64,000 nt of DNA from NCBI GenBank assembly GCA_963826535.1, contig CAWGXL010000011.1:576809-640808 (forward strand). Direction: 5' to 3'. The notes under the pieces were generated by a model. The model worked only from the letters and a program-made list of their open reading frames with translations, did no database searches and had not been told where the DNA came from. Every line of letters starts with the position of its first letter. Position 1 is the stretch's first letter. Position numbers and translations under genes: made by a program. This document shows positions 1 to 64,000 of this stretch, one piece after another. The DNA is from an uncultured bacterium. GTDB taxonomy: Bacteria; Patescibacteriota; Microgenomatia; Levybacterales; UBA12049.

Positions 1-643
1 GGGTTCTCAGATGGAGCGCTCCGGGTGATTTTGCCATGAGTGTTGCTGCTTTGGCTAAATTCGCGGCGGCTATGACTTCTCCTTCGGAATTAATAATCGT
101 TGCTTTTTTCTCTCTTTCCGCTTCCGCCTGTTTGGCCATTGTTCTCTTCATGTCTTCGGGGAGGATGATATCTTTTAATTCAACTGCAAGGACTTCAAGT
201 CCCCAGCTTGTAGTTGTCTCAACCACAATATTTCGAATCCGCTCGGCTATTTTATCACGATTGGCGAGCAGATCGTTTAATTCTACTTCTCCTACAACGT
301 TTCTCATAGTGGTTTGAGCTAATTGATGGACTGCAAAAAAGAAATCTTCCACTTCAAGGACTGCTTTTGATGCATTAACGACCTTGTAATAGATAACTGC
401 CGATATGCGTGTTGAAACATTGTCCTTGGTAATTGCTTCCTGATCGGGTACATCGACAGCTTTTGTTCTTATGTCGACTTTGATATAGGATTGTATGATG
501 GGAATTACTAACCGCCATCCAGGTTCCATCATGCCGGTATATTTCCCAAAAGAAAATTTAATTCCTCTTTCATATTGGTTAATTTGCTTTATTGAGATAA
601 GGAGGATGATGAGTAGGGGAATGATAAAAATCATAATTTCCAT
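1..643 (-). CDS. SPFH/band-7 (stomatin/prohibitin/HflK-like) membrane protein; N-terminal ~214 aa, with the C-terminus beyond the window start
   Basis: The minus-strand frame is open from the ATG at 641-643 to the window edge. It is missing from the supplied ORF track because there is no stop inside the window. The translation begins MEIMIFIIPLLIILLISIKQINQYERGIKFSFGKYTGMMEPGWRLVIPI, with a TM helix followed by the SPFH core (DIRTKAVDVPDQEAITKDNVSTRISAVIYYKVV ... AQTTMRNVVGEVELNDLLANRDKIAERI ... ELKDIILPEDM ... AEREK). The + strand ORF 36..317 is antisense to it. Confidence 0.8.
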   Translation of the reverse strand, partial: MEIMIFIIPLLIILLISIKQINQYERGIKFSFGKYTGMMEPGWRLVIPIIQSYIKVDIRTKAVDVPDQEAITKDNVSTRISAVIYYKVVNASKAVLEVEDFFFAVHQLAQTTMRNVVGEVELNDLLANRDKIAERIRNIVVETTTSWGLEVLAVELKDIILPEDMKRTMAKQAEAEREKKATIINSEGEVIAAANLAKAATLMAKSPGALHLRT

Positions 644-731
644 ATTTTGATTATCTCACTTATCTCTTGGCTGTCAAGCTGGGACTGGAAAATAGCTAAG
701 GAGTTGCCAAAGGGTAATTTATTTGTGCCTA

Positions 732-760
732 CTGGATTCCCGCGTTCGCGGGAATGACAA
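732..760. repeat. Palindromic repeat element, copy A (CTGGATTCCCGCGTTCGCGGGAATGACAA), between the SPFH and MerR genes
   Basis: A 9-bp stem ATTCCCGCG / CGCGGGAAT with conserved flanks CTGGATTCC ... GGAATGACA. The same architecture recurs at 24486, 40761, 40844, 45883, 52964, 53003 and 55875. Confidence 0.8.
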
Positions 761-857
761 GGCTAATGATTAACGCTTTTGCCAAACTCCGAACTATTAC
801 AGAACTGCTCCAGAGAAGGATCGTCAATAATGCCTTAGGGGCGATGAAGAACGTGTG

Positions 858-1163
858 TTAGATCAATTTTTCTGCTTTGAATTGGGGGAAGAGTAGTTTT
901 TTTAGCTCGATGCCTTCTTTTTCTGCAATATTTAAAGCTTCAAAAAGTATTTTTACCCCTTGTAGGTTTACTCCTTTCACTTGAGTCAAATATTTAACAA
1001 ACTGTAAGCGTTCCAAGTCGTTGATGGAAAACATTCTTCTTTTGGTGTCTGTTCTCTGACTAAGAAATACACCTATTTTTTCATAAAGCATAATAGTACG
1101 CGGATGGAGGTGCAGAAGTTTGGCTGCGACAGATATGGTTAAAATTGGTTGTTCTGTGCTCAT
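858..1163 (-). CDS. MerR-family helix-turn-helix transcriptional regulator
   Basis: The N-terminal HTH LTISVAAKLLHLHPRTIMLYEKIGV fits the MerR pattern (y.i.evA.l.gv.prtlryYE..Gl). The size (101 aa) and coiled C-terminus are typical of short MerR/HspR-like regulators. Confidence 0.6.
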   Translation of the reverse strand: MSTEQPILTISVAAKLLHLHPRTIMLYEKIGVFLSQRTDTKRRMFSINDLERLQFVKYLTQVKGVNLQGVKILFEALNIAEKEGIELKKLLFPQFKAEKLI

Positions 1164-2079
1164 GGTATAAAAGTTGAGTTAATATTAATATAAAAGTTGA
1201 TAGCGAGAATGTCAAGAGGGAAAATTTAGAAAATATTAGTTGTTAGAAATTTAATCGATTAGATGAGTTGTTAATTCAAGCAAACAGTATAGTGATCGAT
1301 GAAATTAAGTTAACAAATTCTTATAAGTAAAACATCATTGAAAATAATTGAATATAGGCTTTTGTATAATCACGGTTCTTCTGTTAAGGACTATATACTT
1401 AAGGCATAAAAACACTCTCAGCTATGGCGTAAGTCAGAGTTAGGATTTAATGATAAGAGAATAATAGAGTGAATCTATCTTATAACTTACAATTATTAGG
1501 GGAAGCTCTTATCTTGAGCGGTGTAGTGCCACTAAGAACGTTTTCGCTTCATGATTATAAATTTAGTAGTTTAGATTGCCGCTTTAGGGAAAGCGTGAGA
1601 ACATAAAGTTTGTTCTAATTTCAAGAATTAATAATTTATAAAATATAGATTTTTTTAGTATAGCCTTAAATAGTTGAAACCCATAAGACGGACAGGTCTA
1701 AAAAGGCGATTTTTTTACTTTTTTCTACCTTTTTCACGGTTTTTAATACATTTTTTGACCCATAAGACTTTTTTGATGTCCTATAGATGACTATTAAAAC
1801 TACTATTTGGTCCCTGTCAGTACCGGTTGTCTTGTGCTAAATAAGTAAAAGCCCCGACAAGACAGTAATATTTTTCATTCAGCTTCAGTTCCCATTAATG
1901 TTAACAGTAACTTTAGACCTGTAGAAAGTTTGATAAATGTACTTTTAGCTTCATTACTATATCTTTACGCACAATTTGAAATTGCCTTTTTTGGCTTTGT
2001 TAATGTATAAATAGGCATTGTTGACAGTTAATTCCCTATATTGTTAACATTTTTATAGGCAGGTAATTGTAATCATAAA

Positions 2080-5000
2080 ATGTATAGGCGCCTGCCCAAT
2101 AGTGAAAAAATAGTTTATATCCAGCAATATCTCTCCGGAGAAAAAGCCTCGAATATCTGTAAAGATGCTAATGTTTCAAGAACGATTTTTTATAGATGGT
2201 TGAAGACATATAGGTCTAGTCATAGCCTCAAAAATAAGGATATATTGGCTTCAAAAATAGTTAAAGGGAAAAACCATTGGAAATCTTTGAATAGGAAGCA
2301 GCAGGAAGAAATAATAAAGCTTGCTATAAAATTCCCTACGTATTCAGCCCAAAAAATTGCTTCAGTTACCAAAGTAAGTACTCATGGAGTTTGGAATGTA
2401 TTAAAGCGTTACTCATTGAATACCAGGAAAGATCGGGGCCTGTATATTTCTAAATATGGTAGAAGTTTTATTAAATGCCCGGCTTATAATGATAAACTGA
2501 ATATGATTACACGCTATGAGCAAGAAGAGAAAGCTCATATAATCTGTAAGGATTTTGCTGTTTCACGTACAATTTTCTACAAATGGCTTAAGAGATACAG
2601 GCAGTCTAATAATGATATTGCAGCATTGAATGATATAAGGCCGAAAGGAGAGAAGCATTGGCGTTTTGTGCCCGGGGCAACCGGGATGGTATTGGATTTA
2701 GTTGTTGCGAGTCCAGAATTTTCTGTAAATAAGCTCACTAAGGAGATTCAATCTAAATTGCAAGGAGCGAAATCCCCCCAACCCCCTTTAGAAAAGGGGG
2801 CTAAAGTAATGAGTGTTCTAGGCAGGCATGGTATTTATAATATTTTAAAACGTCTTGATTTAAATACATATGAAAAAAGGTTAGCATACGCCAGGGCACA
2901 AGTGCCAATTGTGGTTCCAAAACCTCAAATTGCGGAAGTATCATTGCCTCCACAGCCAAGATATTCCTTTTTATCTTTTCTTTCCCCGCCACTCCGGAAT
3001 TATTTTTCTTCTTCTTTTGGAGTTACCGCAAGTATCTGTCTGATTGTTATCTTAATACCCATAGTTCTTCTTTCTTCTTTTCTTCCGGCAGATAGTTTTG
3101 GGCAGAGGATCGCTTACTTTATTGCTTTTATTTCTCTTCTTTGCGGTCTGTTTTTCTTTCTCTACTCGCTCAAGTATTATCTTTCCATTGCCTATGTTCT
3201 TTCTTTTTCACGCCGGGAAGACGGACAAAAGGATGGGAGTCCTTCGACAGGCTCAGGATTTGCAAGATTTTTAGCCGGGATATTTGGAGTTTCTATCAGT
3301 GTTGAAAATGTTGCGTCAGACGCGGTTTCTTCAAAGGTGGGAACGTCAAACGTTCCTTTTTATAATAATACTGCGGTTGGGCTGCAAGCTGATTTATCTA
3401 ATGTGAAGCTGGAGAGGAATCCTTTTGTCTCTGTGCATGTGTCAACTTATAACGAGAAACGGGTGATTGACCGGCTTTTGAGTGCCTGCACTTCATTTGA
3501 TTATCCCAACTATGAAGTGATTGTCGCCGATGATTCAAATGATGAGACGGTGGGGCTGATTGAGAAATGGGCGCATAACCCACATATTAAAATATCCCAC
3601 AGAGATAGTAGGGAAGGGTACAAAGGGGGGGCTCTTCAACAAGCGCTCAGGGTTACCGATTCCAGGGCAGAGTTTATATTGGTATTTGATGCGGATTTCA
3701 TTCCATACCCGGATACTATAGTTCAGTTTTTGAAGTATTTTCAACTCGCTACCGGCGGATTGGATAAAATCTCCCCTAACCCCTCTTTAATAAAGAGGGG
3801 AAATCAATTATCTCCCCCTTTTCTAAAGGGGGATGGGGGGATTTCTCCTATAGCTGCAGTCCAAGGTTATCAGTGGCATGTTTTAAATAAATCGGAGAAC
3901 TGGATAACGCGCGGGGTAAGAAGTGAATACGCGGGGTCTTATGTTATAGAGAGGTCAGGAGCGGAGCTTTATCATGGACTGAAACAAATATCCGGATCGG
4001 TCTATATGATTAGGCGCGATGTGCTGCAGGGAATTGGCTGGGGAACCTCACTTACGGAGGACTTTGAACTGACATTGAAACTTTATGAGGCAGGATTCAA
4101 AGTAGTCTATACACCTTATATCCAAGCACCGGCTGAGGCGGTGTCAACTATAAAGAGGCTGATCAGGCAGAGAATGAGATGGGCGGAGGGACACTCGTTT
4201 AATATTAAGAGGATGCTTATTCCGCTTTTGTTTGGAAGACATGAGATGCCGGTCGGGATTGCCACGTCGTCCCGGATGAGCGGGACTCCTCGCAATGACA
4301 GAAAGGGAAGGGTTTTCATACCTTCACCGCTGACTCGTTCGGAAAAGATGGAACTAGTCTATTTGGCTCCTTATTATCTGCAGGCTGCTTTATTCATTGT
4401 GGGGACCTTATGCTGGTTTATAGCGGAAGTTATCTTTCAAGTCAGACTTCCTTTCTGGACCGAGGTCTGGGGTTGGTCGCTGGTCGCAACTAATCTTTTT
4501 GCTCTGCCTCTTATGAATATGATAGGTATGTTCATGGAGGAATCGGATGAGAAGGATTATTTGGGCATTATATCCTTTGTAGTTCTTTCATATATTGTGG
4601 CACCATTCCAAGCATATGCGGCGGTGAAGGGATTTTTGGAAGACGTGGAGGGGCCATGGTTTAGGACACCTAAGACGGGGCGTATTACAGATACGCTTAT
4701 GCCGGGGAGGATCGCGAGGTTTGTGAGAGGGATTTTTGGCAGACATGCGCCTGCAGAATTTAAAAAGTCAAATAAACCGAAGGAGCTTGGAAATTTAAAT
4801 ACTTACTTTGCTTTGGCTACGGCGAATAATCAGTTTGGCGATTTCAAGATCAGAAGGAAAAATATAAGATGGGCTGGAAATTTAAGCGTGGTTGCGCTTT
4901 TGATAATATCCACTTTACTGGCTAATTTTGCAAATACGATGAGCTTCTCTGAGTCAGCTTATGCGTCGCAGCCTATTATGAAGACAGTTGGTGATAATAA

Positions 5001-8000
5001 TGTTTCTACGGATAATGAAGAAAAGGTAGATTTGGGTATCTCATCTGAGGAGACATTAAAAAAAGAACCGAAGAATAAGGATACAATTATCAAAAATGCT
5101 TTGGCTAAAGAGATTTCAGGTTATCGCTCTATTGCCAAAAAAACTCACAGCGGAGAGTTAGTTGAATTTATCTTTCATGAATCAGCAAAGGTTCGGGTAA
5201 AACTGGGGCATCGGGAAATTGAGTTTCAAACCAACTATATTGGTGGACAAAGAATTAATCCTAAGAGCGCAAAGGTATATCAAGATCAGGAAGTAATCTA
5301 TGAAGAAATTGTAAAAGGTATTGATCTGAAATATACAATCAATGGAGATCTGATGACGGAAGAGTTTATCGTTAAAGATAGGGAGGCGGCCAAAACATTT
5401 ATTGAACCCCACTTCGCCAAGGCTTCGCGGGGCACTGTCGTGCAGACGGTGCAGACTGTTGATGTAAAAGTTGTTTCTCCTGAAAACGAGAAAACATTTG
5501 GTTTCTTTACTGATGAAGGGAAAGAGTTATTTAAGTTTGCGAGTCCGTTTGCTAAGGATAACGATGGGAAGGTGAACAATAATATCTCGATCAGTTTAGA
5601 AAAGAGCAATATAGGGCATAAGCTTACAAAAACATTGGGCGGGTCGGCTAGAAGCTGGCTTGTTGATCCGAAACGGGCTTATCCGGTTGCGATTGATCCG
5701 ACGGTTATTGTCTCGGGATCAATTGGGGCTGATAGCGAGGTGCAATTTGGCGGGCTGCAGCGGAAATTGGCGGCGGTAAATACTGGAAGTGCTGATGCAT
5801 GGTGCAATGACACAAGCGGGATAACCTGTACTAGCTTCTGGACGAAGCGGAGAAAGATCACTTTTAATAATTCTGCATCTGCTGAAAACTTAACAAATTT
5901 TCCTATTATGGTAAAGCTGAATTCAAGCCGGATTACTTACGCAGATACACAAAGCGCGGGGCAGGATCTGAGGTTTGTTGATCCAACAGACAATACGGTT
6001 GTTCTCCCGCATGAGGTTGAGGAGTTTAATGAGACAGGGGATGACTTTGTGTGGGTGAAGGTGCCGCAAATTGATTCAGGGTCAACAACAGATTATATAT
6101 GGATGTATTATGGGAATGGTAGTATTGGGGATGGATCGGATCCAGCGAATGTGTGGGAGACTAATTATAAAGGTGTTTGGCATTTGAAAGAGAATCCGGC
6201 GGGTGGAGCACCACAGATGCTTGATAGTACAACTAATAATGGTGATGGTACATCAGCCGGTACTATGACTAGCGGTGATCAGGTAGGAGGACAAATTGAC
6301 GGGAGTTTGGATTTGGATGGGACGAATGATACTATAAGCGTTCCCGATTCTTCGATATTCAGCTTTACAAACGGAAGCGGCACTGATCTGCCGTATACGC
6401 TTTCGGCATGGGTTTTTATGAGGGATATCACGGAAACAGCGGGGATCGTATCGAAATGGGCGGATGCCGCTGATGACGCGGAGTGGGTATTATATATTAC
6501 AGGAAGCACAATGCTTATTGAAAATTATCATTTTGATGTTACCAATATATTCAGAGGCCGCACTGTTGCTCTTAATGCTGGCGCTCATCAGGACAGATGG
6601 ATGCATGTTGTTGCCACATATGACGGCTCTGAAGCAGTCGGCGGGTTTGCTATATATTTTGACGGGGTGCGGGTTGATACCACAAATTCAACCTTAGGTA
6701 GTTACACCGGAATGTCCTCAGTGGATTCTCCGGTAAGGATGGGTTCATATGACGACGATTCGGCGACTTTCTTGAACGGTATCATTGACCACGTCAGCGT
6801 TGCAGCAACCAACCGCTCGGCTGATTGGGTTGAGGCGGAGTTTAAATCAGGGGCGGATACGATTAATTCGTTTGGGGGTGAACAAACAAGCGCAGGTGAT
6901 ATTAATACATTCTATGCTTTTTATAATGATGCCGGGGTAGTCTCTTATAAAAAGTCAACTAATGCGGGTGCTTCGTGGGGGAGTGCTGTGACTGTATCGT
7001 CAAATGGGTCTGATACTGACAATCATAATCCTTCCATTGCAATTTCAAATAATTTTATCCATGTTTTTTGGGTTGATGATGGAGATAACGAGGTTCATGC
7101 ACGGCGCTTAGATACCAACTCGGATACACTAGGCACAGAATGTCTTACTTTGACTAGCTCGGCAAACATCAGTTCCAACTATATGGTGTCGGTTGCACAG
7201 CTTAGCGATACGAGTGCCATGGTGGCTTTTTCTGACACATCAGGAGGTACTGCCGGAGTGGATGTGTATGAAGTGACTAGTCTTGATGGCGCATGTGCCA
7301 TGACTGATGTTCATCCTGGGAATATAACCTTTGGATCACAAGGAGCTGGCTTGACCGATGGAGATCGACCTGTACTTGTCGGCCTTTCATCAACAACCGC
7401 AGCAGTTATCTTCCAGGATGGGGATCTGTCGTTTTCCTATTATGACGTGGCGCTTGATGAGTGGACCAGGAATAATCAGCAAATTGCCAATGTAGCTGAT
7501 TCCGTCTACTCAGTAACGACTGACGGGACCACGATCTGGATTTTGAGTAAATCAGGAACGACTGCTGCAAATTTGTATAGTCTTAATACTTCAACTTCAG
7601 ATATAACCGAGACGCAAATTGATAGCGCGGCGTCAGCAACCAATGGCCAGGACAATGTATCAGATATTGATATGTATTGTATTTCGGATACTGATTGTAA
7701 AATTGTTTATACCGATTTAATAAGTGACGCGGCGCCGGATTTGATATTTGTTGATTGTAATAATGCTGTTTGTAGTTCAAGTACCGCAGTTACACTAACT
7801 TCTGATTGCGGTGTAGCAAGCGCGGGCTGTAATCCGGCAATTCATTGTTCTTCAGGAACAGATTGTCATATAGTATTTCAGTTTACGGATGCCATACCTA
7901 TGGCAAGATTTGTTGATTGCGACGGGGCTGATAATACTAATGCTTGCAGTACAAACGCGACAGTAAATACAAATGCTGATATTGGGGGTGCCACTACGAG

Positions 8001-9165
8001 AAGCCATCTTGCAATTGATTGTCCAACCGGTACCAATTGTAAGTTTATTTATGGTAATGATACAGGAAATGGTGTGGATTTTGTCGATTGCGCTAATGAC
8101 CAGTGCGCTATCGCGAGCGATGTAATAACGGAAGTTATTGATTTTGGCGTTTCGGTGGTTGCCCCAAAGGTGGCTCTTGATTGTCCAAGCCCAACAGCGT
8201 GTAAGGTGGTGGCGCAGGATATTGACGCTGGGACACTTGTACTGGTTGATTGTAGTGGTGCCGTAACAACTGAGACATGTGCAGTGCCTCCGGCGCCAGA
8301 TATTATTGATGCCAGTAATGTTAGTGCCACTGCTGACCGTGTGCCGGTTGCAATAGATTGCGCAGGCGCTCCTACTGACTGTAAGGTAGCTTATGGGGAT
8401 GATACCGATGACGATTTGACTTTCGCAGATTGTAATGACACTGATTGTGATAGTCCGACGCGGACTGATATTGATCTTACTGGTGGTGCGACGACAAATA
8501 CTTCGCCGAGAGTCGATATGCATTGTCTGACTGCAACTGATTGTAAAATCCTTTACGAGGGGACTTTGACATCAGGATCTGAAGTTGCGTATTTCGTTGA
8601 TTGCGATAGCGCGGCCTGTACTTCAGGATCAGCGCTTGCAGATTTGGGGAACGCAAACCCGCGTTTCGGCGGAGCTATCTATTGTCCGGCAACCGATAAT
8701 TGCAAAATGGCCTACTATGAGGGGACAACCGGCACTGCTCCGACTGTTCAATTCGCAGATTGCAGTAAAGCTAAGTGTATGCCTGACTGGACTGATGCGG
8801 CTGATCCGTTTACAGGAGCGACAAATGTGTTATCTGTTTCAATTACATATGATTCAGCAAATGCTGATTTGTACGCGCATATTATTAAGGATACTACAGA
8901 GCAGGCATATTGGAAGACTACTGATGCAGCATCGATTTCCTGGGGGGCAGAGACTTCGTATGCGTTTGATACTACCGTGGGATCGCTCTCTGAGATGTCT
9001 GCGCCTATAAAGGCTACGTCAACGGATTTGATTGGTGTGGTGTTGCGCCGTTCTACTGTTGACAATTTTGAGTTTGCACCCCTGCCTGATTTCTCGTTGA
9101 TATTAATAGTCATCCTTCCAGTGTTGCCAAGATTATTAAGGAAGATACATAGACGGAGATGTTGA
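2080..9165 (+). CDS. Giant (2361-aa) multidomain membrane protein: two tandem transposase-like HTH/winged-helix modules, a processive family-2 glycosyltransferase (cellulose/chitin-synthase-like), TM helices, DUF2341 plus LamG/ConA-like lectin domain, an Asp-box/BNR-like segment, seven Cys-rich tandem repeats and a C-terminal tripartite sorting-signal-like tail
   Basis: Aa 1-260 hold two repeats of an IS630/IS3 OrfA-like HTH (ASNICKDANVSRTIFYRWLKTY / AHIICKDFAVSRTIFYKWLKRY, each followed by a winged-helix-like segment). The GT2 domain carries VSVHVSTYNE, ADDSND, KGGALQ, DAD and the processive-synthase QRMRW (QxxRW) motif. Several TM helices flank the GT2 domain. DUF2341-like DLRFVD...VWVKVP...YIWMYYGN is followed by a LamG-like fold (TLSAWVF ... 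WMHVVATYDG ... IYFDGVRV). STNAGASWG resembles an Asp-box. Seven units of about 40 aa of the form [ILV]DCxxxTDCK[IV]xY...[FV]VDCxxxxC follow. The tail is EFAPLPDFSLILIVILPVLPRLLRKIHRRRC. The frame is continuous with no stops. A Met-less stretch between the HTH region and the first TM region leaves open that the GT2 protein starts at a non-ATG codon downstream of a separate small HTH gene. Confidence 0.6.
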   Translation: MYRRLPNSEKIVYIQQYLSGEKASNICKDANVSRTIFYRWLKTYRSSHSLKNKDILASKIVKGKNHWKSLNRKQQEEIIKLAIKFPTYSAQKIASVTKVSTHGVWNVLKRYSLNTRKDRGLYISKYGRSFIKCPAYNDKLNMITRYEQEEKAHIICKDFAVSRTIFYKWLKRYRQSNNDIAALNDIRPKGEKHWRFVPGATGMVLDLVVASPEFSVNKLTKEIQSKLQGAKSPQPPLEKGAKVMSVLGRHGIYNILKRLDLNTYEKRLAYARAQVPIVVPKPQIAEVSLPPQPRYSFLSFLSPPLRNYFSSSFGVTASICLIVILIPIVLLSSFLPADSFGQRIAYFIAFISLLCGLFFFLYSLKYYLSIAYVLSFSRREDGQKDGSPSTGSGFARFLAGIFGVSISVENVASDAVSSKVGTSNVPFYNNTAVGLQADLSNVKLERNPFVSVHVSTYNEKRVIDRLLSACTSFDYPNYEVIVADDSNDETVGLIEKWAHNPHIKISHRDSREGYKGGALQQALRVTDSRAEFILVFDADFIPYPDTIVQFLKYFQLATGGLDKISPNPSLIKRGNQLSPPFLKGDGGISPIAAVQGYQWHVLNKSENWITRGVRSEYAGSYVIERSGAELYHGLKQISGSVYMIRRDVLQGIGWGTSLTEDFELTLKLYEAGFKVVYTPYIQAPAEAVSTIKRLIRQRMRWAEGHSFNIKRMLIPLLFGRHEMPVGIATSSRMSGTPRNDRKGRVFIPSPLTRSEKMELVYLAPYYLQAALFIVGTLCWFIAEVIFQVRLPFWTEVWGWSLVATNLFALPLMNMIGMFMEESDEKDYLGIISFVVLSYIVAPFQAYAAVKGFLEDVEGPWFRTPKTGRITDTLMPGRIARFVRGIFGRHAPAEFKKSNKPKELGNLNTYFALATANNQFGDFKIRRKNIRWAGNLSVVALLIISTLLANFANTMSFSESAYASQPIMKTVGDNNVSTDNEEKVDLGISSEETLKKEPKNKDTIIKNALAKEISGYRSIAKKTHSGELVEFIFHESAKVRVKLGHREIEFQTNYIGGQRINPKSAKVYQDQEVIYEEIVKGIDLKYTINGDLMTEEFIVKDREAAKTFIEPHFAKASRGTVVQTVQTVDVKVVSPENEKTFGFFTDEGKELFKFASPFAKDNDGKVNNNISISLEKSNIGHKLTKTLGGSARSWLVDPKRAYPVAIDPTVIVSGSIGADSEVQFGGLQRKLAAVNTGSADAWCNDTSGITCTSFWTKRRKITFNNSASAENLTNFPIMVKLNSSRITYADTQSAGQDLRFVDPTDNTVVLPHEVEEFNETGDDFVWVKVPQIDSGSTTDYIWMYYGNGSIGDGSDPANVWETNYKGVWHLKENPAGGAPQMLDSTTNNGDGTSAGTMTSGDQVGGQIDGSLDLDGTNDTISVPDSSIFSFTNGSGTDLPYTLSAWVFMRDITETAGIVSKWADAADDAEWVLYITGSTMLIENYHFDVTNIFRGRTVALNAGAHQDRWMHVVATYDGSEAVGGFAIYFDGVRVDTTNSTLGSYTGMSSVDSPVRMGSYDDDSATFLNGIIDHVSVAATNRSADWVEAEFKSGADTINSFGGEQTSAGDINTFYAFYNDAGVVSYKKSTNAGASWGSAVTVSSNGSDTDNHNPSIAISNNFIHVFWVDDGDNEVHARRLDTNSDTLGTECLTLTSSANISSNYMVSVAQLSDTSAMVAFSDTSGGTAGVDVYEVTSLDGACAMTDVHPGNITFGSQGAGLTDGDRPVLVGLSSTTAAVIFQDGDLSFSYYDVALDEWTRNNQQIANVADSVYSVTTDGTTIWILSKSGTTAANLYSLNTSTSDITETQIDSAASATNGQDNVSDIDMYCISDTDCKIVYTDLISDAAPDLIFVDCNNAVCSSSTAVTLTSDCGVASAGCNPAIHCSSGTDCHIVFQFTDAIPMARFVDCDGADNTNACSTNATVNTNADIGGATTRSHLAIDCPTGTNCKFIYGNDTGNGVDFVDCANDQCAIASDVITEVIDFGVSVVAPKVALDCPSPTACKVVAQDIDAGTLVLVDCSGAVTTETCAVPPAPDIIDASNVSATADRVPVAIDCAGAPTDCKVAYGDDTDDDLTFADCNDTDCDSPTRTDIDLTGGATTNTSPRVDMHCLTATDCKILYEGTLTSGSEVAYFVDCDSAACTSGSALADLGNANPRFGGAIYCPATDNCKMAYYEGTTGTAPTVQFADCSKAKCMPDWTDAADPFTGATNVLSVSITYDSANADLYAHIIKDTTEQAYWKTTDAASISWGAETSYAFDTTVGSLSEMSAPIKATSTDLIGVVLRRSTVDNFEFAPLPDFSLILIVILPVLPRLLRKIHRRRC
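2770..2803. repeat. Hairpin module (CCCCCTTTAGAAAAGGGGG) of the palindromic element family, in-frame inside the giant CDS
   Basis: A perfect 8-bp stem with a 4-nt loop. It encodes SPQPPLEKGAK in the linker between the HTH modules. Confidence 0.6.
3768..3849. repeat. Composite palindromic element (ATCTCCCCT...CCCTCTTTAATAAAGAGGGG...CCCTTTTCTAAAGGGGGATGGGGGGATTTCTCC) inserted in-frame in the GT2 domain of the giant CDS
   Basis: It shares modules with the 17357..17494 copy (CCCTCTTTAATAAAGAGGG, TCAATTA, CCCTTTAATAAAGG, GGGATTTC flank). It encodes SPNPSLIKRGNQLSPPFLKGDGGISP between the DAD and QxxRW motifs. Confidence 0.7.
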
Positions 9166-9509
9166 GTTAATAAGTTGTCTGTTTGTTTTTATTGTTAAAT
9201 AATTAGATCATATTTTATGAAATAGTGCGAATAGCAGGAGAAGTATTAAAAGTATTAGATCGCTCGAGCTCGCCAAATATCTAAATTATAGTAACTGTTA
9301 TTTATAATAACGCTAAGTTGTTAAATCTTAACAAAAAGATTTTATAGGAATTTAGAATTTACAATTAATTGAGTAAATTATACCTTCCTAGACATATAAC
9401 CTTGCAAAACATACTATTTAAAGTAGAGATTAGCACGGTCATATACATTCTAAACAGAGGATAGTTTTTAATAAACAACCAGCGTTTAGGTCACTAGATA
9501 ATTGAGTAT

Positions 9510-11540
9510 TTAATTTGGAGTTATGATAAGGTTGGGGCTGTTAAGGCTTTCTTTAGAGCCGAATTCTATTCTTCCATTTTCTCCTTCATCAGTTTTTTTG
9601 ATAAGCCAGCCGTAGTCTTCGCTTGAGCCATTGATAAACTCTTGAATGTCTGTAGTTACATCAAATTCTACTATGCCTGTTTGATTATTGGAGATTGCAG
9701 TTGTTACAGTAGGTGTTGATATAAAAGGCCAAAAAATACTGTTCGTCATATTCCACTGTGTAGGTCCGCTACAGTTATCAACAGTATTGTTAATATTTGA
9801 ATCGGTAGCACACTTCCATGTCGTTCCCAAGCCTGTTCCCTTCACAGGAGGCGTATTATTATCATTAAATCCATTACCTTCTGCCCAATCTGATGATAAT
9901 CTATGTATTCCAATTGTTCTTCCTCCAGTTCCCCAATTATTTCCATTATCAGATATTGTTAATTGTAATTTTGCACTAAAGTTTTGACTGTTTCCGACAG
10001 CCTCTTCAATTTGTGATTGGTCAAAACGAACGAGAGCCCGGTTTTTTCCTTGTAACTGTACTCTCATAAAAGTGGATGATCCCTCGTTTTCATTTGGTGA
10101 TCCTTGTTTTATATACGAGTCCGCTATAGGCGTAAGTGTCGTAGGTGGAGTATTATTGACAGTGATCGTGATCGCCACAGTATCAGACTCAATCGGCGTA
10201 CCATCGTCTGTGACTGTAAACTCTATATTCGTATATGTGCCCTCCTGACTGTAATTAGGAGTCCAAGAGAATGTTGCAGTTTGCGGGTCGAATGTTGCAC
10301 CTTCCGGGAGGTTGTTAGCGCTGTAGGTAAGGTTGTTACCGTCTGGATCAGTTGCTGTAATAGTGAATTGAAGAATTTGTCCTTCATCTATGATTTTATC
10401 ACTGACTGAAGTAAGAAAAGGCTCTTGGTTATTTGGGATGATCCCATCCCACAAGAAAATCTCAGCATCATTATCCACGTATCCAGGCCAAATTACATAT
10501 TCATTATCAATAATAGGTGAAGAATCATGATAGTCATTACTCGTTATCTGAAGTGTTACTCCACTTGAAATATAGTAGAGAAAAATTTCAGGATCAGTGC
10601 CTTTATATTGATACCACGTAACTTTTTCGTGGCTGAACCAAGGTGAATTATCACTATAATTATTGTTAGTTATTTGGGTTGTTATGCCGGTAGTAACGTC
10701 ATAGAGAAAAATTTCATTATCAGTGCCATCGTTTTCAGTCCACACAACCTTTCCATCATTTATCGGGGGAATATAGTCAATACTGCTGTTATTGGTTATC
10801 TGACTCGTTGTGCCAGTTGCACTGTCGTAGATGAGAATTTCAATATGGGAGCCAACATATCTAGACCAAACTACCCTTCCATCGCTTATTTGAGGAGAAC
10901 GATCATCATAGCTATCGTTGGTTATTTGAGTTGTTGCTCCGGTTGCAATGTGGTAGAGAAAAATTTCACTATCAGTGTCATCATATCTAGACCAAACAAC
11001 CCTCCCATCATTAACTTGGGGTGAGGTACTCCCATGGTTAGTTATCTGGATCGTTGTTGCAGTGGCAATGTCGTAGAGGAAAATACCGTCAGAGCTAGCC
11101 CACACAACCTTTCCATCGTTGATTTGAGCGCCACCATCGCTATAAATATTGTTAGTTATCTGGATCGTTGTTGCAGTGGCAATGTCGTAGAGGAAAATTT
11201 CTGTATCAGTACCGTCAGAGCCGGTCCATACAACCTTTCCATCATTAATTCGAAGATCTGGATTGTAAAAGTTATTGCTATTTATCTGAGTGGTTGTCCC
11301 AGTTGCAATGTCATGGAGAAAAATCTCAGAAGAATTAAATCCAGTACCATGGTACCATGTAATTTTTCCATTGCTTATTTGGGGAGAATAATCATTATAA
11401 TTATTAGATGTTAACTGAGTTATCTCGGCCATTACAGTTGAAATTCCCACTGTCATTGATAATACTATTAACATCACTAAGACCAGGCATATTTGCATCG
11501 ACTGTACTACAAATCTAAATAATTGGCTAAAGTTTATCAT
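9510..11540 (-). CDS. Secreted repeat protein: signal peptide, about 8 PD40/TolB-like beta-propeller repeats, an Ig-like (He_PIG/cadherin-like) domain and a C-terminal glycan-binding-like (DNRLRE-like) domain
   Basis: N-terminal hydrophobic signal (MINFSQLF...VGISTVMA). The repeat unit is about 42 aa: DGKVVW...DTEIFLYDIATGTTTQITNN.Y.D.SPQI. Then comes TITATDPDGNNLTYSANNLPEGATFDPQTATFSWTP...YTNIEFTVTDDG (Ig-like), then ADSYIKQGSPNENEGSSTFMRVQL...RALVRFD...SDWAEGNG. The antisense ORFs 10674..11024 and 11034..11414 are artefacts of the sense repeats. Confidence 0.6.
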   Translation of the reverse strand: MINFSQLFRFVVQSMQICLVLVMLIVLSMTVGISTVMAEITQLTSNNYNDYSPQISNGKITWYHGTGFNSSEIFLHDIATGTTTQINSNNFYNPDLRINDGKVVWTGSDGTDTEIFLYDIATATTIQITNNIYSDGGAQINDGKVVWASSDGIFLYDIATATTIQITNHGSTSPQVNDGRVVWSRYDDTDSEIFLYHIATGATTQITNDSYDDRSPQISDGRVVWSRYVGSHIEILIYDSATGTTSQITNNSSIDYIPPINDGKVVWTENDGTDNEIFLYDVTTGITTQITNNNYSDNSPWFSHEKVTWYQYKGTDPEIFLYYISSGVTLQITSNDYHDSSPIIDNEYVIWPGYVDNDAEIFLWDGIIPNNQEPFLTSVSDKIIDEGQILQFTITATDPDGNNLTYSANNLPEGATFDPQTATFSWTPNYSQEGTYTNIEFTVTDDGTPIESDTVAITITVNNTPPTTLTPIADSYIKQGSPNENEGSSTFMRVQLQGKNRALVRFDQSQIEEAVGNSQNFSAKLQLTISDNGNNWGTGGRTIGIHRLSSDWAEGNGFNDNNTPPVKGTGLGTTWKCATDSNINNTVDNCSGPTQWNMTNSIFWPFISTPTVTTAISNNQTGIVEFDVTTDIQEFINGSSEDYGWLIKKTDEGENGRIEFGSKESLNSPNLIITPN

Positions 11541-11592
11541 TATTTTTTATAAATAAGAGCTATAATATTAATGTTAAAGAGTAATTTTTTAA

Positions 11593-11808
11593 TTGTCAAG
11601 ATTGCTAAACATCTACGGATTTGATTGGGTAGCACTGAGGCAGGGGAATAATTATGAGTTTGCTCCGCTTCCTGAATATTCCCTAATGCTTCTGGCAATT
11701 CTGCCGTTGTTGCCAAAGCTTTTGAAACGGCTTCAGCGGCGGAGACGACTGATAATGGCTGATTATAGTCAAAATGATAGATTTAGGAACTTGAGATATG
11801 GAGTATAG
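11593..11808 (+). pseudogene. Orphan 71-aa ORF carrying only a copy of the C-terminal cassette of the giant protein (NNYEFAPLPEYSLMLLAILPLLPKLLKRLQRRRR); likely a gene remnant or a detached sorting-signal fragment
   Basis: Nucleotide-level similarity to 9065..9165 (AATTTTGAGTTTGCACCCCTGCCTGATTTCTCG vs AATTATGAGTTTGCTCCGCTTCCTGAATATTCC). There is no upstream domain. It lies between two convergent/divergent minus-strand genes. Confidence 0.4.
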
Positions 11809-11935
11809 GTGAGAATGGTGATTGTTTCATTGTTTTGTTAATCAATTGTTCCATTGTTGAATTGCTATGAAGATATATTTGCAGTTGAATGATATTGATT
11901 TTATATTGGACGAGGGAGGAGAAGTATAAACTAAA

Positions 11936-13084
11936 CTATGGGAAAACTAGACCGTACTTCCATATACCGTTACCTCCACATGCTCCGTATACTGTGCGAT
12001 TAAGAGCTAGTCTAGGAACAGCAATTGAGTAGTATCCACCGCAGAGATCACTGTATGGAGGGTTACCATTGAGACGTGTCCAACTGTTACCGGAATTATT
12101 ACTTAGGTATAAACCGTCACCACCGGTGCCTGCATAAAGTCTTTGACCAATTCCAAAGACAATATCCTGTACATCTGTTGGTGGGATACCGCTACTTGCA
12201 GGTTGCCAAGTTGTTCCTCCGTCCAGACTTTTTATGAGGTGATTGACTCCATCAAGCGCGTCGCTTCCTACAAAAACCGTTTGGTTTGTAGCATAATTTG
12301 GAGAAAGGACTACAGACCATGCACTTATAGTGTTTTCGATAAACGGTATTGAAAGAGTCCAGGTTGCACCACCATCAATGCTTTTTATAACACCAACGCT
12401 ACTTGGCGGAGCTTGCATATGAAGAGTCGCAAAAACCGTTTGGCCTGTTGAGTAGTTTGGAGAAAATCCGAAATCAGTAATACCTTGCCATGATGCGTCG
12501 TCTGGAAGGGGATGAATTACTTGCCAGGTATTCCCACCATCGGTGCTTTTTGCCAAGAGACTTGTTGTTGAGGCAATGCTACTTGCGATAAAAACCGTAT
12601 GGTCAGCTGCGAAATTGGGTGAAATGCCTATTTCCAATCCAGTAACCGTTGGATAATCTTGTGCCAATTGGGAATTAACAACTTGCCAGCTTGCTCCTCC
12701 GTCTGTACTGCGATAGACAGTACTCATATGAGGAAAACTTACAAAGACTGTTTGATCTGTTGCATAATTTGGAGAGACTGCAATCGAAGGACGGTAAGGG
12801 TCGAATGAAGATGGATTGGCAGGAGGTAGGCCGTTGGTCAACTGTGTCCATGTTCCACCTGCATTAGTACTTTTGTAAATTCCCTCAGCTGTATTGGCAA
12901 ATAATGTCCGTTCAAAAAGCAATGTCGGTGCCAACGCTACAGATCCAGTAGGAATATCTGTCAGGCCAAGGTGTTTCCAGCCATTGAGTCCTGGAAATAG
13001 TTGTGCTGAAGCATGAGGTGAATATAGACTAAAGAAGAAAGCTACAAAAATTAAAATAACAATTTTGTATACTTTGAGGACCAT
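11936..13084 (-). CDS. Secreted BNR/Asp-box repeat beta-propeller protein (sialidase-like / Ycf48-like fold)
   Basis: Signal peptide MVLKVYKIVILIFVAFFFSLYSPHASA. Six S-x-D-G-G-x-[TS]-W Asp-boxes: KSTNAGGTWTQL, RSTDGGASWQVV, KSTDGGNTWQVI, KSIDGGATWTLS, KSLDGGTTWQPA, LSNNSGNSWTRL. Confidence 0.75.
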   Translation of the reverse strand: MVLKVYKIVILIFVAFFFSLYSPHASAQLFPGLNGWKHLGLTDIPTGSVALAPTLLFERTLFANTAEGIYKSTNAGGTWTQLTNGLPPANPSSFDPYRPSIAVSPNYATDQTVFVSFPHMSTVYRSTDGGASWQVVNSQLAQDYPTVTGLEIGISPNFAADHTVFIASSIASTTSLLAKSTDGGNTWQVIHPLPDDASWQGITDFGFSPNYSTGQTVFATLHMQAPPSSVGVIKSIDGGATWTLSIPFIENTISAWSVVLSPNYATNQTVFVGSDALDGVNHLIKSLDGGTTWQPASSGIPPTDVQDIVFGIGQRLYAGTGGDGLYLSNNSGNSWTRLNGNPPYSDLCGGYYSIAVPRLALNRTVYGACGGNGIWKYGLVFP

Positions 13085-13181
13085 AATTATTTATATTGTT
13101 AGGTTAACAGTAATTCAGAAAAATGTCAAATGTGCGAAATGTTTGCGAATTATTTTTCTTTAATATGCAGTAGTTAGTCTT

Positions 13182-13430
13182 TTAACGGCGGTGGGATTTG
13201 GATGAAAGTTTTGATGCGATGTACAGCAAAAGCATGACGACCAACGTCAGCGCGAGAAGAATTTGGACATTAATACCGCTTGAGATCTGATAGCGGTGCA
13301 GTGGGTTCGAGAACTTCGGGACTTGGGGTATTACGTTATAATCTTCGAACGGTCGGGATGACAATGGGTTATGTTTTAAATAGTTCTTTGTGTGTTCCGA
13401 GGAGTGAAAAATAGGCAATCGTCTCGTCAC
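13182..13430 (-). CDS. Small hypothetical membrane protein (C-terminal TM helix ...INVQILLALTLVVMLLLYIASKLSSKSHRR); its 3' end is duplicated at 13944..14047
   Basis: An 82-aa ORF. The last ~35 codons lie in the 105-bp direct repeat. The 5' part overlaps the toxin gene in another frame, so the true start is uncertain. Confidence 0.35.
   Translation of the reverse strand: MTRRLPIFHSSEHTKNYLKHNPLSSRPFEDYNVIPQVPKFSNPLHRYQISSGINVQILLALTLVVMLLLYIASKLSSKSHRR
13186..13290. repeat. Left copy of a ~105-bp imperfect direct repeat flanking the toxin-antitoxin module
   Basis: CGGCGGTGGGATTTGGATGAAAGTTTTGATGCGATGTACAGCAAAAGCATGACGACCAACGTCAGCGCGAGAAGAATTTGGACATTAATAC is about 93% identical to 13944..14047. 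Confidence 0.8.
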
Positions 13431-13641
13431 CTGATTGTACTTCTTCGTAAAATGCCCGGTAGTCGTTGGTTATATCAATACTTCTATACCCCTCATACCC
13501 CCTCTGAAGTGCATGGTTATTGAGGACTGGCTCTTGGAGATTTTTCTCAAAGATTTTAATTCTTTCAAGGAAACTCTTGCGGATTCTCACGTCAAGTTTC
13601 TTCAATTTTTTCAGTAATTGGGGGCTTACCTGTGTTTTCAT
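13369..13641 (-). CDS. Type II toxin, RelE/ParE superfamily (YafQ/HigB-like mRNA interferase)
   Basis: A 90-aa protein with the C-terminal RelE/ParE signature ...YEGYRSIDITNDYRAFYEEVQ...IAYFSLLGTHKELF. Its start overlaps the upstream antitoxin stop (ATGA). Confidence 0.7.
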   Translation of the reverse strand: MKTQVSPQLLKKLKKLDVRIRKSFLERIKIFEKNLQEPVLNNHALQRGYEGYRSIDITNDYRAFYEEVQSGDETIAYFSLLGTHKELFKT

Positions 13642-13916
13642 ACACCTTGCTTGTGCAGCCAGGCAATCATTTCATCTGCAGAATCAAATATTGGCGAGGC
13701 TTTTCCTGCTTTTCTATTTTCTCTTGCTTTTTTTAGTTGTGCTTTTGCATAAGGAGTAAGTTTTTCACCGGTAAACGTAATTGCTTTTCTTCTCGCAAAC
13801 TCTTTAAGTAACCCAGTGATAACAGCACTTAGACTCAACCCCATCTCTTTGGCAGTTTTTTGTGCGTCATCTTTCACCCTCCGGTCTGTTTTTATGAGTA
13901 TAGATACTGTATTCAT
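13638..13916 (-). CDS. Type II antitoxin, RelB/DinJ family (ribbon-helix-helix)
   Basis: A 92-aa protein: MNTVSILIKTDRRVKDDAQKTAKEMGLSLSAVITGLLKEF matches the DinJ/RelB RHH N-terminus. It is the first gene of a two-gene operon with the toxin. Confidence 0.7.
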   Translation of the reverse strand: MNTVSILIKTDRRVKDDAQKTAKEMGLSLSAVITGLLKEFARRKAITFTGEKLTPYAKAQLKKARENRKAGKASPIFDSADEMIAWLHKQGV

Positions 13917-13943
13917 ATAGTAAAATTATATCTTTTTTATATA

Positions 13944-14047
13944 TTCTGTCAAGCGCGGTGGGATTTGGATGAAAGTTTTGATGCAATGTACAGCAAAAGC
14001 ATGACGATCAAGGTCAGCGCGAGAAGAATTTGGACATTAATACTGAT
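13944..14047. repeat. Right copy of the ~105-bp direct repeat. On the minus strand it encodes a truncated 38-aa copy (MNNFWEISINVQILLALTLIVMLLLYIASKLSSKSHRA) of the small membrane protein's C-terminus
   Basis: Direct alignment with 13186..13290. The residual short ORF is below the 60-aa track threshold. Confidence 0.75.
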
Positions 14048-14556
14048 TTCCCAGAAATTATTCATTTTTACCAAATTGTATGCTTTATCGATCAGGCTTC
14101 CAGTCTGGTATCATTGTATATGAACAATAAAATGATAAATAAGAAGAAGTTTTTATCTAATGTGATGGAGATTTTTGGTAGATTATCTATGAGACCTGGT
14201 AGACTTCTTGTAAAAAGCAATATAAATCAGCAGTATTGTCACTGCTAAAAGTAGTGTTATGATAAGGAATCTAGTATTAATATCGAGAAAAAATGCTTCG
14301 TTCATATATATACTTGCTCGTCCAGTTTTACGGCTAAAACTAAAAATATGATAGCAGCGATAATATCGTATGTCAATGACAAGAAGCCTGGAAGTGAATT
14401 TATAGGTACGAAATTAGGTGTGATTATGACTAAGCCTAGAGCTGCTGCTGCTAAATTGGTAGATAGACCAGAAAGGACTCTCAGGAGTGACTTATTGCCA
14501 AAAAATTTTCTCATTAAAAATACTCTACTGATTTTAGAGATATCTGTCAATATTGT

Positions 14557-15147
14557 ATGAAAAATGTTTTGAAAGCGGCCAGACTTCATCCTTCAAAGGA
14601 GATGTTTATCACTATCTTTCTTATTTTGGTCTTGATGCTTATGCTTTTTCCTTTCATGTCGACGTTTAATGATGTATTGACGAGGATTGTTATTAATTTT
14701 AAGGGGTATTGGTTTATTAGGGAGGTTATTGTGCCGTTTGAGGTGAAGATGGTGGGGGCGATACTTTCGCTAATGGGCATGCAGGTTACGTTGACCAAGG
14801 AGTATGTCGTAATCGGGCAGGCTGAGCCGTTTGTGGCGGAGATTATGTGGAATTGTATCGGGTGGCAGTCGCTGCTTTTCTTCATAACGACTTCATGGGT
14901 GGGATTACAAGGAGACCGCTACACAAATTTTTCAAAACTTAAAGCCTTTGTAATAGGACTTCTTGGTACTTTTCTTATTAATATTTTCCGGATTGTTATC
15001 GTTATATTAATCGCTTATTATGCCGGGCAATTTGTGGCTGCTATTGTGCATGATTACGGGTCGCTTCTGGTGAGCATTGGCTGGCTGTTTTTCTACTGGT
15101 GGTTTGTGTACAGTTTTGTGCTAGAGGAGAGGGATGCTTCTAGTTAG
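14557..15147 (+). CDS. Small (196-aa) polytopic membrane protein with an exosortase/archaeosortase-like signature (candidate sorting transpeptidase)
   Basis: Five or six predicted TM helices. FVAEIMWNCIGWQSL resembles the exosortase active-site block V.EaCSG.rSL. GTFLINIFRIVIVIL, 47 residues later, matches the conserved N-x-x-R block; the Cys...Arg spacing of 41-47 residues is as in ArtA/XrtA. The gene lies about 3-5 kb from two ORFs carrying a PEP-CTERM-like tripartite tail. The membrane-protein call is solid; the family call is tentative. Confidence 0.45.
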   Translation: MKNVLKAARLHPSKEMFITIFLILVLMLMLFPFMSTFNDVLTRIVINFKGYWFIREVIVPFEVKMVGAILSLMGMQVTLTKEYVVIGQAEPFVAEIMWNCIGWQSLLFFITTSWVGLQGDRYTNFSKLKAFVIGLLGTFLINIFRIVIVILIAYYAGQFVAAIVHDYGSLLVSIGWLFFYWWFVYSFVLEERDASS

Positions 15148-15254
15148 TTTTAAGCCGTTTTCTCAACCAAAGGTTGAGTTCTGTTCCCCATACAATGCTT
15201 ACTTGCTCCCGAGGTCTACGTCCTCGCGTCGCAAGAGCGCATGTTCGGGGCAGG
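15148..15254. repeat. ~107-bp palindrome-rich insert between two imperfect direct copies (15101..15147 and 15255..15304) of the 3' end of the exosortase-like gene
   Basis: Hairpins CTCAACCAAAGGTTGAG and CTTGCTCCCGAGGTCTACGTCCTCGCGTCGCAAG. The flanking copies are GGTTTGTGTACAGTTTTGTGCTAGAGGAGAGGGATGCTTCTAGTTAG and GGTTTGTGTACTCGTTTGTGCTAGAAGAGAAGGATAGCAATATGCAGTAG. Confidence 0.6.
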
Positions 15255-15342
15255 GGTTTGTGTACTCGTTTGTGCTAGAAGAGAAGGATAGCAATATGCA
15301 GTAGGCTTCTGTTATGATTTATTTTTCCAATGTATTTTCGAA

Positions 15343-16326
15343 ATGAATAAAATGTTTTTTTTGTTATTGATACTAAGTCTGGCAGGAAATGCTTTGTGGG
15401 CATTTAATGTTTTTCAGCCTCAAAAAAAAGACCAAGTTCAAGTTATAGAGACGAAGAATAAGTATCCTTTACTCGCCAAAAGGATTTTTATTGAAGACCG
15501 CAATGATGTTATCATCAATTTTATTTCTCTCCGAATGGATCTCAGCGAGTTGGCTGCGAAAGAAGAAGGAAAGATGGGAATATTTTTTGAATATCTTCCA
15601 ACCGGGGTAACAATTGGTATCAATGAAGAGGAAGGGTTTCGGCGCGCAAGTCTTGTCAAGGTGCCGACTGTAATGAGGGCATATAAATTAATAGAGGAAG
15701 AGAAATTGTCCAAACAACAAGTTCTAATTGTCGAAAAAAAGCACTTAGATTCAGGGTTTGGTAAGCTTTACAAAGAAGGCGTGGGAACAAAACTTACTGT
15801 AGAAGAAGTAATAGACTTGATACTTTTAAAATCAGATAATACTGCCTATAATGTGCTCAGAGATGAAATTAATGAAATGTTTAATAAAGAGCAAGGATCG
15901 GATAATGAGATATTGTCTGTTTATGAGTATTTGGATATTCCGAAAGAGGCTGATCAGAATACTTTGGAAATATCTCCCAAAAATTTTAGTTCAATGCTCA
16001 TGAGTCTTCATTTTTCGTCATATTTGTCGCTTGAAAGCTCGAATGAGATACTGGATATTATGTCCAAGAGAGCTAAAAGCTTCAATATGATTTCTGCTGC
16101 AGTGCCAAAGGAGATAAAGGTTGCTGATAAATTTGGTGTCAATGCAGAGGGAGAAAATGAGATTGTCACCTCTGATTGCGGGATTGTATATGTGCCTAAG
16201 CGGCCATACATATTGTGCGTGATGGTGAAGGAGCGCCCGGAAGTGGCGGCAGAAAAGATTCTTGCAGTCTCGAAGTTGGTATATGATTTTGTTTCAAAAG
16301 TGAATCCTCCTAATACGGGTGATTGA
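15343..16326 (+). CDS. Secreted serine hydrolase of the class A beta-lactamase family (beta-lactamase-like / DD-peptidase-like)
   Basis: Signal peptide MNKMFFLLLILSLAGNALWA. It carries the S-x-x-K motif (RASLVKVPTV), the SDN motif (LLKSDNTAYNVL) and a KTG-like triad (KFGVN). Confidence 0.6.
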   Translation: MNKMFFLLLILSLAGNALWAFNVFQPQKKDQVQVIETKNKYPLLAKRIFIEDRNDVIINFISLRMDLSELAAKEEGKMGIFFEYLPTGVTIGINEEEGFRRASLVKVPTVMRAYKLIEEEKLSKQQVLIVEKKHLDSGFGKLYKEGVGTKLTVEEVIDLILLKSDNTAYNVLRDEINEMFNKEQGSDNEILSVYEYLDIPKEADQNTLEISPKNFSSMLMSLHFSSYLSLESSNEILDIMSKRAKSFNMISAAVPKEIKVADKFGVNAEGENEIVTSDCGIVYVPKRPYILCVMVKERPEVAAEKILAVSKLVYDFVSKVNPPNTGD

Positions 16327-16678
16327 TAAGGCTTATGGATTAAGCTTCTAATTATCCTCTTCTTTCCGGTTGAAAACCATTAAAAAGAAAATTATGCCCA
16401 TGTAGAAGCCTACTGTAAAAATTCCAAAATCTAACATCATAGTGAAGAATAATGGGGCAGTAATCCGTCAGCAGACGGAGGGGGCAGAAAAGTAAATTCA
16501 TTCTAACTTTCAGAGATCGTACTGTCAAGCAGAACTAATTACTGATATAATAGTTGCGTCCTTATAAGTGTAAATTTTCGTACTATATAAAGATATCCTT
16601 ATTACTATGGGTATTTTGTGGATAAGTTGTGAATAAGGGGTTTAGGGACAGGAGATATTTTGTAGTATCATTGTAAAT

Positions 16679-18856
16679 ATGCTTTTTCGTCCGGAGACTT
16701 CTTTGATGCCAAGTGTCCTGGCTTTATCGGGCTTCTTTATTGATAATTTTCCTCATATTTACTGGTATCCATATTGGTATTTGGGAAATCCGTTTCATTA
16801 TCTTATTGGCCCTGTGGCGCCGGTACTACTTATGTTTTTTACAGGAATTACACCTTTTTCTTTGTATTGTTTATATCTTGGTCTTATTGTAATAAGTGTT
16901 TTGGTTGGAGGATTTGGGATTTATTTGTTTGTTAGGGAGTGGGAGGAAGATAAGTTCAAAGTTCCCCACAAGGGGACTACCTTCTTCGAAGGGTCGCAAA
17001 GTTCAAAGTTTAAAGTTAAGGTTGGAAACTCGCATAGCGTGGCTTTGGATCAAAGTTACAAATTTGCTCCGGCTGCATTTATTTCGGGATTGTTGTATGT
17101 TTTGTTGCCGTTTTCGTGGTTTGGGTTGTATTACCAAAATGGTTTGAAGATGGTGGCTTTTGCGGTTATACCTTTTGTTTTTATTTTTTATAGAAGGTTT
17201 TTGCTTGCTCATGCCAAATCTTTATTTATTAATTATTTTTTTCTGGTTTTATTAATTGTTGTTTGTTTGCTGGTTACGATAAATGTTTTATTGCCGCTTA
17301 TAATTGGCGTGGCGGCAATATTTATTACTGTTGAAAGATTGCTTAACCGCGCAAAAATCTCCCCTGTTCCGCCCCTGTCAAGCAGGCGGCCTCCTCCCTT
17401 TGGTCGTCCGGCCCCCTCTTTAATAAAGAGGGAAACTCAATTAATTACACCCTTTAATAAAGGCGGAGAAGAGGGATTTCCCCGTAATGACAGTGCGTTG
17501 TGGGCATGGAGAGAGGAGAAAATAGTGCAAACTATAGTTGTTTTCTTTCTGGCTTTGAGTTTCGCAACCTTTTGGTATACACCCGGGTTTTGGTTTGTGC
17601 TGCTTACAAATCCTTCACTGGGTGGTGTACCTTTGTGGAACTTAATTGTTAATCTTTTTCATGCGGCTTTAAATTTTCTTCCTTTGATACTAGCAATACT
17701 GGTAGTAAAATGGCGGTCTCTTTCCTCTAAAAATCTGCGTGAAATTGGCGGGCGACGACCTTTCTTTTTCGCATTTTTGTTTTTCCTGTCCTTTTTATTT
17801 TTAACCATTGTCCGATTATTGGCTGATCCAAAATTTGTTATAGATTGGATCGGATTTTTTCCGGAACTGCAGTTTGGTGCGAGTATGCTAGGTGGTGTAT
17901 TGTGTGTTTGGTTGTTAGGAGGTAAGCGAGGTTTCAGCGGGCAAGAAAAAATTAAAATTTATTTATCGAGGGGGCTGGTGTTTGGGTTTGGAGCAATATT
18001 GGTGATTATAACCGGACTATTGATTTATAGTTTATTTTATTATTCAAAAAGTGACTATCAGAAACAAATACTTACTGTAATTCAACCGCATATAAAGGAT
18101 AAAAATGCAAGAGTTTTTTTGTCGGGTTCGGATGTTTTTTGGATTAATTCATTTTTGCCGCATATGCAAGTCCGGGGCGGGAATGAGGGAGGATCTATTC
18201 ATCCGTATTGGTCGCATGGTGCTTATCAAATTAGAGAAGGGGAAAAAGCAGCGCTTGCCGTGAATTGGTTAAAGATTTTTGGGAGTTCATATATCTTGCT
18301 TCACAAGCCTGAATCTTCCGATCCGTTTCATGATTTTAAACATCCGGAGAAATTTAAGCTTTTAGACTTATTGGCTGATAAAAACGGGGATATGCTGTAC
18401 AAGATTCCTAAGGCATATATTGCCCGTGTGGCAGACAGGAGCATTTTAGATTTAAAGAAACCAAAGGGCGGGGCAGATGAAAAAAGAGTTAGTGAATATG
18501 TAAGTAAATTTAAGCGTGAGGTTGGTTTTAACTATCTGTCGGGTGATACTTTTTCGGTAAAGAGTAATATTCTCAGCGGGGAAGTGATTAATTTGGCGTT
18601 GTCATATGATCCGTCATGGAAAATTGAGAGTGGCGAAGGACGAATTGTAGGTGATTCTTTGGGAAATTTGGTTATCGTGCCGAGTAGTACAGGAGTGCAG
18701 GAGTTTGTGCTTAAGTATGAAAAAGATAATGAATATTGGAAAACCTTGTTAGTTATTTTGATTTTAAGCGCGTTTCTTTGGAAATATAAATATATTTATC
18801 CGAGGCTGAGGAGATTGATGCCGAAGATTCATTTGGGGTTGGGTAAGGAGGAGTAA
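16679..18856 (+). CDS. Large polytopic membrane protein, YfhO-like / putative GT-C glycosyltransferase (paralog 1 of 5); carries an in-frame palindromic-element insertion
   Basis: About 12 TM helices in the N-terminal 450 aa, then a soluble C-terminal domain and a final TM helix (LLVILILSAFLW). The C-terminal block ...GDTFSVKSNILSGEVINLALSYDPSWKIESGEG parallels the ...GW.a.v.g...Y.P..f block of the other paralogs and of YfhO-family proteins. The insert at 17357..17494 encodes ISPVPPLSSRRPPPFGRPAPSLIKRETQLITPFNKGGEEGFPRNDS. Confidence 0.5.
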   Translation: MLFRPETSLMPSVLALSGFFIDNFPHIYWYPYWYLGNPFHYLIGPVAPVLLMFFTGITPFSLYCLYLGLIVISVLVGGFGIYLFVREWEEDKFKVPHKGTTFFEGSQSSKFKVKVGNSHSVALDQSYKFAPAAFISGLLYVLLPFSWFGLYYQNGLKMVAFAVIPFVFIFYRRFLLAHAKSLFINYFFLVLLIVVCLLVTINVLLPLIIGVAAIFITVERLLNRAKISPVPPLSSRRPPPFGRPAPSLIKRETQLITPFNKGGEEGFPRNDSALWAWREEKIVQTIVVFFLALSFATFWYTPGFWFVLLTNPSLGGVPLWNLIVNLFHAALNFLPLILAILVVKWRSLSSKNLREIGGRRPFFFAFLFFLSFLFLTIVRLLADPKFVIDWIGFFPELQFGASMLGGVLCVWLLGGKRGFSGQEKIKIYLSRGLVFGFGAILVIITGLLIYSLFYYSKSDYQKQILTVIQPHIKDKNARVFLSGSDVFWINSFLPHMQVRGGNEGGSIHPYWSHGAYQIREGEKAALAVNWLKIFGSSYILLHKPESSDPFHDFKHPEKFKLLDLLADKNGDMLYKIPKAYIARVADRSILDLKKPKGGADEKRVSEYVSKFKREVGFNYLSGDTFSVKSNILSGEVINLALSYDPSWKIESGEGRIVGDSLGNLVIVPSSTGVQEFVLKYEKDNEYWKTLLVILILSAFLWKYKYIYPRLRRLMPKIHLGLGKEE
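17357..17494. repeat. Composite palindromic element (~138 bp) inserted in-frame in the membrane-protein CDS
   Basis: It shares modules with the 3768..3849 copy (CCCTCTTTAATAAAGAGGG, CTCAATTAAT, CCCTTTAATAAAGG, GGGATTTCCCCGTAATGACAG right flank). It shares CCCCTGTCAAGCAGGCGG with 53012..53040 (CCCTTGTCAAGCAAGCGG). Confidence 0.7.
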
Positions 18857-18889
18857 ATGCAAGTATTGGGACGTTCCAATTACTTTCAA

Positions 18890-19690
18890 TTAAGCAGCAT
18901 TTTGTTTCGGAATGAATTGATGGCCTGGATGATTTTGCTCCCATGATTGTGATAAGGTCTGAAATTTATCGCGGAGCGATGTAACCTCTGCTTCTCCCAA
19001 TTGTATTTCATCACCATTTGATATTTTGCTACCTTCTGTTGGTATAATCTCGTATTTATTCATTAACGTTCTGACATCCCCGTATAATTTTTTAAACTCT
19101 GGGGATTGAATTGGCTTGTCAGCTAACATATACATTTGTAAATGGCTTGAATGGGGATCTGACTCTTCTTTTCTATTTTTTCTTTCTTTTTTCTGAAACT
19201 TTAGGTCTTCGTCCATTATATGGGAAGCGACTTGATAGACAAACTTATCCTGAGGTAATTCATTTGCATCATATATGTTCCCTTCATATCCTCCAAACCA
19301 CGACATATCCCGTGGGTTTGGCTTATCTTGGTAAACCCGGTTGAATACCATCATTAAGCGTCCCCATTGGGATCGAAAGCCTGCATTATTTTCTAGAGCA
19401 GCTTTATCATCTAATACAAGTTTTTCGCCAGTCGATTCATCAATCTGTTCTTTCATATGTTCTTCAGGAACGCGTAGCCGTTCAATTTGTGGCTTCATCC
19501 GAGCTTCAAGAGCATCAACAGAGCCTATACCATCTCTATCGTACTGTCTTGCGATATGAATTGATATTAATAGCTGAAGGGTTGGGTTACCCTGAGAATG
19601 GTGAAACGACCAAAAAAAGTTACCTAGTATCTTTCTATCTAGAGGTTTCAAACCGTTTGCATGTTCCAACCCTTCTTTTAGGCCGTCCAT
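18890..19690 (-). CDS. Hypothetical protein (266 aa, acidic/basic, coiled-coil rich)
   Basis: A long ORF with no recognisable motifs. It contains a low-complexity poly-pyrimidine tract (19175..19200, encoding KKERKNRKEES). Confidence 0.4.
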   Translation of the reverse strand: MDGLKEGLEHANGLKPLDRKILGNFFWSFHHSQGNPTLQLLISIHIARQYDRDGIGSVDALEARMKPQIERLRVPEEHMKEQIDESTGEKLVLDDKAALENNAGFRSQWGRLMMVFNRVYQDKPNPRDMSWFGGYEGNIYDANELPQDKFVYQVASHIMDEDLKFQKKERKNRKEESDPHSSHLQMYMLADKPIQSPEFKKLYGDVRTLMNKYEIIPTEGSKISNGDEIQLGEAEVTSLRDKFQTLSQSWEQNHPGHQFIPKQNAA

Positions 19691-19781
19691 AATTTAATTA
19701 TATCATTCCCTAGGGTAAATCTGAAAAATCTAGAAAGGATAACTTGCATTTTGGGATTTCTCCTCGGTATTATTAATTAGT

Positions 19782-21104
19782 ATGGAAAAAAATGCGGATA
19801 TTAAGCGGGGAGTGGATTTTGAGACGCGGGTGGATGCTGCTTTGTCGCTTAGTGAGGCGATTGCCTGGTGGAAAGGGGGGCGGCTTAATAAGAGGACTCT
19901 TTTATTCCTGTTGTCTGTTTGTATATTAAATATTATTATTGTTTTTCCGATTTTTGGGCGTGATTTGACTTCAGCGTATTCATCGAGTTCATTTTTGGTT
20001 TTGATAAGTGAATTTTTTCAGAGGTTAAATCTTTCGCAACATGCCTTTTTTTCTGTTCTGACTTTTTTTTCTTTGACTTTTGCTCCAATCAGCATTTATC
20101 TTTTTGTCCGGAAAATAACAATGAGGAATGAGATAACTGCTTTAATCTCAACTTTACTTTTTATTCTGCCTAATCCATTTTTGGGAAATGTACCTATTCT
20201 TGTAGCAGCAGTTTTAAAGGGAGACGGGGCACATGTTATGGCGGTTTCTTTTATTCCGTTTTTTCTTCTCTATGTGCAAATGTTTATTGCGACGGGAGTT
20301 CCGGTACTTTTTTTCCTGACCGCGATCGGGATTTCATATATCGCAGTTATATCGCCTTTCGCAGCATTTAATTTCATTATTATTTTTGGCGTTTTGATAA
20401 TCGCGGAAGGATTTCAGGGGAATTTGCGTATTAAAGTTATCCGGGCTTTCATTTTATTGCTAACTGCAGGTGGCTTGTCCATTTTTTGGTATTATCCGAG
20501 TACGGTGTTAAAATTTGTGGAATCGCCTTATATTCAAACCACAATGGATAAGTTTTTAGGGATACTGCCGGCCGCAATTCCAATTATTCCTGTGGCCGGA
20601 GCTTTGTCATTTCTTATTTTTGACCGACGGGCGCAATTGAAGCCGGTTTTTTTAAGTTTGTCTATTTTTTTAATATATGTTTCGTTGTACTTTGTAAATA
20701 GCCAGTTGAGTATAGTTGGAATATTTAGCGCGGAGCGATATTTGCCGGAGCTTACTTTGTCCGCATCGTTGATTCTGGCGATACTTTTTGTGCTATTACT
20801 AGAGCTTGTTATCAGGCGTGCGTATGCGAAAATGAACGCGAGACATGTGTTTTTTGGTTTTATGTTTTTGATTACTTTTGGAGTTGCTATTGTTGGTTTT
20901 ATGACTTTTTCAGGGATCGGTACAGTGCATGCATTTATACAGACAGAACAAATTATTGGAAGTTATAATGAAGGTGTTTTTGGGCTGGGAGGGTTTATTG
21001 ATTTGCGTGATATAACTTCAATTGGCGCAAGTTTAGTGTCTTTGATTACTTTTGCTTTTTTAGTATATATTTTGCGTAAGTATCCTTCGGTTGTGAAGAG
21101 GTGA
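19782..21104 (+). CDS. Polytopic membrane protein (440 aa, about 12 TM); a possible Wzy-type polymerase or a TM-only relative of the YfhO-like paralogs
   Basis: The translation is uniformly hydrophobic with short loops. It has no soluble C-terminal domain. Confidence 0.45.
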   Translation: MEKNADIKRGVDFETRVDAALSLSEAIAWWKGGRLNKRTLLFLLSVCILNIIIVFPIFGRDLTSAYSSSSFLVLISEFFQRLNLSQHAFFSVLTFFSLTFAPISIYLFVRKITMRNEITALISTLLFILPNPFLGNVPILVAAVLKGDGAHVMAVSFIPFFLLYVQMFIATGVPVLFFLTAIGISYIAVISPFAAFNFIIIFGVLIIAEGFQGNLRIKVIRAFILLLTAGGLSIFWYYPSTVLKFVESPYIQTTMDKFLGILPAAIPIIPVAGALSFLIFDRRAQLKPVFLSLSIFLIYVSLYFVNSQLSIVGIFSAERYLPELTLSASLILAILFVLLLELVIRRAYAKMNARHVFFGFMFLITFGVAIVGFMTFSGIGTVHAFIQTEQIIGSYNEGVFGLGGFIDLRDITSIGASLVSLITFAFLVYILRKYPSVVKR

Positions 21105-21346
21105 AATATTAATATTGCTTCTTTTTATTTCGCGATGAATACACTTTTTCTAGTCATCGGACCTTTAACTATTTGTGAAAATGATGCCTAAGAATTAGTT
21201 GCTTATTACATTTAAGTTAATATTGCCTATCATTCATTCCTACGAAAAAGTGTATTCCTCGCTTTATTTTTACTCATATATTATCTTTTGGCGATATGTT
21301 GAATATAAGTATTAATAATTTTTGCAAAACCTGCTAAGATGGGGTT

Positions 21347-23458
21347 GTGAGGGCGGCAAAATTTTTATTGGGGTTACTTCTTGTATTGGCGAGTATTGCC
21401 GCTATTCTTTGGGTTAATTTTCAAATTATTGGCGGATGGTTTGGAAAGAATGGGCCGGCTGATGTGGGATCGATCGAGGTTTCGTATGTTTCGATGGCGA
21501 GGTTTATAGTTGATTTCGGTTCGCCATTTACAGGGTCCAGTTGGAATCCGTTATGGTATTTTGGATTTCCAACGCATTTGTTTTATACGCCTCTTCTACC
21601 TTTTCTAGAAGTTTTTCTGCATTTGTTAAATGGCACACCTTTGTGGGCTGCGTACAGATTTGTTACGGGGCTCGGTTTTATTCTCGCGCCTGTTTCGTTA
21701 TTTTTTCTGGGGTGGCTGTTGTCGAGGCGGGTAATTGGAGGGGCGATTGCCGGTATGTTATTTTCGGTAAGCCCGACTATTTTTTATTGGTTGAATAGCG
21801 GGGTAGCGGGTGATAAGTTTTCGTCTGATTTCTGGGATCCGCGGAGATTTACAATTTTGGTGAGATGGGGCGAGGGGCCGCATATATTGTCATTGGTGTT
21901 TGTACCATTGGTCGGTGTTTGTTTTGCAAGATATCTGGAGACAAAGAAATTTTACTGGTTGCTGCTTGCGGCAATTTGCTTGGGTCTGGCAGGCTTGACC
22001 AATGCCATTGGGCTTTTTGCGAGTATTCTCATTATTGTTGTGATGAGTTTTGTTAAATACGCACAGCAGCCGGCGTCACGAAACACAACTATGCGTGCCG
22101 GATTTTTCACAGGAGTTTTGGCTTTTGGTCTTATTTCATTCTGGTACAATTTGTCATTTATTTTAAATTTTTTTGCCGAGGGTGGGGGGACCGGAAAAAT
22201 GCTGGTCGAGTTATTTCCCTGGGGTTGGATCGCCGGGATTTTCGCTATTATTTTTGTTTATTTTATATTTAATAAAGTTATACGGCATTTTGGTCTGGCT
22301 GTGTCACTTTTGTGGTTTGCGATTTTCTTCACAGTTGTTTATGTCTATTATTCTACGGAAACAATCGAGCTTTTGCCGCAGGCGCTGCGTTACAATGTTG
22401 AAGTTGATATGAGTTTGTCGCTGTTGTTGGGGGTTGGATTTGCGGGAATAGTGGATTTGTTAGCTAAGAGAGCAAGAGTATTAGGGTATGCGGTTCAAGG
22501 GATAGGCTTTTTATGTATCTTAGGTTTCGTAGGGTATATTCAACCATTTATTCCGACTGCTTACAAAGCCGCAAGTAATGTTGTAGATATTAAAAAAACA
22601 GGTGAATACGAAATTGCTACATGGCTTGATGCTCATGTAGAAACGCAGATAGGAACGAGGGTTTTTGTGCCGGGCAATTATGGATTCTATCTGAATTATT
22701 TTACAAACTTATGGCAGCATAGAGGTGCGCTTTTCCAGGCGGCAATTCATTCCTGGCCTGAACATATGCATTATCAAATGGCAACCGGAAAAAATGCCGA
22801 AATCGCCCACGCATGGCTGGTTATAGCAAATGCGAAATTTGTTGTAGTTTCGGCCAGGGAGATGTATCACGAAATAAAGTATCCCGAGAGGTTCCGTAAT
22901 TATGAAGTAGTTTATGATCAAAATGGAGATATAATTTATGAAGTGCCCCTCAAAAGATCATCAGTTGCGAAGCCGGTAAATTTGGCACAACTCGCAAGAC
23001 TAACTACTCCGGAGAAAGGTGATGATAAAAAAGCGCTTCTTGCTTATGCAGATTGGGTCGAGAATTCGTCTGTAAAAACGACGCACTTTACTATTGTGAA
23101 TAATGACACATATAAGATTGAGGGAACAGTTGGAGAAGGGGAGGGGATATTGGTTCAAATGGCAGCAGATAGCGGTTGGAGAGCGAAAGATAATTTGACA
23201 GGAAAGGGAATAAATATTAAGACAGACCCTATGGACTTTATGGTACTTACCCCGCAAGTCCCGCTAAGCGGGATTGGGGACGGTCCTGTTGACATTACAT
23301 TGACCCATGGAAAGAGTTTAGATGAATGGGTGGGGTATTTAGTATCTCTGGGAACTGTGGTGTTTGTAGTGTGGTATGGGGTTGTCGGGAGGAAATATCT
23401 GCATTTTTCAAAAGTGATAAATAGTAAAAAAGAAGTGGAGAAAAAAAGAGATAATTAA
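21347..23458 (+). CDS. Large polytopic membrane protein, YfhO-like / putative GT-C glycosyltransferase (paralog 2)
   Basis: N-terminal TM bundle (…SWNPLWYFGFPTHLFYTPLLPFLEVF…), then a soluble domain with THFTIVNNDTYKIEGTVGEGEGILVQMAADSGWRAKDN...GPVDITLTHG and a final TM (LVSLGTVVFVVWYGVV). The architecture parallels 16679, 33987, 36950 and 43186. Confidence 0.5.
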   Translation: MRAAKFLLGLLLVLASIAAILWVNFQIIGGWFGKNGPADVGSIEVSYVSMARFIVDFGSPFTGSSWNPLWYFGFPTHLFYTPLLPFLEVFLHLLNGTPLWAAYRFVTGLGFILAPVSLFFLGWLLSRRVIGGAIAGMLFSVSPTIFYWLNSGVAGDKFSSDFWDPRRFTILVRWGEGPHILSLVFVPLVGVCFARYLETKKFYWLLLAAICLGLAGLTNAIGLFASILIIVVMSFVKYAQQPASRNTTMRAGFFTGVLAFGLISFWYNLSFILNFFAEGGGTGKMLVELFPWGWIAGIFAIIFVYFIFNKVIRHFGLAVSLLWFAIFFTVVYVYYSTETIELLPQALRYNVEVDMSLSLLLGVGFAGIVDLLAKRARVLGYAVQGIGFLCILGFVGYIQPFIPTAYKAASNVVDIKKTGEYEIATWLDAHVETQIGTRVFVPGNYGFYLNYFTNLWQHRGALFQAAIHSWPEHMHYQMATGKNAEIAHAWLVIANAKFVVVSAREMYHEIKYPERFRNYEVVYDQNGDIIYEVPLKRSSVAKPVNLAQLARLTTPEKGDDKKALLAYADWVENSSVKTTHFTIVNNDTYKIEGTVGEGEGILVQMAADSGWRAKDNLTGKGINIKTDPMDFMVLTPQVPLSGIGDGPVDITLTHGKSLDEWVGYLVSLGTVVFVVWYGVVGRKYLHFSKVINSKKEVEKKRDN

Positions 23459-23466
23459 ATTTTATA

Positions 23467-24138
23467 TCATCTTTGATGAGAACCTGTGGCTTTGGAGTGA
23501 GATTGCTTTACTTCATCTTTTTCAAAAATAATCATACTATCATAAATATGAATACTTTTCAGAGTGCGCGTAATGTCGTTAATTTTTAATCTATGATCAC
23601 GCGCATGCCATGCGTGAATCTGGTCTATTAGATCTTTTGTAAATTCTATAAATGTGCCATTTTTTTTATATCCACCTCCAAAATCCTTCCAGTAACTGGT
23701 ATGTAAGTCTTCTGTAACATAAATACCCCTACTTTTAATTGCGGGAAATATTTTCTGAAAAGTAATAATTTGCTGCTTCATGAAATGTCCGCCGTCATCA
23801 ATCACAATGTCTATCTCCCCCGTATTTTTAATTAGATTTTTTAGGAAAGAACTATCGCTCTGATCTCCGATGTGGATTTCAATTTGGTCTTCTATTACAT
23901 CCTTACACCGGGAATCGATGTCAACTCCAATTATTTTGGCTTTCTTGCCAAAATAGTGTTTCCACATTTGAAGTGACCCGCCGTAAGCTACACCAAATTC
24001 AAGTACTGTCACTTCTTTTCCGCGATATTTTGAAAAGTATTGGTGATAGATGTCAAAATAATGAACCCACTTGATTATTCCACGTTTTTTATTATTTCGA
24101 AAATATTTCTCAAGAGGATTAGAGGTAGACGAGTGCAT
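23467..24138 (-). CDS. Class I SAM-dependent methyltransferase, CmcI/TylF-like (sugar O-methyltransferase family)
   Basis: WVHYFDIYHQYFSKYRGKEVTVLEFGVAYGGSLQMW matches the CmcI (cephalosporin hydroxylase / rhamnosyl O-methyltransferase) N-terminal block; GVDID and IVIDDGGH follow. Confidence 0.65.
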   Translation of the reverse strand: MHSSTSNPLEKYFRNNKKRGIIKWVHYFDIYHQYFSKYRGKEVTVLEFGVAYGGSLQMWKHYFGKKAKIIGVDIDSRCKDVIEDQIEIHIGDQSDSSFLKNLIKNTGEIDIVIDDGGHFMKQQIITFQKIFPAIKSRGIYVTEDLHTSYWKDFGGGYKKNGTFIEFTKDLIDQIHAWHARDHRLKINDITRTLKSIHIYDSMIIFEKDEVKQSHSKATGSHQR

Positions 24139-24294
24139 TATTAAATTATTATAGCAGGATTTATTTTATGTGTAATATTTTTACAGTATGACAAAAAGTA
24201 AAAATAATGGCCCTCTTATCTGTAATGTGACCGTTGCCTATAAAGATGATAAAGACCTCTCCGGACTTTTACAGAGTATTGAGCAGTTTGAAAA

Positions 24295-25398
24295 TCAGAA
24301 TTTTTCTTCCGAGGGCTTAGTGCCTTTTATTATTTTTATTAACTGCTGAACCCTCAAGCCTTCCTTTATAGACGGTTTCATTTGTTGCTTATTTATGCAC
24401 GCAAGCGTAAACCTTTCGGCTATCTTTTTTATAACCTCAACTCTTGCTTTTTCGTCAGTCTTTGTGGAAATATTAGTTTTAGATTCTGGATTCCCGCCTT
24501 CGCGGGAATGACGATTGCGTAAGGCGTAAATAATTGGTTTTTTTCCATTATCGGTATAAATTGTGATTATAAAGTTTTTGACAAAACCGTTTTTGTTTTC
24601 GAGTATTATTGTTCCTCTTTTACATTTAAATATTAGTTGATGTCGGTTAAGTCCAACTGTATCGCAAGAAAGGTGAGCCATGCCGCGAGTTTTATTTTTG
24701 AAACCGAATAAAAGATCTACACCTACTTCTGCTTTGTTTAAGCTTTTTTTAGAATAAGAGAAATTACTTTTGATATCGTTTATTTCTCCACCAAAATATT
24801 CCAAATAATAAAGAGTGTGAGAAAAGTAGAAAGACAAGGCACCCCCTCCAATGGATGGGTCAGTTTTCCATGTTGAAATTTTGTTTTTAAGATCGAAGCT
24901 CAGAAAATTCCAGTTGACTGTAATATGTTTTAGTTTTCCGTACTTATTATTATCTAGTAATTTTTTTACTTTTATCCATTCATCTATTTCGGGGAAAATA
25001 AAATCGACCGCGTGGGTAATTTTATATTTAACAGCCAGAGCATAAAGAATCTTTGCGTGTTCATAGGTGTCTGCAAGAGGTTTTTCAGCAAATATATGAA
25101 TTCCTTTTTGTATCGCGGTTTTTGCAATAGTGTATTGCGCGGCTGGGGTGACTGCTATTGCAAGCGCGTCTAATTTTTCCTTATCAAGCATTTCCCGCCA
25201 GTCGGTATAAGTATTTTTTAATCCCAGGCTAAAATAATATTTGGATAAGCGCTGCGGGTTATTTGCGCAGACGGCAACTATTGTGCAATTTTTTAGTGAA
25301 TAAAAAGCGGGAAGAAGTCCATATAAGCCAAAGCCGGAACCTATAATGCCAACTTTTATAATAGCCATTTGGAGTATTATATGGCAAAAAGGTATCAT
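24295..25398 (-). CDS. Gfo/Idh/MocA-family NAD(P)-dependent oxidoreductase (sugar dehydrogenase/ketoreductase) with an in-frame palindromic-element insertion; the likely true start is the internal Met (MAIIKVGIIGSG, near 25368)
   Basis: Rossmann motif KVGIIGSGFG, FAEKPLA and a C-terminal EGLRVQQLIKIIK. The element copy at 24486..24513 encodes RHSREGGNPES. Confidence 0.75.
   Translation of the reverse strand: MIPFCHIILQMAIIKVGIIGSGFGLYGLLPAFYSLKNCTIVAVCANNPQRLSKYYFSLGLKNTYTDWREMLDKEKLDALAIAVTPAAQYTIAKTAIQKGIHIFAEKPLADTYEHAKILYALAVKYKITHAVDFIFPEIDEWIKVKKLLDNNKYGKLKHITVNWNFLSFDLKNKISTWKTDPSIGGGALSFYFSHTLYYLEYFGGEINDIKSNFSYSKKSLNKAEVGVDLLFGFKNKTRGMAHLSCDTVGLNRHQLIFKCKRGTIILENKNGFVKNFIITIYTDNGKKPIIYALRNRHSREGGNPESKTNISTKTDEKARVEVIKKIAERFTLACINKQQMKPSIKEGLRVQQLIKIIKGTKPSEEKF
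24486..24513. repeat. Palindromic repeat element, copy B (CTGGATTCCCGCCTTCGCGGGAATGACG), in-frame inside the oxidoreductase CDS
   Basis: The same conserved flanks and stem as copy A; the stem is ATTCCCGC/GCGGGAAT. Confidence 0.8.
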
Positions 25399-25419
25399 TT
25401 GGTATAATAGCGTTTAAAG

Positions 25420-26097
25420 ATGAAGCTATTTACTATTCGTCATGGTGCTTATGAAGATAAATTTGATAGTCAGGGAAGAAAACTTATTCATACTCCTGAT
25501 TCTGCATTAGATACATTAGGCAGACTGCAAACATACCAGTTGTGTAAGATATTCAAAATACGGGGAATTACTTTTGACGCAATCTATACCAGTCCCTATA
25601 GGAGAGCTAAAGAAATGGCAGGTTTGGCAGCTAGAAGTTTAAATATTCATAAAGTTTCTGAAATTGATGGGCTTAAGGATGTATTTCCAAATAGCGCAAA
25701 CGGTAAGCCATGGGAAGATCTTGAGAAAATTGGGGGTGATATATATGCTTATCCATTGGACGATGATCCACAAGAAAGTCTCAATCAGCTTGTTGACAGG
25801 TCCAGGCGAACAATAAGAGATATCATTGCTGAGGTAAGAGAAAAAAATTTTCAATCGATTGCATATGTATCTCACGGTGATACGATTTCAGCTATTGACT
25901 GGGCTCTGCGTAATTCAGAGAACCCAACTTTTTATGGTGAAATGAAACGTGCATTTTATCTGCAGAAAGCTGAGGCATTTGGGTACACACTTGACGCAAG
26001 CATGAGATTATCTGCTGAGGGGAAAATAATTACACTTGAGGCAGCGAAAGAAAGCATTGAGGGTTTCAGGGGTTTTAGAAACAGTAAAGAGATGTAA
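25420..26097 (+). CDS. Histidine phosphatase superfamily (phosphoglycerate-mutase-like) phosphatase
   Basis: RHG motif (FTIRHGAY), SPYRRAKEMA and a second His block, VSHGDTI. Confidence 0.75.
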   Translation: MKLFTIRHGAYEDKFDSQGRKLIHTPDSALDTLGRLQTYQLCKIFKIRGITFDAIYTSPYRRAKEMAGLAARSLNIHKVSEIDGLKDVFPNSANGKPWEDLEKIGGDIYAYPLDDDPQESLNQLVDRSRRTIRDIIAEVREKNFQSIAYVSHGDTISAIDWALRNSENPTFYGEMKRAFYLQKAEAFGYTLDASMRLSAEGKIITLEAAKESIEGFRGFRNSKEM

Positions 26098-26142
26098 TTT
26101 GGAACCCACGGGACTAATCGCGGCGTAGTTTTAGTCTCGATA

Positions 26143-27030
26143 TTATTTAATCTTATCAAGCATTTTTCTATGTGAGGCTCTTACAAAATGTCCATCATTT
26201 GGCGGATTTGCATCTATCAATGAAACCGGAGGAATAAGATATACGTGTCGCGCTACATCTGACCATTTTCCTGGCCCGGTTGACAGAATATCAATAGTAT
26301 CGATGGCTGCATCAGAGTCTTTTGGTATTGATTTATTTATTCTATGTAGAGTATCTAGAAAAGGTACTGATCCTCCAACAGCTTTAGGCGGATGAGGAAA
26401 TCTTCCAACAGTAGAAAATATCACATCATATCCTCCCGGTCTTTCTACAATAGGTAAACCTGTCTGCCCAATTATATCGCTCATTTGTTTTTTGACCTCG
26501 AGTATTTTTGTGTCTTTATTGGGTAAAAATGCTGCTACAATTGAAACAGAATTTTGAGGCCGATCGATAGATGGCATAACCCGATACAATTGTAGATTTA
26601 TAGATCCGGGTGGATGTGTAAATCCTTTTTGCAATGCTTGATAGTATGTTCTTACCGCAACAGCGTCTATCCCAGCTGCTTTTCTTCCTTTTTCGTTAAA
26701 TTCAAGATCACGAAGCGTTACATGTTGAAAGCTACGCGGCACAAAGTGTATATCCGGCTCAACTGCTTTTAGTTGCGTTTCAACTTTTTGTAAATATTCC
26801 TCTACCTGTCCTTTAATAAAACCGATGGTGGTTACAGAATACCTATCATCTCCTGTTTCACCTGTTAAAATGGGGTTATCTACAGTTTCACCTGCTTGAA
26901 TAAGTCGAATAGCATGTTTTTCTCTATCTTTATATTCGCTTTTTAAGCGTTCTTGAACTGCTTCAAGGCTTTCAGGCGACTTCTCACCTTCACCAAATGT
27001 CATAAAAAAATTATACCATTGAAAAGTCAA
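26143..27030 (-). CDS. Hypothetical protein (295 aa); the likely start is the internal MTFGEGEKS near 27003
   Basis: A long ORF tightly packed between neighbours, with no confident motif. A weak HVTL block hints at the 2H-phosphoesterase family but is unconvincing. Confidence 0.4.
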   Translation of the reverse strand: MTFQWYNFFMTFGEGEKSPESLEAVQERLKSEYKDREKHAIRLIQAGETVDNPILTGETGDDRYSVTTIGFIKGQVEEYLQKVETQLKAVEPDIHFVPRSFQHVTLRDLEFNEKGRKAAGIDAVAVRTYYQALQKGFTHPPGSINLQLYRVMPSIDRPQNSVSIVAAFLPNKDTKILEVKKQMSDIIGQTGLPIVERPGGYDVIFSTVGRFPHPPKAVGGSVPFLDTLHRINKSIPKDSDAAIDTIDILSTGPGKWSDVARHVYLIPPVSLIDANPPNDGHFVRASHRKMLDKIK

Positions 27031-27070
27031 AAAATAATTTCAGTTTCTAAGAGACCTTTTAAATAGGCAC

Positions 27071-28351
27071 TTAGGTTTGAGAATTCTTCACAACCTTGAA
27101 ATCAGGTAGGGGAATTAGAAAATCGGATTTAAGACCACGTGCTTTTAAGCGTTGCATTATTGGAGCGGCCAGGTGCCAGGCAAGTATTACAACGTAGTCA
27201 GGCTGTTCTTTAATAAGCCTCTCATTATTTACAATAGGCATATGTTTGCCGGCTAAATACTTTCCAAGTTTCAGAGAGGTGGGTTGCTCAGTTATATAGG
27301 GCATTAATTCTGTATCAACTCCGTAATAATTCAGTAATGTGGCGGCCCGGGCGGGACAAGCGTCGCCGACTATGAGTTTGCCATTCTTTTTTGCGGTAAT
27401 TAGAAATTCCATCATGGCAAGGCGGGCTTTTTTGACGCGATTGGCGAATTTTTGAAATGTGTCTAATTTATCTAAACCAAATTTTTTTTCAATGTTGAGT
27501 AAATTTGCAATAGATGGATTTTTGGTTCTTCCTTTTCCTTTGGTGGTATGGATACGGATATTGCCGCCATATCTATCGCCCCGTTCAACATCGGTTACGG
27601 TAAAATCGTATGTCTTGAAAAGGTTGATTTGTGAGTTCAAAGAATATGTTCTTAAGTGTTCGTGGTATATTGAGTCAAATTGTCCATCTCTGATAATATC
27701 GAGCAGATAGTGAGTTTCATTTATAAAAACGCCGTCTTTTTTTAGAAGCGCATGCGCGCCCATTACAAATTCTCCGATCGTTTGCATGTGGGCGAATGTA
27801 TTTGTTGTAACAATCATTGCGGCGGGACCATATTTTTTCTTAATTTTGTTGGCAAGTTTTATGTCGAAAAATTCTTGTATTGTTTCGATTCCATTTGCAT
27901 TTGCGTATTTTGCAATATTGGTTGGCTCAACTCCTAACACTTTAATTCCCTGGCTTTTGAAGCCGTTCAGGAGGGTACCGTCATTTGAACCGATATCTAT
28001 CACTAAATCATTTGGAGTTAGTTTATATTGCTTAATTAGGGATTGGCTCATTATTTTTTGATAATCGGCAACTTCTTTTGTAATGCCTGGTTTATAAGGG
28101 TAAGCCGGGTGATAAACTTCTTTTCCGTCAACACAGTAATCGAGCTGAACGCCTGTGCATTTCTCGCACCATATCATGCGCAATGGATATGTTGTTTCAG
28201 GAAGGCGTAGAGATTCTTCGGAAAGCAAGGTATTTGCTAAAGGTTGATGTCCTAAGTCGAGAATTAGGTGGACTTTTTTAGAATTGCAGACTTGGCAGTT
28301 TTTGATAGGTCCGGTTTTTACGAAGTGATATTCAGGATAGGGGAAATTCAT
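27071..28351 (-). CDS. SAM-dependent sugar C-methyltransferase-like protein (TcaB9/TylC3-type architecture): N-terminal Zn-ribbon, class I MTase core and C-methyltransferase C-terminal domain
   Basis: CxxC...C...C at the N-terminus (CQVCNSKK...CEKCTGV), the MTase motif LVIDIGSNDGTLL and a length of 426 aa. It is paralogous to 32595..33845 (FDSIYHEHL vs FDAMYHEHI; YGGNIRIH vs HGGSLRIY). Confidence 0.65.
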   Translation of the reverse strand: MNFPYPEYHFVKTGPIKNCQVCNSKKVHLILDLGHQPLANTLLSEESLRLPETTYPLRMIWCEKCTGVQLDYCVDGKEVYHPAYPYKPGITKEVADYQKIMSQSLIKQYKLTPNDLVIDIGSNDGTLLNGFKSQGIKVLGVEPTNIAKYANANGIETIQEFFDIKLANKIKKKYGPAAMIVTTNTFAHMQTIGEFVMGAHALLKKDGVFINETHYLLDIIRDGQFDSIYHEHLRTYSLNSQINLFKTYDFTVTDVERGDRYGGNIRIHTTKGKGRTKNPSIANLLNIEKKFGLDKLDTFQKFANRVKKARLAMMEFLITAKKNGKLIVGDACPARAATLLNYYGVDTELMPYITEQPTSLKLGKYLAGKHMPIVNNERLIKEQPDYVVILAWHLAAPIMQRLKARGLKSDFLIPLPDFKVVKNSQT

Positions 28352-28460
28352 CGGATAATTATAGCACAGGTATTTTGAGACCGTTCCCGCCTAAGCTTAC
28401 TTCAAGCCTTTTCAGTACTATTCGTACACGGTTTGAAGAGCGCTTGGTCGGCGGGCAGGC

Positions 28461-28544
28461 GTGAATTAAAATTTTTTTTGCTGCGAAACTCGCCCGCTGA
28501 GAGGGCTCAGACAGTCTTGCTGCAAAAAATTTTATTCACTCACT
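28461..28544. repeat. ~85-bp structured palindromic element (nested hairpins), copy 1; terminator-like or ncRNA-like
   Basis: GTGAATTAAAATTTTTTTTGCTGCGAAACTCGCCCGCTGAGAGGGCTCAGACAGTCTTGCTGCAAAAAATTTTATTCAC. The outer stem is GTGAAT.AAAATTTTTT..GCTGC / GCAGCAAAAAATTTTATTCAC, and the inner stem is CTGAG...CTCAG. It is about 90% identical to 32476..32559. Confidence 0.7.
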
Positions 28545-28564
28545 TTCTCACTTTCTAATATAAA

Positions 28565-29491
28565 TTAGGCGAAATTATACTTTTTTACGTACTTCAAATA
28601 GTCTTTAATCCCATTTTCAAGATTCATTTTAGGAGACCATCCAAGCATCATTCGCGCTTTTGAATTGTCCATTGTGCCCCGTCTCGGTTTGTCTGTCAGG
28701 GTTTTTATTTCGTATTTTAAGTTGAAATATGGGCGTAAGTGACTGATGAAAGTTGAAAGTTTTTGTGCTTTGCCTCCACTTATATGGAATATTTCTTTTG
28801 TAGGAGCAACTGAAATTACCTTAATGATTCCCTCAACAAGATCTTTGATATAAATAAAATCAAGCCAGGCATTTTCATTAATCCAGAATTTTTCATTTTT
28901 GATAGCATTATTGATAATGGAATTCACTGCGCGTTTGTGTAAATCTCCAAAACCATATACATTGGTAGATTTAATAATCATCCAGTTATCCAGGTGAGAT
29001 GTAATCAAAAACTCACCACTAGCTTTGGAAACACCATATACAGTGACAGGTTGAATTGCGGCTTTTTCATTTATTGTGAAATCAAAGTTACCGTAAGGTG
29101 CAATGGAGGACATAAAAATGAATTTCTTGATTGGGTATTTTTTTACTACTGAAGCAATTTTATATGTGAGTACTGTGTCTTCCGCGATTTGTTTTAGTGA
29201 AAAGAGGGAATCAAAGCTATGCTCTAGTGGATACCCTGCTAAGTGAATTATGATTTGAGGTTTTTCTTTTTTTATTATTTTTTCACCGATCTCTTCGAAT
29301 CTTCCTTTATAGAGAAGTGCTTTTTTTAACAATGATTTATTTCGAAAGTCACGTATTTTTTTGATATGTAACTTGTTGTCTCCATAATCGAGTAAGGGGT
29401 CTATAATTACCACCTTATAATTTTGGTCTGTTAAATATTTCGTGAGCCATGAGCCGATAAATCCTGCGCCTCCGATCAATAAACATTTCAT
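28565..29491 (-). CDS. NAD-dependent epimerase/dehydratase (extended SDR; NDP-sugar epimerase/dehydratase/reductase)
   Basis: GGAGFIGS Rossmann motif and the catalytic YGVSK (YxxxK); about 308 aa. Confidence 0.85.
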   Translation of the reverse strand: MKCLLIGGAGFIGSWLTKYLTDQNYKVVIIDPLLDYGDNKLHIKKIRDFRNKSLLKKALLYKGRFEEIGEKIIKKEKPQIIIHLAGYPLEHSFDSLFSLKQIAEDTVLTYKIASVVKKYPIKKFIFMSSIAPYGNFDFTINEKAAIQPVTVYGVSKASGEFLITSHLDNWMIIKSTNVYGFGDLHKRAVNSIINNAIKNEKFWINENAWLDFIYIKDLVEGIIKVISVAPTKEIFHISGGKAQKLSTFISHLRPYFNLKYEIKTLTDKPRRGTMDNSKARMMLGWSPKMNLENGIKDYLKYVKKYNFA

Positions 29492-29611
29492 ATGTGGTTT
29501 ATAAATGCAAATTCTTGCGTAAAGTATAGCATAGACTTAATCTTAAGAATGCAGGATATTTTTGACTTTAAGAACTGATATAATTTCTCTAAGTTTCTAT
29601 CCAAAAATATT

Positions 29612-30778
29612 ATGAAACATAGAGTAGCAATTGTTCGCGGGCCGGGGCTAAGTAAATGGGAGATGCAGGTTTATGAGCCTTTGATGGAATGGTTTGATTT
29701 GACTGCTATTGCTTCAACCAGACCGGTTAACGATATACAAAATATACAATTTCCTATAAAGCGACTTGTTTGTCCTACGCAATATTTAACTTTAATGCCT
29801 AAAATTATTCCGATTATGTTTAATATGTTTGGCGATACACAGTGGCTGTATGGTTTTGAAAAAGTTGTTTCAGGGTTTGATATTGTTCATAGCGTTGAAT
29901 TGTTTAATGGTTATTCAGTGCAAGCTGTGAGGGCAAAGAAAAAAGGTATAATAAAAGCTGTAACTTTAACAATACATGAAAATATTCCATTCACTTACAA
30001 TAACTATCCTGCCAAAATGGCTTTAAAACAGGAAGTAATTGAGGGAGCAGACCGTTTTCTTGCTATTAATGAAATGAGTAAACAGATGCTTCTTCTTGAA
30101 GGGGTTGATGAGAAACGCATATCTGTTATTCCGCAAAGCGTAGACACTCATGTTTTTCGTCCGCCATCAGATTCCGATAAAGCGGATTTAAAAAAACTGA
30201 GGAAAAAATATAATTTGAATGATGATGATTTTGTTGTTCTTGCTGTTGGAAGGATGGTTTGGGAAAAGGGATGGTATGATCTGATACCAGCGGCATTGCG
30301 AGTTTATCAAAAATTAAAAAATGTTAAATTTATATTTATAGGATCAGGACCGGAGAGGGAGCAAGTAGAGGCTTTTTCTCAACGGCTTGGACTAAGCAAG
30401 ACAATTATTTTTGCGAGTCTTCCTTATAGTATGATGAATAGTGTATTTCGCATGGCAAATCTTTTTGCCTATCCTAGTCTTGCCACCAGACAATGGAATG
30501 CACAGTTTGGTGGTGGAGTACTTACTGAAGCAATGGCAACAGCGCTCCCGATTGTCGCAACATTAAATGGAGGGGTGATAGACCTTGTTGGACGTGGGGG
30601 GGGGATTTTTCTTCAACCGCAGCGGTTTGGGGAACTTGCAGATGCTATCATCAAGTTTGCCCGTGATTCTAAGCTTTGTAAAAAAATCGGTCAACGTAAT
30701 AGAGAAACAGCTTTGAAACTTTATAGTCTCCAAGTGGTTGCTAAACAGATTAAAAAAGAATGGGAAATTGTTATATAA
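29612..30778 (+). CDS. Glycosyltransferase family 4 (GT-B, Glycos_transf_1)
   Basis: C-terminal domain with VLAVGRMVWEKGWYDLI...FIGSGPE and an E-x7-E-type block; 388 aa. Confidence 0.8.
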   Translation: MKHRVAIVRGPGLSKWEMQVYEPLMEWFDLTAIASTRPVNDIQNIQFPIKRLVCPTQYLTLMPKIIPIMFNMFGDTQWLYGFEKVVSGFDIVHSVELFNGYSVQAVRAKKKGIIKAVTLTIHENIPFTYNNYPAKMALKQEVIEGADRFLAINEMSKQMLLLEGVDEKRISVIPQSVDTHVFRPPSDSDKADLKKLRKKYNLNDDDFVVLAVGRMVWEKGWYDLIPAALRVYQKLKNVKFIFIGSGPEREQVEAFSQRLGLSKTIIFASLPYSMMNSVFRMANLFAYPSLATRQWNAQFGGGVLTEAMATALPIVATLNGGVIDLVGRGGGIFLQPQRFGELADAIIKFARDSKLCKKIGQRNRETALKLYSLQVVAKQIKKEWEIVI

Positions 30779-30946
30779 AAAATTTGAAATTTGCCCTACG
30801 AGGGGACTAGGTTTTTCCCCACGAGGGGATTGGCGCAAACCGTCGAAATTTGAAATTTTTAATGGCTTAATATTTTAAATTTAATAATTGTAACATTGTG
30901 ATTTGATTGAAAATTGTAAATTTTAAATTGAAAATTAATAAAGTTT

Positions 30947-32449
30947 ATGCTAAGAAAAGTACAGCCTCTTCTATCAAATTCTTCTTTGGATGTACGAGCG
31001 CTGAAGACTAAGGCTGTTGATAGTTTTTTTGTTTTGGCAATCCGGCGTGTTTTAGTACAAGTAATTCAAACTATCTCCAGCATACTGCTTGCAAGATTAT
31101 TATTTCCTGATGTTTTTGGATTCTATGTATTGCTTTTATTTTTTCAAGGGATATTCCTTTTACTTACAGATATTGGTTTGTATATGTCTATCATTCAAGA
31201 TAAAAAAGAACCTTCAACTCCTGAGTTGCGAAGTATTTTTACACTGCATGTGCTACTAGGAAGCATTACAACTATTATTTTCTGGTTTTTGGTTCCTGTT
31301 CTCTTTAATTTATTTAATCAATCTCTTGACGCACAGAAATTGTTTGTTGTTCAGTTAAGTTCTTTAGCCCTTATTTTTTTCAATTTAAAATTAATACCGC
31401 AAGCATTACTTGAAAGAGCGATCGATTTTAAGAGAATAACTATTGCAGAAGTGAGTGAAGTATTAATATTTAGTATATGTACAGTAGTGCTTGCCATTAA
31501 CGGGTTTGGTGTTGCCAGTTTTATTTGGGGTTTATTGGTGAGTAGATTTTTTATAGCTGTTATCTTTTTTTGGCTTAGACCTTGGAAAATTGGAATTTCT
31601 TTCTCTTTGCAACATTTAAAGCGTTTTTTATCATTTGGAATACCTATTCAATTAAGTAGTGTATATGGAACATTAAGCGGGGCGGTTGCTCCTGTAATTG
31701 TTGGCGGCATGTTAGGCGTTACGGCACTAGGGCTTGTTATTTGGGCAGGGGGAGTTGCCGGATTATCAAGAGTTATTAGTGAAATTATTTCACGTATATT
31801 GCTAACGCTTGGTGCCAGGTCACAGAGTGATCCTGAGATTTTTAAAAAGACGATTGAGAGGGCGACGCATTTATCTACTGTAATTTCATTTCCACTTATA
31901 GCGCTTATCTTTGTACTCGCAAAACCAATTACATATATTATTTTTACCGATAAATGGCTTGGTGGGTTGGGGACATTGTATGTTTTTTGTATTTATGGAA
32001 TATTTGCGATTTTACAAGATATTTTAATTCACGCATTGTGGGGAATTGGTAATTCAAGAGCAGTTCGTGATATCACATTATTATCTGTGGTATTACAATG
32101 GATATTTTCTTTTATTCTTGTATCAAAGTTTGGATTGATAGGTTTTTCAATAGCGTGGCTTTTGACAGGGGTCAATTGTATTCTATTGTATTTGGAATTA
32201 CGAAAACGCGTGAAAATTAACATATTGACAGATCTTCTCAAAACTTTGGCGCTCTCGGTTTTTACCGGTATTGCGACTTTTTTAGTTACGTTATTTTTTC
32301 CTATAATATCAATTTGGCATTTGATAGGGACTGGTTGCGTTGGTTTGGGATTTTATATCCTTATTGTGTTAATTTTGCGGAGAAAGATGTTTGTAGAGAA
32401 TTTTGGAGTTATTAAGGAATTGATGGTACGGAAAAGGGTTGAAAAGTAA
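30947..32449 (+). CDS. Wzx-like oligosaccharide flippase (polysaccharide biosynthesis protein, MOP superfamily)
   Basis: 500 aa, about 12-14 TM. The N-terminal block ...FFVLAIRRVLVQVIQTISSILLARLL.PDVFGFY is typical of Wzx/RfbX. Confidence 0.7.
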   Translation: MLRKVQPLLSNSSLDVRALKTKAVDSFFVLAIRRVLVQVIQTISSILLARLLFPDVFGFYVLLLFFQGIFLLLTDIGLYMSIIQDKKEPSTPELRSIFTLHVLLGSITTIIFWFLVPVLFNLFNQSLDAQKLFVVQLSSLALIFFNLKLIPQALLERAIDFKRITIAEVSEVLIFSICTVVLAINGFGVASFIWGLLVSRFFIAVIFFWLRPWKIGISFSLQHLKRFLSFGIPIQLSSVYGTLSGAVAPVIVGGMLGVTALGLVIWAGGVAGLSRVISEIISRILLTLGARSQSDPEIFKKTIERATHLSTVISFPLIALIFVLAKPITYIIFTDKWLGGLGTLYVFCIYGIFAILQDILIHALWGIGNSRAVRDITLLSVVLQWIFSFILVSKFGLIGFSIAWLLTGVNCILLYLELRKRVKINILTDLLKTLALSVFTGIATFLVTLFFPIISIWHLIGTGCVGLGFYILIVLILRRKMFVENFGVIKELMVRKRVEK

Positions 32450-32475
32450 GATTGATTGTGGATATGCATCCGTTC

Positions 32476-32559
32476 GTGAATAAAATTTTTTTTGCTGCGA
32501 AACTCGCCCCGCTGAGCGGGCTCAAACAGTCTTGCTGCAAAAAATTTTATTCACTCACT
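32476..32559. repeat. ~85-bp structured palindromic element, copy 2, between convergent gene ends
   Basis: GTGAATAAAATTTTTTTTGCTGCGAAACTCGCCCCGCTGAGCGGGCTCAAACAGTCTTGCTGCAAAAAATTTTATTCAC. The inner stem CCCGCTGAGCGGG is a perfect palindrome here. Confidence 0.7.
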
Positions 32560-32594
32560 AATTTTCACAATTCCTAAACGATTTCGCTGTTAAT

Positions 32595-33845
32595 TCAGCC
32601 TATTATTTTTGGGAAGGGGATGGGGATGATAAATTTTCCGCCTTGATTTGTGAACCATTGTTCTTTATTCATGATAGGTACAGCCGAATTCCAGGCAAGA
32701 ATTAGGATGTAATCAGGGATGTTTTTTTTGAGTGTATGCGGTGGAAGAATGGGGATGTGGTTTCCAGGCATATAGAGAAATTGTTTTGAGGGAGTACTAT
32801 CTGTTATATAGTCAATTGTTTGATTTGTGATGCCGCAAAAATTTAAAAGCGTAGTCGCTTTTGCAGGTGCTCCGTAACCCGCAATTTTTTTACCTTGTTT
32901 TTTTATATCAGCAAGAATACGAGTGAGTGTTTTTTTGATAATAAGAGGTTGTCTGGCAAATTTTTTATAGATTTTATCCTCATGGAGTTTAAGAAAACGT
33001 TCTTTCTGAATGAACTTTAGAACACTGTTTTTGACCTGAAAACGTCCTGACTTATGAGAGGCATAAATGCGCAGAGATCCTCCGTGGTTGGCTACATGCA
33101 ATACATCAAAAACTTGTAAATCGTACTTCTTCAATAAATAAATGATGGGATGGAGAGAGAAATAACAAATATGTTCATGATACATTGCATCAAACTCATT
33201 TTTATGGAGTAAGTCTGCAATGTATTGCACTTCAAAAATAAATATCCCATTGGGATCAAGTATTTTTTTTGTTGCAGCCAGAATGTCATGAATTTTATCG
33301 GTATGTGCTAAAACATTATTGGCTGTTATAATCCCTGCTTTTCCATATGTATTAAATAGGTGCGGGACAATATGCGTGCCAAAAAAATCGTTAATTGATT
33401 CAAGATGTTTTTTATTAACTATTGTTGTGATGTTGGTTGCAGGATCAACTCCTAATACCCGCGCGCCAAGTTTTTTTAAAGGTTTCAGAAGAACTCCGTC
33501 ATTACTGCCTACGTCAATTGTTAATTGTTTTATCTGACGCGGAAATTTTTTTATAAGATCTAGAGCATATTCATCAAAATGTTTAATTAAGGTGGAAGAT
33601 GCGGAGGAAAAATATGCATAATTATTGAACAGTTGGCCACGATCTACGATATCAAGTAATTGAGCCAAATGACAATTGTGACAGTAATAAATGTTAAGCG
33701 GAATTTTTAGATCAGGTTTTTTTAAGTCATTTTTTGTGAGATAGGAATTCGCAAGAGGCAGATTGCCCAGAGATAAAAAACGTGTGAGTTTTTTGCCTTT
33801 ACATATTAGACAGTGTTTGCTTTTTTTAATCTTAGCTTTCAACAT
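32595..33845 (-). CDS. SAM-dependent sugar C-methyltransferase-like protein (paralog of 27071..28351) with an N-terminal Zn-ribbon
   Basis: CLICKGKK...CHNCHLAQ zinc ribbon and LTIDVGSNDGVLL; 416 aa. Confidence 0.65.
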   Translation of the reverse strand: MLKAKIKKSKHCLICKGKKLTRFLSLGNLPLANSYLTKNDLKKPDLKIPLNIYYCHNCHLAQLLDIVDRGQLFNNYAYFSSASSTLIKHFDEYALDLIKKFPRQIKQLTIDVGSNDGVLLKPLKKLGARVLGVDPATNITTIVNKKHLESINDFFGTHIVPHLFNTYGKAGIITANNVLAHTDKIHDILAATKKILDPNGIFIFEVQYIADLLHKNEFDAMYHEHICYFSLHPIIYLLKKYDLQVFDVLHVANHGGSLRIYASHKSGRFQVKNSVLKFIQKERFLKLHEDKIYKKFARQPLIIKKTLTRILADIKKQGKKIAGYGAPAKATTLLNFCGITNQTIDYITDSTPSKQFLYMPGNHIPILPPHTLKKNIPDYILILAWNSAVPIMNKEQWFTNQGGKFIIPIPFPKIIG

Positions 33846-33986
33846 ATTGTTTCAGTTATTATATACCACTTAACCCCGATCTGCGCGGCAACTCTAAGGT
33901 ATAATATTTATAAATCTGAGGAGTATTATATAAAATAAGTAGCAAATGTAATTAATATAATATGTGAATTATATTTTTTATGATAG

Positions 33987-36884
33987 GTGTGTTATCATTT
34001 TCTTATGCAGAAGTACCTTGCTAAAGGTTTAACTTTCCTATTCCACATAATTGCAATATGCTTTCTAGTCTATTTTACACAACCATTTGCTGACTGGTAT
34101 TTGTCAGCAGTACCTGCTCACGGGGTCGATTTATATAATAGTGTTACTCATGCAATGTACCATTTGAATTCTTTTTCTTTGCCTTTTAACAGCTTCAAGG
34201 ATTTTTGGTACGCAGGATATCCTGTAATGCAGGATTTTCCACAGTTGTCATATTACGCCATGGTGCCGTTTGTAGCATATTTTGGTGGACCTATAGGAGT
34301 TCAGATTTTTGCTATGGCAACTCTAGTTTTGCTTCTAATTTTTTCATATTTTCTCTTTTATGAACTTTCTAAAAATAACGGTTTGTCAGTCCTGCTTTCG
34401 CTTTTGGTTTTACTGTCAGTAAATATTTACGGCGCTCTGACATGGGCGGGATCAGTTCCATACTTTGCTTCACAATGCTTATTCCCGCTTGGGTTATTTT
34501 TTGGAGTAAAGTATCTAAAAAATCCGCAGATAAAGAATTTGTCTCTCATGATATTAGTAACCGGTATAGGGATACTGATACATCCATTGGCTATTGTTGC
34601 GTATCTCATACCATCACTTACGCTACTTATCATTGCAGGCGGAATCGGTGCACGTTATAATGTAGCCCGCATTTTGCAGCAGATTTTCTTTTATGTAGCA
34701 GGTTTTATCTTAATTTCTTTTACTTATACTTATAATTTCTTTTATGCAATTCTTATTGATAAGATACCTCTTTTTGTTTTCCAGACGTCAAAAAGCGGAG
34801 ATGTTAAAAATGCTACTACAGGCGCGCAAGACATAGTGGATTTTTATAAAGGACAAGTCGCAAGACTCTATACAGATACTGATGAGAGAATATATTACTT
34901 GTTTGCAATTGCTTTTATATTATTTATTTTAGGATTGTTAATTGCAAGAAGAAGAAGGCAAGCATTATATTTTTTCCCACTTTTTTTTATTGCTGCCTAT
35001 ACAGCATTGCATCCGGCACTCAATTTGTCAGGTATAATTAGTTTTTTTAAACACGATCCATACCGTGCATTTTGGCAATTTCCTATTGCTGCAGGAATGC
35101 TGATTGCTTTTTTCTGGGGGTTTTTTCAGGCAAGCCTTTTTGAACGTATAAAAGCAAGATTAAAGATTGTTGTGTTTATACCGGTTGTTAGCTTATCAGT
35201 TTTATTTCTTATAGTTTCATTATTTATTTTTAATAGCTCCTTTGCTTCGGTAATCGATAGGATCGATAAACATTCCGATACCTCTTCAGCGTTTCCCGAA
35301 GTGTTGAGTATGAAGCTAAATAAGGAAGATCAGGACGATTTAAAACGCAAACTAATTCCATCTTTTTTGGATCCTAATGATAAAAATAAAAGGCTATATG
35401 ATTCAGACGCGACTGTAAATATATGGTGGAACAGTCTCTATGATATGCCGCTTGCGCGGGGGTATATTGATCCTCCTATTGGAACAACAAGACGAAGCGG
35501 GTTGTTCTTATTGGATACTTCTATTGGTAATGATGTCCTGGTACGTGATTTAAAATTTCCTGAAGAAATAGCCGTGAACTACGCGCATTTTCTTACCGAT
35601 TGGCATGGTGTATATTTTTATGAAGGGGGACATGTGTCACCTGCCTCTAATGCTCCGCCATCATCTTATCTTTTGAAGGATGATTTTTTTGATAAAAAAG
35701 AGACTGTTACTGTTCCCGGTGCAATATTACGCAACGAAACACCGTCAGGACGGCCTGAAGCGCGTATGGATCTAACTCAATCACTTATGTATTATAGAGT
35801 GAATGAAAAATATACAAGTCCAGTTGTCGTTGGCAGCAATGCACCGGCAATAGCTGTGTTTACTGATGATGCAGGGTTTGAGCAAGTTTGGAGAGCGCTT
35901 GCAATAGAGAATATACATTCACGTCTATTGGTACCAGTTTATATCGAAAATAATATTGATTCAGTTTCTTCTAACGAACTCGCTCAGTTTGATGCTGTAA
36001 TTCTACATAATTATACATACAGTAATAAAGATAAAGCTTTTCGTATGCTGGGTGAATATGTTCAAAAAGGAGGAAACCTTTTTGTTGATACAGATGGGGA
36101 GATCGCTGACGCAAATTCTGATTCTTTGGCTGAACTTTTTCCATTTGATAAATCCGAGAGAAAAGAATTACAAAAAACCTGGGATTTAGAGGAGACGTCT
36201 GATCCACTTATTAACGACATAGATTTTAGTCTTTTTGGTCTCCCAGTATATAATGAAAAACCCTGGAAATTTTCTTATCCTACCGGAGACGCGGTCTTGC
36301 GTGATAATGTAAAAGTAATTTTGAAAAATTCAGGGAAACCGATTTTGATGAAAAGGCAATACGGTTCAGGCAAGGTGATTTGGTCCGGTATGAATATTCT
36401 TTATCATATTAATCAAAATCCAATAGCTGCGGAGGGTAAGTTTTTCAAAAATATAATCACTGAACTTGTCAAATTAGGAGATGGACAGTTCACCAAAGTG
36501 GACGTAGTATGGGACAGTCCTGAAAGAGTCCACGTAAAGTCAAACAGCAAGCCTAAGGCGATTCTTTTTAAGGAAGAATTTTATAACGGATGGTCGGTGA
36601 ACGATAAATATAATGGGAGTCAAAAAATTTATACAACCGGACCAACTTACCCTGGCTTTATGTATGTTCCTCTTAAGAAGAATGACGCAAACAAAGCCGA
36701 TGTTACTTTCTCGTATAATGGTGATCCGTTATATTGGGCGGTGACAATTGTGCAAATAATTGCAATTCTTTTTGTTCTTGAATTAATAATATTTAAAGGT
36801 AAAATTGTGGGGGTAAGAACGCATAAGATGTATCATAAAACGCGAAAGAAAATTGGTTCGTGGTGGGAGAAGGAGGAGGAGTAA
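33987..36884 (+). CDS. Large polytopic membrane protein, YfhO-like / putative GT-C glycosyltransferase (paralog 3, 965 aa)
   Basis: N-terminal TM bundle about 430 aa. Conserved blocks shared with 36950 and 43186: IWWNSLYDMPLARGYIDPP; GKPILMKRQYGSGKVIWSGMNILYHI; EEFYNGWSVNDKYNG...YPGFMYVPL; a final TM and the acidic tail GSWWEKEEE. Confidence 0.5.
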   Translation: MCYHFLMQKYLAKGLTFLFHIIAICFLVYFTQPFADWYLSAVPAHGVDLYNSVTHAMYHLNSFSLPFNSFKDFWYAGYPVMQDFPQLSYYAMVPFVAYFGGPIGVQIFAMATLVLLLIFSYFLFYELSKNNGLSVLLSLLVLLSVNIYGALTWAGSVPYFASQCLFPLGLFFGVKYLKNPQIKNLSLMILVTGIGILIHPLAIVAYLIPSLTLLIIAGGIGARYNVARILQQIFFYVAGFILISFTYTYNFFYAILIDKIPLFVFQTSKSGDVKNATTGAQDIVDFYKGQVARLYTDTDERIYYLFAIAFILFILGLLIARRRRQALYFFPLFFIAAYTALHPALNLSGIISFFKHDPYRAFWQFPIAAGMLIAFFWGFFQASLFERIKARLKIVVFIPVVSLSVLFLIVSLFIFNSSFASVIDRIDKHSDTSSAFPEVLSMKLNKEDQDDLKRKLIPSFLDPNDKNKRLYDSDATVNIWWNSLYDMPLARGYIDPPIGTTRRSGLFLLDTSIGNDVLVRDLKFPEEIAVNYAHFLTDWHGVYFYEGGHVSPASNAPPSSYLLKDDFFDKKETVTVPGAILRNETPSGRPEARMDLTQSLMYYRVNEKYTSPVVVGSNAPAIAVFTDDAGFEQVWRALAIENIHSRLLVPVYIENNIDSVSSNELAQFDAVILHNYTYSNKDKAFRMLGEYVQKGGNLFVDTDGEIADANSDSLAELFPFDKSERKELQKTWDLEETSDPLINDIDFSLFGLPVYNEKPWKFSYPTGDAVLRDNVKVILKNSGKPILMKRQYGSGKVIWSGMNILYHINQNPIAAEGKFFKNIITELVKLGDGQFTKVDVVWDSPERVHVKSNSKPKAILFKEEFYNGWSVNDKYNGSQKIYTTGPTYPGFMYVPLKKNDANKADVTFSYNGDPLYWAVTIVQIIAILFVLELIIFKGKIVGVRTHKMYHKTRKKIGSWWEKEEE

Positions 36885-36949
36885 AATAGTTCAAAGTTCA
36901 AAGTTCAAATTAATACTAAATGTTTAAATTTTAAAATCCAATTTAAGTT

Positions 36950-39841
36950 ATGAAGAAATTAATGCAAAAGTTTATTTTGTTAATAATTCATTTTATTTTT
37001 GTTTTGGCGATTATTGGAGTTTTTTGGCCAATGGCGGAGTGGTATTTTAATAATCCGACATTGCCACCTTCGCGGGAGAATGTGCTGGCAAATCCATTAT
37101 GGGGTGTGGATTTTTTTTATACTGCATCCCTTGTTAATCTTCTGAAGGATAATTTTGTACTTCCGAATGCGAGTTGGGGATACGCGTGGTTTAGCGGTTG
37201 GCCTTCGTTGTCAAGCTATCCCATTTTGCACTATTATTTAATTGTTCCCTTAATAGCATTTTTTTCATTGATTGCAGCTATTAAGATTTGGATGCTGGCA
37301 AGTCTTGCAATTTACTTTATTGGTATTTATGCGGTGTGTTTTGTCTTATCACGAAACTTCGCAGTTTCATTTGTATTATCTATTGCCGCTATTTATTCAG
37401 TAGGCGTATATGGGACATTAATGTGGGGGGGGAGCCTCCCAAGTCACGCAACACAAGCATTTTTTCCTTGGGTTTTGTTTTTTATCATTGTTTACCTTAG
37501 GAACCGGCGGAAAATTTATCTATTTCTATCCGCCTTACTTGCAGGCTTGGCAATTTTGGCTCATCCACAGGTTGTAATTGCCTATATATATCCCTCAGCT
37601 GTGCTGCTATTTATATTTTCATTTGGTACTATGAAGTTTTTTCAGCGAATTAAATCAATGTTTATTTTCCTCATAGTCTCATTTTTAGTCGGATTCCCGT
37701 TGTTATATTCGAGTATGGGCAGCGCATTAAAAGTCCTATTTTTGACAGATATAAATAATGTTGCTTCCTCAACCGCAAGAGTGTCATCGGAATACGGCGC
37801 AGATGTGGCGGCATTTCATCATGCACAACCTTATCGCATATATACTGATACAAATAACATTATTTTTCTACTGCTCGGCGTTTCTTTTGTTTTATTCATT
37901 CTTTTTTTAGTATTTAAAAATAGGGGAAAACGGTTACTCGAAGTATTTCCATATGCCGTTCTGGCAATATTTTCTACCGGTTATGTTTGGATGTTTGCAT
38001 ACGGCATGTCTATTTTCCATGGAGGATGGTATCGGCTTTTTTGGGCAGTTCCATTTTGGGTGGGAATGCTTATTGCGGTATTATGGGGGGCGTGGCAGGA
38101 ACAAGCTAAGGCTTTTATAAAAAAAAGAAGCGTATATATTCCACTTTATATTTTACTCAATGTTGTTGTAATGATTGCAGGGTATGTTACGGTAATTAAA
38201 TCATCAGACGAAACAATGAAAAAAATTATACCCCGCAGCAACACTTCATCTGCTTTTCCAAACATACTAAATTTACGTACCAATGAGCAGGGGCGATTGG
38301 AATTAAAAAAAGAGCTTGTCCCTTCGTGGATGAATGGGGATGATAAGCAATACCGGATGTATGCGGGTGACCAGACTATTAATATTTGGTGGAATAGCCT
38401 ATATAGTATGCCTCTTGCCCGAGGGTATTTTGATCCTCCGGTAACAGCACAAAATAGAGGATATTTTTTTCTTACAGATGCCTCTTTGAGTCAGAGCACA
38501 AGAGGGAAAGGTGAAGATCAATTAGTCGGAGAATTTAATTATCCACCGGATATTGCTTTAAACAATACTTTGTTTTTTGTTGATTGGTACGGCATTAAAT
38601 ATATTGAATCAGGTCCAACGCTTGCGGCTTTTACGCCAATACCCAAATCATTTAATAATAGTACATATATAAAACGTGACGAACGGCTTGATTTTAATGG
38701 GGAAAAATATAACACAGGCGATATGTCGCTTCATTTTTATGAAGTGAACGATGAATATTCCAGTCCGATTTTTCAAGCAACTAATGCTCAAACGTTGGGA
38801 ATTATAGGTACTGACACAGGGTATGAAACTATTCAACGTGGCATGGCGGATATGAATCTTTCTTCAAAACATGTTGTACCTATAAAGCTTGGGCAGAATA
38901 TTGATAAACTTAGAACAAGTGATCTCTTAGCCATGGATGCTCTAATTGTATATGACTATAATTATTCAGATAAAGGTAGCGCATATAGATTACTAAGCGA
39001 TTATTTAAAAACAGGAAAAAAGATATTCATTGACACAGGCGTAGAGGTAAAAGAAGCAAATAGTAGGGATCTGCCTGAAGTTTTCCCGATGGGAAGATCA
39101 GAAAGAAAGCCATTGGGTAAGGAATGGGAATTTGAAATACCAGATTCAGAATTTTCCGCGGGTATTGATTTTTCCGCTTTTGATCCGCCTATTTTTGATA
39201 AGCAAAGTTGGAGCATTACTTATCCAATAGAGGAAAAAGATGTCAGAGAGGGAAGTAATATTTTGCTTAAGAACAAGGGTAAACCAGTCCTGATCTTATA
39301 TGAGGTCAATAGTGGACAGGTTATTTGGAGTGGAATTAACTTGCCTTATCATACAATTCGAACACATAATGCTGAAGAGGTGCGTTTTTTCAAAGTCATA
39401 ATAGAACATTTACTCGGGGGAACCGGAGCGATAAAAGAGCCCGTATATGAAGTTCAATTTATTAATCCCCAAAAAAGGCAAATTACTCTTCAGGGGGCAA
39501 AAGGGGTTCTTTTTAAAGAACAGGCGTATCCAGGTTGGAGCGCATGGGTGTCCAGTGACCAATATAATAAAAATTTAGAAATTTTTAAAGCCGGGCCTGC
39601 TTATCCAGGCTTTATGTATGTAAGATTACCTGACTCTGAACAAAAAGCAACTGTTACGCTTTCTTATAGCGGCTCTATTACTGCATGGATAGTATCTGTA
39701 ATATCAGCAATAATTGTGCTTTTGATTATGGAAGAAATATTATTAAAAGGCGCAATTTTAGGGAGATTTTATAAGTCACTTTTTAGAAAATCGCTTAGAC
39801 ATTTAAAATCCTGGTGGAGTAAGGATGATGCTGACGAATAA
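36950..39841 (+). CDS. Large polytopic membrane protein, YfhO-like / putative GT-C glycosyltransferase (paralog 4, 963 aa; tandem to paralog 3)
   Basis: NIWWNSLYSMPLARGYFDPP; GKPVLILYEVNSGQVIWSGINLPYHT; YPGWSAWVSSDQYNKNLEIFKAGPAYPGFMYVRLP; a final TM and the tail KSWWSKDDADE. Confidence 0.5.
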   Translation: MKKLMQKFILLIIHFIFVLAIIGVFWPMAEWYFNNPTLPPSRENVLANPLWGVDFFYTASLVNLLKDNFVLPNASWGYAWFSGWPSLSSYPILHYYLIVPLIAFFSLIAAIKIWMLASLAIYFIGIYAVCFVLSRNFAVSFVLSIAAIYSVGVYGTLMWGGSLPSHATQAFFPWVLFFIIVYLRNRRKIYLFLSALLAGLAILAHPQVVIAYIYPSAVLLFIFSFGTMKFFQRIKSMFIFLIVSFLVGFPLLYSSMGSALKVLFLTDINNVASSTARVSSEYGADVAAFHHAQPYRIYTDTNNIIFLLLGVSFVLFILFLVFKNRGKRLLEVFPYAVLAIFSTGYVWMFAYGMSIFHGGWYRLFWAVPFWVGMLIAVLWGAWQEQAKAFIKKRSVYIPLYILLNVVVMIAGYVTVIKSSDETMKKIIPRSNTSSAFPNILNLRTNEQGRLELKKELVPSWMNGDDKQYRMYAGDQTINIWWNSLYSMPLARGYFDPPVTAQNRGYFFLTDASLSQSTRGKGEDQLVGEFNYPPDIALNNTLFFVDWYGIKYIESGPTLAAFTPIPKSFNNSTYIKRDERLDFNGEKYNTGDMSLHFYEVNDEYSSPIFQATNAQTLGIIGTDTGYETIQRGMADMNLSSKHVVPIKLGQNIDKLRTSDLLAMDALIVYDYNYSDKGSAYRLLSDYLKTGKKIFIDTGVEVKEANSRDLPEVFPMGRSERKPLGKEWEFEIPDSEFSAGIDFSAFDPPIFDKQSWSITYPIEEKDVREGSNILLKNKGKPVLILYEVNSGQVIWSGINLPYHTIRTHNAEEVRFFKVIIEHLLGGTGAIKEPVYEVQFINPQKRQITLQGAKGVLFKEQAYPGWSAWVSSDQYNKNLEIFKAGPAYPGFMYVRLPDSEQKATVTLSYSGSITAWIVSVISAIIVLLIMEEILLKGAILGRFYKSLFRKSLRHLKSWWSKDDADE

Positions 39842-39917
39842 AAGTATTCACCATTTCGCTCCGCTTTAGCGGGGTTGCGTTAGATATTATACCATTGTAT
39901 AAAGTAAAGGAATAAAT

Positions 39918-40742
39918 ATGCTTGAGAAAAATTGTAAAAAGATACTTAAATTAATATCTCCAACAGATAAAGTTTTGGATATAGGCGGGTGGTCAATTCC
40001 ATTCAACAGGGCTAATTACGTAATTGATCTTATGCCCTATGCAACAAGAGGCATACATGGCTTCCAAGGACCACGTAAGGAATACTTCTCAAAGTCAACA
40101 TGGATTTTGCAGGACATTAGCAGCCGAAAGCTACTACCATTTAAAAATAAAGAAATTGATTTTGTTATTTGTTCCCATACGTTAGAAGACATAAAAGATC
40201 CTATATTTGTTTGTTCAGAGATAATGCGTGTGGGAAAAAGAGGATATATTGAATTTCCTTCGAGGACGGTCGAAACTATCATGGGGATGGAAGGCGAGCA
40301 TTTTGCCGGTTATTCTCATCATCGTTGGCTGATAGATATAGTAGATGATATGATTATTTTTCGCTTTAAAAATCATTTTATCCATCATTCTTGGAAATAT
40401 CATTTACCTAAATCTTATTTAAAAAAACTTAAGCCAGAAGATCATGTATCTTACCTTTTTTGGGAAAATAATTTTAAGTATGAAGAAGTTATAACGAATT
40501 CCAGCTTGAATACGAGGGGGGAAATGGAAGAATTTGTAAAAAATAAAAAAGCATATCCGCCAATCTTTAATGCGTTAAATGCTTTTGATTCCAGGGTACA
40601 TATGAAATCATTTATAAAGAATTTTCTCTTAAAACATACAAATGTCGCAAAAATTGCAGAAAATGTTTTTGGAAAAACTATAAAAACTGGTTTGCAGGAA
40701 GAATCTTTTTGGAAGAGCGTGCATGATATACGCTCAAAATAA
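39918..40742 (+). CDS. Class I SAM-dependent methyltransferase (Methyltransf_11/23-like)
   Basis: Motif I KVLDIGGWS and the post-II block DFVICSHTLEDIKDPIFVCSEIMRVGKRGYI. Confidence 0.65.
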   Translation: MLEKNCKKILKLISPTDKVLDIGGWSIPFNRANYVIDLMPYATRGIHGFQGPRKEYFSKSTWILQDISSRKLLPFKNKEIDFVICSHTLEDIKDPIFVCSEIMRVGKRGYIEFPSRTVETIMGMEGEHFAGYSHHRWLIDIVDDMIIFRFKNHFIHHSWKYHLPKSYLKKLKPEDHVSYLFWENNFKYEEVITNSSLNTRGEMEEFVKNKKAYPPIFNALNAFDSRVHMKSFIKNFLLKHTNVAKIAENVFGKTIKTGLQEESFWKSVHDIRSK

Positions 40743-40760
40743 CTAGTGTTAGGTAAATAT

Positions 40761-40788
40761 CGTCATTCACGCGAACGCGGGAATCCAG
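40761..40788. repeat. Palindromic repeat element, copy C (inverted orientation: CGTCATTCACGCGAACGCGGGAATCCAG)
   Basis: The reverse complement matches the copy A/B consensus, with one stem mismatch. Confidence 0.75.
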
Positions 40789-40836
40789 AAGATACAAATA
40801 ACTATTCCTTATAAAAAATAAATGGGGAAATTATTT

Positions 40837-41781
40837 TTAACTACTGGATTCCCCTGTCCAGGGGAATGACAAATTATTTTTATTCTGGGTTTTTCTTGCA
40901 TTTAGGGTTTGATTAATATGTTTGATATTCCAGTACAACGCTTTTATAAAAGGTTTATACGTTTTAATTGATGAACGTATGTTTTGAAGATGTATAAAGA
41001 AAAATATATGTGTAAGCAAGGATGTAGTTATTTGTAAAACTGTTGCGTTTTTTATTAAGCAACGCCATTTACTTCTATAGCCATAGTAGATCATTTCCTG
41101 TAAATTCCCCCTTAGTGCGGTTTTTCCGTTGCCATGGTAAAATATTGCATGAGGATTGTACATGACTTTGAATCCTTTTTGTTTGGCCCGCAAACTAAAA
41201 TCTACATCTTCAAAATACAAGAAATAATTTTCATCTAATTGCCCTACTGTTGTAAGTATGCTTTTTCTCACAAAAAATCCACCAGCAGGAACAAGATCGC
41301 AAGATCTTACTTGATCTAAATTGCTAAGATCGAATGGTAAATAGCCAAGATAGGGATTTAGCCGTAATCCTCCAAAGGCAATTTCCTTTGGTAAGTCAAT
41401 GCGGTAGGCTTTTCCACCTATGACTCCGATAGATAAATCAGATTCCGCAAGATCTACCATTGCATTAAAAAAGTTTTTTTCATAGATAACATCATTATTG
41501 CCATACATTATATAATCACTTTTTGACTTTTTTACAGCTATATTTACTGCTTTTGCATAACCGGTGTTGCAGGCAAGTTTTATGACAGTAACTTCAGGGA
41601 ATAATTTTTTTATCTTATCAGGCGTACCATCTGAGGAATTATTATCAACAACTGTAACTTCTATCAAGTGTTTTGGATAGGATACTTTTTGAATAGACGA
41701 GAGACAGATTTGGGTATCATCCCAGCCATTGAATGTGGGGAATACTATGGATATTTTTTGAGTATATTTATCTTTTTTCAT
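40837..41781 (-). CDS. Glycosyltransferase family 2 (GT-A)
   Basis: ISIVFPTFNG, VVDNNSSDGT, YAKAVNIA and the DxD-like NND. Confidence 0.85.
   Translation of the reverse strand: MKKDKYTQKISIVFPTFNGWDDTQICLSSIQKVSYPKHLIEVTVVDNNSSDGTPDKIKKLFPEVTVIKLACNTGYAKAVNIAVKKSKSDYIMYGNNDVIYEKNFFNAMVDLAESDLSIGVIGGKAYRIDLPKEIAFGGLRLNPYLGYLPFDLSNLDQVRSCDLVPAGGFFVRKSILTTVGQLDENYFLYFEDVDFSLRAKQKGFKVMYNPHAIFYHGNGKTALRGNLQEMIYYGYRSKWRCLIKNATVLQITTSLLTHIFFFIHLQNIRSSIKTYKPFIKALYWNIKHINQTLNARKTQNKNNLSFPWTGESSS
40844..40872. repeat. Palindromic repeat element, copy D (CTGGATTCCCCTGTCCAGGGGAATGACAA), forming the 3' end of the GT2 CDS
   Basis: Conserved flanks with a fully covarying stem (ATTCCCCTG / CAGGGGAAT). It encodes the C-terminal ...FPWTGESSS of the 40837..41781 protein. 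Confidence 0.8.
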
Positions 41782-43189
41782 AATTTGAAATGGTTAACAC
41801 ATCAAAAGTTACTTTTTTATTTATTTTGTAGCGCTTATCAATATATTGTTTAGTTTTTTGCAATTCTATTTCATCAAGCCCACCTGTAATATCCATAAGT
41901 GAAAATTTGGAAAGTGAAGACTTAATTAATTGTTTTTTCCCTCCTATTATAGCAATAGTTTTATCGGAGAGAGGGTTAGTTGATATAAGGTAATTTTTAT
42001 TTTCCCATTCAGGAAAATAGTAGAGCACAGGATAATATGTGAGGATACTTGTATGTGCAAGAGGTGTGTTATTATCGATTTTTTTTAAAGCGGCTTGGAT
42101 AGGTGTACCATGAAAGGGTGTATAAGTGATTGAGATAAAAAATATTGAAGCGAGTAAAATAATTAACAGAATAAAATAATAAATACGTTTACTTGGCTGG
42201 AGATTATAAATTCCCAGTCCGAGAATCTGGTAAAAAAAGGGCGCAAACAGAATCGTTGAGCGGACTGAAAAGACAGGTATAAAAATATTGATAATAGTTA
42301 GAGTAAATAAGGGTATTAATAACAGATATAATAAAATTTTTCCTTCGTTAGTTTTTTTTGCCAGTAATGTGCCTTTGAGAAAACCGACAGAAAAAGCAAT
42401 TAAAGATAGCACAAAAATGGTTTTAATCCATATTGGAACGCTTTGGGAAAAAAAAGTGCGGAGTCCTATGTTGCCGGTTCCCCCTAATACAAAAGATGCA
42501 ATTGTAGCCGGGATGGCGATAATATTTGACTGGGCATATATATCAGGGTGTTGATTTTGTAAAAAATCCAATAACCACGGAATAGTTAATAATCCCGGAA
42601 TTAAAAGCAAAAAAAATGGCCAAAGTTTCTTTTTGCGAGGGATAATATATAAAAGAGCAATATAGGGCAAAAAAAGCAGAAAAGAATAGTAATGAGTATA
42701 AAGAGCTAAAGTAAAGCTTAAAAGAAAAATTAAGCTTGTGTGTATTGATTGTTTTTTGAGGAGGCTAATCCATGAGTAAGTGGAAACTAATCCGAGAAAA
42801 ACTATCAGAGAATACATACGGGCTTCTGTGGAATAATAAATCATGAGGGGAGAAAGGGTAAATATGCTGCTAGAAAAGATGGCGATTTTAGAATTAAAAA
42901 GCTTATCTGTCAGTTTAAAGAAAATAGCGATACTCAAAACTCCGAATATTAATGAAGGCGCTCGTAAACTTATCATTCCTGTTCCGAAGATATCCATCCA
43001 ACTATGTAATAAGAGATAATAAAAAGGCGGATTATTGTCAGCTGCGGTTGCGGTCAGAAGGTCATGTAGTGACGATTTAGCGACGAAAAAGCTAAATGCT
43101 TCATCAAACCATATATCATGCTGGTTTAAGAAATTAATGCGAAGAAGTAAACCAATAATTAGAATGCTTGGAAGGAATAAATGTTTCAT
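41768..43189 (-). CDS. GT-C fold glycosyltransferase of the ArnT/PMT type (GT39/GT83-like) polytopic membrane protein
   Basis: 473 aa, about 12 TM. The first loop contains the WFDEAFS (DE) motif characteristic of ArnT/PMT-family GT-C enzymes. Confidence 0.55.
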   Translation of the reverse strand: MKHLFLPSILIIGLLLRINFLNQHDIWFDEAFSFFVAKSSLHDLLTATAADNNPPFYYLLLHSWMDIFGTGMISLRAPSLIFGVLSIAIFFKLTDKLFNSKIAIFSSSIFTLSPLMIYYSTEARMYSLIVFLGLVSTYSWISLLKKQSIHTSLIFLLSFTLALYTHYYSFLLFLPYIALLYIIPRKKKLWPFFLLLIPGLLTIPWLLDFLQNQHPDIYAQSNIIAIPATIASFVLGGTGNIGLRTFFSQSVPIWIKTIFVLSLIAFSVGFLKGTLLAKKTNEGKILLYLLLIPLFTLTIINIFIPVFSVRSTILFAPFFYQILGLGIYNLQPSKRIYYFILLIILLASIFFISITYTPFHGTPIQAALKKIDNNTPLAHTSILTYYPVLYYFPEWENKNYLISTNPLSDKTIAIIGGKKQLIKSSLSKFSLMDITGGLDEIELQKTKQYIDKRYKINKKVTFDVLTISNYEKR

Positions 43190-45855
43190 TCATCTTCTTT
43201 CTGCCACCAGGAATGAACTCTTTTAATTATTTTATGTTTGACGTGGTGGTGGGTATGGCGGTGCAAAGCGTGGAAAGGATGGGGGATTATAAGGTAGAGT
43301 ATTGCCAGTAATAAAGCCAGGATGCTTGCATAAAAAAGGAGCCAAGAAATTTTGCTTCCCTCATAAGAAAGAACGATTTGCTGAGGTTCGTTATTTAAAG
43401 ATTTAGGAATTGGAACATACATGAAATCTAGTCCGGCAATATGCACGGGAATTTTATTTCCGTTGGCTGTGGCAGTCCAGCCGGGGTCATAATTTTCTTT
43501 AAAGTAAACCCCATTAATATTTGTACCTGTAATATCGATTATTCTTGGGTCTATTCTGCTTACTTTAAACGCGGGTTTAGTAGAATCTGTTGTAGTTATT
43601 GGCTTTAGTATATTTGCAAAAAGTTTTGCTTCTTCATAATTGTCGTTTTTGACAGTATGATAAATAAGATTCATTCCGCTCCACACGACTTGTCCTTTTC
43701 CTAATTTTCCTTGAGCAAGTAGAAGTTTATTGTTAAGTTGTAATTCAGGCTTAGCCCATGACCTAAGGTCAGATTGTGTGGAGGTTGATTGCTTCCAGGG
43801 GCCGCCATTATAGGAAAGCGGCGAGAATTTTTTTACATTGATATCGCTGATAACTCCTGAATTTTCATTTAAGCCTTTGTCAAAGGTGGTTTTGGTTTCA
43901 ATAAGAGAGAGTGAATTTACAGGAAAAATTTCAGCAAGGTTGCCGCCAGGATGATTTTTAAGGGACGCGGTTTCTATAAATACCAGACCCCCGTTTTTCG
44001 CAAAATCTGTGATTTTTGACCAGTCGCTTCCGGTAAATTGATAACACACAATAGCTTTAAATTTTTTTAATTCTTCCTCAGAAATATCGCTAATATCTTG
44101 TGGGCCTTTCACAGGGATAAAAGAGAAAGAATTTAGATTTGTCATGGCAATTGTGCGGATGAAATTCTCATAACCAATATCATCGCCAATAAATAGCAGG
44201 GCATTACTATTGGTCGGAGAAACAATTGGGGAGACGTAGTTGGATGAAAATTGATACCAGGTAAAATTTTTCAGTTCATCTTGCCTGGTAACAATTTTTG
44301 GGTCTGTAAGAATAGATTCCGGATATGGGGCAATTGAATTTTCGTGGAAACCAATGGCAAACGCGTCAAGTAAAAATAATGCACGGTTTTTGACAAGTTC
44401 CTCATTATCGATTTTTGGATCTCTTGTCGCGTATTGTAGTAAATACTGCCAATCCCGATGGACTCCAATAGGATGATCAGAATAACCACGAGTTGAGGGC
44501 ATTGAGGAAATAAAATTCCACCATTGTGTCAGTCCAGGATTAAATGTATCCAGGCGCCAATTTGTCTCCCGGAGCGGGATCCAGTCAGGAATAATCTTGG
44601 ACAATTCAAGTGTTTTATATTTTGGAATTGTATAGAGGTAACTATCAATGGGGTCGATATTGACGCGATCTTTATGAATTGTTGGTGGATAATAATAAAG
44701 TGAAATGCCTATTATAAATACTATAAATACGGAAATAATCAGAGAGACTTTTGGTAGTACTTTATGCACTGACCGGAATAAATGTGCTGCGATCAAAAGT
44801 AAAAAAATATTGGCTGCCCAAAAAATTCTCGTGGGAAAAATTACATTGGCGAGGCCGTTTATTAAATGAAGGTAGGCGAATAATCCATACAAGAAAAATA
44901 CTGTGAATCCTGCTAGCGCAGGCATGAAGGAAAAAAACTTTACTGATCGTTTAACGATTTTAGCCGATATTGCCAAAAGAAAAGTAGCTGCGATAATAAT
45001 AAGTGTTAAAGGTGTCATCCAGAGAATTAAATGTTTTGGATAAATTCCCCAACATTCAGGGTTGTTGCAGGCATCAGTGCCGGAGCCGAGAAAGTTTTGC
45101 AGAAAAACTGTAAAAAGTCCGGAAGATCCGATTACAAAAGAAAGACAGGAAAATATAATAATATAATAAATTCTTTTTTTGTATGTAATATTTTTTAATG
45201 GTATGACTAAAAACGCTGCAAGAACGGGTAAAAAAATCATTATTAAACTTGTTGGAGCGTGATTTAAGAAAGCAAATCCCATAAATATTGAGGCGATAAC
45301 TAAATAATGTTTTTTAGAATTTTCTGCAAATTTATATATCAATAGAAGAATTAAAGGTAAATACCACTGAGCGGTTGCCGAGATAACAAAACCGCCGGTC
45401 ATTAAGGGATAATAGGTTGCTTTGGTTATGACTAGAATAAGTGTCAAAGTGAAAGCCACAAGCCAATTTTTGCTTACTTGTTTAAAAAGTATAAGGCTGG
45501 CAAGAAAAAATAGAGCTAAAGAAATACTGGCAAAAATTTCCATGGTATTTGCGGGTTCAAAAAAAGGCATCAATGGAAACATGAGATAAAAAGCGAGCCA
45601 GGGGTAACCGCCAATTATGGGAGAGCCCTCATTCCATAAGGGTATCCAGCCTAAAGGGGGAAGCGATAAATTATGATAAAAGAAATTGACATAGGTAAGT
45701 GCGTTGAAATAATCACCTCCCATTGGTTGTTGACTGAAAAGGTAAGTTTTTCCTGCAATTGACCACCAAATATAAATTAGAATTGTAGATAGGACGAGAA
45801 AGGCGATAAGGTGTATTAGGGTTTTAAGTGTATGTTTAACTATTTTCATATACAA
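43186..45855 (-). CDS. Large polytopic membrane protein, YfhO-like / putative GT-C glycosyltransferase (paralog 5, 889 aa)
   Basis: WWNFISSMPSTRGYSDHP; GKGQVVWSGMNLIYHT; YDPGWTATANGNKIPVHIAGLDFMYVPIP; a final TM and the tail HSWWQKEDE. Confidence 0.5.
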   Translation of the reverse strand: MYMKIVKHTLKTLIHLIAFLVLSTILIYIWWSIAGKTYLFSQQPMGGDYFNALTYVNFFYHNLSLPPLGWIPLWNEGSPIIGGYPWLAFYLMFPLMPFFEPANTMEIFASISLALFFLASLILFKQVSKNWLVAFTLTLILVITKATYYPLMTGGFVISATAQWYLPLILLLIYKFAENSKKHYLVIASIFMGFAFLNHAPTSLIMIFLPVLAAFLVIPLKNITYKKRIYYIIIFSCLSFVIGSSGLFTVFLQNFLGSGTDACNNPECWGIYPKHLILWMTPLTLIIIAATFLLAISAKIVKRSVKFFSFMPALAGFTVFFLYGLFAYLHLINGLANVIFPTRIFWAANIFLLLIAAHLFRSVHKVLPKVSLIISVFIVFIIGISLYYYPPTIHKDRVNIDPIDSYLYTIPKYKTLELSKIIPDWIPLRETNWRLDTFNPGLTQWWNFISSMPSTRGYSDHPIGVHRDWQYLLQYATRDPKIDNEELVKNRALFLLDAFAIGFHENSIAPYPESILTDPKIVTRQDELKNFTWYQFSSNYVSPIVSPTNSNALLFIGDDIGYENFIRTIAMTNLNSFSFIPVKGPQDISDISEEELKKFKAIVCYQFTGSDWSKITDFAKNGGLVFIETASLKNHPGGNLAEIFPVNSLSLIETKTTFDKGLNENSGVISDINVKKFSPLSYNGGPWKQSTSTQSDLRSWAKPELQLNNKLLLAQGKLGKGQVVWSGMNLIYHTVKNDNYEEAKLFANILKPITTTDSTKPAFKVSRIDPRIIDITGTNINGVYFKENYDPGWTATANGNKIPVHIAGLDFMYVPIPKSLNNEPQQIVLSYEGSKISWLLFYASILALLLAILYLIIPHPFHALHRHTHHHVKHKIIKRVHSWWQKEDE

Positions 45856-45882
45856 ATTTTAGTTTTTAACTTACATTGAATT

Positions 45883-45986
45883 GTCATCCCGACCGAGTTC
45901 GCAAACGAGTGGAGGGATCTCAAGCCTATGTGGAAATCTGTGGTATGAGATTCTTCGACTTTGCTATCGCTTCGCTCAGAATGACA
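45883..45986. repeat. Two adjacent degenerate copies of the palindromic element family (GTCATCCCGACCGAG...GGAGGGATCTC and GAGATTCTTCGACTTTGCTATCGCTTCGCTCAGAATGACAA)
   Basis: GTCAT(T/C)CC / GG(A/G)ATC-type flanks are retained; the internal cores diverge. Confidence 0.55.
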
Positions 45987-46016
45987 AACGTTGAGAAACA
46001 TGAGTTTTATAATTAA

Positions 46017-46952
46017 TTATTTTTTAACAGGTTTAGCGATTATTAACATATTATCACGAAAAGCGAATGAAAATAAATTGATAAGTAAAGTGATAGGAAA
46101 AAGGAGATAGGCTGCTAGAATCGCCACGAATGAATTAACTCTTTTTGAGCGAAAGAGGTTGGCGAAACTGCTTGAGCCGCTGAAACTGAGGATGCCGGGA
46201 TAAGATATAAAAGTAGTTTGAAAACCAGCTTCATTTAAAACTAGTGTTAGAGATTTTTTCGTCCAAAAGAATAGATGTTGTGGAAGTAGAAGAAGCTGCC
46301 AATGGGCTCTAAAAAGTTTTCTATATATACTGTTACCATTAGGAACTTCTATTACAAGGTATCCATCGGGACTTATTAGATTACTCAGAGAATTCAAAAC
46401 AATTTTGGGATTAGGTAGATGTTCCAGCACATGCCACATTGTTATTATTTCAAATGACTGTTCCGTAAGTTTTATGTGTTGTACAGGCTGGGTCAGGATA
46501 TTAGCCTTTTTTAACTTTAACTTTGCTTGTTTTGCTAAGTTTCTGTTGATTTCAATACCTGTTAACTGCCATTTATTACCGGCAAATTTTTCTAAAAATG
46601 AACCGTCACCGCATCCAATGTCAAGAATTTTTCCAGAGACATGCAGGGCAAGTATTTTGTTATATCTACTGCTAAAACAGGAGTCTAAATAGGTTCTATA
46701 TACTGTTTTTCCAAAAGGGATATGGAGTAATGCGTTGACTTGATGATTTTTTGCTTTGATTAGTTCATTAGGATCTTCATAAGAATAGAAGCGGTTAGGA
46801 CTTTGAATTATTAAAGGACGAATTTGTATGAGGTCGCAATTGGTGCATCTGTAAAATGTGTATTTTTTATTTTTGTGAAAGGCTTTAAAAATAATTGATT
46901 TTAAGCGTTTTGAACAAATAGAACAATTACTGCTCATATTATAAAATATCAT
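46017..46952 (-). CDS. Class I SAM-dependent methyltransferase (Methyltransf_23-like) with an N-terminal Zn-ribbon and a C-terminal hydrophobic tail
   Basis: CSICSKR...CTNC, ILDIGCGDG and ITMWHVLEHLPNP. Confidence 0.7.
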   Translation of the reverse strand: MIFYNMSSNCSICSKRLKSIIFKAFHKNKKYTFYRCTNCDLIQIRPLIIQSPNRFYSYEDPNELIKAKNHQVNALLHIPFGKTVYRTYLDSCFSSRYNKILALHVSGKILDIGCGDGSFLEKFAGNKWQLTGIEINRNLAKQAKLKLKKANILTQPVQHIKLTEQSFEIITMWHVLEHLPNPKIVLNSLSNLISPDGYLVIEVPNGNSIYRKLFRAHWQLLLLPQHLFFWTKKSLTLVLNEAGFQTTFISYPGILSFSGSSSFANLFRSKRVNSFVAILAAYLLFPITLLINLFSFAFRDNMLIIAKPVKK

Positions 46953-49122
46953 TTTTAAGAATATTGCTGAATTTTTTGCTCGTCAATTCCCAATCATGTT
47001 TCGCTGCTTCATTTCTGGCCTCAATAGACAATTTTTGCTGAATAGCTTTATTCTGCAAAAGTTTTATAATTTGTCGCGAAAAAGATTGGTGATCACCAAG
47101 AGGTGCCAGGAGATAGCCGTTTTTATATACACTTCCTAAAACACCGTTATCGTACCCTATAATAGGTAAGCCGCATGCCATTGCTTCGGCAACTGCCAGT
47201 CCCCATCCTGCTTCATGATCGAGAAAGAGAAAAATATCAGCCTGTTTCATAATACTATACACTTTCTCATAGGGAAGGAAGCCAAGAAGCGAAATATTTT
47301 TAGATAAAGATTCTTCCTTAATTTTGAGACGCAGGGATTTTTTTAAATATTCAGAGCCATCGCCGATAATGGCGAGCTTAGACAGAGGCAATTTTTTCGT
47401 TACTTCTTTCCAGATAGGAATGGTATCAAAGATACCTTTGGTCACATGAAGTCTGCCTAAAAAAACTGCATTAAATGAATTTGCTTTATCTTGTTTTACT
47501 TTTTCTATTTTTTCGAGTTCTATACCTCCTCCTAAGACTTTTAACCTTTCTTTTTTGAAACCTTTTTTTTGCAGGTCATTATGGAGATTAGCATTTAACG
47601 CAAGAGTAAGATCAGCTTGGGTTCTCATCATGGTAAGTGAAAGAGACTGCATGAGATATGAGATGAGATTCACAAATATGTTTCCTCGTCTTTTATTAGG
47701 AGGCGCGATAAGGTGATGTACTCTTGCGATCCAGTGGGTATTGGGGTATCTTTTTTTTATAAAAAATGCAGGTAGTACATCGGGTAGTACATCGGTAGAT
47801 GAGTAGAGAATAGATTTTACATTTTGAGTTGAAGCAGGCGAAATTTTATGCTTAAGAATATTGTATGTTTGAAACATTCTTATACAATAAGCTATAAGAA
47901 TTTGAACAGGTTTACGGCTATGGTCAAATATATTATGATTTAAGGCGGTAATTTTTTTTTGTAACGGGGAGTGTTGCCAATGTTTTGCGCCTACGCCCGA
48001 GACAATAATCGAGAAGGTGTAATTGTCTGCCAGATGCATTGCCATCGGCTCCATAAGCTTATCTCCGCCGGCAATGGAAGTTCCGTGAACATGGCTTATT
48101 TCTACTACAAATATTTTTGGCTTGATGTGAACTACCTCTAGTATGAGACTGAGCAATTGTCGGGTATTTGCTTCCCAGGAAAGTTTTTCTTTAACAGTTT
48201 TCCAGGCATGCGCGCCCATTTTATATGCTTCTCTTTCATCATTAAGAAGTTTTTGGATATATGCGGTGTATTCAGTAACATCAACATGGCTCGGAAAAAA
48301 TCCATCAACTCCATGTTTAAATATATCAGTTACGCCTGAGAATTTGGGAATAATAATTGGCAGTCCATGTCCAGCAGCTTCAAGGGCAGCAAGTCCAAAG
48401 GCTTCAAAATGGGGATGGAGAAAAAGACGTGCCTCATTACAAAGCGCCCGCAATTTTTTTTTGTCGTAAGCGGGGACAAGAGACACTCTTTTTTGCAGTT
48501 TTTCTTCTTTTATAAATGTACTAAATGCATTTAATTCTTTTTGGTCAATCCAAGTTCCGGCAATTGTCAGATGTGTATCCGGTATTTTTTTTAAAAGCTT
48601 TAAGAGGAAATAAGGGTTTTTTTCGTTTTGCCAGCGGCCGAAGGAGAGTAATTGACTGCCGCGTTTTTTTGGTATAGATTTGATAGCTTCCGTACCAAAA
48701 GTATGAATAACCGGGGTAACACCATAATTATTTTTTATATAATTATAGTGAACTTTTGAAATAATTATTGTTTTTTTTGCATCACTGACTATTGAGCGTT
48801 CAAAATACCGGGCGAGTGGATAAAGCAAGGGAAAAAGGAACCGCAATATGGTTTTTGCATAAACTTTTTTCAAAATATAAACAATCGGGTCATGAATTAC
48901 CGCTATATACGGGATTTTAAGGGTGCGGTATATGGCTTGGGTTGTTAGGCTAGAAGTTGTGCCAAGACTTATAAGGATATCATATTTATCTTTGCGTAAA
49001 ACTTTGGGCGCGAAAAAAGGACTAATAAGGTGCAGGGTTGATAAGAAACTAAATACAGGGAATTTTATAGTTTTGCGGAAAAAAGTTCGGGTAAGAGTCG
49101 GATAAGTATTGAAAAGGGACAT
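46939..49122 (-). CDS. Tandem double family-4 glycosyltransferase (two Glycos_transf_1 domains), probably N-terminally frameshifted; see 49049..49288
   Basis: Two GT4 C-terminal catalytic blocks (…FGLAALEAAGHGLPII… and …GWGLAVAEAMACGLPIIGYDNG…). Its N-terminal GT4 'Glyco_trans_4' segment continues upstream in another frame. Confidence 0.7.
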   Translation of the reverse strand: MSLFNTYPTLTRTFFRKTIKFPVFSFLSTLHLISPFFAPKVLRKDKYDILISLGTTSSLTTQAIYRTLKIPYIAVIHDPIVYILKKVYAKTILRFLFPLLYPLARYFERSIVSDAKKTIIISKVHYNYIKNNYGVTPVIHTFGTEAIKSIPKKRGSQLLSFGRWQNEKNPYFLLKLLKKIPDTHLTIAGTWIDQKELNAFSTFIKEEKLQKRVSLVPAYDKKKLRALCNEARLFLHPHFEAFGLAALEAAGHGLPIIIPKFSGVTDIFKHGVDGFFPSHVDVTEYTAYIQKLLNDEREAYKMGAHAWKTVKEKLSWEANTRQLLSLILEVVHIKPKIFVVEISHVHGTSIAGGDKLMEPMAMHLADNYTFSIIVSGVGAKHWQHSPLQKKITALNHNIFDHSRKPVQILIAYCIRMFQTYNILKHKISPASTQNVKSILYSSTDVLPDVLPAFFIKKRYPNTHWIARVHHLIAPPNKRRGNIFVNLISYLMQSLSLTMMRTQADLTLALNANLHNDLQKKGFKKERLKVLGGGIELEKIEKVKQDKANSFNAVFLGRLHVTKGIFDTIPIWKEVTKKLPLSKLAIIGDGSEYLKKSLRLKIKEESLSKNISLLGFLPYEKVYSIMKQADIFLFLDHEAGWGLAVAEAMACGLPIIGYDNGVLGSVYKNGYLLAPLGDHQSFSRQIIKLLQNKAIQQKLSIEARNEAAKHDWELTSKKFSNILKNDIL

Positions 49123-49288
49123 TCTTAACTAAATAAGAAAAGTCGGTAGGATAAATTTTGCGCATGATGATAAGGAGTTTGGCATTGTGGCCAAGTTTAT
49201 TTAGTTCTTTGACTTGTGCTATGGCTGCCAGTTGTACGCCTCCGGCTAGTAACTGATCGATGACAATGCCAATATGTAATTTTCTCAT
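49049..49288 (-). pseudogene. N-terminal fragment of the double-GT4 gene in a different frame (authentic frameshift, programmed shift or sequencing error)
   Basis: MRKLHIGIVIDQLLAGGVQLAAIAQVKELNKLGHNAKLLII is a canonical GT4 N-terminus (kI.iv......GGve......a..L...Gh.v.l). It overlaps the start of the 727-aa ORF by ~73 bp. The overlap contains homopolymer runs (TTTTTTCCGCAAAA). Confidence 0.55.
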
Positions 49289-49392
49289 TCACTTTTATAA
49301 TACAGGATTTTATTGTCTTTGCAAGAGAAATATATTTTATTAGAGAAAAGCCGATTTGTTATAATCGAACTAGCGTTTTCGATAATATATAT

Positions 49393-50271
49393 ATGAAGTT
49401 TTTGCGTTTAGGACTGCGTTCATTTATTCTTGATTGGCAACTTCTCCAATCTAATTTCCCAATAATTTTTTTGTATAGATGTGAATTTATTTTTAAAAAA
49501 TATTTATTAATTTTAAAACATCACTTTTTACAAATTGCGCTAATCCCAGAAAAAAATAATATATTTATTGGAAAACGAAGTTATTTTTACGGTTCAGTGT
49601 TTGGTTTGGCTGTTTTTCAATCAATGGTAATTACACTAAACAAACATATACTTCCCATTCTCAGTTCTATAGAAAAACCGGTTATTATTGATGTCGGAGC
49701 ACATCTCGGATTTTTTTCTTTACCACTTGCTTCATTACTAAATAAACCAATAATCTATGCATTAGAACCGGTTTCAGTTACTTTTAATTTGCTTGTTAAA
49801 AATGTGAACCATACAAGTTTAATTAAAACATTCCGTCTTGGGTTATTAGATAAACCTCAAAAAAAAATTATTTTTTATAATCCTGAACTGTTAATGTACA
49901 GCTCGCTGTTAAGTGAGAGGTTTACATGGGATAAAAGCCCGCACAAAGAAACAATTAGTCTTAATACACTAGATGCATTTTGTAAAGAAAATAAAATTAT
50001 TTCAATAGACCTTCTTAAAATTGATGCAGAGGGGGTAGAAGAAAGAATTCTTAGAGGAGGAAACAAGATACTATCCCGAACGCGGTATTTATTTTTAGAA
50101 TGTTCACTTGATCAAGTTGATAATTCAACTTTTAGTTCTCTTGTGGGGTGTCTCAGCGGAAAAAGATATAACTTTCAGTTAATAAAAATTACCTCCACTT
50201 TAAAAGATCAAGCAGGCTGTTTACTATTAGTAAATTTGCTATTTAAAAATCTTTTATTTAAAAGTAGTTGA
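49393..50271 (+). CDS. FkbM-family methyltransferase
   Basis: VIIDVGAHLGFFS...ALEP...LLKIDAEGVEERIL matches the Methyltransf_21 (FkbM) signature. Confidence 0.75.
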   Translation: MKFLRLGLRSFILDWQLLQSNFPIIFLYRCEFIFKKYLLILKHHFLQIALIPEKNNIFIGKRSYFYGSVFGLAVFQSMVITLNKHILPILSSIEKPVIIDVGAHLGFFSLPLASLLNKPIIYALEPVSVTFNLLVKNVNHTSLIKTFRLGLLDKPQKKIIFYNPELLMYSSLLSERFTWDKSPHKETISLNTLDAFCKENKIISIDLLKIDAEGVEERILRGGNKILSRTRYLFLECSLDQVDNSTFSSLVGCLSGKRYNFQLIKITSTLKDQAGCLLLVNLLFKNLLFKSS

Positions 50272-50326
50272 TGAATTTATAGAGTCAACATTGGGTCATG
50301 TTCATATCTTTGTTATAGTTTTTTCA

Positions 50327-51094
50327 TTATAGTTTATATTTCGCATATATATCGCCGCAGAGGTATTTATTATTAATGGATCTTAGCTTTTTATAAAGGA
50401 TATCGGCATTTATCCAATTGGAAAATTTTAAGTCCCATTCTTCACAAAGAACACAATTGAATTTTACATTACCAAGCGACGATAGATACTTCATATTTTC
50501 ATAAGCATCATCTAAAAGTTCTTTTTGAAATTCAAAAGATATAAACTTAATAGGTTGACTCAACCCTTTTATAACCGGTTTTTCAAATCCCTCCACATCA
50601 ATTTTGCAGAATGTTGGTAATCCATATTGTCGTATCAATGAATCTAAAGTAGTTACAGGCACTGTATAAGAATCGGTCCACTTAAAGTTATTTGAAAATC
50701 TGAATTCACGTCTCCACTTATCATTCATAGTTGCAATTGCCGGTTCATCCTTATTTGTATATAGTTTTAGCCGTCCATTTTTTTCAGCAACTCCTTTGGG
50801 TACTATGATTACGCGCTTTTTATTTTTGAAGGATTTATACAATTGTTGAAGGCATTGTTTTGACGGTTCAACGCATACGACCTTTTTGGCTCCTAAGTTC
50901 AGATAGATTTTTGACATTTGACCGACACATGCACCAATATCAAAGCAAATATCTCCTCTTTTAACAAATTGAGAGAAAAAATTCAGCTCGTTTCTGCGAC
51001 GAAAAATATGTAGACGATCATATAAAATCCACAGCATTCTTGCTTTTGAATAAAGATTAAGAGACCAGAGTAATTTCATTATCAACCACCGCAT
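50327..51094 (-). CDS. FkbM-family methyltransferase
   Basis: ICFDIGACVGQMS...CVEPS...FCKIDVEGFEKPVIKG. Confidence 0.75.
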   Translation of the reverse strand: MRWLIMKLLWSLNLYSKARMLWILYDRLHIFRRRNELNFFSQFVKRGDICFDIGACVGQMSKIYLNLGAKKVVCVEPSKQCLQQLYKSFKNKKRVIIVPKGVAEKNGRLKLYTNKDEPAIATMNDKWRREFRFSNNFKWTDSYTVPVTTLDSLIRQYGLPTFCKIDVEGFEKPVIKGLSQPIKFISFEFQKELLDDAYENMKYLSSLGNVKFNCVLCEEWDLKFSNWINADILYKKLRSINNKYLCGDIYAKYKL

Positions 51095-51095
51095 A

Positions 51096-51809
51096 TTATG
51101 TATCGATTTGTTTTTGCGCTGCTATCCAGAAACTGTTTCGTAACATAGATATTGGTGAAGAAAAAAAGAGATAAATTATTAAATTTTTTGTCCAAAATGG
51201 TAGTTTACCAAAGAGGGGAGGAAAAGCCCTGTCGAATATAGGTTTGTAGGTAGCTTTAAAACGAGTTTTTGTATCAATGAAACCAAAGCTTTTCAATAAA
51301 ACTGATAAACTTTTTGGTGTATAGAATTTAATATGCGTTGGATCGGAATAGGCGAACCATTTTTCCCTTAGTAATAATCGAATTGGACTAGCGAAGTTAG
51401 GAGTGACCAAGAAAATAAATCCTTTAGGTTTTAGTATACGTTTTGCTTCATTGAGAAACTTTTCAACTTCTACGGGGGACAAATGTTCAATTACAGAAAT
51501 TACCGAAATAATATCGAAAGAATTATTTTTAAAGGGCAATTTTGTCGCAGATGCTTTTATAATTGTATTTTTTTTATTTATTTTTCTTGCAAATTTTAAT
51601 GCATCCTCATAAATGTCACAACCCAAAGATTTAAAGCCATTTTCGTTAAAAAATTTGACTATTCTCCCTGTACCGCAACCAACGTCTAATAGCTTTTCCA
51701 GTTTATACTCACTCATAAATATTCTAATTGATTCTGCTAATTGCACATCAAGTTGGTCTCTATCTTCAAAGTATTTTTTGTCGTATTGTTTTAGATATTG
51801 TATAGCCAT
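51096..51809 (-). CDS. Class I SAM-dependent methyltransferase (Methyltransf_11-like)
   Basis: KLLDVGCGTGR and FDIISVISVIEHLSPVEVEKFLNEAKRILKPKGFIF. Confidence 0.75.
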   Translation of the reverse strand: MAIQYLKQYDKKYFEDRDQLDVQLAESIRIFMSEYKLEKLLDVGCGTGRIVKFFNENGFKSLGCDIYEDALKFARKINKKNTIIKASATKLPFKNNSFDIISVISVIEHLSPVEVEKFLNEAKRILKPKGFIFLVTPNFASPIRLLLREKWFAYSDPTHIKFYTPKSLSVLLKSFGFIDTKTRFKATYKPIFDRAFPPLFGKLPFWTKNLIIYLFFSSPISMLRNSFWIAAQKQIDT

Positions 51810-51812
51810 ATT

Positions 51813-52943
51813 TTATTTTGTTTTAATTGTTTTCAATATCACTTTTTCCCATTCCCCTGCACAATAATCCCAGGTATAAATATGAGCTAAATTGTTTGCA
51901 TTCTTGCCAAGAATATACCGAAGTTTGGGATTATTAATTAATACTGTCATATAATGGGAAAGTTTATCAATGTTTTCTGCGACAAAGCCAGTTTTTTCAT
52001 GAAGAATTATTTCAAGCGCAGCGGCTTGGTTGAGTGCAATTGTGGGTTTGTTAAAATAAGCCGCTTCGTAGATTGACAAACCAAAGTATAAGTATCGATC
52101 CGCAGTTGCACAGATGTCTGTTTGTTTATAGAGCTTCGAAAGTTCGTTGTCTGATGGATTAAGAATTATATTTACTTGTTTGCCGCCTAACTTTTTTAAA
52201 TATTTAACATATTTCAATTTCGGCTGAGAACCTACAATTGTCAGAAGAATGTTTTTATTTGTTTTTATTTTCTTAAGTGCATTGAGTAATATATGAAATC
52301 CTTTATAGGGAGTGATTCTTGATACAGAAATAATATTAAAGGTGTTTTTCTTAGTTTTTGTTGGCGATTTAATAATTGGCAAAAAACTGGTTCCGTGGAA
52401 AATTACTTTATCACACTTTCTTTTATAAAGTGCTTCACCTTCTCTAGCAGAAAATTCACTAATAGCTACAATTGAATTTGAAAGTCTGAATGAGATAAAA
52501 TCGTTCATGTAAATATATAAATTTGCAACCTGATTTAAAAACTTGTCTTTAAAAGTCAATTTTTCATTTGGATTTTTATTTTCTAAAAGCGCGTCAAATT
52601 GGGTGCCTTGGTACATACGGATTATTGGTACTCCGGTAAATTTCGCGGCAACGAAAAAGGGGAGAGTTCCGGAAAACCAGACAGCATCAGGGGGATTTTT
52701 TTTAAGCTCAAGATACAAAGCAATGGCAGAGAAATATTTTATGCGTTTTATTTTTATAAAAACAATCCGTACACCGCTATCATTAAGGTCAGCGAGCGCG
52801 GTATGGTCAAGCATTGTATTGTAAGCAAAGACTGTAACATTGTGGCCACGTTTTGCCAGATGCTTTGCGATCATAAGAGGTGCCCGGGCTCCGGAATGGT
52901 AATTGATAATTTCTGTTAATACACCAATTTTTAATTTTTTCAT
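51813..52943 (-). CDS. Glycosyltransferase family 4
   Basis: MKKLKIGVLTE...GARAPLMIAKHLAKRGHNVTVF (GT4 N-terminal domain) and a C-terminal Glycos_transf_1 block. Confidence 0.8.
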   Translation of the reverse strand: MKKLKIGVLTEIINYHSGARAPLMIAKHLAKRGHNVTVFAYNTMLDHTALADLNDSGVRIVFIKIKRIKYFSAIALYLELKKNPPDAVWFSGTLPFFVAAKFTGVPIIRMYQGTQFDALLENKNPNEKLTFKDKFLNQVANLYIYMNDFISFRLSNSIVAISEFSAREGEALYKRKCDKVIFHGTSFLPIIKSPTKTKKNTFNIISVSRITPYKGFHILLNALKKIKTNKNILLTIVGSQPKLKYVKYLKKLGGKQVNIILNPSDNELSKLYKQTDICATADRYLYFGLSIYEAAYFNKPTIALNQAAALEIILHEKTGFVAENIDKLSHYMTVLINNPKLRYILGKNANNLAHIYTWDYCAGEWEKVILKTIKTK

Positions 52944-52963
52944 TGTTTAATTCGAGTTATGTA

Positions 52964-53066
52964 ATACCTTCCTTGTCATTCCCATGAAAATGGGAATCTA
53001 TATTAATTAAGTTCTGGATTCCCCCACCCTTGTCAAGCAAGCGGACTCCTTCGTCAGCCCCTTCGC
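52964..53066. repeat. Two palindromic-element copies (GTCATTCCCATGAAAATGGGAATC, and CTGGATTCCCCCACCCTTGTCAAGCAAGCGGACTCCTTCGTCAGCCCCTTCGCGGGAATGACGG, which has an internal module insertion). The second forms the 3' end of the 53054..53848 CDS
   Basis: Covarying stem (ATTCCCA/TGGGAAT). The CCCTTGTCAAGCAAGCGG module is shared with 17357..17494. The element encodes the C-terminal ...PSFPRRG. Confidence 0.75.
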
Positions 53067-53848
53067 GGGAATGACGGTAAGTTTTTAATACTGATAACAA
53101 ATGAGACTGAGGGTATGCTTTTGAATTCGGGAAGAAACTTGATTACTTTTCCATAATTAAATGGCAGTGTCCAAACTCCTTTAAAGACTACTTGCAAACC
53201 GGCATTTTCAACCATTTTAAACACATTTTTTTGACTGATTGGTTTTTCAATTGGTTGATGCTTTATTTTAAATAAGAAAGTTACGGCATTATGAAAAAAC
53301 CAGGCAAACGGGATTGGAGGATGTTGATGCACTGTCAGAATTTGAATCTGTGAAATTCGCGCCATTTCATTGATTGCTAATTGTGGATCGGCAAAATGTT
53401 CCAGATTGCCGCTGGAAATGGCAATGTCAAAGGCGTTATCTTTAAACGGAAGAGCATGAGCATCAGCAAGAACCAGATATTTCGCACCATTTGTTTTCGC
53501 TTTTTTTAATGCTTTGAGCGAGAATTCTACTCCAACAGTATCCGATGCCATTTTTTCAATAATTCCTTCGCCGCAGGCAATATCAACAGTTTTATTGCCT
53601 CGGGCAATACTTGCCAGGATTTCATAGGAGCCGTCTGTTGGACCGCCAAATGTTTTTTTGTGCATGGAATCATAGAGTTTGGCTGAAGTTAGCGTTTTGG
53701 GGTGCTCAATATATAAAAAATCCCAAATACCACCCGTAAATTTAAAGGAAAATTTGCATTTCGTGCAAGTCCCTTTATTTTTTATTCCAATAATTGGTTT
53801 TTTACAGCGGGGACAAGCGAATAGGCTTTCTAAGTTGATTTTCGTCAT
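53054..53848 (-). CDS. Class I SAM-dependent methyltransferase with an N-terminal Trm112-like Zn-ribbon
   Basis: CPRCKKP...CTKCKF, VDIACGEGI and FDIAISSGNLEHF. Confidence 0.7.
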   Translation of the reverse strand: MTKINLESLFACPRCKKPIIGIKNKGTCTKCKFSFKFTGGIWDFLYIEHPKTLTSAKLYDSMHKKTFGGPTDGSYEILASIARGNKTVDIACGEGIIEKMASDTVGVEFSLKALKKAKTNGAKYLVLADAHALPFKDNAFDIAISSGNLEHFADPQLAINEMARISQIQILTVHQHPPIPFAWFFHNAVTFLFKIKHQPIEKPISQKNVFKMVENAGLQVVFKGVWTLPFNYGKVIKFLPEFKSIPSVSFVISIKNLPSFPRRG

Positions 53849-54759
53849 ATGTTTTTTGCATTAAGAGTTTGAGTCAAATGGGTAATGTTCCACCAAAGTC
53901 CTTTAAGAAATGGTACAAACTTTTTATCGTGCAGTATGATTAACCGGTACGGTGTTATAAGGAAGAGCTGGAATGAGAGGATGCTTATTTTGTTGATAAG
54001 GGGGAGGTTTTTTAGGGTGAAGCGGATCTTATTTTTGTACCATTGATAGTATTTTAATTGTTTGTTTTTATTTGCCGTTGTAGTTTCTCCATGCCAGAAA
54101 ATTGCAGTAGGAAGATATCTTACCGATAAGCCGGAATTTTTCACCCGCAGACAAAGGTCAACATCCTCAAAATATGCAAGTGAGAATCCTTCATCTAAAA
54201 GACCTATTTTTTTTAACACTTTTTTTGGTATTAACATAGCGCATCCTTGGACCCAATCAGGCTCATTAATTTTACCGGGAAAAGGGGCGCGGAAAATTTT
54301 ACCATTCCAAGTGTTCATCATATACCCGCATGATATGAGTTTTTTCGGGCTACTTTTTAAAAATATTTTTCCTCCAACTAAACCGACTGAGCGATGTTGT
54401 TCAATATATTCAACCATATTATTCAAACTATTTTTTTCAAATAAAATATCATCATTGCCTATAAAAATGTATTTTCCAGTAGATTTTTTAATCCCAATAT
54501 TAATTGCTTTTGCAAAGCCTAGATTTTTTTCCATTTTTATCAGTGTAACTTTTGGAAATTTCAATTTTATTTTTTTATCCGAACCATCAGTTGAATTATT
54601 ATCCACAATTATGACTTCAATTTTATTTTGGGGGTAGTTTAATTTATGGATTGATGTTAAGCATTCAATGGGTTCAAGACCACCATTAAATACTGGAAAG
54701 GTGATAGAGACAGTCGGGAATGATTTGTTATTTGGGGTAAAGTACGTTTTTTTGTTCAT
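53845..54759 (-). CDS. Glycosyltransferase family 2 (paralog of 40837..41781)
   Basis: VSITFPVFNG, IVDNNSTDGS, FAKAINIG, NDD. It has a 4-bp overlap with the downstream gene. Confidence 0.85.
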   Translation of the reverse strand: MNKKTYFTPNNKSFPTVSITFPVFNGGLEPIECLTSIHKLNYPQNKIEVIIVDNNSTDGSDKKIKLKFPKVTLIKMEKNLGFAKAINIGIKKSTGKYIFIGNDDILFEKNSLNNMVEYIEQHRSVGLVGGKIFLKSSPKKLISCGYMMNTWNGKIFRAPFPGKINEPDWVQGCAMLIPKKVLKKIGLLDEGFSLAYFEDVDLCLRVKNSGLSVRYLPTAIFWHGETTTANKNKQLKYYQWYKNKIRFTLKNLPLINKISILSFQLFLITPYRLIILHDKKFVPFLKGLWWNITHLTQTLNAKNI

Positions 54760-55555
54760 CTGAAAGCAATATTAGTATATCATTTTTAATTTGGAATATT
54801 GATTTACAACGTTTACAGATAAAGGTTTTTTTTTCTTTTTGGAAAGTGATATTGGGCTTGGAAGGACAATTGGGGCAGGCAAGATAATCCAGAAGATTTG
54901 AGGATTTAATATTACGCATTGAATCAGTTGAAAGATGGCAAAGCGCTCCGATGCCACCACCCAATAATTGAAGTAGAATGTTTTGAAAGTATGGGGGATT
55001 GAGCCATCTTTTTTTTCTGTTTTTTTGGCGGAAAATTATTCCTTTAAAGGGAAAAATTACGAGTTGTGCATGTACATTGGAGAATAGGTTCAAAGCCTTT
55101 TCCCAGGTTTTAATTGTAAAAGTTTCTTCAAGAATATTATTATCAACCTCACTTTTTCCAATTCTTGATATGAAATGGAGGATAATAAATACTTTGAGGA
55201 TTTTTTCAAACCAACGCAAATGAATATCGCGACGCCAGAGGTTTAAGTTAAAAATTTGACCAACAGGTTCTTCATTAAAATAGAAATACCCACCGGGAGC
55301 AAGAACTCTTTTAATTTCTTTTAATACCGGGTAAGGGTCGGGGAGATGGTGGAGGGTTTGGAATGTAAAGATAAACGGAATACTTCCGGTAATAAATGGC
55401 AAATTGTAAACGTCACAAACAACTCTAATAGGCATTTTCTTAAATTGCAATACTTTTTTATACTGTGGTGCTAATGCTAAAGTTTCGAAAGAGATGTCAG
55501 AGGTAAATCCTTCTAAGTTATAGTTATTGTTAAGTAGCATTGCTCCCTGTCCCAC
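54728..55555 (-). CDS. Class I SAM-dependent methyltransferase with a C-terminal Trm112-like Zn-ribbon. The annotated ATG truncates the fold: the open frame continues upstream to ~55860, includes motif I and has no ATG
   Basis: The upstream in-frame translation ...KKIVYPGEPSGSEYIEIVKERIKDYTGYFNKLKNKHIFQKGPYLELGAGVGQGAMLL contains the GxGxG motif I; the first ATG lies inside it. The C-terminus is CPNCPSKP...CKRCKS. Confidence 0.55.
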   Translation of the reverse strand: MGQGAMLLNNNYNLEGFTSDISFETLALAPQYKKVLQFKKMPIRVVCDVYNLPFITGSIPFIFTFQTLHHLPDPYPVLKEIKRVLAPGGYFYFNEEPVGQIFNLNLWRRDIHLRWFEKILKVFIILHFISRIGKSEVDNNILEETFTIKTWEKALNLFSNVHAQLVIFPFKGIIFRQKNRKKRWLNPPYFQNILLQLLGGGIGALCHLSTDSMRNIKSSNLLDYLACPNCPSKPNITFQKEKKTFICKRCKSIFQIKNDILILLSDEQKNVLYPK

Positions 55556-55874
55556 CCCTGCGCCAAGTTCCAGATAAGGCCCTTTCTGGAAAATATGTTT
55601 ATTTTTAAGCTTATTAAAGTATCCGGTATAATCTTTAATACGTTCTTTTACTATTTCTATATATTCTGAACCTGATGGTTCTCCGGGATAGACAATTTTT
55701 TTCCCACCGAATTGTCCCGCCAGTTTTTTCCTAAAGTCGACTTCGCCTTTTTTATTGTGATTTGATTGGGTTTGAATCTTAATAAAATGAAGTTTATCAT
55801 AATATATTGTCTTATGGTAGAATGATTTTGCATTATAGTTTACGCTTTTATGCGGAAAAAATTATTTTTATGTA

Positions 55875-55915
55875 CTGGATCCGCCAGCTGGCGAATGACC
55901 GCGTCAAACGCGGCT
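55875..55915. repeat. Degenerate palindromic-element copy (CTGGATCCGCCAGCTGGCGAATGACCGCGTCAAACGCGG) in the divergent promoter region
   Basis: CTGGAT...GAATGAC flanks with a GCCAGCTGGC stem, followed by a CCGCGTCAAACGCGG hairpin. Confidence 0.55.
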
Positions 55916-55938
55916 TCGCAACTGTGTAAGTCCTAATT

Positions 55939-57060
55939 ATGCAAGTGCTCCTTATCAGTCCAAAAGATCCCAAAGTTCCTTCCAATTTAAAGTTTCTTAT
56001 GGGTGGAGAAAATACTTATACACAATCTTTACTTTCTACACCACCTTCAGGGATTACTTATACGCATTTTATAGATGCTTTGGTAAAAGGGGATATAGAA
56101 TATTCTTTTTGGCAGAAAATTTTATCAAATTTAATAAAGTTTCGAATACTTCCCCTTGACAGCGGGTATCATTGCATAAAGCTAAATAAACGGTTTGATC
56201 TTATCTTTTGTCATGGATATAATTTGAAATTAAACGGTTCGATTCTGCCGCCAGTAGTATTGGGAGATAGTTCCAGCAACTATCTTTTTTTGAAAGACTA
56301 TTTAGGGTGGAAAGAGTCAAGGATACGGAGGCTATACGCAATAAGGAAAAAACTACATAGATATTTAGGAGTATTTGACCGCGATCTTAATCTGCAAAAT
56401 TGTTTTAAGCTGATTGTATTCTCTGAATTTGCTAAAAAATTACATGTTTCTCTTGGCGCAGACAGGAATAAAATCTCAGTTATTTATCCCGGTATACCGG
56501 TCCGGAGAATAAAGAAAAAGAAACAGATTAAAATAATACAAATATTTTTTGCAGGGGTTTGGTTTGAACGAAAGGGAGGAATGGTTCTATTGCATGCTTT
56601 TCAAATACTTAAAAAAAAGTATCCGAATATTCATCTTACTATTTTAGGTCCTATTCCGGAAGGTGTTTCTATCAATAAAAAGGAAATAACACAGATTGAT
56701 TTTGTTTCTTATGATAGGTTATTGAATGAGTTTTATCCTACGGCGGATATATTTGTTCTAGTTCCTCCCAAGGTTGAGGGTTTTGGGATGGTGGCTGTTG
56801 AAGCTGCGTCTTACGGCATACCAACTGTTGTTAGTAATGTTTGTGCTTTACCGGAAATTGTTGAGCAGGGAAAGACGGGATTCATTGTTGAGCGGAATAA
56901 TCCTCGCGAACTTGTAAAAGCGCTTGAAAAGCTTATTCAAAATCCGAGTTATAGGAAAAAGATGGGTGAAGCAGCCAGAAGACGATTTTTACAAAAATTT
57001 ACTACTGACATTATGAATAAACAACTCCTTCGTATTTACCGGACAGCTATTCGAAAATAA
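55939..57060 (+). CDS. Glycosyltransferase family 4
   Basis: FFAGVWFERKGG...TILGPIPE...FVLVPPKVEGFGMVAVEAASYGIPTV...GKTGFIVE. Confidence 0.85.
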   Translation: MQVLLISPKDPKVPSNLKFLMGGENTYTQSLLSTPPSGITYTHFIDALVKGDIEYSFWQKILSNLIKFRILPLDSGYHCIKLNKRFDLIFCHGYNLKLNGSILPPVVLGDSSSNYLFLKDYLGWKESRIRRLYAIRKKLHRYLGVFDRDLNLQNCFKLIVFSEFAKKLHVSLGADRNKISVIYPGIPVRRIKKKKQIKIIQIFFAGVWFERKGGMVLLHAFQILKKKYPNIHLTILGPIPEGVSINKKEITQIDFVSYDRLLNEFYPTADIFVLVPPKVEGFGMVAVEAASYGIPTVVSNVCALPEIVEQGKTGFIVERNNPRELVKALEKLIQNPSYRKKMGEAARRRFLQKFTTDIMNKQLLRIYRTAIRK

Positions 57061-57066
57061 GTAATA

Positions 57067-57882
57067 CTATTTTTGTTTAAATTTATATATTGTCCATAAT
57101 ACCCAAACTAAGGATTTATAACTCAGGAAAGTTGCTGTAAGTAGGGGATGTTTGATTAAATCTCGCCAGGAATGCAACCAAATAGAAGTGCGATAGAGAA
57201 AACTTTTTTGTTGAGAGAATGCCTTGGGGTATTTTTGGGCATAGTGGTGGATATAATGAATATAATACATTTCTTTTTGAAGGAGTTTTTTTAAACTGTT
57301 TCTTGCTTCATGATGATTAACGATGGTATTTTGGGGGATATGCAGTTTGAAGCCATTAGACAAGAAAGTTTGAGTTATTGCCCAATCTTCACCGGAGATT
57401 AGCGTTTCATCGTACCCGCCAAGTTGTAAGAATTCCTTTCGCGGAAAGAATCGGGCGGCAATTAGCCAGCGCGCGTTATTGTAGCAGTTTTTTTCGAGGC
57501 TCAATGCTTTGGTGAGAAATGTATAACCAATTGCTTTTTCTTTTATGGCAATGATTATAGGGGTTTGTTTTTTTTGTATTTGTGAAACCACTTCAGAAAC
57601 GACGTTATTTGATAATTCCATATCCGCGTCAATAAAAAGAAGCCACACGCCTTGAGCTTTCTTTGCTCCGGTATTCCGTTGGCTTGAGCGTTCATTGCCG
57701 GCAATGTAAACATTTTCGGTGAAGCGATGCGCCAGGACCACAGTTTTGTCTTGTGAATGATTATCAACCACTATGATCTCTATTTTCCCTTTATAGTTTT
57801 GGTTTTTTATTGATTGTAGACAGCGTACTATATTGCTTTCTTCGTTTTTGGTTGGGATTATGATTGAGACGAGAGGATGCAT
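57067..57882 (-). CDS. Glycosyltransferase family 2
   Basis: VSIIIPTKNEE, VVDNHSQDKT, FIDADM. Confidence 0.85.
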   Translation of the reverse strand: MHPLVSIIIPTKNEESNIVRCLQSIKNQNYKGKIEIIVVDNHSQDKTVVLAHRFTENVYIAGNERSSQRNTGAKKAQGVWLLFIDADMELSNNVVSEVVSQIQKKQTPIIIAIKEKAIGYTFLTKALSLEKNCYNNARWLIAARFFPRKEFLQLGGYDETLISGEDWAITQTFLSNGFKLHIPQNTIVNHHEARNSLKKLLQKEMYYIHYIHHYAQKYPKAFSQQKSFLYRTSIWLHSWRDLIKHPLLTATFLSYKSLVWVLWTIYKFKQK

Positions 57883-57884
57883 TG

Positions 57885-60119
57885 TTATTTTAGGGCATTA
57901 GTTATCAAATCCCAACTTTTTTGTGTGCTTTTTTCCCAGTTAAAATTTTTTGCCCATTTTTTTCCTTCATTGCTCATATTTTGATATAATTTCTTATCAG
58001 TAATTAGTTTGTTTATTCCATCGGCTAATGCTTTGCTGTTTTTTTCTACCAAAAGTCCGGTTTGATTATTTTTAATAGAATCTTTTAAACCAACGACATT
58101 ATATCCTACGGCAGGTGTGCCTACGGCGTTTGCTTCAATTACATTGAGCCCCCAGCCTTCTCTTATTGAGGGATGAACAAGTATCCATGCTTTCGCAAGT
58201 AATTTGTTTTTGTAAGTTTCAGACACGAAGCCGAAAAGCGACACATTTTTTTCTAATTTTTTATTTACTATAATATTTTTAATTTTAGCGAGATATTTTT
58301 CGTTTATTGCTTTGCCAACTACCCACAATTTAGCGGTAGAGTTTATTTGTAAGACTGAAGATAAGGCTTTTATTGCATCTTCTATGCCTTTATCAGGAGA
58401 AATTTGGGCAAGATAAATCAGAATTGGATTTTTTTCTTTTTTATATTCTCTGCCCCTGTCTCGGCCTCCGGCCTCCGACCCATGGTTAATTATGTTAATT
58501 CTTTTTTTGTCGATATTATACTTTATTAGTTCTTCGGCGATTGATTCAGAACTTGTTATGAATGGTACTTTTTTGTAGGGAATGAAAAACAGCGGTTCAA
58601 CCAGATATCCTAGTAGACTTAGCGGGAAAAATGCATTTTTAAACCAGGCATTTTTGGCAGGTTCATTGATAAGTGCAATAATTTTATCGGTTTTTTCGTA
58701 GAGAAACGAGAAAAAGGGTAAAAAGTGAAAGCTATCAATAATCAGATCAACATGGCCAAATTTTTTTTGGATGTAATATGCATATGCCCAGAGGTGTACC
58801 GTATAGTGAGTGCCCTTCCGGATTATTTTTATTCCATTAATTTCTTCATTGTTTAACGCGTTATTAAACTTTGAGGCAAACCACTTTACATTTGCGCCAT
58901 TTTTCGCCCAGAATTTGGCGTGTTCTAAAAGTGAGATTTCAGCACCTCCTGCCAGGGGGTGCTTGGGGTCGCGCCAATTCAGTATTACGATATTCTTGTG
59001 GTAAGGCATGATATTTGAATCATATTTTTTGCGGGTTTTTTCGTCTCTTACCGTCGTAATTGTGTTTGGGAAAATCGCATGCATTACCTCATTCACTGTA
59101 ATCATTTCCATCCCACCCACTGCATCTTTTGGAACATATCTTTTTAAATCATATCTATACCATGGTTTACTTTCCTTTGACCTAATCAGTGTTACTAATT
59201 TTTTATTGTATGGTAAACTCCATTTTTCATTGGTTGATGCCCATAATGTGATTATTTTTTTATTTAGAGCTACTGCTAAATGTCCGAAGCCATTATCATT
59301 ACAAATTAGTAGATTTACCTGGTTTAGCAGGCCAAGCGCATCATTAAATTTAAGGTTATTGATTAATTTACAATTATTAGGGTTATTTACTAATGTGTGT
59401 AATTTTTTGCCTACATCTATCTCGTCAGGGCCGCTGAATATCAGCACTTTTTTCTTTTTTTGAACAATCAGGAATTTAATTATTTGTGCGTAGTTCTCAA
59501 CCGGCCAACGTCTCAATAGGGCGGCAGGGGATTTGGTCGAGCCCGGATGGATGCCGATAATATCATTTTGACGCCAGCCCAATTGAGCTATTTGTTTTTC
59601 TCCAAAGTTAATGTCAGTTTTATTTAATTTAAAATCATATTTTATTTCTTCTTTTATTATTTCCTTCCTCCAATCTATATTAAATGCCTTCAACATGTTT
59701 AAATTGTTAAACATATTGTGTACTTTTTCATCAACAGTAATTAAATCCGTATCAAGAAAATTGCATTCTGAATGATATCCAGTTTGAAACCTATGAGCTA
59801 TTCTTTTTTTTGCTCCGATAAGCCATTGAGCTATGTGATATTCACGCCGGTACGAGGGAAAAATTAACATTGACACGTCATATTTATTTTTTCGTAAAGA
59901 TACAAGTTGGATTAAGCCTTTCGATGGATTTTCGTTGTATAGGGATAGTTTATATACATGGTCGACATTTTTGTTATTTGCAAATATATATCTCACCCCT
60001 TCAAACATACAAGCTATATCAATTGCGATCTCAGGTTTTTTCTTTTTGAGTAAGCTTATCATTGGCGTAGCCATCAGTGCATCTCCGATAGCAGGTAAAC
60101 AAAGTATAAGTACTTTCAT
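57885..60119 (-). CDS. Fusion of a GT9 ADP-heptose heptosyltransferase domain (N-terminal) and a GT4 glycosyltransferase domain (C-terminal)
   Basis: N-terminal MKVLILCLPAIGDALMATPMISLLKKKKPEIAIDIA (the GT9 k.L.ir...iGD.vl.tP block) and ...LICNDNGFGHLAVAL. C-terminal half with LAGGAEISLLEHAKFWAKNGANV (GT4 N-terminal domain) and ...HPSIREGWGLNVIEANAVGTPAVGYN...TGLLVE. Confidence 0.7.
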   Translation of the reverse strand: MKVLILCLPAIGDALMATPMISLLKKKKPEIAIDIACMFEGVRYIFANNKNVDHVYKLSLYNENPSKGLIQLVSLRKNKYDVSMLIFPSYRREYHIAQWLIGAKKRIAHRFQTGYHSECNFLDTDLITVDEKVHNMFNNLNMLKAFNIDWRKEIIKEEIKYDFKLNKTDINFGEKQIAQLGWRQNDIIGIHPGSTKSPAALLRRWPVENYAQIIKFLIVQKKKKVLIFSGPDEIDVGKKLHTLVNNPNNCKLINNLKFNDALGLLNQVNLLICNDNGFGHLAVALNKKIITLWASTNEKWSLPYNKKLVTLIRSKESKPWYRYDLKRYVPKDAVGGMEMITVNEVMHAIFPNTITTVRDEKTRKKYDSNIMPYHKNIVILNWRDPKHPLAGGAEISLLEHAKFWAKNGANVKWFASKFNNALNNEEINGIKIIRKGTHYTVHLWAYAYYIQKKFGHVDLIIDSFHFLPFFSFLYEKTDKIIALINEPAKNAWFKNAFFPLSLLGYLVEPLFFIPYKKVPFITSSESIAEELIKYNIDKKRINIINHGSEAGGRDRGREYKKEKNPILIYLAQISPDKGIEDAIKALSSVLQINSTAKLWVVGKAINEKYLAKIKNIIVNKKLEKNVSLFGFVSETYKNKLLAKAWILVHPSIREGWGLNVIEANAVGTPAVGYNVVGLKDSIKNNQTGLLVEKNSKALADGINKLITDKKLYQNMSNEGKKWAKNFNWEKSTQKSWDLITNALK

Positions 60120-61189
60120 ATTTTTTGGGTTATTTTAGCAGCTTCTAATAAATCTATTGCATAATAGTCTGGTTCGAGTTTTAAAACTTTGGGCAATTTT
60201 TCTCCAAGTTTAATAGTTTTTACGTTTGCTTCTCTGCCTGCAATTATGTCATTCGGATCATCTCCGACAATCCAGCTATCCTGTAAGCTAATTTTATATT
60301 CCTTTACCGCTTGTAGAAGCAATCCTATATTTGGTTTTCTACAGTTACATTTTTTATCCGGAGAATGGGGGCAGTAATAAACTTTATTTATTGTTATATT
60401 GTCTTTTTTGAATTTATCCAGCATCCAATTATTTAATAAATGGAAATCTTTTTCAGTGTAATATCCTCTTCCAATCCCGCTTTGATTGCTAATTATAAAT
60501 AGCTTGTAATTAGTAAGCGAAAGTAATTTGAGTGCCTTTATTGAATTTGGAGTAAAATTAAAATTTTTTATTTTATGAATATATCCATTCTTGTTTTCAT
60601 TAATTGTACCATCTCTATCTAAAAAAATTGCCCTTTTAGCGGGTTGATCGTAACTCTCACGTATTTTATTTAAGATGTTTGTAGTGGATTTTCCTTTTAC
60701 CCATTTTAATACATGAATTTTTCCACCGTTACTTTCTACTACTTCTCTTTCTATACAATTTCTTCCCCAATCAGATCCATTGCAATGAACAATGGGTTTT
60801 ATTTTATTGAGTATCTCTTTCGGGTTGATTTCATCGAAAATAGTCACATAATCAACACATTCGAGGGCTGCAAGAATCTGCGCGCGTTCGGTTTCGTGAA
60901 AGATTGGCCTGCTTGGTCCTTTGTATTTTTTAATAGAGATATTACTATTGAGGAGAATTATTAATATATCACCCTGGTTTTTTGCTTCTTCAATTGAATG
61001 GATATGTCCTGTATGAATAAGGTCGAATCCGCCATTATATGTAACAATTTGTTTATCTTTTTTTTTCAGTTCCTCTACAATTTTTAAAATTTGCCAATGC
61101 GATTTAATTTTTGAGTTCATTGATGTCAACTTTTCTACTTTTTTCAATACGGTAGGTATCTGCTTCCAAATGTTGGGTACTGACTTCAA
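60116..61189 (-). CDS. hldC: Fusion of D-glycero-beta-D-manno-heptose-1-phosphate adenylyltransferase (RfaE/HldE domain II, HldC-like) and D,D-heptose-1,7-bisphosphate phosphatase (GmhB, HAD-IIIA). The likely true start is the internal Met near 61120
   Basis: VTYNGGFDLIHTGHIHSIEEAKNQGDILIILLNSNISIKKYKGPSRPI (cytidylyltransferase HxGH block of HldE-II); then FLDRDGTIN (DxDGT), ISNQSGIGRGYY and CPHSPDKKCNCRKP (the GmhB Zn-binding block). Confidence 0.75.
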   Translation of the reverse strand: MKSVPNIWKQIPTVLKKVEKLTSMNSKIKSHWQILKIVEELKKKDKQIVTYNGGFDLIHTGHIHSIEEAKNQGDILIILLNSNISIKKYKGPSRPIFHETERAQILAALECVDYVTIFDEINPKEILNKIKPIVHCNGSDWGRNCIEREVVESNGGKIHVLKWVKGKSTTNILNKIRESYDQPAKRAIFLDRDGTINENKNGYIHKIKNFNFTPNSIKALKLLSLTNYKLFIISNQSGIGRGYYTEKDFHLLNNWMLDKFKKDNITINKVYYCPHSPDKKCNCRKPNIGLLLQAVKEYKISLQDSWIVGDDPNDIIAGREANVKTIKLGEKLPKVLKLEPDYYAIDLLEAAKITQKI

Positions 61190-62414
61190 TAAGTGATGAA
61201 TCTTCTAAGCCTCGAAATCTATGCTTGACTCCTGTTGGAATGCGAATAAAATTGCCCGGTCCCAAATTTTTTAGCTTGTTTCCCATTTCAATTCGAATAA
61301 GTCCTTTGGTTATGATGAACATCTCATCTTTTAATTTGTGATAATGAAGACTGGATTGAAATCCTTTTTTTACTGATATAAGTTTGCAGCAATATCTTTC
61401 ATTGTTCTCAAGTAATTTTTCATTTCCCCATACTTTAGGGATTATGTTAACCGTATCGATGTGGCTGTCATTGATTAAATTTGCTTCTAATTCTTTAATT
61501 GTGAGTGTTGCTGTACCGGTTTTTTTAACCACAATACTAGCTGCAAGGTTTGCTAATAGAGTTGATGAATATAAATCTAATTTACAAAGTAATCCTAAAG
61601 TAATAACTGAGATGACAGTATCGCCTGCTCCAGTGACATCATATACTTGCGCAAGGCTAGCCGGCAACTCTTTTGAAGTGCCATTTTTATAGAAAAGTGT
61701 AATTCCTTTGTCGCCTTTTTTCAATAGAATGTTGGTTTTAAAGTAATTTGTTAAATCTTTACCAATTTCATAAATATCTTGTTTTGTACTCATCTCTTTA
61801 GCTTCTTGTAAATTGGGTGTAAGTAAATCAATGCCTTTAAAAAAAACTTTGTTTGCAGGCTTTATATCCGCCGTTATAATTTTTTTGTATTTTTTTGCAT
61901 AGGCTACAATATTTTGTGTCAGATCTTTAGAAAAGAGACCTTTACCATAATCAGAAAGAATAATCCCGTCACAGTTTTGAATGTCTTTATTTATTAGTCT
62001 TAGTAATTGTTTTTCTTCTTGTTGAGAAAAGTTATAAGTATTTTCTGTATCGACTCTTAATAATTGGTGTATTCCCGAAATAAATCTGTGTTTTACGGTT
62101 GTTGGTCTAGATTTTGTCAGTATAAAATTATGAGCGATTTTATTGTCACGAAGTAAATCAACAAGTTTATTTCGGTTCCCGTCTTCACCTATTATGCTGC
62201 ATAATGTAACTTTTGCTCCGAGAGCAACTAAATTATTAGCTACGTTCGCAGCTCCGCCTAGTTTCATTCTTTCATCTATCTTGTTAAGAACAGGTACGGG
62301 TGCTTCGGGGGAGATTCTTGGAACGGTTCCAAATGTGTATTTATCCAGCATTACGTCGCCAATGACGAGGACATGTTTAGTGGCAAATTCTTTCAGTTTA
62401 TTTTTTAAGTTCAT
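61104..62414 (-). CDS. hldA: Fusion of D-glycero-beta-D-manno-heptose-7-phosphate kinase (RfaE/HldE domain I, PfkB family, HldA-like) and a C-terminal type-II phosphomannose-isomerase-like cupin domain
   Basis: HVLVIGDVMLDKY..., ...GAANVANNL and DVTGAGDT (PfkB signature); the C-terminal ~120 aa is KVWGNEKLL...LHYHKLKDEMFIITKGLIRIEMGNKLKNLGPGNFIRIPTGVKHRF...LIEVSTQHLEADTYRIEK, which is the pWG...H.hR.E.w.v..G.a.........g....iP.g..Hr......liEvq.g..l.e.Di.R cupin pattern. Confidence 0.75.
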   Translation of the reverse strand: MNLKNKLKEFATKHVLVIGDVMLDKYTFGTVPRISPEAPVPVLNKIDERMKLGGAANVANNLVALGAKVTLCSIIGEDGNRNKLVDLLRDNKIAHNFILTKSRPTTVKHRFISGIHQLLRVDTENTYNFSQQEEKQLLRLINKDIQNCDGIILSDYGKGLFSKDLTQNIVAYAKKYKKIITADIKPANKVFFKGIDLLTPNLQEAKEMSTKQDIYEIGKDLTNYFKTNILLKKGDKGITLFYKNGTSKELPASLAQVYDVTGAGDTVISVITLGLLCKLDLYSSTLLANLAASIVVKKTGTATLTIKELEANLINDSHIDTVNIIPKVWGNEKLLENNERYCCKLISVKKGFQSSLHYHKLKDEMFIITKGLIRIEMGNKLKNLGPGNFIRIPTGVKHRFRGLEDSSLIEVSTQHLEADTYRIEKSRKVDINELKN

Positions 62415-62448
62415 ATTTATTCGATAAAGTTATTAATATTTATATTTT

Positions 62449-63315
62449 CTAATTTGGTTTGGTGAGCAACGTCTCAAGATTTACTTTTCTCGATCGCGAT
62501 AGATGGTAGGCTTTGCGATAATTAGATCTTTGTATGTCGGCGCGTTTTTTTGTTTTGCTTACGATATTAATTTGTGTATAATACCTCATTATTTTCAATC
62601 TATAGAATATAGCACATGTATCCCATAACATTCTAAATATTATTTTCCAAAAATTTGCATTTTTTATAGTTGATTTCGCTTCATTAAAATTGATTTCTAT
62701 AGGTGCCTCAAAAATTCTGGTATATCCTAAATGGTATGCGACAGCTAAAATCTCAACGTCGAAGGCGTAGCTTTTGACTAAGAGTCTTGATAGAACATCT
62801 TTAATAACTTTTCGGTTAAAAAATTTTATGCCTACTTGTGTATCACGGATTTTGAAGCTAAAAAGTGAGGCTGTCAATATGCGATAACCCCAGGAGAGTG
62901 TTTTTCTCCATTGAGGATAGCCATACACTTTCGATACAGGGTGAAGTTTGGAGCCGACAATTATATCAGCGTTGTACCAGTCCATATGATTTAGGAGCAT
63001 TAAAAGCCCGGAAGGGTGAATATCCATGCCGGCATCAATAAAACCGATTATATTTCCTTTTGCGTGGAGCATTCCGAATCTTACTGCGTGGCCTTTTCCC
63101 TGATTTTTTTCATAAGCGAGCACTTTTATTTTTGGATATTTAATTGGGAGTTGATTCGCGAGACGGCGTATGAGTTTTGTGTTATTTGAACCATCAATAA
63201 CAATTATTATTTCGTATTTACATCCCAGTGTGTCTAAGGATGATTGAATTTTCTTGATATTTTTTGTGATGGTTTTTTCCTGGTTATAGGCAGGTATAAC
63301 TACTGAGAGTAGCAT
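62449..63315 (-). CDS. Family-2 glycosyltransferase of the polyprenyl-phosphate sugar synthase type (DPM1/GtrB-like)
   Basis: LSVVIPAYNQEKTI...IIIVIDGSNNT...KNQGKGHAVRFGM...FIDAGMD. Confidence 0.8.
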   Translation of the reverse strand: MLLSVVIPAYNQEKTITKNIKKIQSSLDTLGCKYEIIIVIDGSNNTKLIRRLANQLPIKYPKIKVLAYEKNQGKGHAVRFGMLHAKGNIIGFIDAGMDIHPSGLLMLLNHMDWYNADIIVGSKLHPVSKVYGYPQWRKTLSWGYRILTASLFSFKIRDTQVGIKFFNRKVIKDVLSRLLVKSYAFDVEILAVAYHLGYTRIFEAPIEINFNEAKSTIKNANFWKIIFRMLWDTCAIFYRLKIMRYYTQINIVSKTKKRADIQRSNYRKAYHLSRSRKVNLETLLTKPN

Positions 63316-63368
63316 AAGAGTAGTATACCACTTTGCGAATTCAACGTGGAATAGTATAGAATTTAGCT

Positions 63369-63644
63369 GTGAGGAGATTAATTAAGAAGCATACTTTTTT
63401 CCATTATCTTGTGACTATTTTAGTTTATTTTTTGAAGGGGATTATTGGTGAAATTATGTGGCTACTTATCGGGCTGGGAGGGTATTTTGTTTTTCAGACT
63501 CAGAGGACGCCATATGATTTGGTTTTTGGTTTGCCTTTGATAGTGATTAGTGTGGGATTTATTTTTAATTGGATTTTGAGCGAGTGGCTTGCGGTTTTTT
63601 CTCCAACTTATAATAGGGAAGTGTGCGTGATTTGTAGGTCATGA
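63369..63644 (+). CDS. Small membrane protein (91 aa, 2-3 TM); possibly a GtrA-like partner of the adjacent GtrB-like GT2
   Basis: Hydrophobic helices FFHYLVTILVYFLKGIIGEIMWLLIGLGGYFVF and LPLIVISVGFIFNWIL. The assignment rests on context only. Confidence 0.3.
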   Translation: MRRLIKKHTFFHYLVTILVYFLKGIIGEIMWLLIGLGGYFVFQTQRTPYDLVFGLPLIVISVGFIFNWILSEWLAVFSPTYNREVCVICRS

Positions 63645-63684
63645 GGCAAAGTACTGGTCTGGTATAATAAGAAAAAAAAGAAGT

Positions 63685-64000
63685 ATGACCTTTTTTGGAA
63701 AATACGAACTCCTGAAAAAATCTATTCCTGTTCCGGCTATGGCGAATGATACACAGTCGGTTGATTGTGATTTTTCAGACTTTATGCTTGCAAGTAAAAA
63801 TTGCTACGATTGTATTGGGGGCTATCTTGAAGACTGCATGTATGTTGATATGGGGGCATTTAATACTAAGATGGCAGATTGTGCCTTTGTTTATCAATCG
63901 GAGAAGTGTTATGAATGTGTTGATTCCAGTAAGTGTCATAGCTGTACATACGTTATGGATTGCATCAATAGTACAGATTGCCACTTTTCTGCTTTATTAA
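63685..64000 (+). CDS. 5' part of a Cys-rich repeat protein that runs off the window end
   Basis: The frame-1 ATG at 63685 is open to the window end (not in the supplied track). The translation MTFFGKYELLKKSIPVPAMANDTQSVDCDFSDFMLASKNCYDCIGGYLEDCMYVDMGAFNTKMADCAFVYQSEKCYECVDSSKCHSCTYVMDCINSTDCHF shows a ~10-residue periodicity of [SD]xxC[YH]xC. The competing frame-2 ORF 63746..64000 looks like hydrophobic noise. Confidence 0.35.
   Translation, partial: MTFFGKYELLKKSIPVPAMANDTQSVDCDFSDFMLASKNCYDCIGGYLEDCMYVDMGAFNTKMADCAFVYQSEKCYECVDSSKCHSCTYVMDCINSTDCHFSALL

What the first reader, a model, noticed from the sequence alone, without database searches (positions are those of the whole stretch)
57885..62414. 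ADP-heptose operon with non-canonical fusions and no GmhA: kinase plus PMI-type cupin, adenylyltransferase plus GmhB, and GT9 plus GT4
Five minus-strand genes are tightly packed or overlapping (62449..63315 GT2; 61104..62414; 60116..61189; 57885..60119; 57067..57882 GT2). The heptose-7-P kinase domain (DVTGAGDT) is fused to a C-terminal cupin resembling type-II phosphomannose isomerases. The heptose-1-P adenylyltransferase domain (GGFDLIHTGH) is fused to GmhB (FLDRDGTIN ... CNCRKP), whereas in canonical HldE the kinase and adenylyltransferase are fused and GmhB is separate. The GT9 heptosyltransferase domain is fused to a GT4 domain. The window contains no SIS-domain sedoheptulose-7-P isomerase (GmhA). 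GmhA catalyses a ketose-to-aldose isomerisation that sets the manno configuration at C2, the same chemistry that PMI performs on fructose-6-P. The cupin fused to the kinase is therefore a plausible non-orthologous replacement for GmhA. That arrangement would channel S7P through the isomerase directly to the kinase. If the organism is a monoderm without LPS (CPR-like), heptose is presumably destined for a surface polymer or a protein glycan.
Basis: partly seen in the sequence, partly recalled or inferred. Interest (0 to 1): 0.65.

Follow-up and report, generated by a model that had tools for sequence, protein, structure and literature searches.

The report
Cupin-type heptose isomerase fused to kinase
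A five-gene sugar operon from a probable ultra-small (CPR) bacterium makes ADP-heptose with fused enzymes, and a small metal-binding cupin domain probably does the first step that the unrelated enzyme GmhA does in E. coli; no one appears to have described this enzyme family.

Summary
Five tightly packed minus-strand genes encode GT2, HldA kinase + cupin, HldC adenylyltransferase + GmhB phosphatase, GT9 + GT4, and GT2. No SIS/GmhA sequence occurs anywhere in the 64-kb window.

The cupin belongs to a large, strongly conserved family. Its four metal ligands (His, His, Glu, His) are invariant. Its only specific family resemblances are to two metal-dependent aldose-ketose isomerases, the type-II phosphomannose isomerase domain and D-lyxose isomerase.

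The decisive evidence is comparative. In different lineages this cupin is fused, in varying orders, to HldA, HldC, GmhB and GT9, but never to SIS. Close relatives of the kinase carry a GmhA/SIS domain in exactly the cupin's position. Among 33 complete HldA+HldC+GmhB clusters, 25 have the cupin, 5 have SIS, 3 have neither and none has both.

The most likely function is a cupin-type sedoheptulose-7-phosphate isomerase (confidence about 0.6).

Caveats:
- There is no biochemistry.
- The rest of the source genome could not be searched.
- At least three related genomes also carry a divergent GmhA-like SIS gene in a separate NTP-transferase module, so the cupin is better seen as the ADP-heptose module's own isomerase than as a genome-wide replacement.

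I found no prior description.

The parts
62449..63315 (-). GT2 glycosyltransferase, first gene of the operon
   Evidence: PF00535, 8e-25. A 34-nt gap separates it from the next gene. The divergent plus-strand ORF at 63685 sets the upstream boundary.
61104..62414 (-). HldA kinase + cupin fusion gene (436 aa)
   Evidence: ORF. Domains. A 100% identical protein, P0001, lies on an 894,453-bp contig, and about 100 of the 120 listed protein clusters share the PfkB + cupin domain content.
61479..62396 (-). HldA domain (D-glycero-beta-D-manno-heptose-7-phosphate 1-kinase, PfkB fold), aa 7-312
   Evidence: TIGR02198, 329.1 bits, E 2.5e-98. Burkholderia HldA structure 4e84, E 3e-46 over aa 9-309. DVTGAGDT motif.
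61131..61451 (-). Cupin domain, aa ~322-428: proposed metal-dependent sedoheptulose-7-phosphate isomerase
   Evidence: Cupin_2, PF01050 and PF07385 hits. AlphaFold model with pLDDT 94.3, all-beta barrel. Foldseek places it among the small metal cupins. Invariant residues. Fusion and synteny evidence.
61302..61364 (-). Cupin motif 1, G351-x5-H357-x-H359-x2-K362-x-E364-x6-G371 (GFQSSLHYHKLKDEMFIITKG)
   Evidence: H357, H359, K362, E364 and G371 are invariant in 100 fusion proteins. They are 99-100% conserved in 146 family representatives, including standalone forms.
61221..61256 (-). Cupin motif 2, G387-x5-P393-x-G395-x2-H398 (GNFIRIPTGVKH), carrying the fourth metal ligand
   Evidence: H398 is invariant.
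60116..61120 (-). HldC + GmhB fusion gene (334 aa from ATG 61120)
   Evidence: ATG at 61120 overlaps the upstream gene by 17 nt. The exact 334-aa product is on record as P0267.
60659..61081 (-). HldC domain (heptose-1-phosphate adenylyltransferase)
   Evidence: TIGR02199, 1.8e-46. PF01467. PDB 5x9q, E 1e-20. GGFDLIHTGH motif.
60203..60637 (-). GmhB domain (heptose-1,7-bisphosphate 7-phosphatase, HAD-IIIA)
   Evidence: TIGR00213, 151.2 bits (cutoff 149.6), and NF006506, 1.9e-51. E. coli GmhB 2gmw, E 1e-29. DRDGT and C-x-H...C-x-C motifs.
59082..60119 (-). GT9 (ADP-heptose-dependent heptosyltransferase-like) domain, aa 1-346 of the 744-aa protein
   Evidence: PF01075, 8.4e-19. TIGR02195, 4e-24 over aa 2-346. 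PDB 3tov and WaaF 1psw, ~1e-10. By the coordinates, its start codon (60119-60117) shares two bases with the upstream gene's stop codon (60118-60116).
57888..58949 (-). GT4 domain, aa ~391-744 of the same protein
   Evidence: PF00534, 1.4e-39; PF13692, 1e-25; PF13439. In the loci scanned with my own HMMs, the GT9+GT4 fusion was seen only here and in the closest relative, L008. L011/L091 has a 781-aa GT9 + Glyco_trans_1_2 protein.
57067..57882 (-). GT2 glycosyltransferase, last gene of the operon
   Evidence: PF00535, 2e-25. A 2-nt gap follows the GT9-GT4 stop. The next gene, 55939-57060, is convergent on the plus strand.

Best explanation
The operon is a self-contained ADP-D-glycero-beta-D-manno-heptose synthesis-and-transfer module built from fused enzymes.

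Proposed pathway:
1. Sedoheptulose-7-phosphate is isomerised to D-glycero-D-manno-heptose-7-phosphate by the C-terminal cupin domain of the first fusion protein. The proposed mechanism is metal-dependent and goes through a cis-enediol, as in PMI and D-lyxose isomerase. This step is inferred.
2. The N-terminal HldA domain of the same polypeptide phosphorylates C1. This rests on homology to a characterised enzyme.
3. The GmhB domain of the second fusion protein removes the 7-phosphate, and its HldC domain adenylylates the product to ADP-heptose. These steps also rest on homology.
4. The GT9 domain transfers the heptose to an acceptor, and the fused GT4 domain adds the next sugar. This step is inferred.

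The cupin is the functional analogue of the SIS-fold enzyme GmhA but is not its homologue. It belongs to a widespread, undescribed cupin family that serves as the isomerase of ADP-heptose modules in CPR bacteria and DPANN archaea, and probably in some Planctomycetota and Bdellovibrionota.

No HldD-type 6-epimerase is identifiable in the window, so the product is probably the D,D-heptose form. The destination is a non-LPS surface glycan or glycoconjugate in a probable CPR organism.
For: 1. Chemistry. The cupin's only specific family resemblances are to metal-dependent aldose-ketose isomerases that make or use manno/lyxo-configured sugars. PF01050 scores above its Pfam cutoff. Of 42 family members, 42 hit PF07385, 41 hit PF01050 and none hits RmlC PF00908. 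The E. coli CpsB PMI-like domain aligns to the family HMM at E 2e-12, sharing the motifs [KR]xWG, Y..K, S-x-[HQ]-x-H-x-x-[KR]-x-E and IP.G..H. By established sugar stereochemistry, S7P to D-glycero-D-manno-heptose-7-P is the one-carbon homologue of F6P to M6P.

2. The domain looks catalytic. H357, H359, E364 and H398, plus K327, W329, G330, E332, C342, K344, K362, E410, D419 and R422, are invariant or at least 98% conserved. This holds in 100 fusion proteins and in 146 family representatives, including standalone proteins. The cupin model is confident, with pLDDT 94.3.

3. Rosetta-stone fusions. I classified the best 150 family representatives from an exhaustive search of 1.84 billion proteins. 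The architectures found were:
- HldA+cupin: 15
- cupin+HldA: 9
- HldC+cupin: 2
- cupin+GmhB: 2
- cupin+HldA+HldC: 1
- GmhB+cupin+HldC: 1
- GT9+cupin+HldA: 1
- HldA+HldC+cupin: 1
- any fusion with SIS: 0

4. Positional equivalence with GmhA. The nearest cupin-less kinases are of two kinds. Some are HldA+SIS fusions with SIS at the same C-terminal position (P0110, P0113). Others have a bona fide gmhA gene immediately upstream (L006, L088) or one gene further upstream (L089). The L006 protein scores 226 bits on TIGR00441 against a cutoff of 209.

5. Synteny. In 80 reference-genome loci found with the cupin alone, HldA lies within 3 kb in 47. HldC lies within 5 kb in 33, GmhB in 26 and GT9 in 29.

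6. Complementarity. Among 33 complete HldA+HldC+GmhB clusters, 25 have the cupin only, 5 have SIS only, 3 have neither and none has both (Fisher p = 2.4e-4).

7. Precedent. In some archaea and CPR bacteria a cupin-type PGI stands in place of the conventional PGI (PMC7304191).
Against: - No enzyme of this family has been assayed, and fold comparison does not discriminate among cupin functions. All small cupins score about E 1e-7 in Foldseek.
- Only 64 kb of an 894-kb contig could be examined, so a gmhA elsewhere in this genome is not excluded.
- Three related genomes with the HldA-cupin module also encode a divergent GmhA-like SIS protein 6-12 kb away (L016, L020, and L011/L091). The cupin is therefore not always the only candidate isomerase in a genome. 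In every such case the SIS gene sits next to a PF00483 NTP-transferase, and once also next to a GHMP kinase. That is a separate GDP-heptose-like module.
- In an unbiased sample of 80 cupin-less HldA loci, only 10 had a SIS gene within the sampled locus (9 within 5 kb of the kinase). Absence of SIS next to hldA is therefore common anyway. Without conditioning on complete clusters the contrast is weak (2/51 against 10/80, p = 0.13; adjacency 0/51 against 9/80, p = 0.012).
- 32 of the 80 cupin loci have no heptose genes nearby. These are mostly Planctomycetota and DPANN, in housekeeping synteny. The family may not be isofunctional.
- Sequence alone cannot separate S7P from F6P as the substrate.
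Confidence: 0.6

Rival explanations
1. The cupin is a real aldose-ketose isomerase, but on a different substrate or with a different stereochemical outcome. It might convert F6P to M6P, so that the module makes ADP-mannose. It might convert S7P to the C2 epimer (D-glycero-D-gluco-heptose-7-P). Or it might interconvert heptose phosphates downstream of a GmhA encoded elsewhere.
For: The closest named families are PMI and D-lyxose/D-mannose isomerases. Sequence cannot distinguish C6 from C7 phosphosugars. The co-occurrence with GmhA-like SIS genes in three genomes would make sense if the two isomerases did different things. The HldA, HldC and GT9 domains score below NCBIfam equivalog cutoffs: 329 against 345, 157 against 181 and 85 against 135. 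Altered specificity is therefore possible.
Against: The kinase, phosphatase and adenylyltransferase domains are nearest to the heptose-specific enzymes and to nothing else. GT9 is a heptosyltransferase family. SIS-type GmhA occupies the same fused or adjacent position in sister lineages, which argues for the same reaction. From my own knowledge, no natural ADP-mannose pathway is known.
Confidence: 0.15
2. The cupin is a nucleotide-heptose-modifying enzyme acting after HldC on ADP-heptose. It would be an RmlC/DdahB-like C3/C5 epimerase, an FdtA-like ketoisomerase, or a substitute for the HldD 6-epimerase.
For: The only published heptose-cupin link is the pair of Campylobacter GDP-heptose C3/C5 epimerases DdahB and MlghB, which have a cupin fold (PMC7949155). 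The window also encodes an SDR dehydratase/epimerase-like protein and two sugar C-methyltransferases about 30 kb away.
Against: None of 42 members hits PF00908, and only 1 of 42 hits FdtA. The RmlC-type epimerases in that paper are about 180 aa, and a term search of the paper found no occurrence of 'metal'. This family instead has an invariant His/His/Glu/His site. Minimal conserved clusters contain only HldA, GmhB, HldC, GT9 and the cupin, with no 4-oxidase or dehydratase to make the keto-sugar such epimerases need. C6 epimerisation needs redox chemistry that a cupin of this type lacks. That last point is an inference.
Confidence: 0.05
3. The cupin is not catalytic. It is a ligand-sensing, regulatory or oligomerisation domain that modulates HldA, for example by feedback from a sugar or a metal. 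The pathway relies on a SIS-type GmhA encoded elsewhere in the genome.
For: Cupins often serve as sensor domains. 18 of 42 members weakly hit AraC_binding. Divergent GmhA-like SIS genes are widespread in CPR, with 554 hits, and gmhA is frequently unlinked to hldA in bacteria generally. The rest of this genome was not searchable.
Against: The four metal ligands are invariant, along with about 14 further polar or charged residues, across fused and standalone members from several phyla. That is typical of an active site. A regulator of HldA would not be expected to fuse interchangeably to HldC, GmhB or GT9. Nor would it be expected to exclude SIS from complete clusters.
Confidence: 0.07

Closest known systems
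GmhA (LpcA), the SIS-fold sedoheptulose-7-phosphate isomerase (TIGR00441; PF13580)
   Same: The proposed reaction and pathway position are the same: first step, upstream of HldA. GmhA occupies the same fused position (HldA+SIS in P0110 and P0113) or an adjacent one in sister lineages. From my own knowledge of the GmhA literature, GmhA is also metal (Zn)-dependent.
   Different: The fold is unrelated: a cupin beta-barrel against the SIS alpha/beta fold. There is no detectable sequence similarity, and no SIS hit in the protein or the window. This is analogy, not homology.
Type-II phosphomannose isomerase C-terminal cupin domain (PF01050; AlgA/ManC/CpsB family, TIGR01479)
   Same: The two domains are homologous over the part aligned. 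PF01050 scores 34-38 bits, above its cutoff, and TIGR01479 positions 356-462 are matched. CpsB shares the motifs [KR]xWG, Y..K, the metal motif, and IP.G..H. The IEV and D..R motifs also match by eye. The chemistry is the same one carbon shorter, F6P to M6P.
   Different: The first metal ligand is His here and Gln in CpsB. The domain is fused to HldA, HldC or GmhB rather than to a GMP nucleotidyltransferase. It scores far below the equivalog cutoff, 32 bits against 373. The genomic context is heptose genes, not mannose genes.
[not shown]
   Same: 42 of 42 family members hit PF07385. PDB hits are 2y0o at 8.5e-8 and 7nzo at 3e-5. This family is also a metal-dependent cupin aldose-ketose isomerase that produces the manno/lyxo C2 configuration.
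   Different: Those enzymes act on unphosphorylated sugars and are larger (175-246 aa). The matches are weak and partial.
Cupin-type phosphoglucose isomerase (PF06560; Pyrococcus furiosus PgiA)
   Same: This is an evolutionary precedent. A cupin takes over a sugar-phosphate aldose-ketose isomerisation normally done by the conventional PGI, including in some CPR genomes (PMC7304191). From my own knowledge, that conventional PGI is SIS-related.
   Different: PF06560 was not listed among the Pfam hits of the window protein or of the 42 family members scanned. The substrate is different (G6P/F6P).
HldE, the bifunctional kinase/adenylyltransferase of E. coli (NF008454)
   Same: The HldA domain matches HldE positions 2-318, and the HldC domain matches positions 310-473.
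   Different: The domains are partnered differently here: kinase with isomerase, and adenylyltransferase with phosphatase. The HldC+GmhB or GmhB+HldC fusion recurs in 14 of the loci examined. JGI names some kinase+cupin proteins as the bifunctional kinase/adenylyltransferase, although their listed Pfam domains include no adenylyltransferase domain.
DdahB/MlghB, the GDP-heptose C3/C5 epimerases of Campylobacter jejuni (RmlC-like cupins)
   Same: They have a cupin fold and act in heptose metabolism (PMC7949155).
   Different: They act on nucleotide-4-keto-heptoses, and a term search of that paper found no mention of a metal. None of 42 members of this family hits the RmlC family PF00908.

Membership tests
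GmhA / SIS-type sedoheptulose-7-phosphate isomerase | SIS (PF01380/PF13580) fold and a TIGR00441 match | tested here: not met
   There is no SIS hit in the fusion protein or in any window ORF. tblastn with four GmhA/SIS queries gives a best E of 0.17. It is not a member; the claim is functional analogy only.
GmhA / SIS-type sedoheptulose-7-phosphate isomerase | Catalyses S7P to D-glycero-D-manno-heptose-7-P | not testable with these tools
   This needs an enzyme assay or complementation of a gmhA mutant.
Cupin superfamily, metal-dependent sugar aldose-ketose isomerases (type-II PMI domain PF01050 / D-lyxose isomerase PF07385) | Cupin beta-barrel fold | tested here: met
   The AlphaFold model has pLDDT 94.3 and 12 strands. 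Foldseek matches small cupins, including Thermococcus PMI 7zvy with TMq 0.75.
Cupin superfamily, metal-dependent sugar aldose-ketose isomerases (type-II PMI domain PF01050 / D-lyxose isomerase PF07385) | Two cupin motifs supplying His/His(Gln)/Glu + His metal ligands | tested here: met
   G-x5-H357-x-H359-x4-E364-x6-G and G-x5-P-x-G-x2-H398 are both present, and the ligands are invariant.
Cupin superfamily, metal-dependent sugar aldose-ketose isomerases (type-II PMI domain PF01050 / D-lyxose isomerase PF07385) | Score above the curated Pfam threshold | tested here: met
   PF01050 scores 34.3 bits for the whole protein and 37.8 bits for the domain, against a cutoff of 23.6. PF07385 scores 22.5 bits for the domain alone against 20.8, but only 17.6 bits in the full protein.
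Cupin superfamily, metal-dependent sugar aldose-ketose isomerases (type-II PMI domain PF01050 / D-lyxose isomerase PF07385) | Typical type-II PMI architecture (GMP nucleotidyltransferase + PMI cupin) at equivalog level (TIGR01479) | tested here: not met
   TIGR01479 scores 31.9 bits against a cutoff of 373, over the C-terminal part only. The fusion partner is HldA, not a PF00483 domain. This is a sister family, not a type-II PMI.
HldA (heptose-7-phosphate 1-kinase) | TIGR02198 rfaE_dom_I equivalog match and the PfkB signature | tested here: inconclusive
   329.1 bits against a cutoff of 345, just below, over the full domain. The best and only PDB hit at E<=1e-10 is HldA 4e84, at 3e-46. The DVTGAGDT motif is present.
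GmhB (heptose-1,7-bisphosphate 7-phosphatase) | TIGR00213 subfamily match and the HAD DxDxT motif | tested here: met
   151.2 bits against a cutoff of 149.6. E. coli GmhB 2gmw matches at 1e-29. DRDGT is present. Anomer specificity was not determined.
HldC (heptose-1-phosphate adenylyltransferase) | TIGR02199 rfaE_dom_II match and the (H/T)xGH motif | tested here: inconclusive
   157.5 bits against a cutoff of 181.5. PDB 5x9q matches at 1e-20. HTGH is present.
GT9 heptosyltransferases | PF01075 match above threshold | tested here: met
   68.3 bits against a cutoff of 22. It is not at the level of any LPS heptosyltransferase equivalog: TIGR02195 scores 85 against 134.6. The acceptor is unknown.
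RmlC-like nucleotide-sugar 3,5-epimerases (including Campylobacter DdahB/MlghB) | PF00908 match | tested here: not met
   0 of 42 family members hit PF00908. An invariant metal site is present.

The most novel reading that the evidence does not exclude
A previously unrecognised cupin family is the second, evolutionarily independent sedoheptulose-7-phosphate isomerase of life. It is the built-in first enzyme of ADP-heptose modules throughout CPR bacteria and DPANN archaea, and it also occurs in Planctomycetota and Bdellovibrionota. It has repeatedly fused to each downstream enzyme. If so, current pathway reconstructions under-call heptose biosynthesis wherever gmhA looks 'missing'. Organisms without an outer membrane, including archaea, would also be making ADP-heptose for non-LPS glycans.
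Probability: 0.5. Interest if true: 0.7.

Novelty: new variant of a known kind. Interest (0 to 1): 0.6.

Why it matters
If the cupin is an S7P isomerase, it adds a non-homologous isofunctional enzyme to a well-studied pathway (GmhA, HldA/HldE, GmhB, HldC).

- **Annotation.** It would fix a systematic gap. Sources name these proteins 'cupin domain-containing protein' or 'PfkB family carbohydrate kinase', or mislabel them as bifunctional HldE. No NCBIfam model covers the domain beyond a weak match to TIGR01479 GMP_PMI.
- **Metabolic reconstruction.** It would change reconstructions for CPR and DPANN organisms, whose surface glycans are essentially unknown.
- **Wider relevance, from my own knowledge.** ADP-heptose is an innate-immune agonist, and GmhA has been proposed as an antibiotic-adjuvant target.
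- **Evolution.** It is a clear natural case of in-place displacement of one isomerase fold by another, parallel to the cupin and conventional PGIs.
- **Testability.** The hypothesis can be tested directly with one recombinant protein and a commercially available substrate.

Tried and rejected
1. The source contig around P0001 could not be fetched, because no gene with that product is on record in the look-up of encoding contigs. Nothing beyond the window was readable, so a whole-genome gmhA search was impossible.

2. I tried an indirect whole-genome test. I searched with a canonical GmhA and with a divergent CPR SIS protein, looking for hits on contigs whose length matches a cupin-fusion contig. 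None of the listed hits lies on an 894,453-bp contig. Only 120 hits are listed per search, so this is weak evidence. It did reveal one real co-occurrence, on the 63,985-bp contig.

4. The PDB sequence search returned only generic cupin matches. The quercetinases rank first because they contain two cupin domains.

5. My first control set of five hand-picked cupin-less kinase loci had SIS in 4 of 5 (p = 2e-4). This overstated the complementarity. An unbiased metagenome sample showed SIS in only 10 of 80 such loci. I therefore replaced that test with one conditioned on complete clusters.

6. The promoter and terminator scan gave counts equal to those from shuffled sequence, so it is uninformative.

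7. An HldD-like 6-epimerase is not identifiable in the window. The SDR at 28565-29491 scores 80 bits on TIGR02197 against a cutoff of 275.

8. The standalone cupins in Planctomycetota and DPANN sit among housekeeping genes, in ORFs that look like fabF, a UDP-sugar pyrophosphorylase, ddl and pepA, or gyrA and gyrB. I identified those neighbours by eye from their translations, and they give no functional clue.

9. Eight of the nine literature searches were aimed at a prior description. They combined sedoheptulose, GmhA, heptose, cupin, CPR, DPANN and Patescibacteria, and none found one.

Full report
**Observation**

The window region 57067-63315 carries five minus-strand ORFs at exactly the stated coordinates.
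- The 436-aa protein is a PfkB/HldA kinase over aa 7-312 (TIGR02198, 329 bits, E 2.5e-98). A cupin follows at aa ~322-428. It hits Cupin_2, the PF01050 type-II PMI C-terminal domain (above its cutoff), and the C-terminal part of TIGR01479.
- The second protein is HldC (TIGR02199) plus GmhB (TIGR00213, above its cutoff).
- The 744-aa protein is GT9 plus GT4.
- Both flanking genes are GT2.

Comparison with solved structures anchors the non-cupin domains to characterised enzymes. The kinase matches Burkholderia HldA 4e84 at 3e-46. The phosphatase matches E. coli GmhB 2gmw at 1e-29. The adenylyltransferase matches 5x9q at 1e-20. The GT9 domain matches 3tov and WaaF 1psw at about 1e-10.

One detail needs correction. 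The HldC-GmhB gene starts at ATG 61120, giving 334 aa and a 17-nt overlap with the upstream gene, not at TTG 61189.

The genes are separated by 34 nt, -17 nt, a start codon overlapping the preceding stop, and 2 nt, which is consistent with one operon. A divergent plus-strand ORF begins at 63685. The operon's upstream end is therefore inside the window, and the 369-nt intergenic gap cannot hold a gmhA gene.

No SIS domain occurs in any window ORF of at least 100 aa, and tblastn finds none at DNA level.

The rest of the window is a large glycan-biosynthesis island: many GT2 and GT4 genes, methyltransferases, two sugar C-methyltransferases, a Wzx-like flippase and PMT_2 GT-C enzymes.

**The organism**

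The exact protein lies on an 894,453-bp contig. GC content is about 36%. The nearest homologues with organism names are from Parcubacteria, Daviesbacteria, Liptonbacteria, Paceibacterota and Levyibacteriota. A CPR/Patescibacteria origin is therefore likely, but it is not proven, because the window holds no rRNA or tRNA.

**The cupin as a protein family**

The kinase+cupin architecture is not an assembly artefact. About 100 of the 120 listed protein clusters, at 40-73% identity and from independent assemblies, share the PfkB + cupin domain content.

Across 100 such proteins the following residues are invariant: H357, H359, E364 and H398 (the four canonical cupin metal ligands), and also W329, G330, E332, C342, K344, K362, G371, E410 and D419. 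K327, R399 and R422 are 99% conserved.

An exhaustive profile search with the cupin domain alone against 1.84 billion representative proteins found 151 representatives at E<=1e-30 and 3,030 at E<=1e-10. The active-site residues remain 98-100% conserved in the best 146 of these, most of which are standalone proteins of 105-190 aa.

The AlphaFold model of the domain is confident, with pLDDT 94.3. Fold comparison only says 'small metal cupin'. Thermococcus minimal PMIs, KdgF, oxalate decarboxylase and others all score about E 1e-7.

Sequence-family comparison is more specific.
- Of 42 diverse members, 42 hit D-lyxose isomerase, 41 hit the type-II PMI domain and none hits the RmlC-type epimerase family.
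- The PMI-like C-terminal domain of E. coli CpsB aligns to the family HMM at E 2e-12. It shares [KR]xWG, Y..K, S-x-[H/Q]-x-H-x-x-[K/R]-x-E and IP.G..H. The first metal ligand is His here and Gln in CpsB.

Both related families are metal-dependent aldose-ketose isomerases that generate the manno/lyxo C2 configuration. By standard carbohydrate stereochemistry, S7P to D-glycero-D-manno-heptose-7-P is the one-carbon homologue of F6P to M6P.

**Comparative genomics, the core of the argument**

*Fusions.* I classified the 150 best family representatives with HMMs built from the pathway domains. The cupin is fused to every other component of the pathway, in varying order, and never to SIS:
- HldA+cupin: 15
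- cupin+HldA: 9
- HldC+cupin: 2
- cupin+GmhB: 2
- cupin+HldA+HldC: 1
- GmhB+cupin+HldC: 1
- GT9+cupin+HldA: 1
- HldA+HldC+cupin: 1

These fusions must have arisen several times independently. They tie the cupin to the ADP-heptose pathway, whose only step without an assigned enzyme in these clusters is the isomerase.

*Position.* The closest kinases without a cupin are of two kinds. Some are HldA+SIS fusions with the GmhA domain at the same C-terminal position (P0110, P0113). Others have a bona fide gmhA gene immediately upstream (L006, L088) or one gene further upstream (L089). The L006 protein scores 226 bits on TIGR00441 against a cutoff of 209.

*Synteny.* In 80 reference-genome loci retrieved with the cupin alone, HldA lies within 3 kb in 47 and in the same ORF in 39. 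HldC lies within 5 kb in 33, GmhB in 26 and GT9 in 29. The loci come from CPR phyla, DPANN archaea, Planctomycetota, Bdellovibrionota, TM6, Verrucomicrobiota and an Asgard archaeon.

*Complementarity.* Among all loci in hand with a complete HldA+HldC+GmhB cluster (n = 33), 25 contain the cupin only, 5 contain SIS only, 3 contain neither and none contains both (Fisher p = 2.4e-4).

**Evidence that tempers the claim**

My first control set, five hand-picked loci with SIS in 4, was unrepresentative. In an unbiased metagenome sample of 80 cupin-less HldA loci, only 10 have SIS nearby, because gmhA is often unlinked. Without conditioning on complete clusters the contrast is modest: adjacency 0/51 against 9/80 (p = 0.012), and anywhere in the locus 2/51 against 10/80 (p = 0.13).

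The cupin and a GmhA-like protein do co-occur in some genomes.
- L016 and L020 have divergent SIS proteins 6-7 kb from the cupin. They score 56 and 86 bits on TIGR00441 against a cutoff of 209.
- The L020 type is a widespread CPR family with 554 hits, and JGI often labels its members 'D-sedoheptulose 7-phosphate isomerase'.
- One member lies on the same 63,985-bp contig as a kinase-cupin gene, about 12 kb away, inside a GHMP kinase-SIS-NTP transferase operon.

In all three cases the SIS gene is next to a PF00483 nucleotidyltransferase. This matches the HddA-GmhA-HddC layout of the GDP-alpha-heptose pathway, and the SIS gene is never next to HldA or HldC.

The simplest reading is two self-contained modules, each with its own isomerase. 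That fits the hypothesis about the cupin's function. It does mean, however, that 'the cupin replaces a missing GmhA' cannot be assumed genome-wide.

I could not search the remainder of the 894-kb source genome. The contig is not retrievable, and the contig-length fingerprint test was negative but weak.

Finally, 32 of the 80 cupin loci have no heptose genes nearby. They sit in conserved housekeeping neighbourhoods in Planctomycetota and DPANN. The family may therefore not be isofunctional throughout.

**Mechanism proposed**

1. S7P is isomerised by the metal-bound cupin through a cis-enediol. This step is inferred.
2. C1 is phosphorylated by the HldA domain of the same polypeptide. This rests on homology.
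3. The 7-phosphate is removed by GmhB, and the product is adenylylated by HldC, both on the second polypeptide. This rests on homology.
4. The heptose is transferred by GT9, and the glycan is extended by the fused GT4. This step is inferred.

No HldD-like epimerase is identifiable in the window, so the D,D-heptose form is likely. Substrate channelling between the cupin and the kinase is plausible but untested.

**Rival readings**

- An isomerase with a different substrate or product, such as F6P/M6P or the C2 epimer (confidence 0.15).
- An RmlC-like nucleotide-heptose epimerase, like Campylobacter DdahB/MlghB (0.05). The metal site, the absence of PF00908 hits and the lack of a keto-sugar-forming partner in the minimal clusters argue against this.
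- A non-catalytic regulatory domain (0.07). The invariant active-site-like residues and the interchangeable fusion partners argue against this.

**Other fusions**

HldC+GmhB (8 loci, including the window), GmhB+HldC (6) and HldC+GmhB+GT9 (1) are common in these lineages. That fusion is a lineage habit rather than a peculiarity of this genome.

GT9+GT4 was detected only here and in the closest relative, L008. One Saccharibacteria-labelled contig has a 781-aa GT9 + Glyco_trans_1_2 protein.

**Comparison with what is known, and novelty**

The cupin is not a GmhA, because the defining SIS fold is absent. It is a sister of the type-II PMI and D-lyxose isomerase cupins and a member of neither: it scores far below their equivalog thresholds and has a different architecture.

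The closest evolutionary precedent is the cupin-type PGI that stands in place of the conventional PGI in some archaea and CPR bacteria (PMC7304191).

Eight full-text searches combining sedoheptulose, GmhA, heptose, cupin, CPR, DPANN and Patescibacteria found no description of a cupin-type S7P isomerase. No NCBIfam model covers the domain beyond a weak match to TIGR01479 GMP_PMI, and source annotations are generic or wrong.

I rate it a new variant of a known kind. It would be a new analogous enzyme family for a known reaction, within the known class of cupin sugar-phosphate isomerases.

Interest is 0.6. A heptose or LPS specialist would be moderately surprised, the family is widespread in poorly understood lineages, and the hypothesis can be tested directly. 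It remains a prediction. Confidence that the cupin is an S7P isomerase is about 0.6.

Noticed in passing
L091:8975-11379 (contig CAYXSS010000003.1); also L016:15502-20260 and L020:15604-19852: CPR genomes carry a second, separate heptose-like module. It is built around a divergent GmhA-like SIS protein (56-86 bits on TIGR00441 against a cutoff of 209) that sits next to a PF00483 NTP-transferase. One case also has a GHMP kinase, one has a transaldolase plus a second GmhB, and one has an RmlC-like protein, a C-methyltransferase and a dehydratase. The L020-type SIS family has 554 hits, mostly in CPR. This suggests a GDP/CDP-heptose-type pathway in CPR.
   Followed up: partly
P0190 (809 aa), P0189 (472 aa), P0147 (606 aa): Extreme pathway fusions exist elsewhere: GT9+cupin+HldA, GmhB+cupin+HldC and cupin+HldA+HldC, each in a single polypeptide. 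Their organisms and contexts were not retrievable, because these ids come from the unannotated representative library.
   Followed up: no
L029, L032-L034, L036, L037, L039, L047, L048, L063, L085, L087 (Planctomycetota); L027, L050, L052, L055, L079 (DPANN): Standalone members of the same cupin family, with the active site intact, sit in conserved housekeeping synteny with no heptose genes within 10 kb. The Planctomycetota neighbours look like fabF, a UDP-sugar pyrophosphorylase, ddl and an aminopeptidase. The DPANN neighbours look like gyrB and gyrA. I identified these by eye from the translations. Whether they serve an unlinked heptose pathway or another function is unknown.
   Followed up: partly
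L019 and L021 (both on contig CAYHBZ010000001.1, 550,381 bp): One genome carries two HldA-cupin genes about 55 kb apart. One sits in a complete cluster with HldC, GmhB and GT9. The other stands alone.
   Followed up: no
L008, L019, L021, L024 (record titles): Several MAGs titled 'uncultured Gammaproteobacteria bacterium' carry loci whose closest relatives are all CPR. L008 is the nearest relative of this window, at 72-73% identity. The taxonomic labels look unreliable.
   Followed up: no
window 33987-36884 and 36950-39841 (+): Two adjacent paralogous proteins of about 965 aa, 34% identical over their full length, have hydrophobic N-terminal halves and no Pfam or NCBIfam hit. They lie in the middle of the glycan island and are possibly novel GT-C-like membrane enzymes.
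   Followed up: partly
window 2080-9165 (+): A giant 2,361-aa ORF combines N-terminal helix-turn-helix domains (HTH_23/28/29), a GT2 domain (aa ~450-800) and DUF2341. This is an odd pairing of DNA-binding-like and glycosyltransferase domains.
   Followed up: no
window 24295-33845: This stretch holds two sugar C-methyltransferases (27071-28351, 32595-33845), an SDR dehydratase/epimerase-like gene (28565-29491), a GFO/IDH/MocA oxidoreductase and a histidine phosphatase. The window holds no PF00483 nucleotidyltransferase, so HldC is the only nucleotide-sugar-forming enzyme seen. That raises the untested possibility that ADP-heptose itself is further modified.
   Followed up: no
window 63685-64000 (+), runs off the window end: A Cys-rich ORF with repeated C-x2-C and C-x-x-x-C spacing (…CYDCIGGYLEDCMYVD…CYECVDSSKCHSCTYVMDC…) is divergently transcribed from the heptose operon. 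It is incomplete, and its function is unknown.
   Followed up: no
JGI names (e.g. P0032, P0068): Some kinase+cupin proteins are named 'D-beta-D-heptose 7-phosphate kinase/D-beta-D-heptose 1-phosphate adenosyltransferase' (HldE), although their listed Pfam domains include no adenylyltransferase domain. This is a systematic annotation error caused by their HldE-like length.
   Followed up: no
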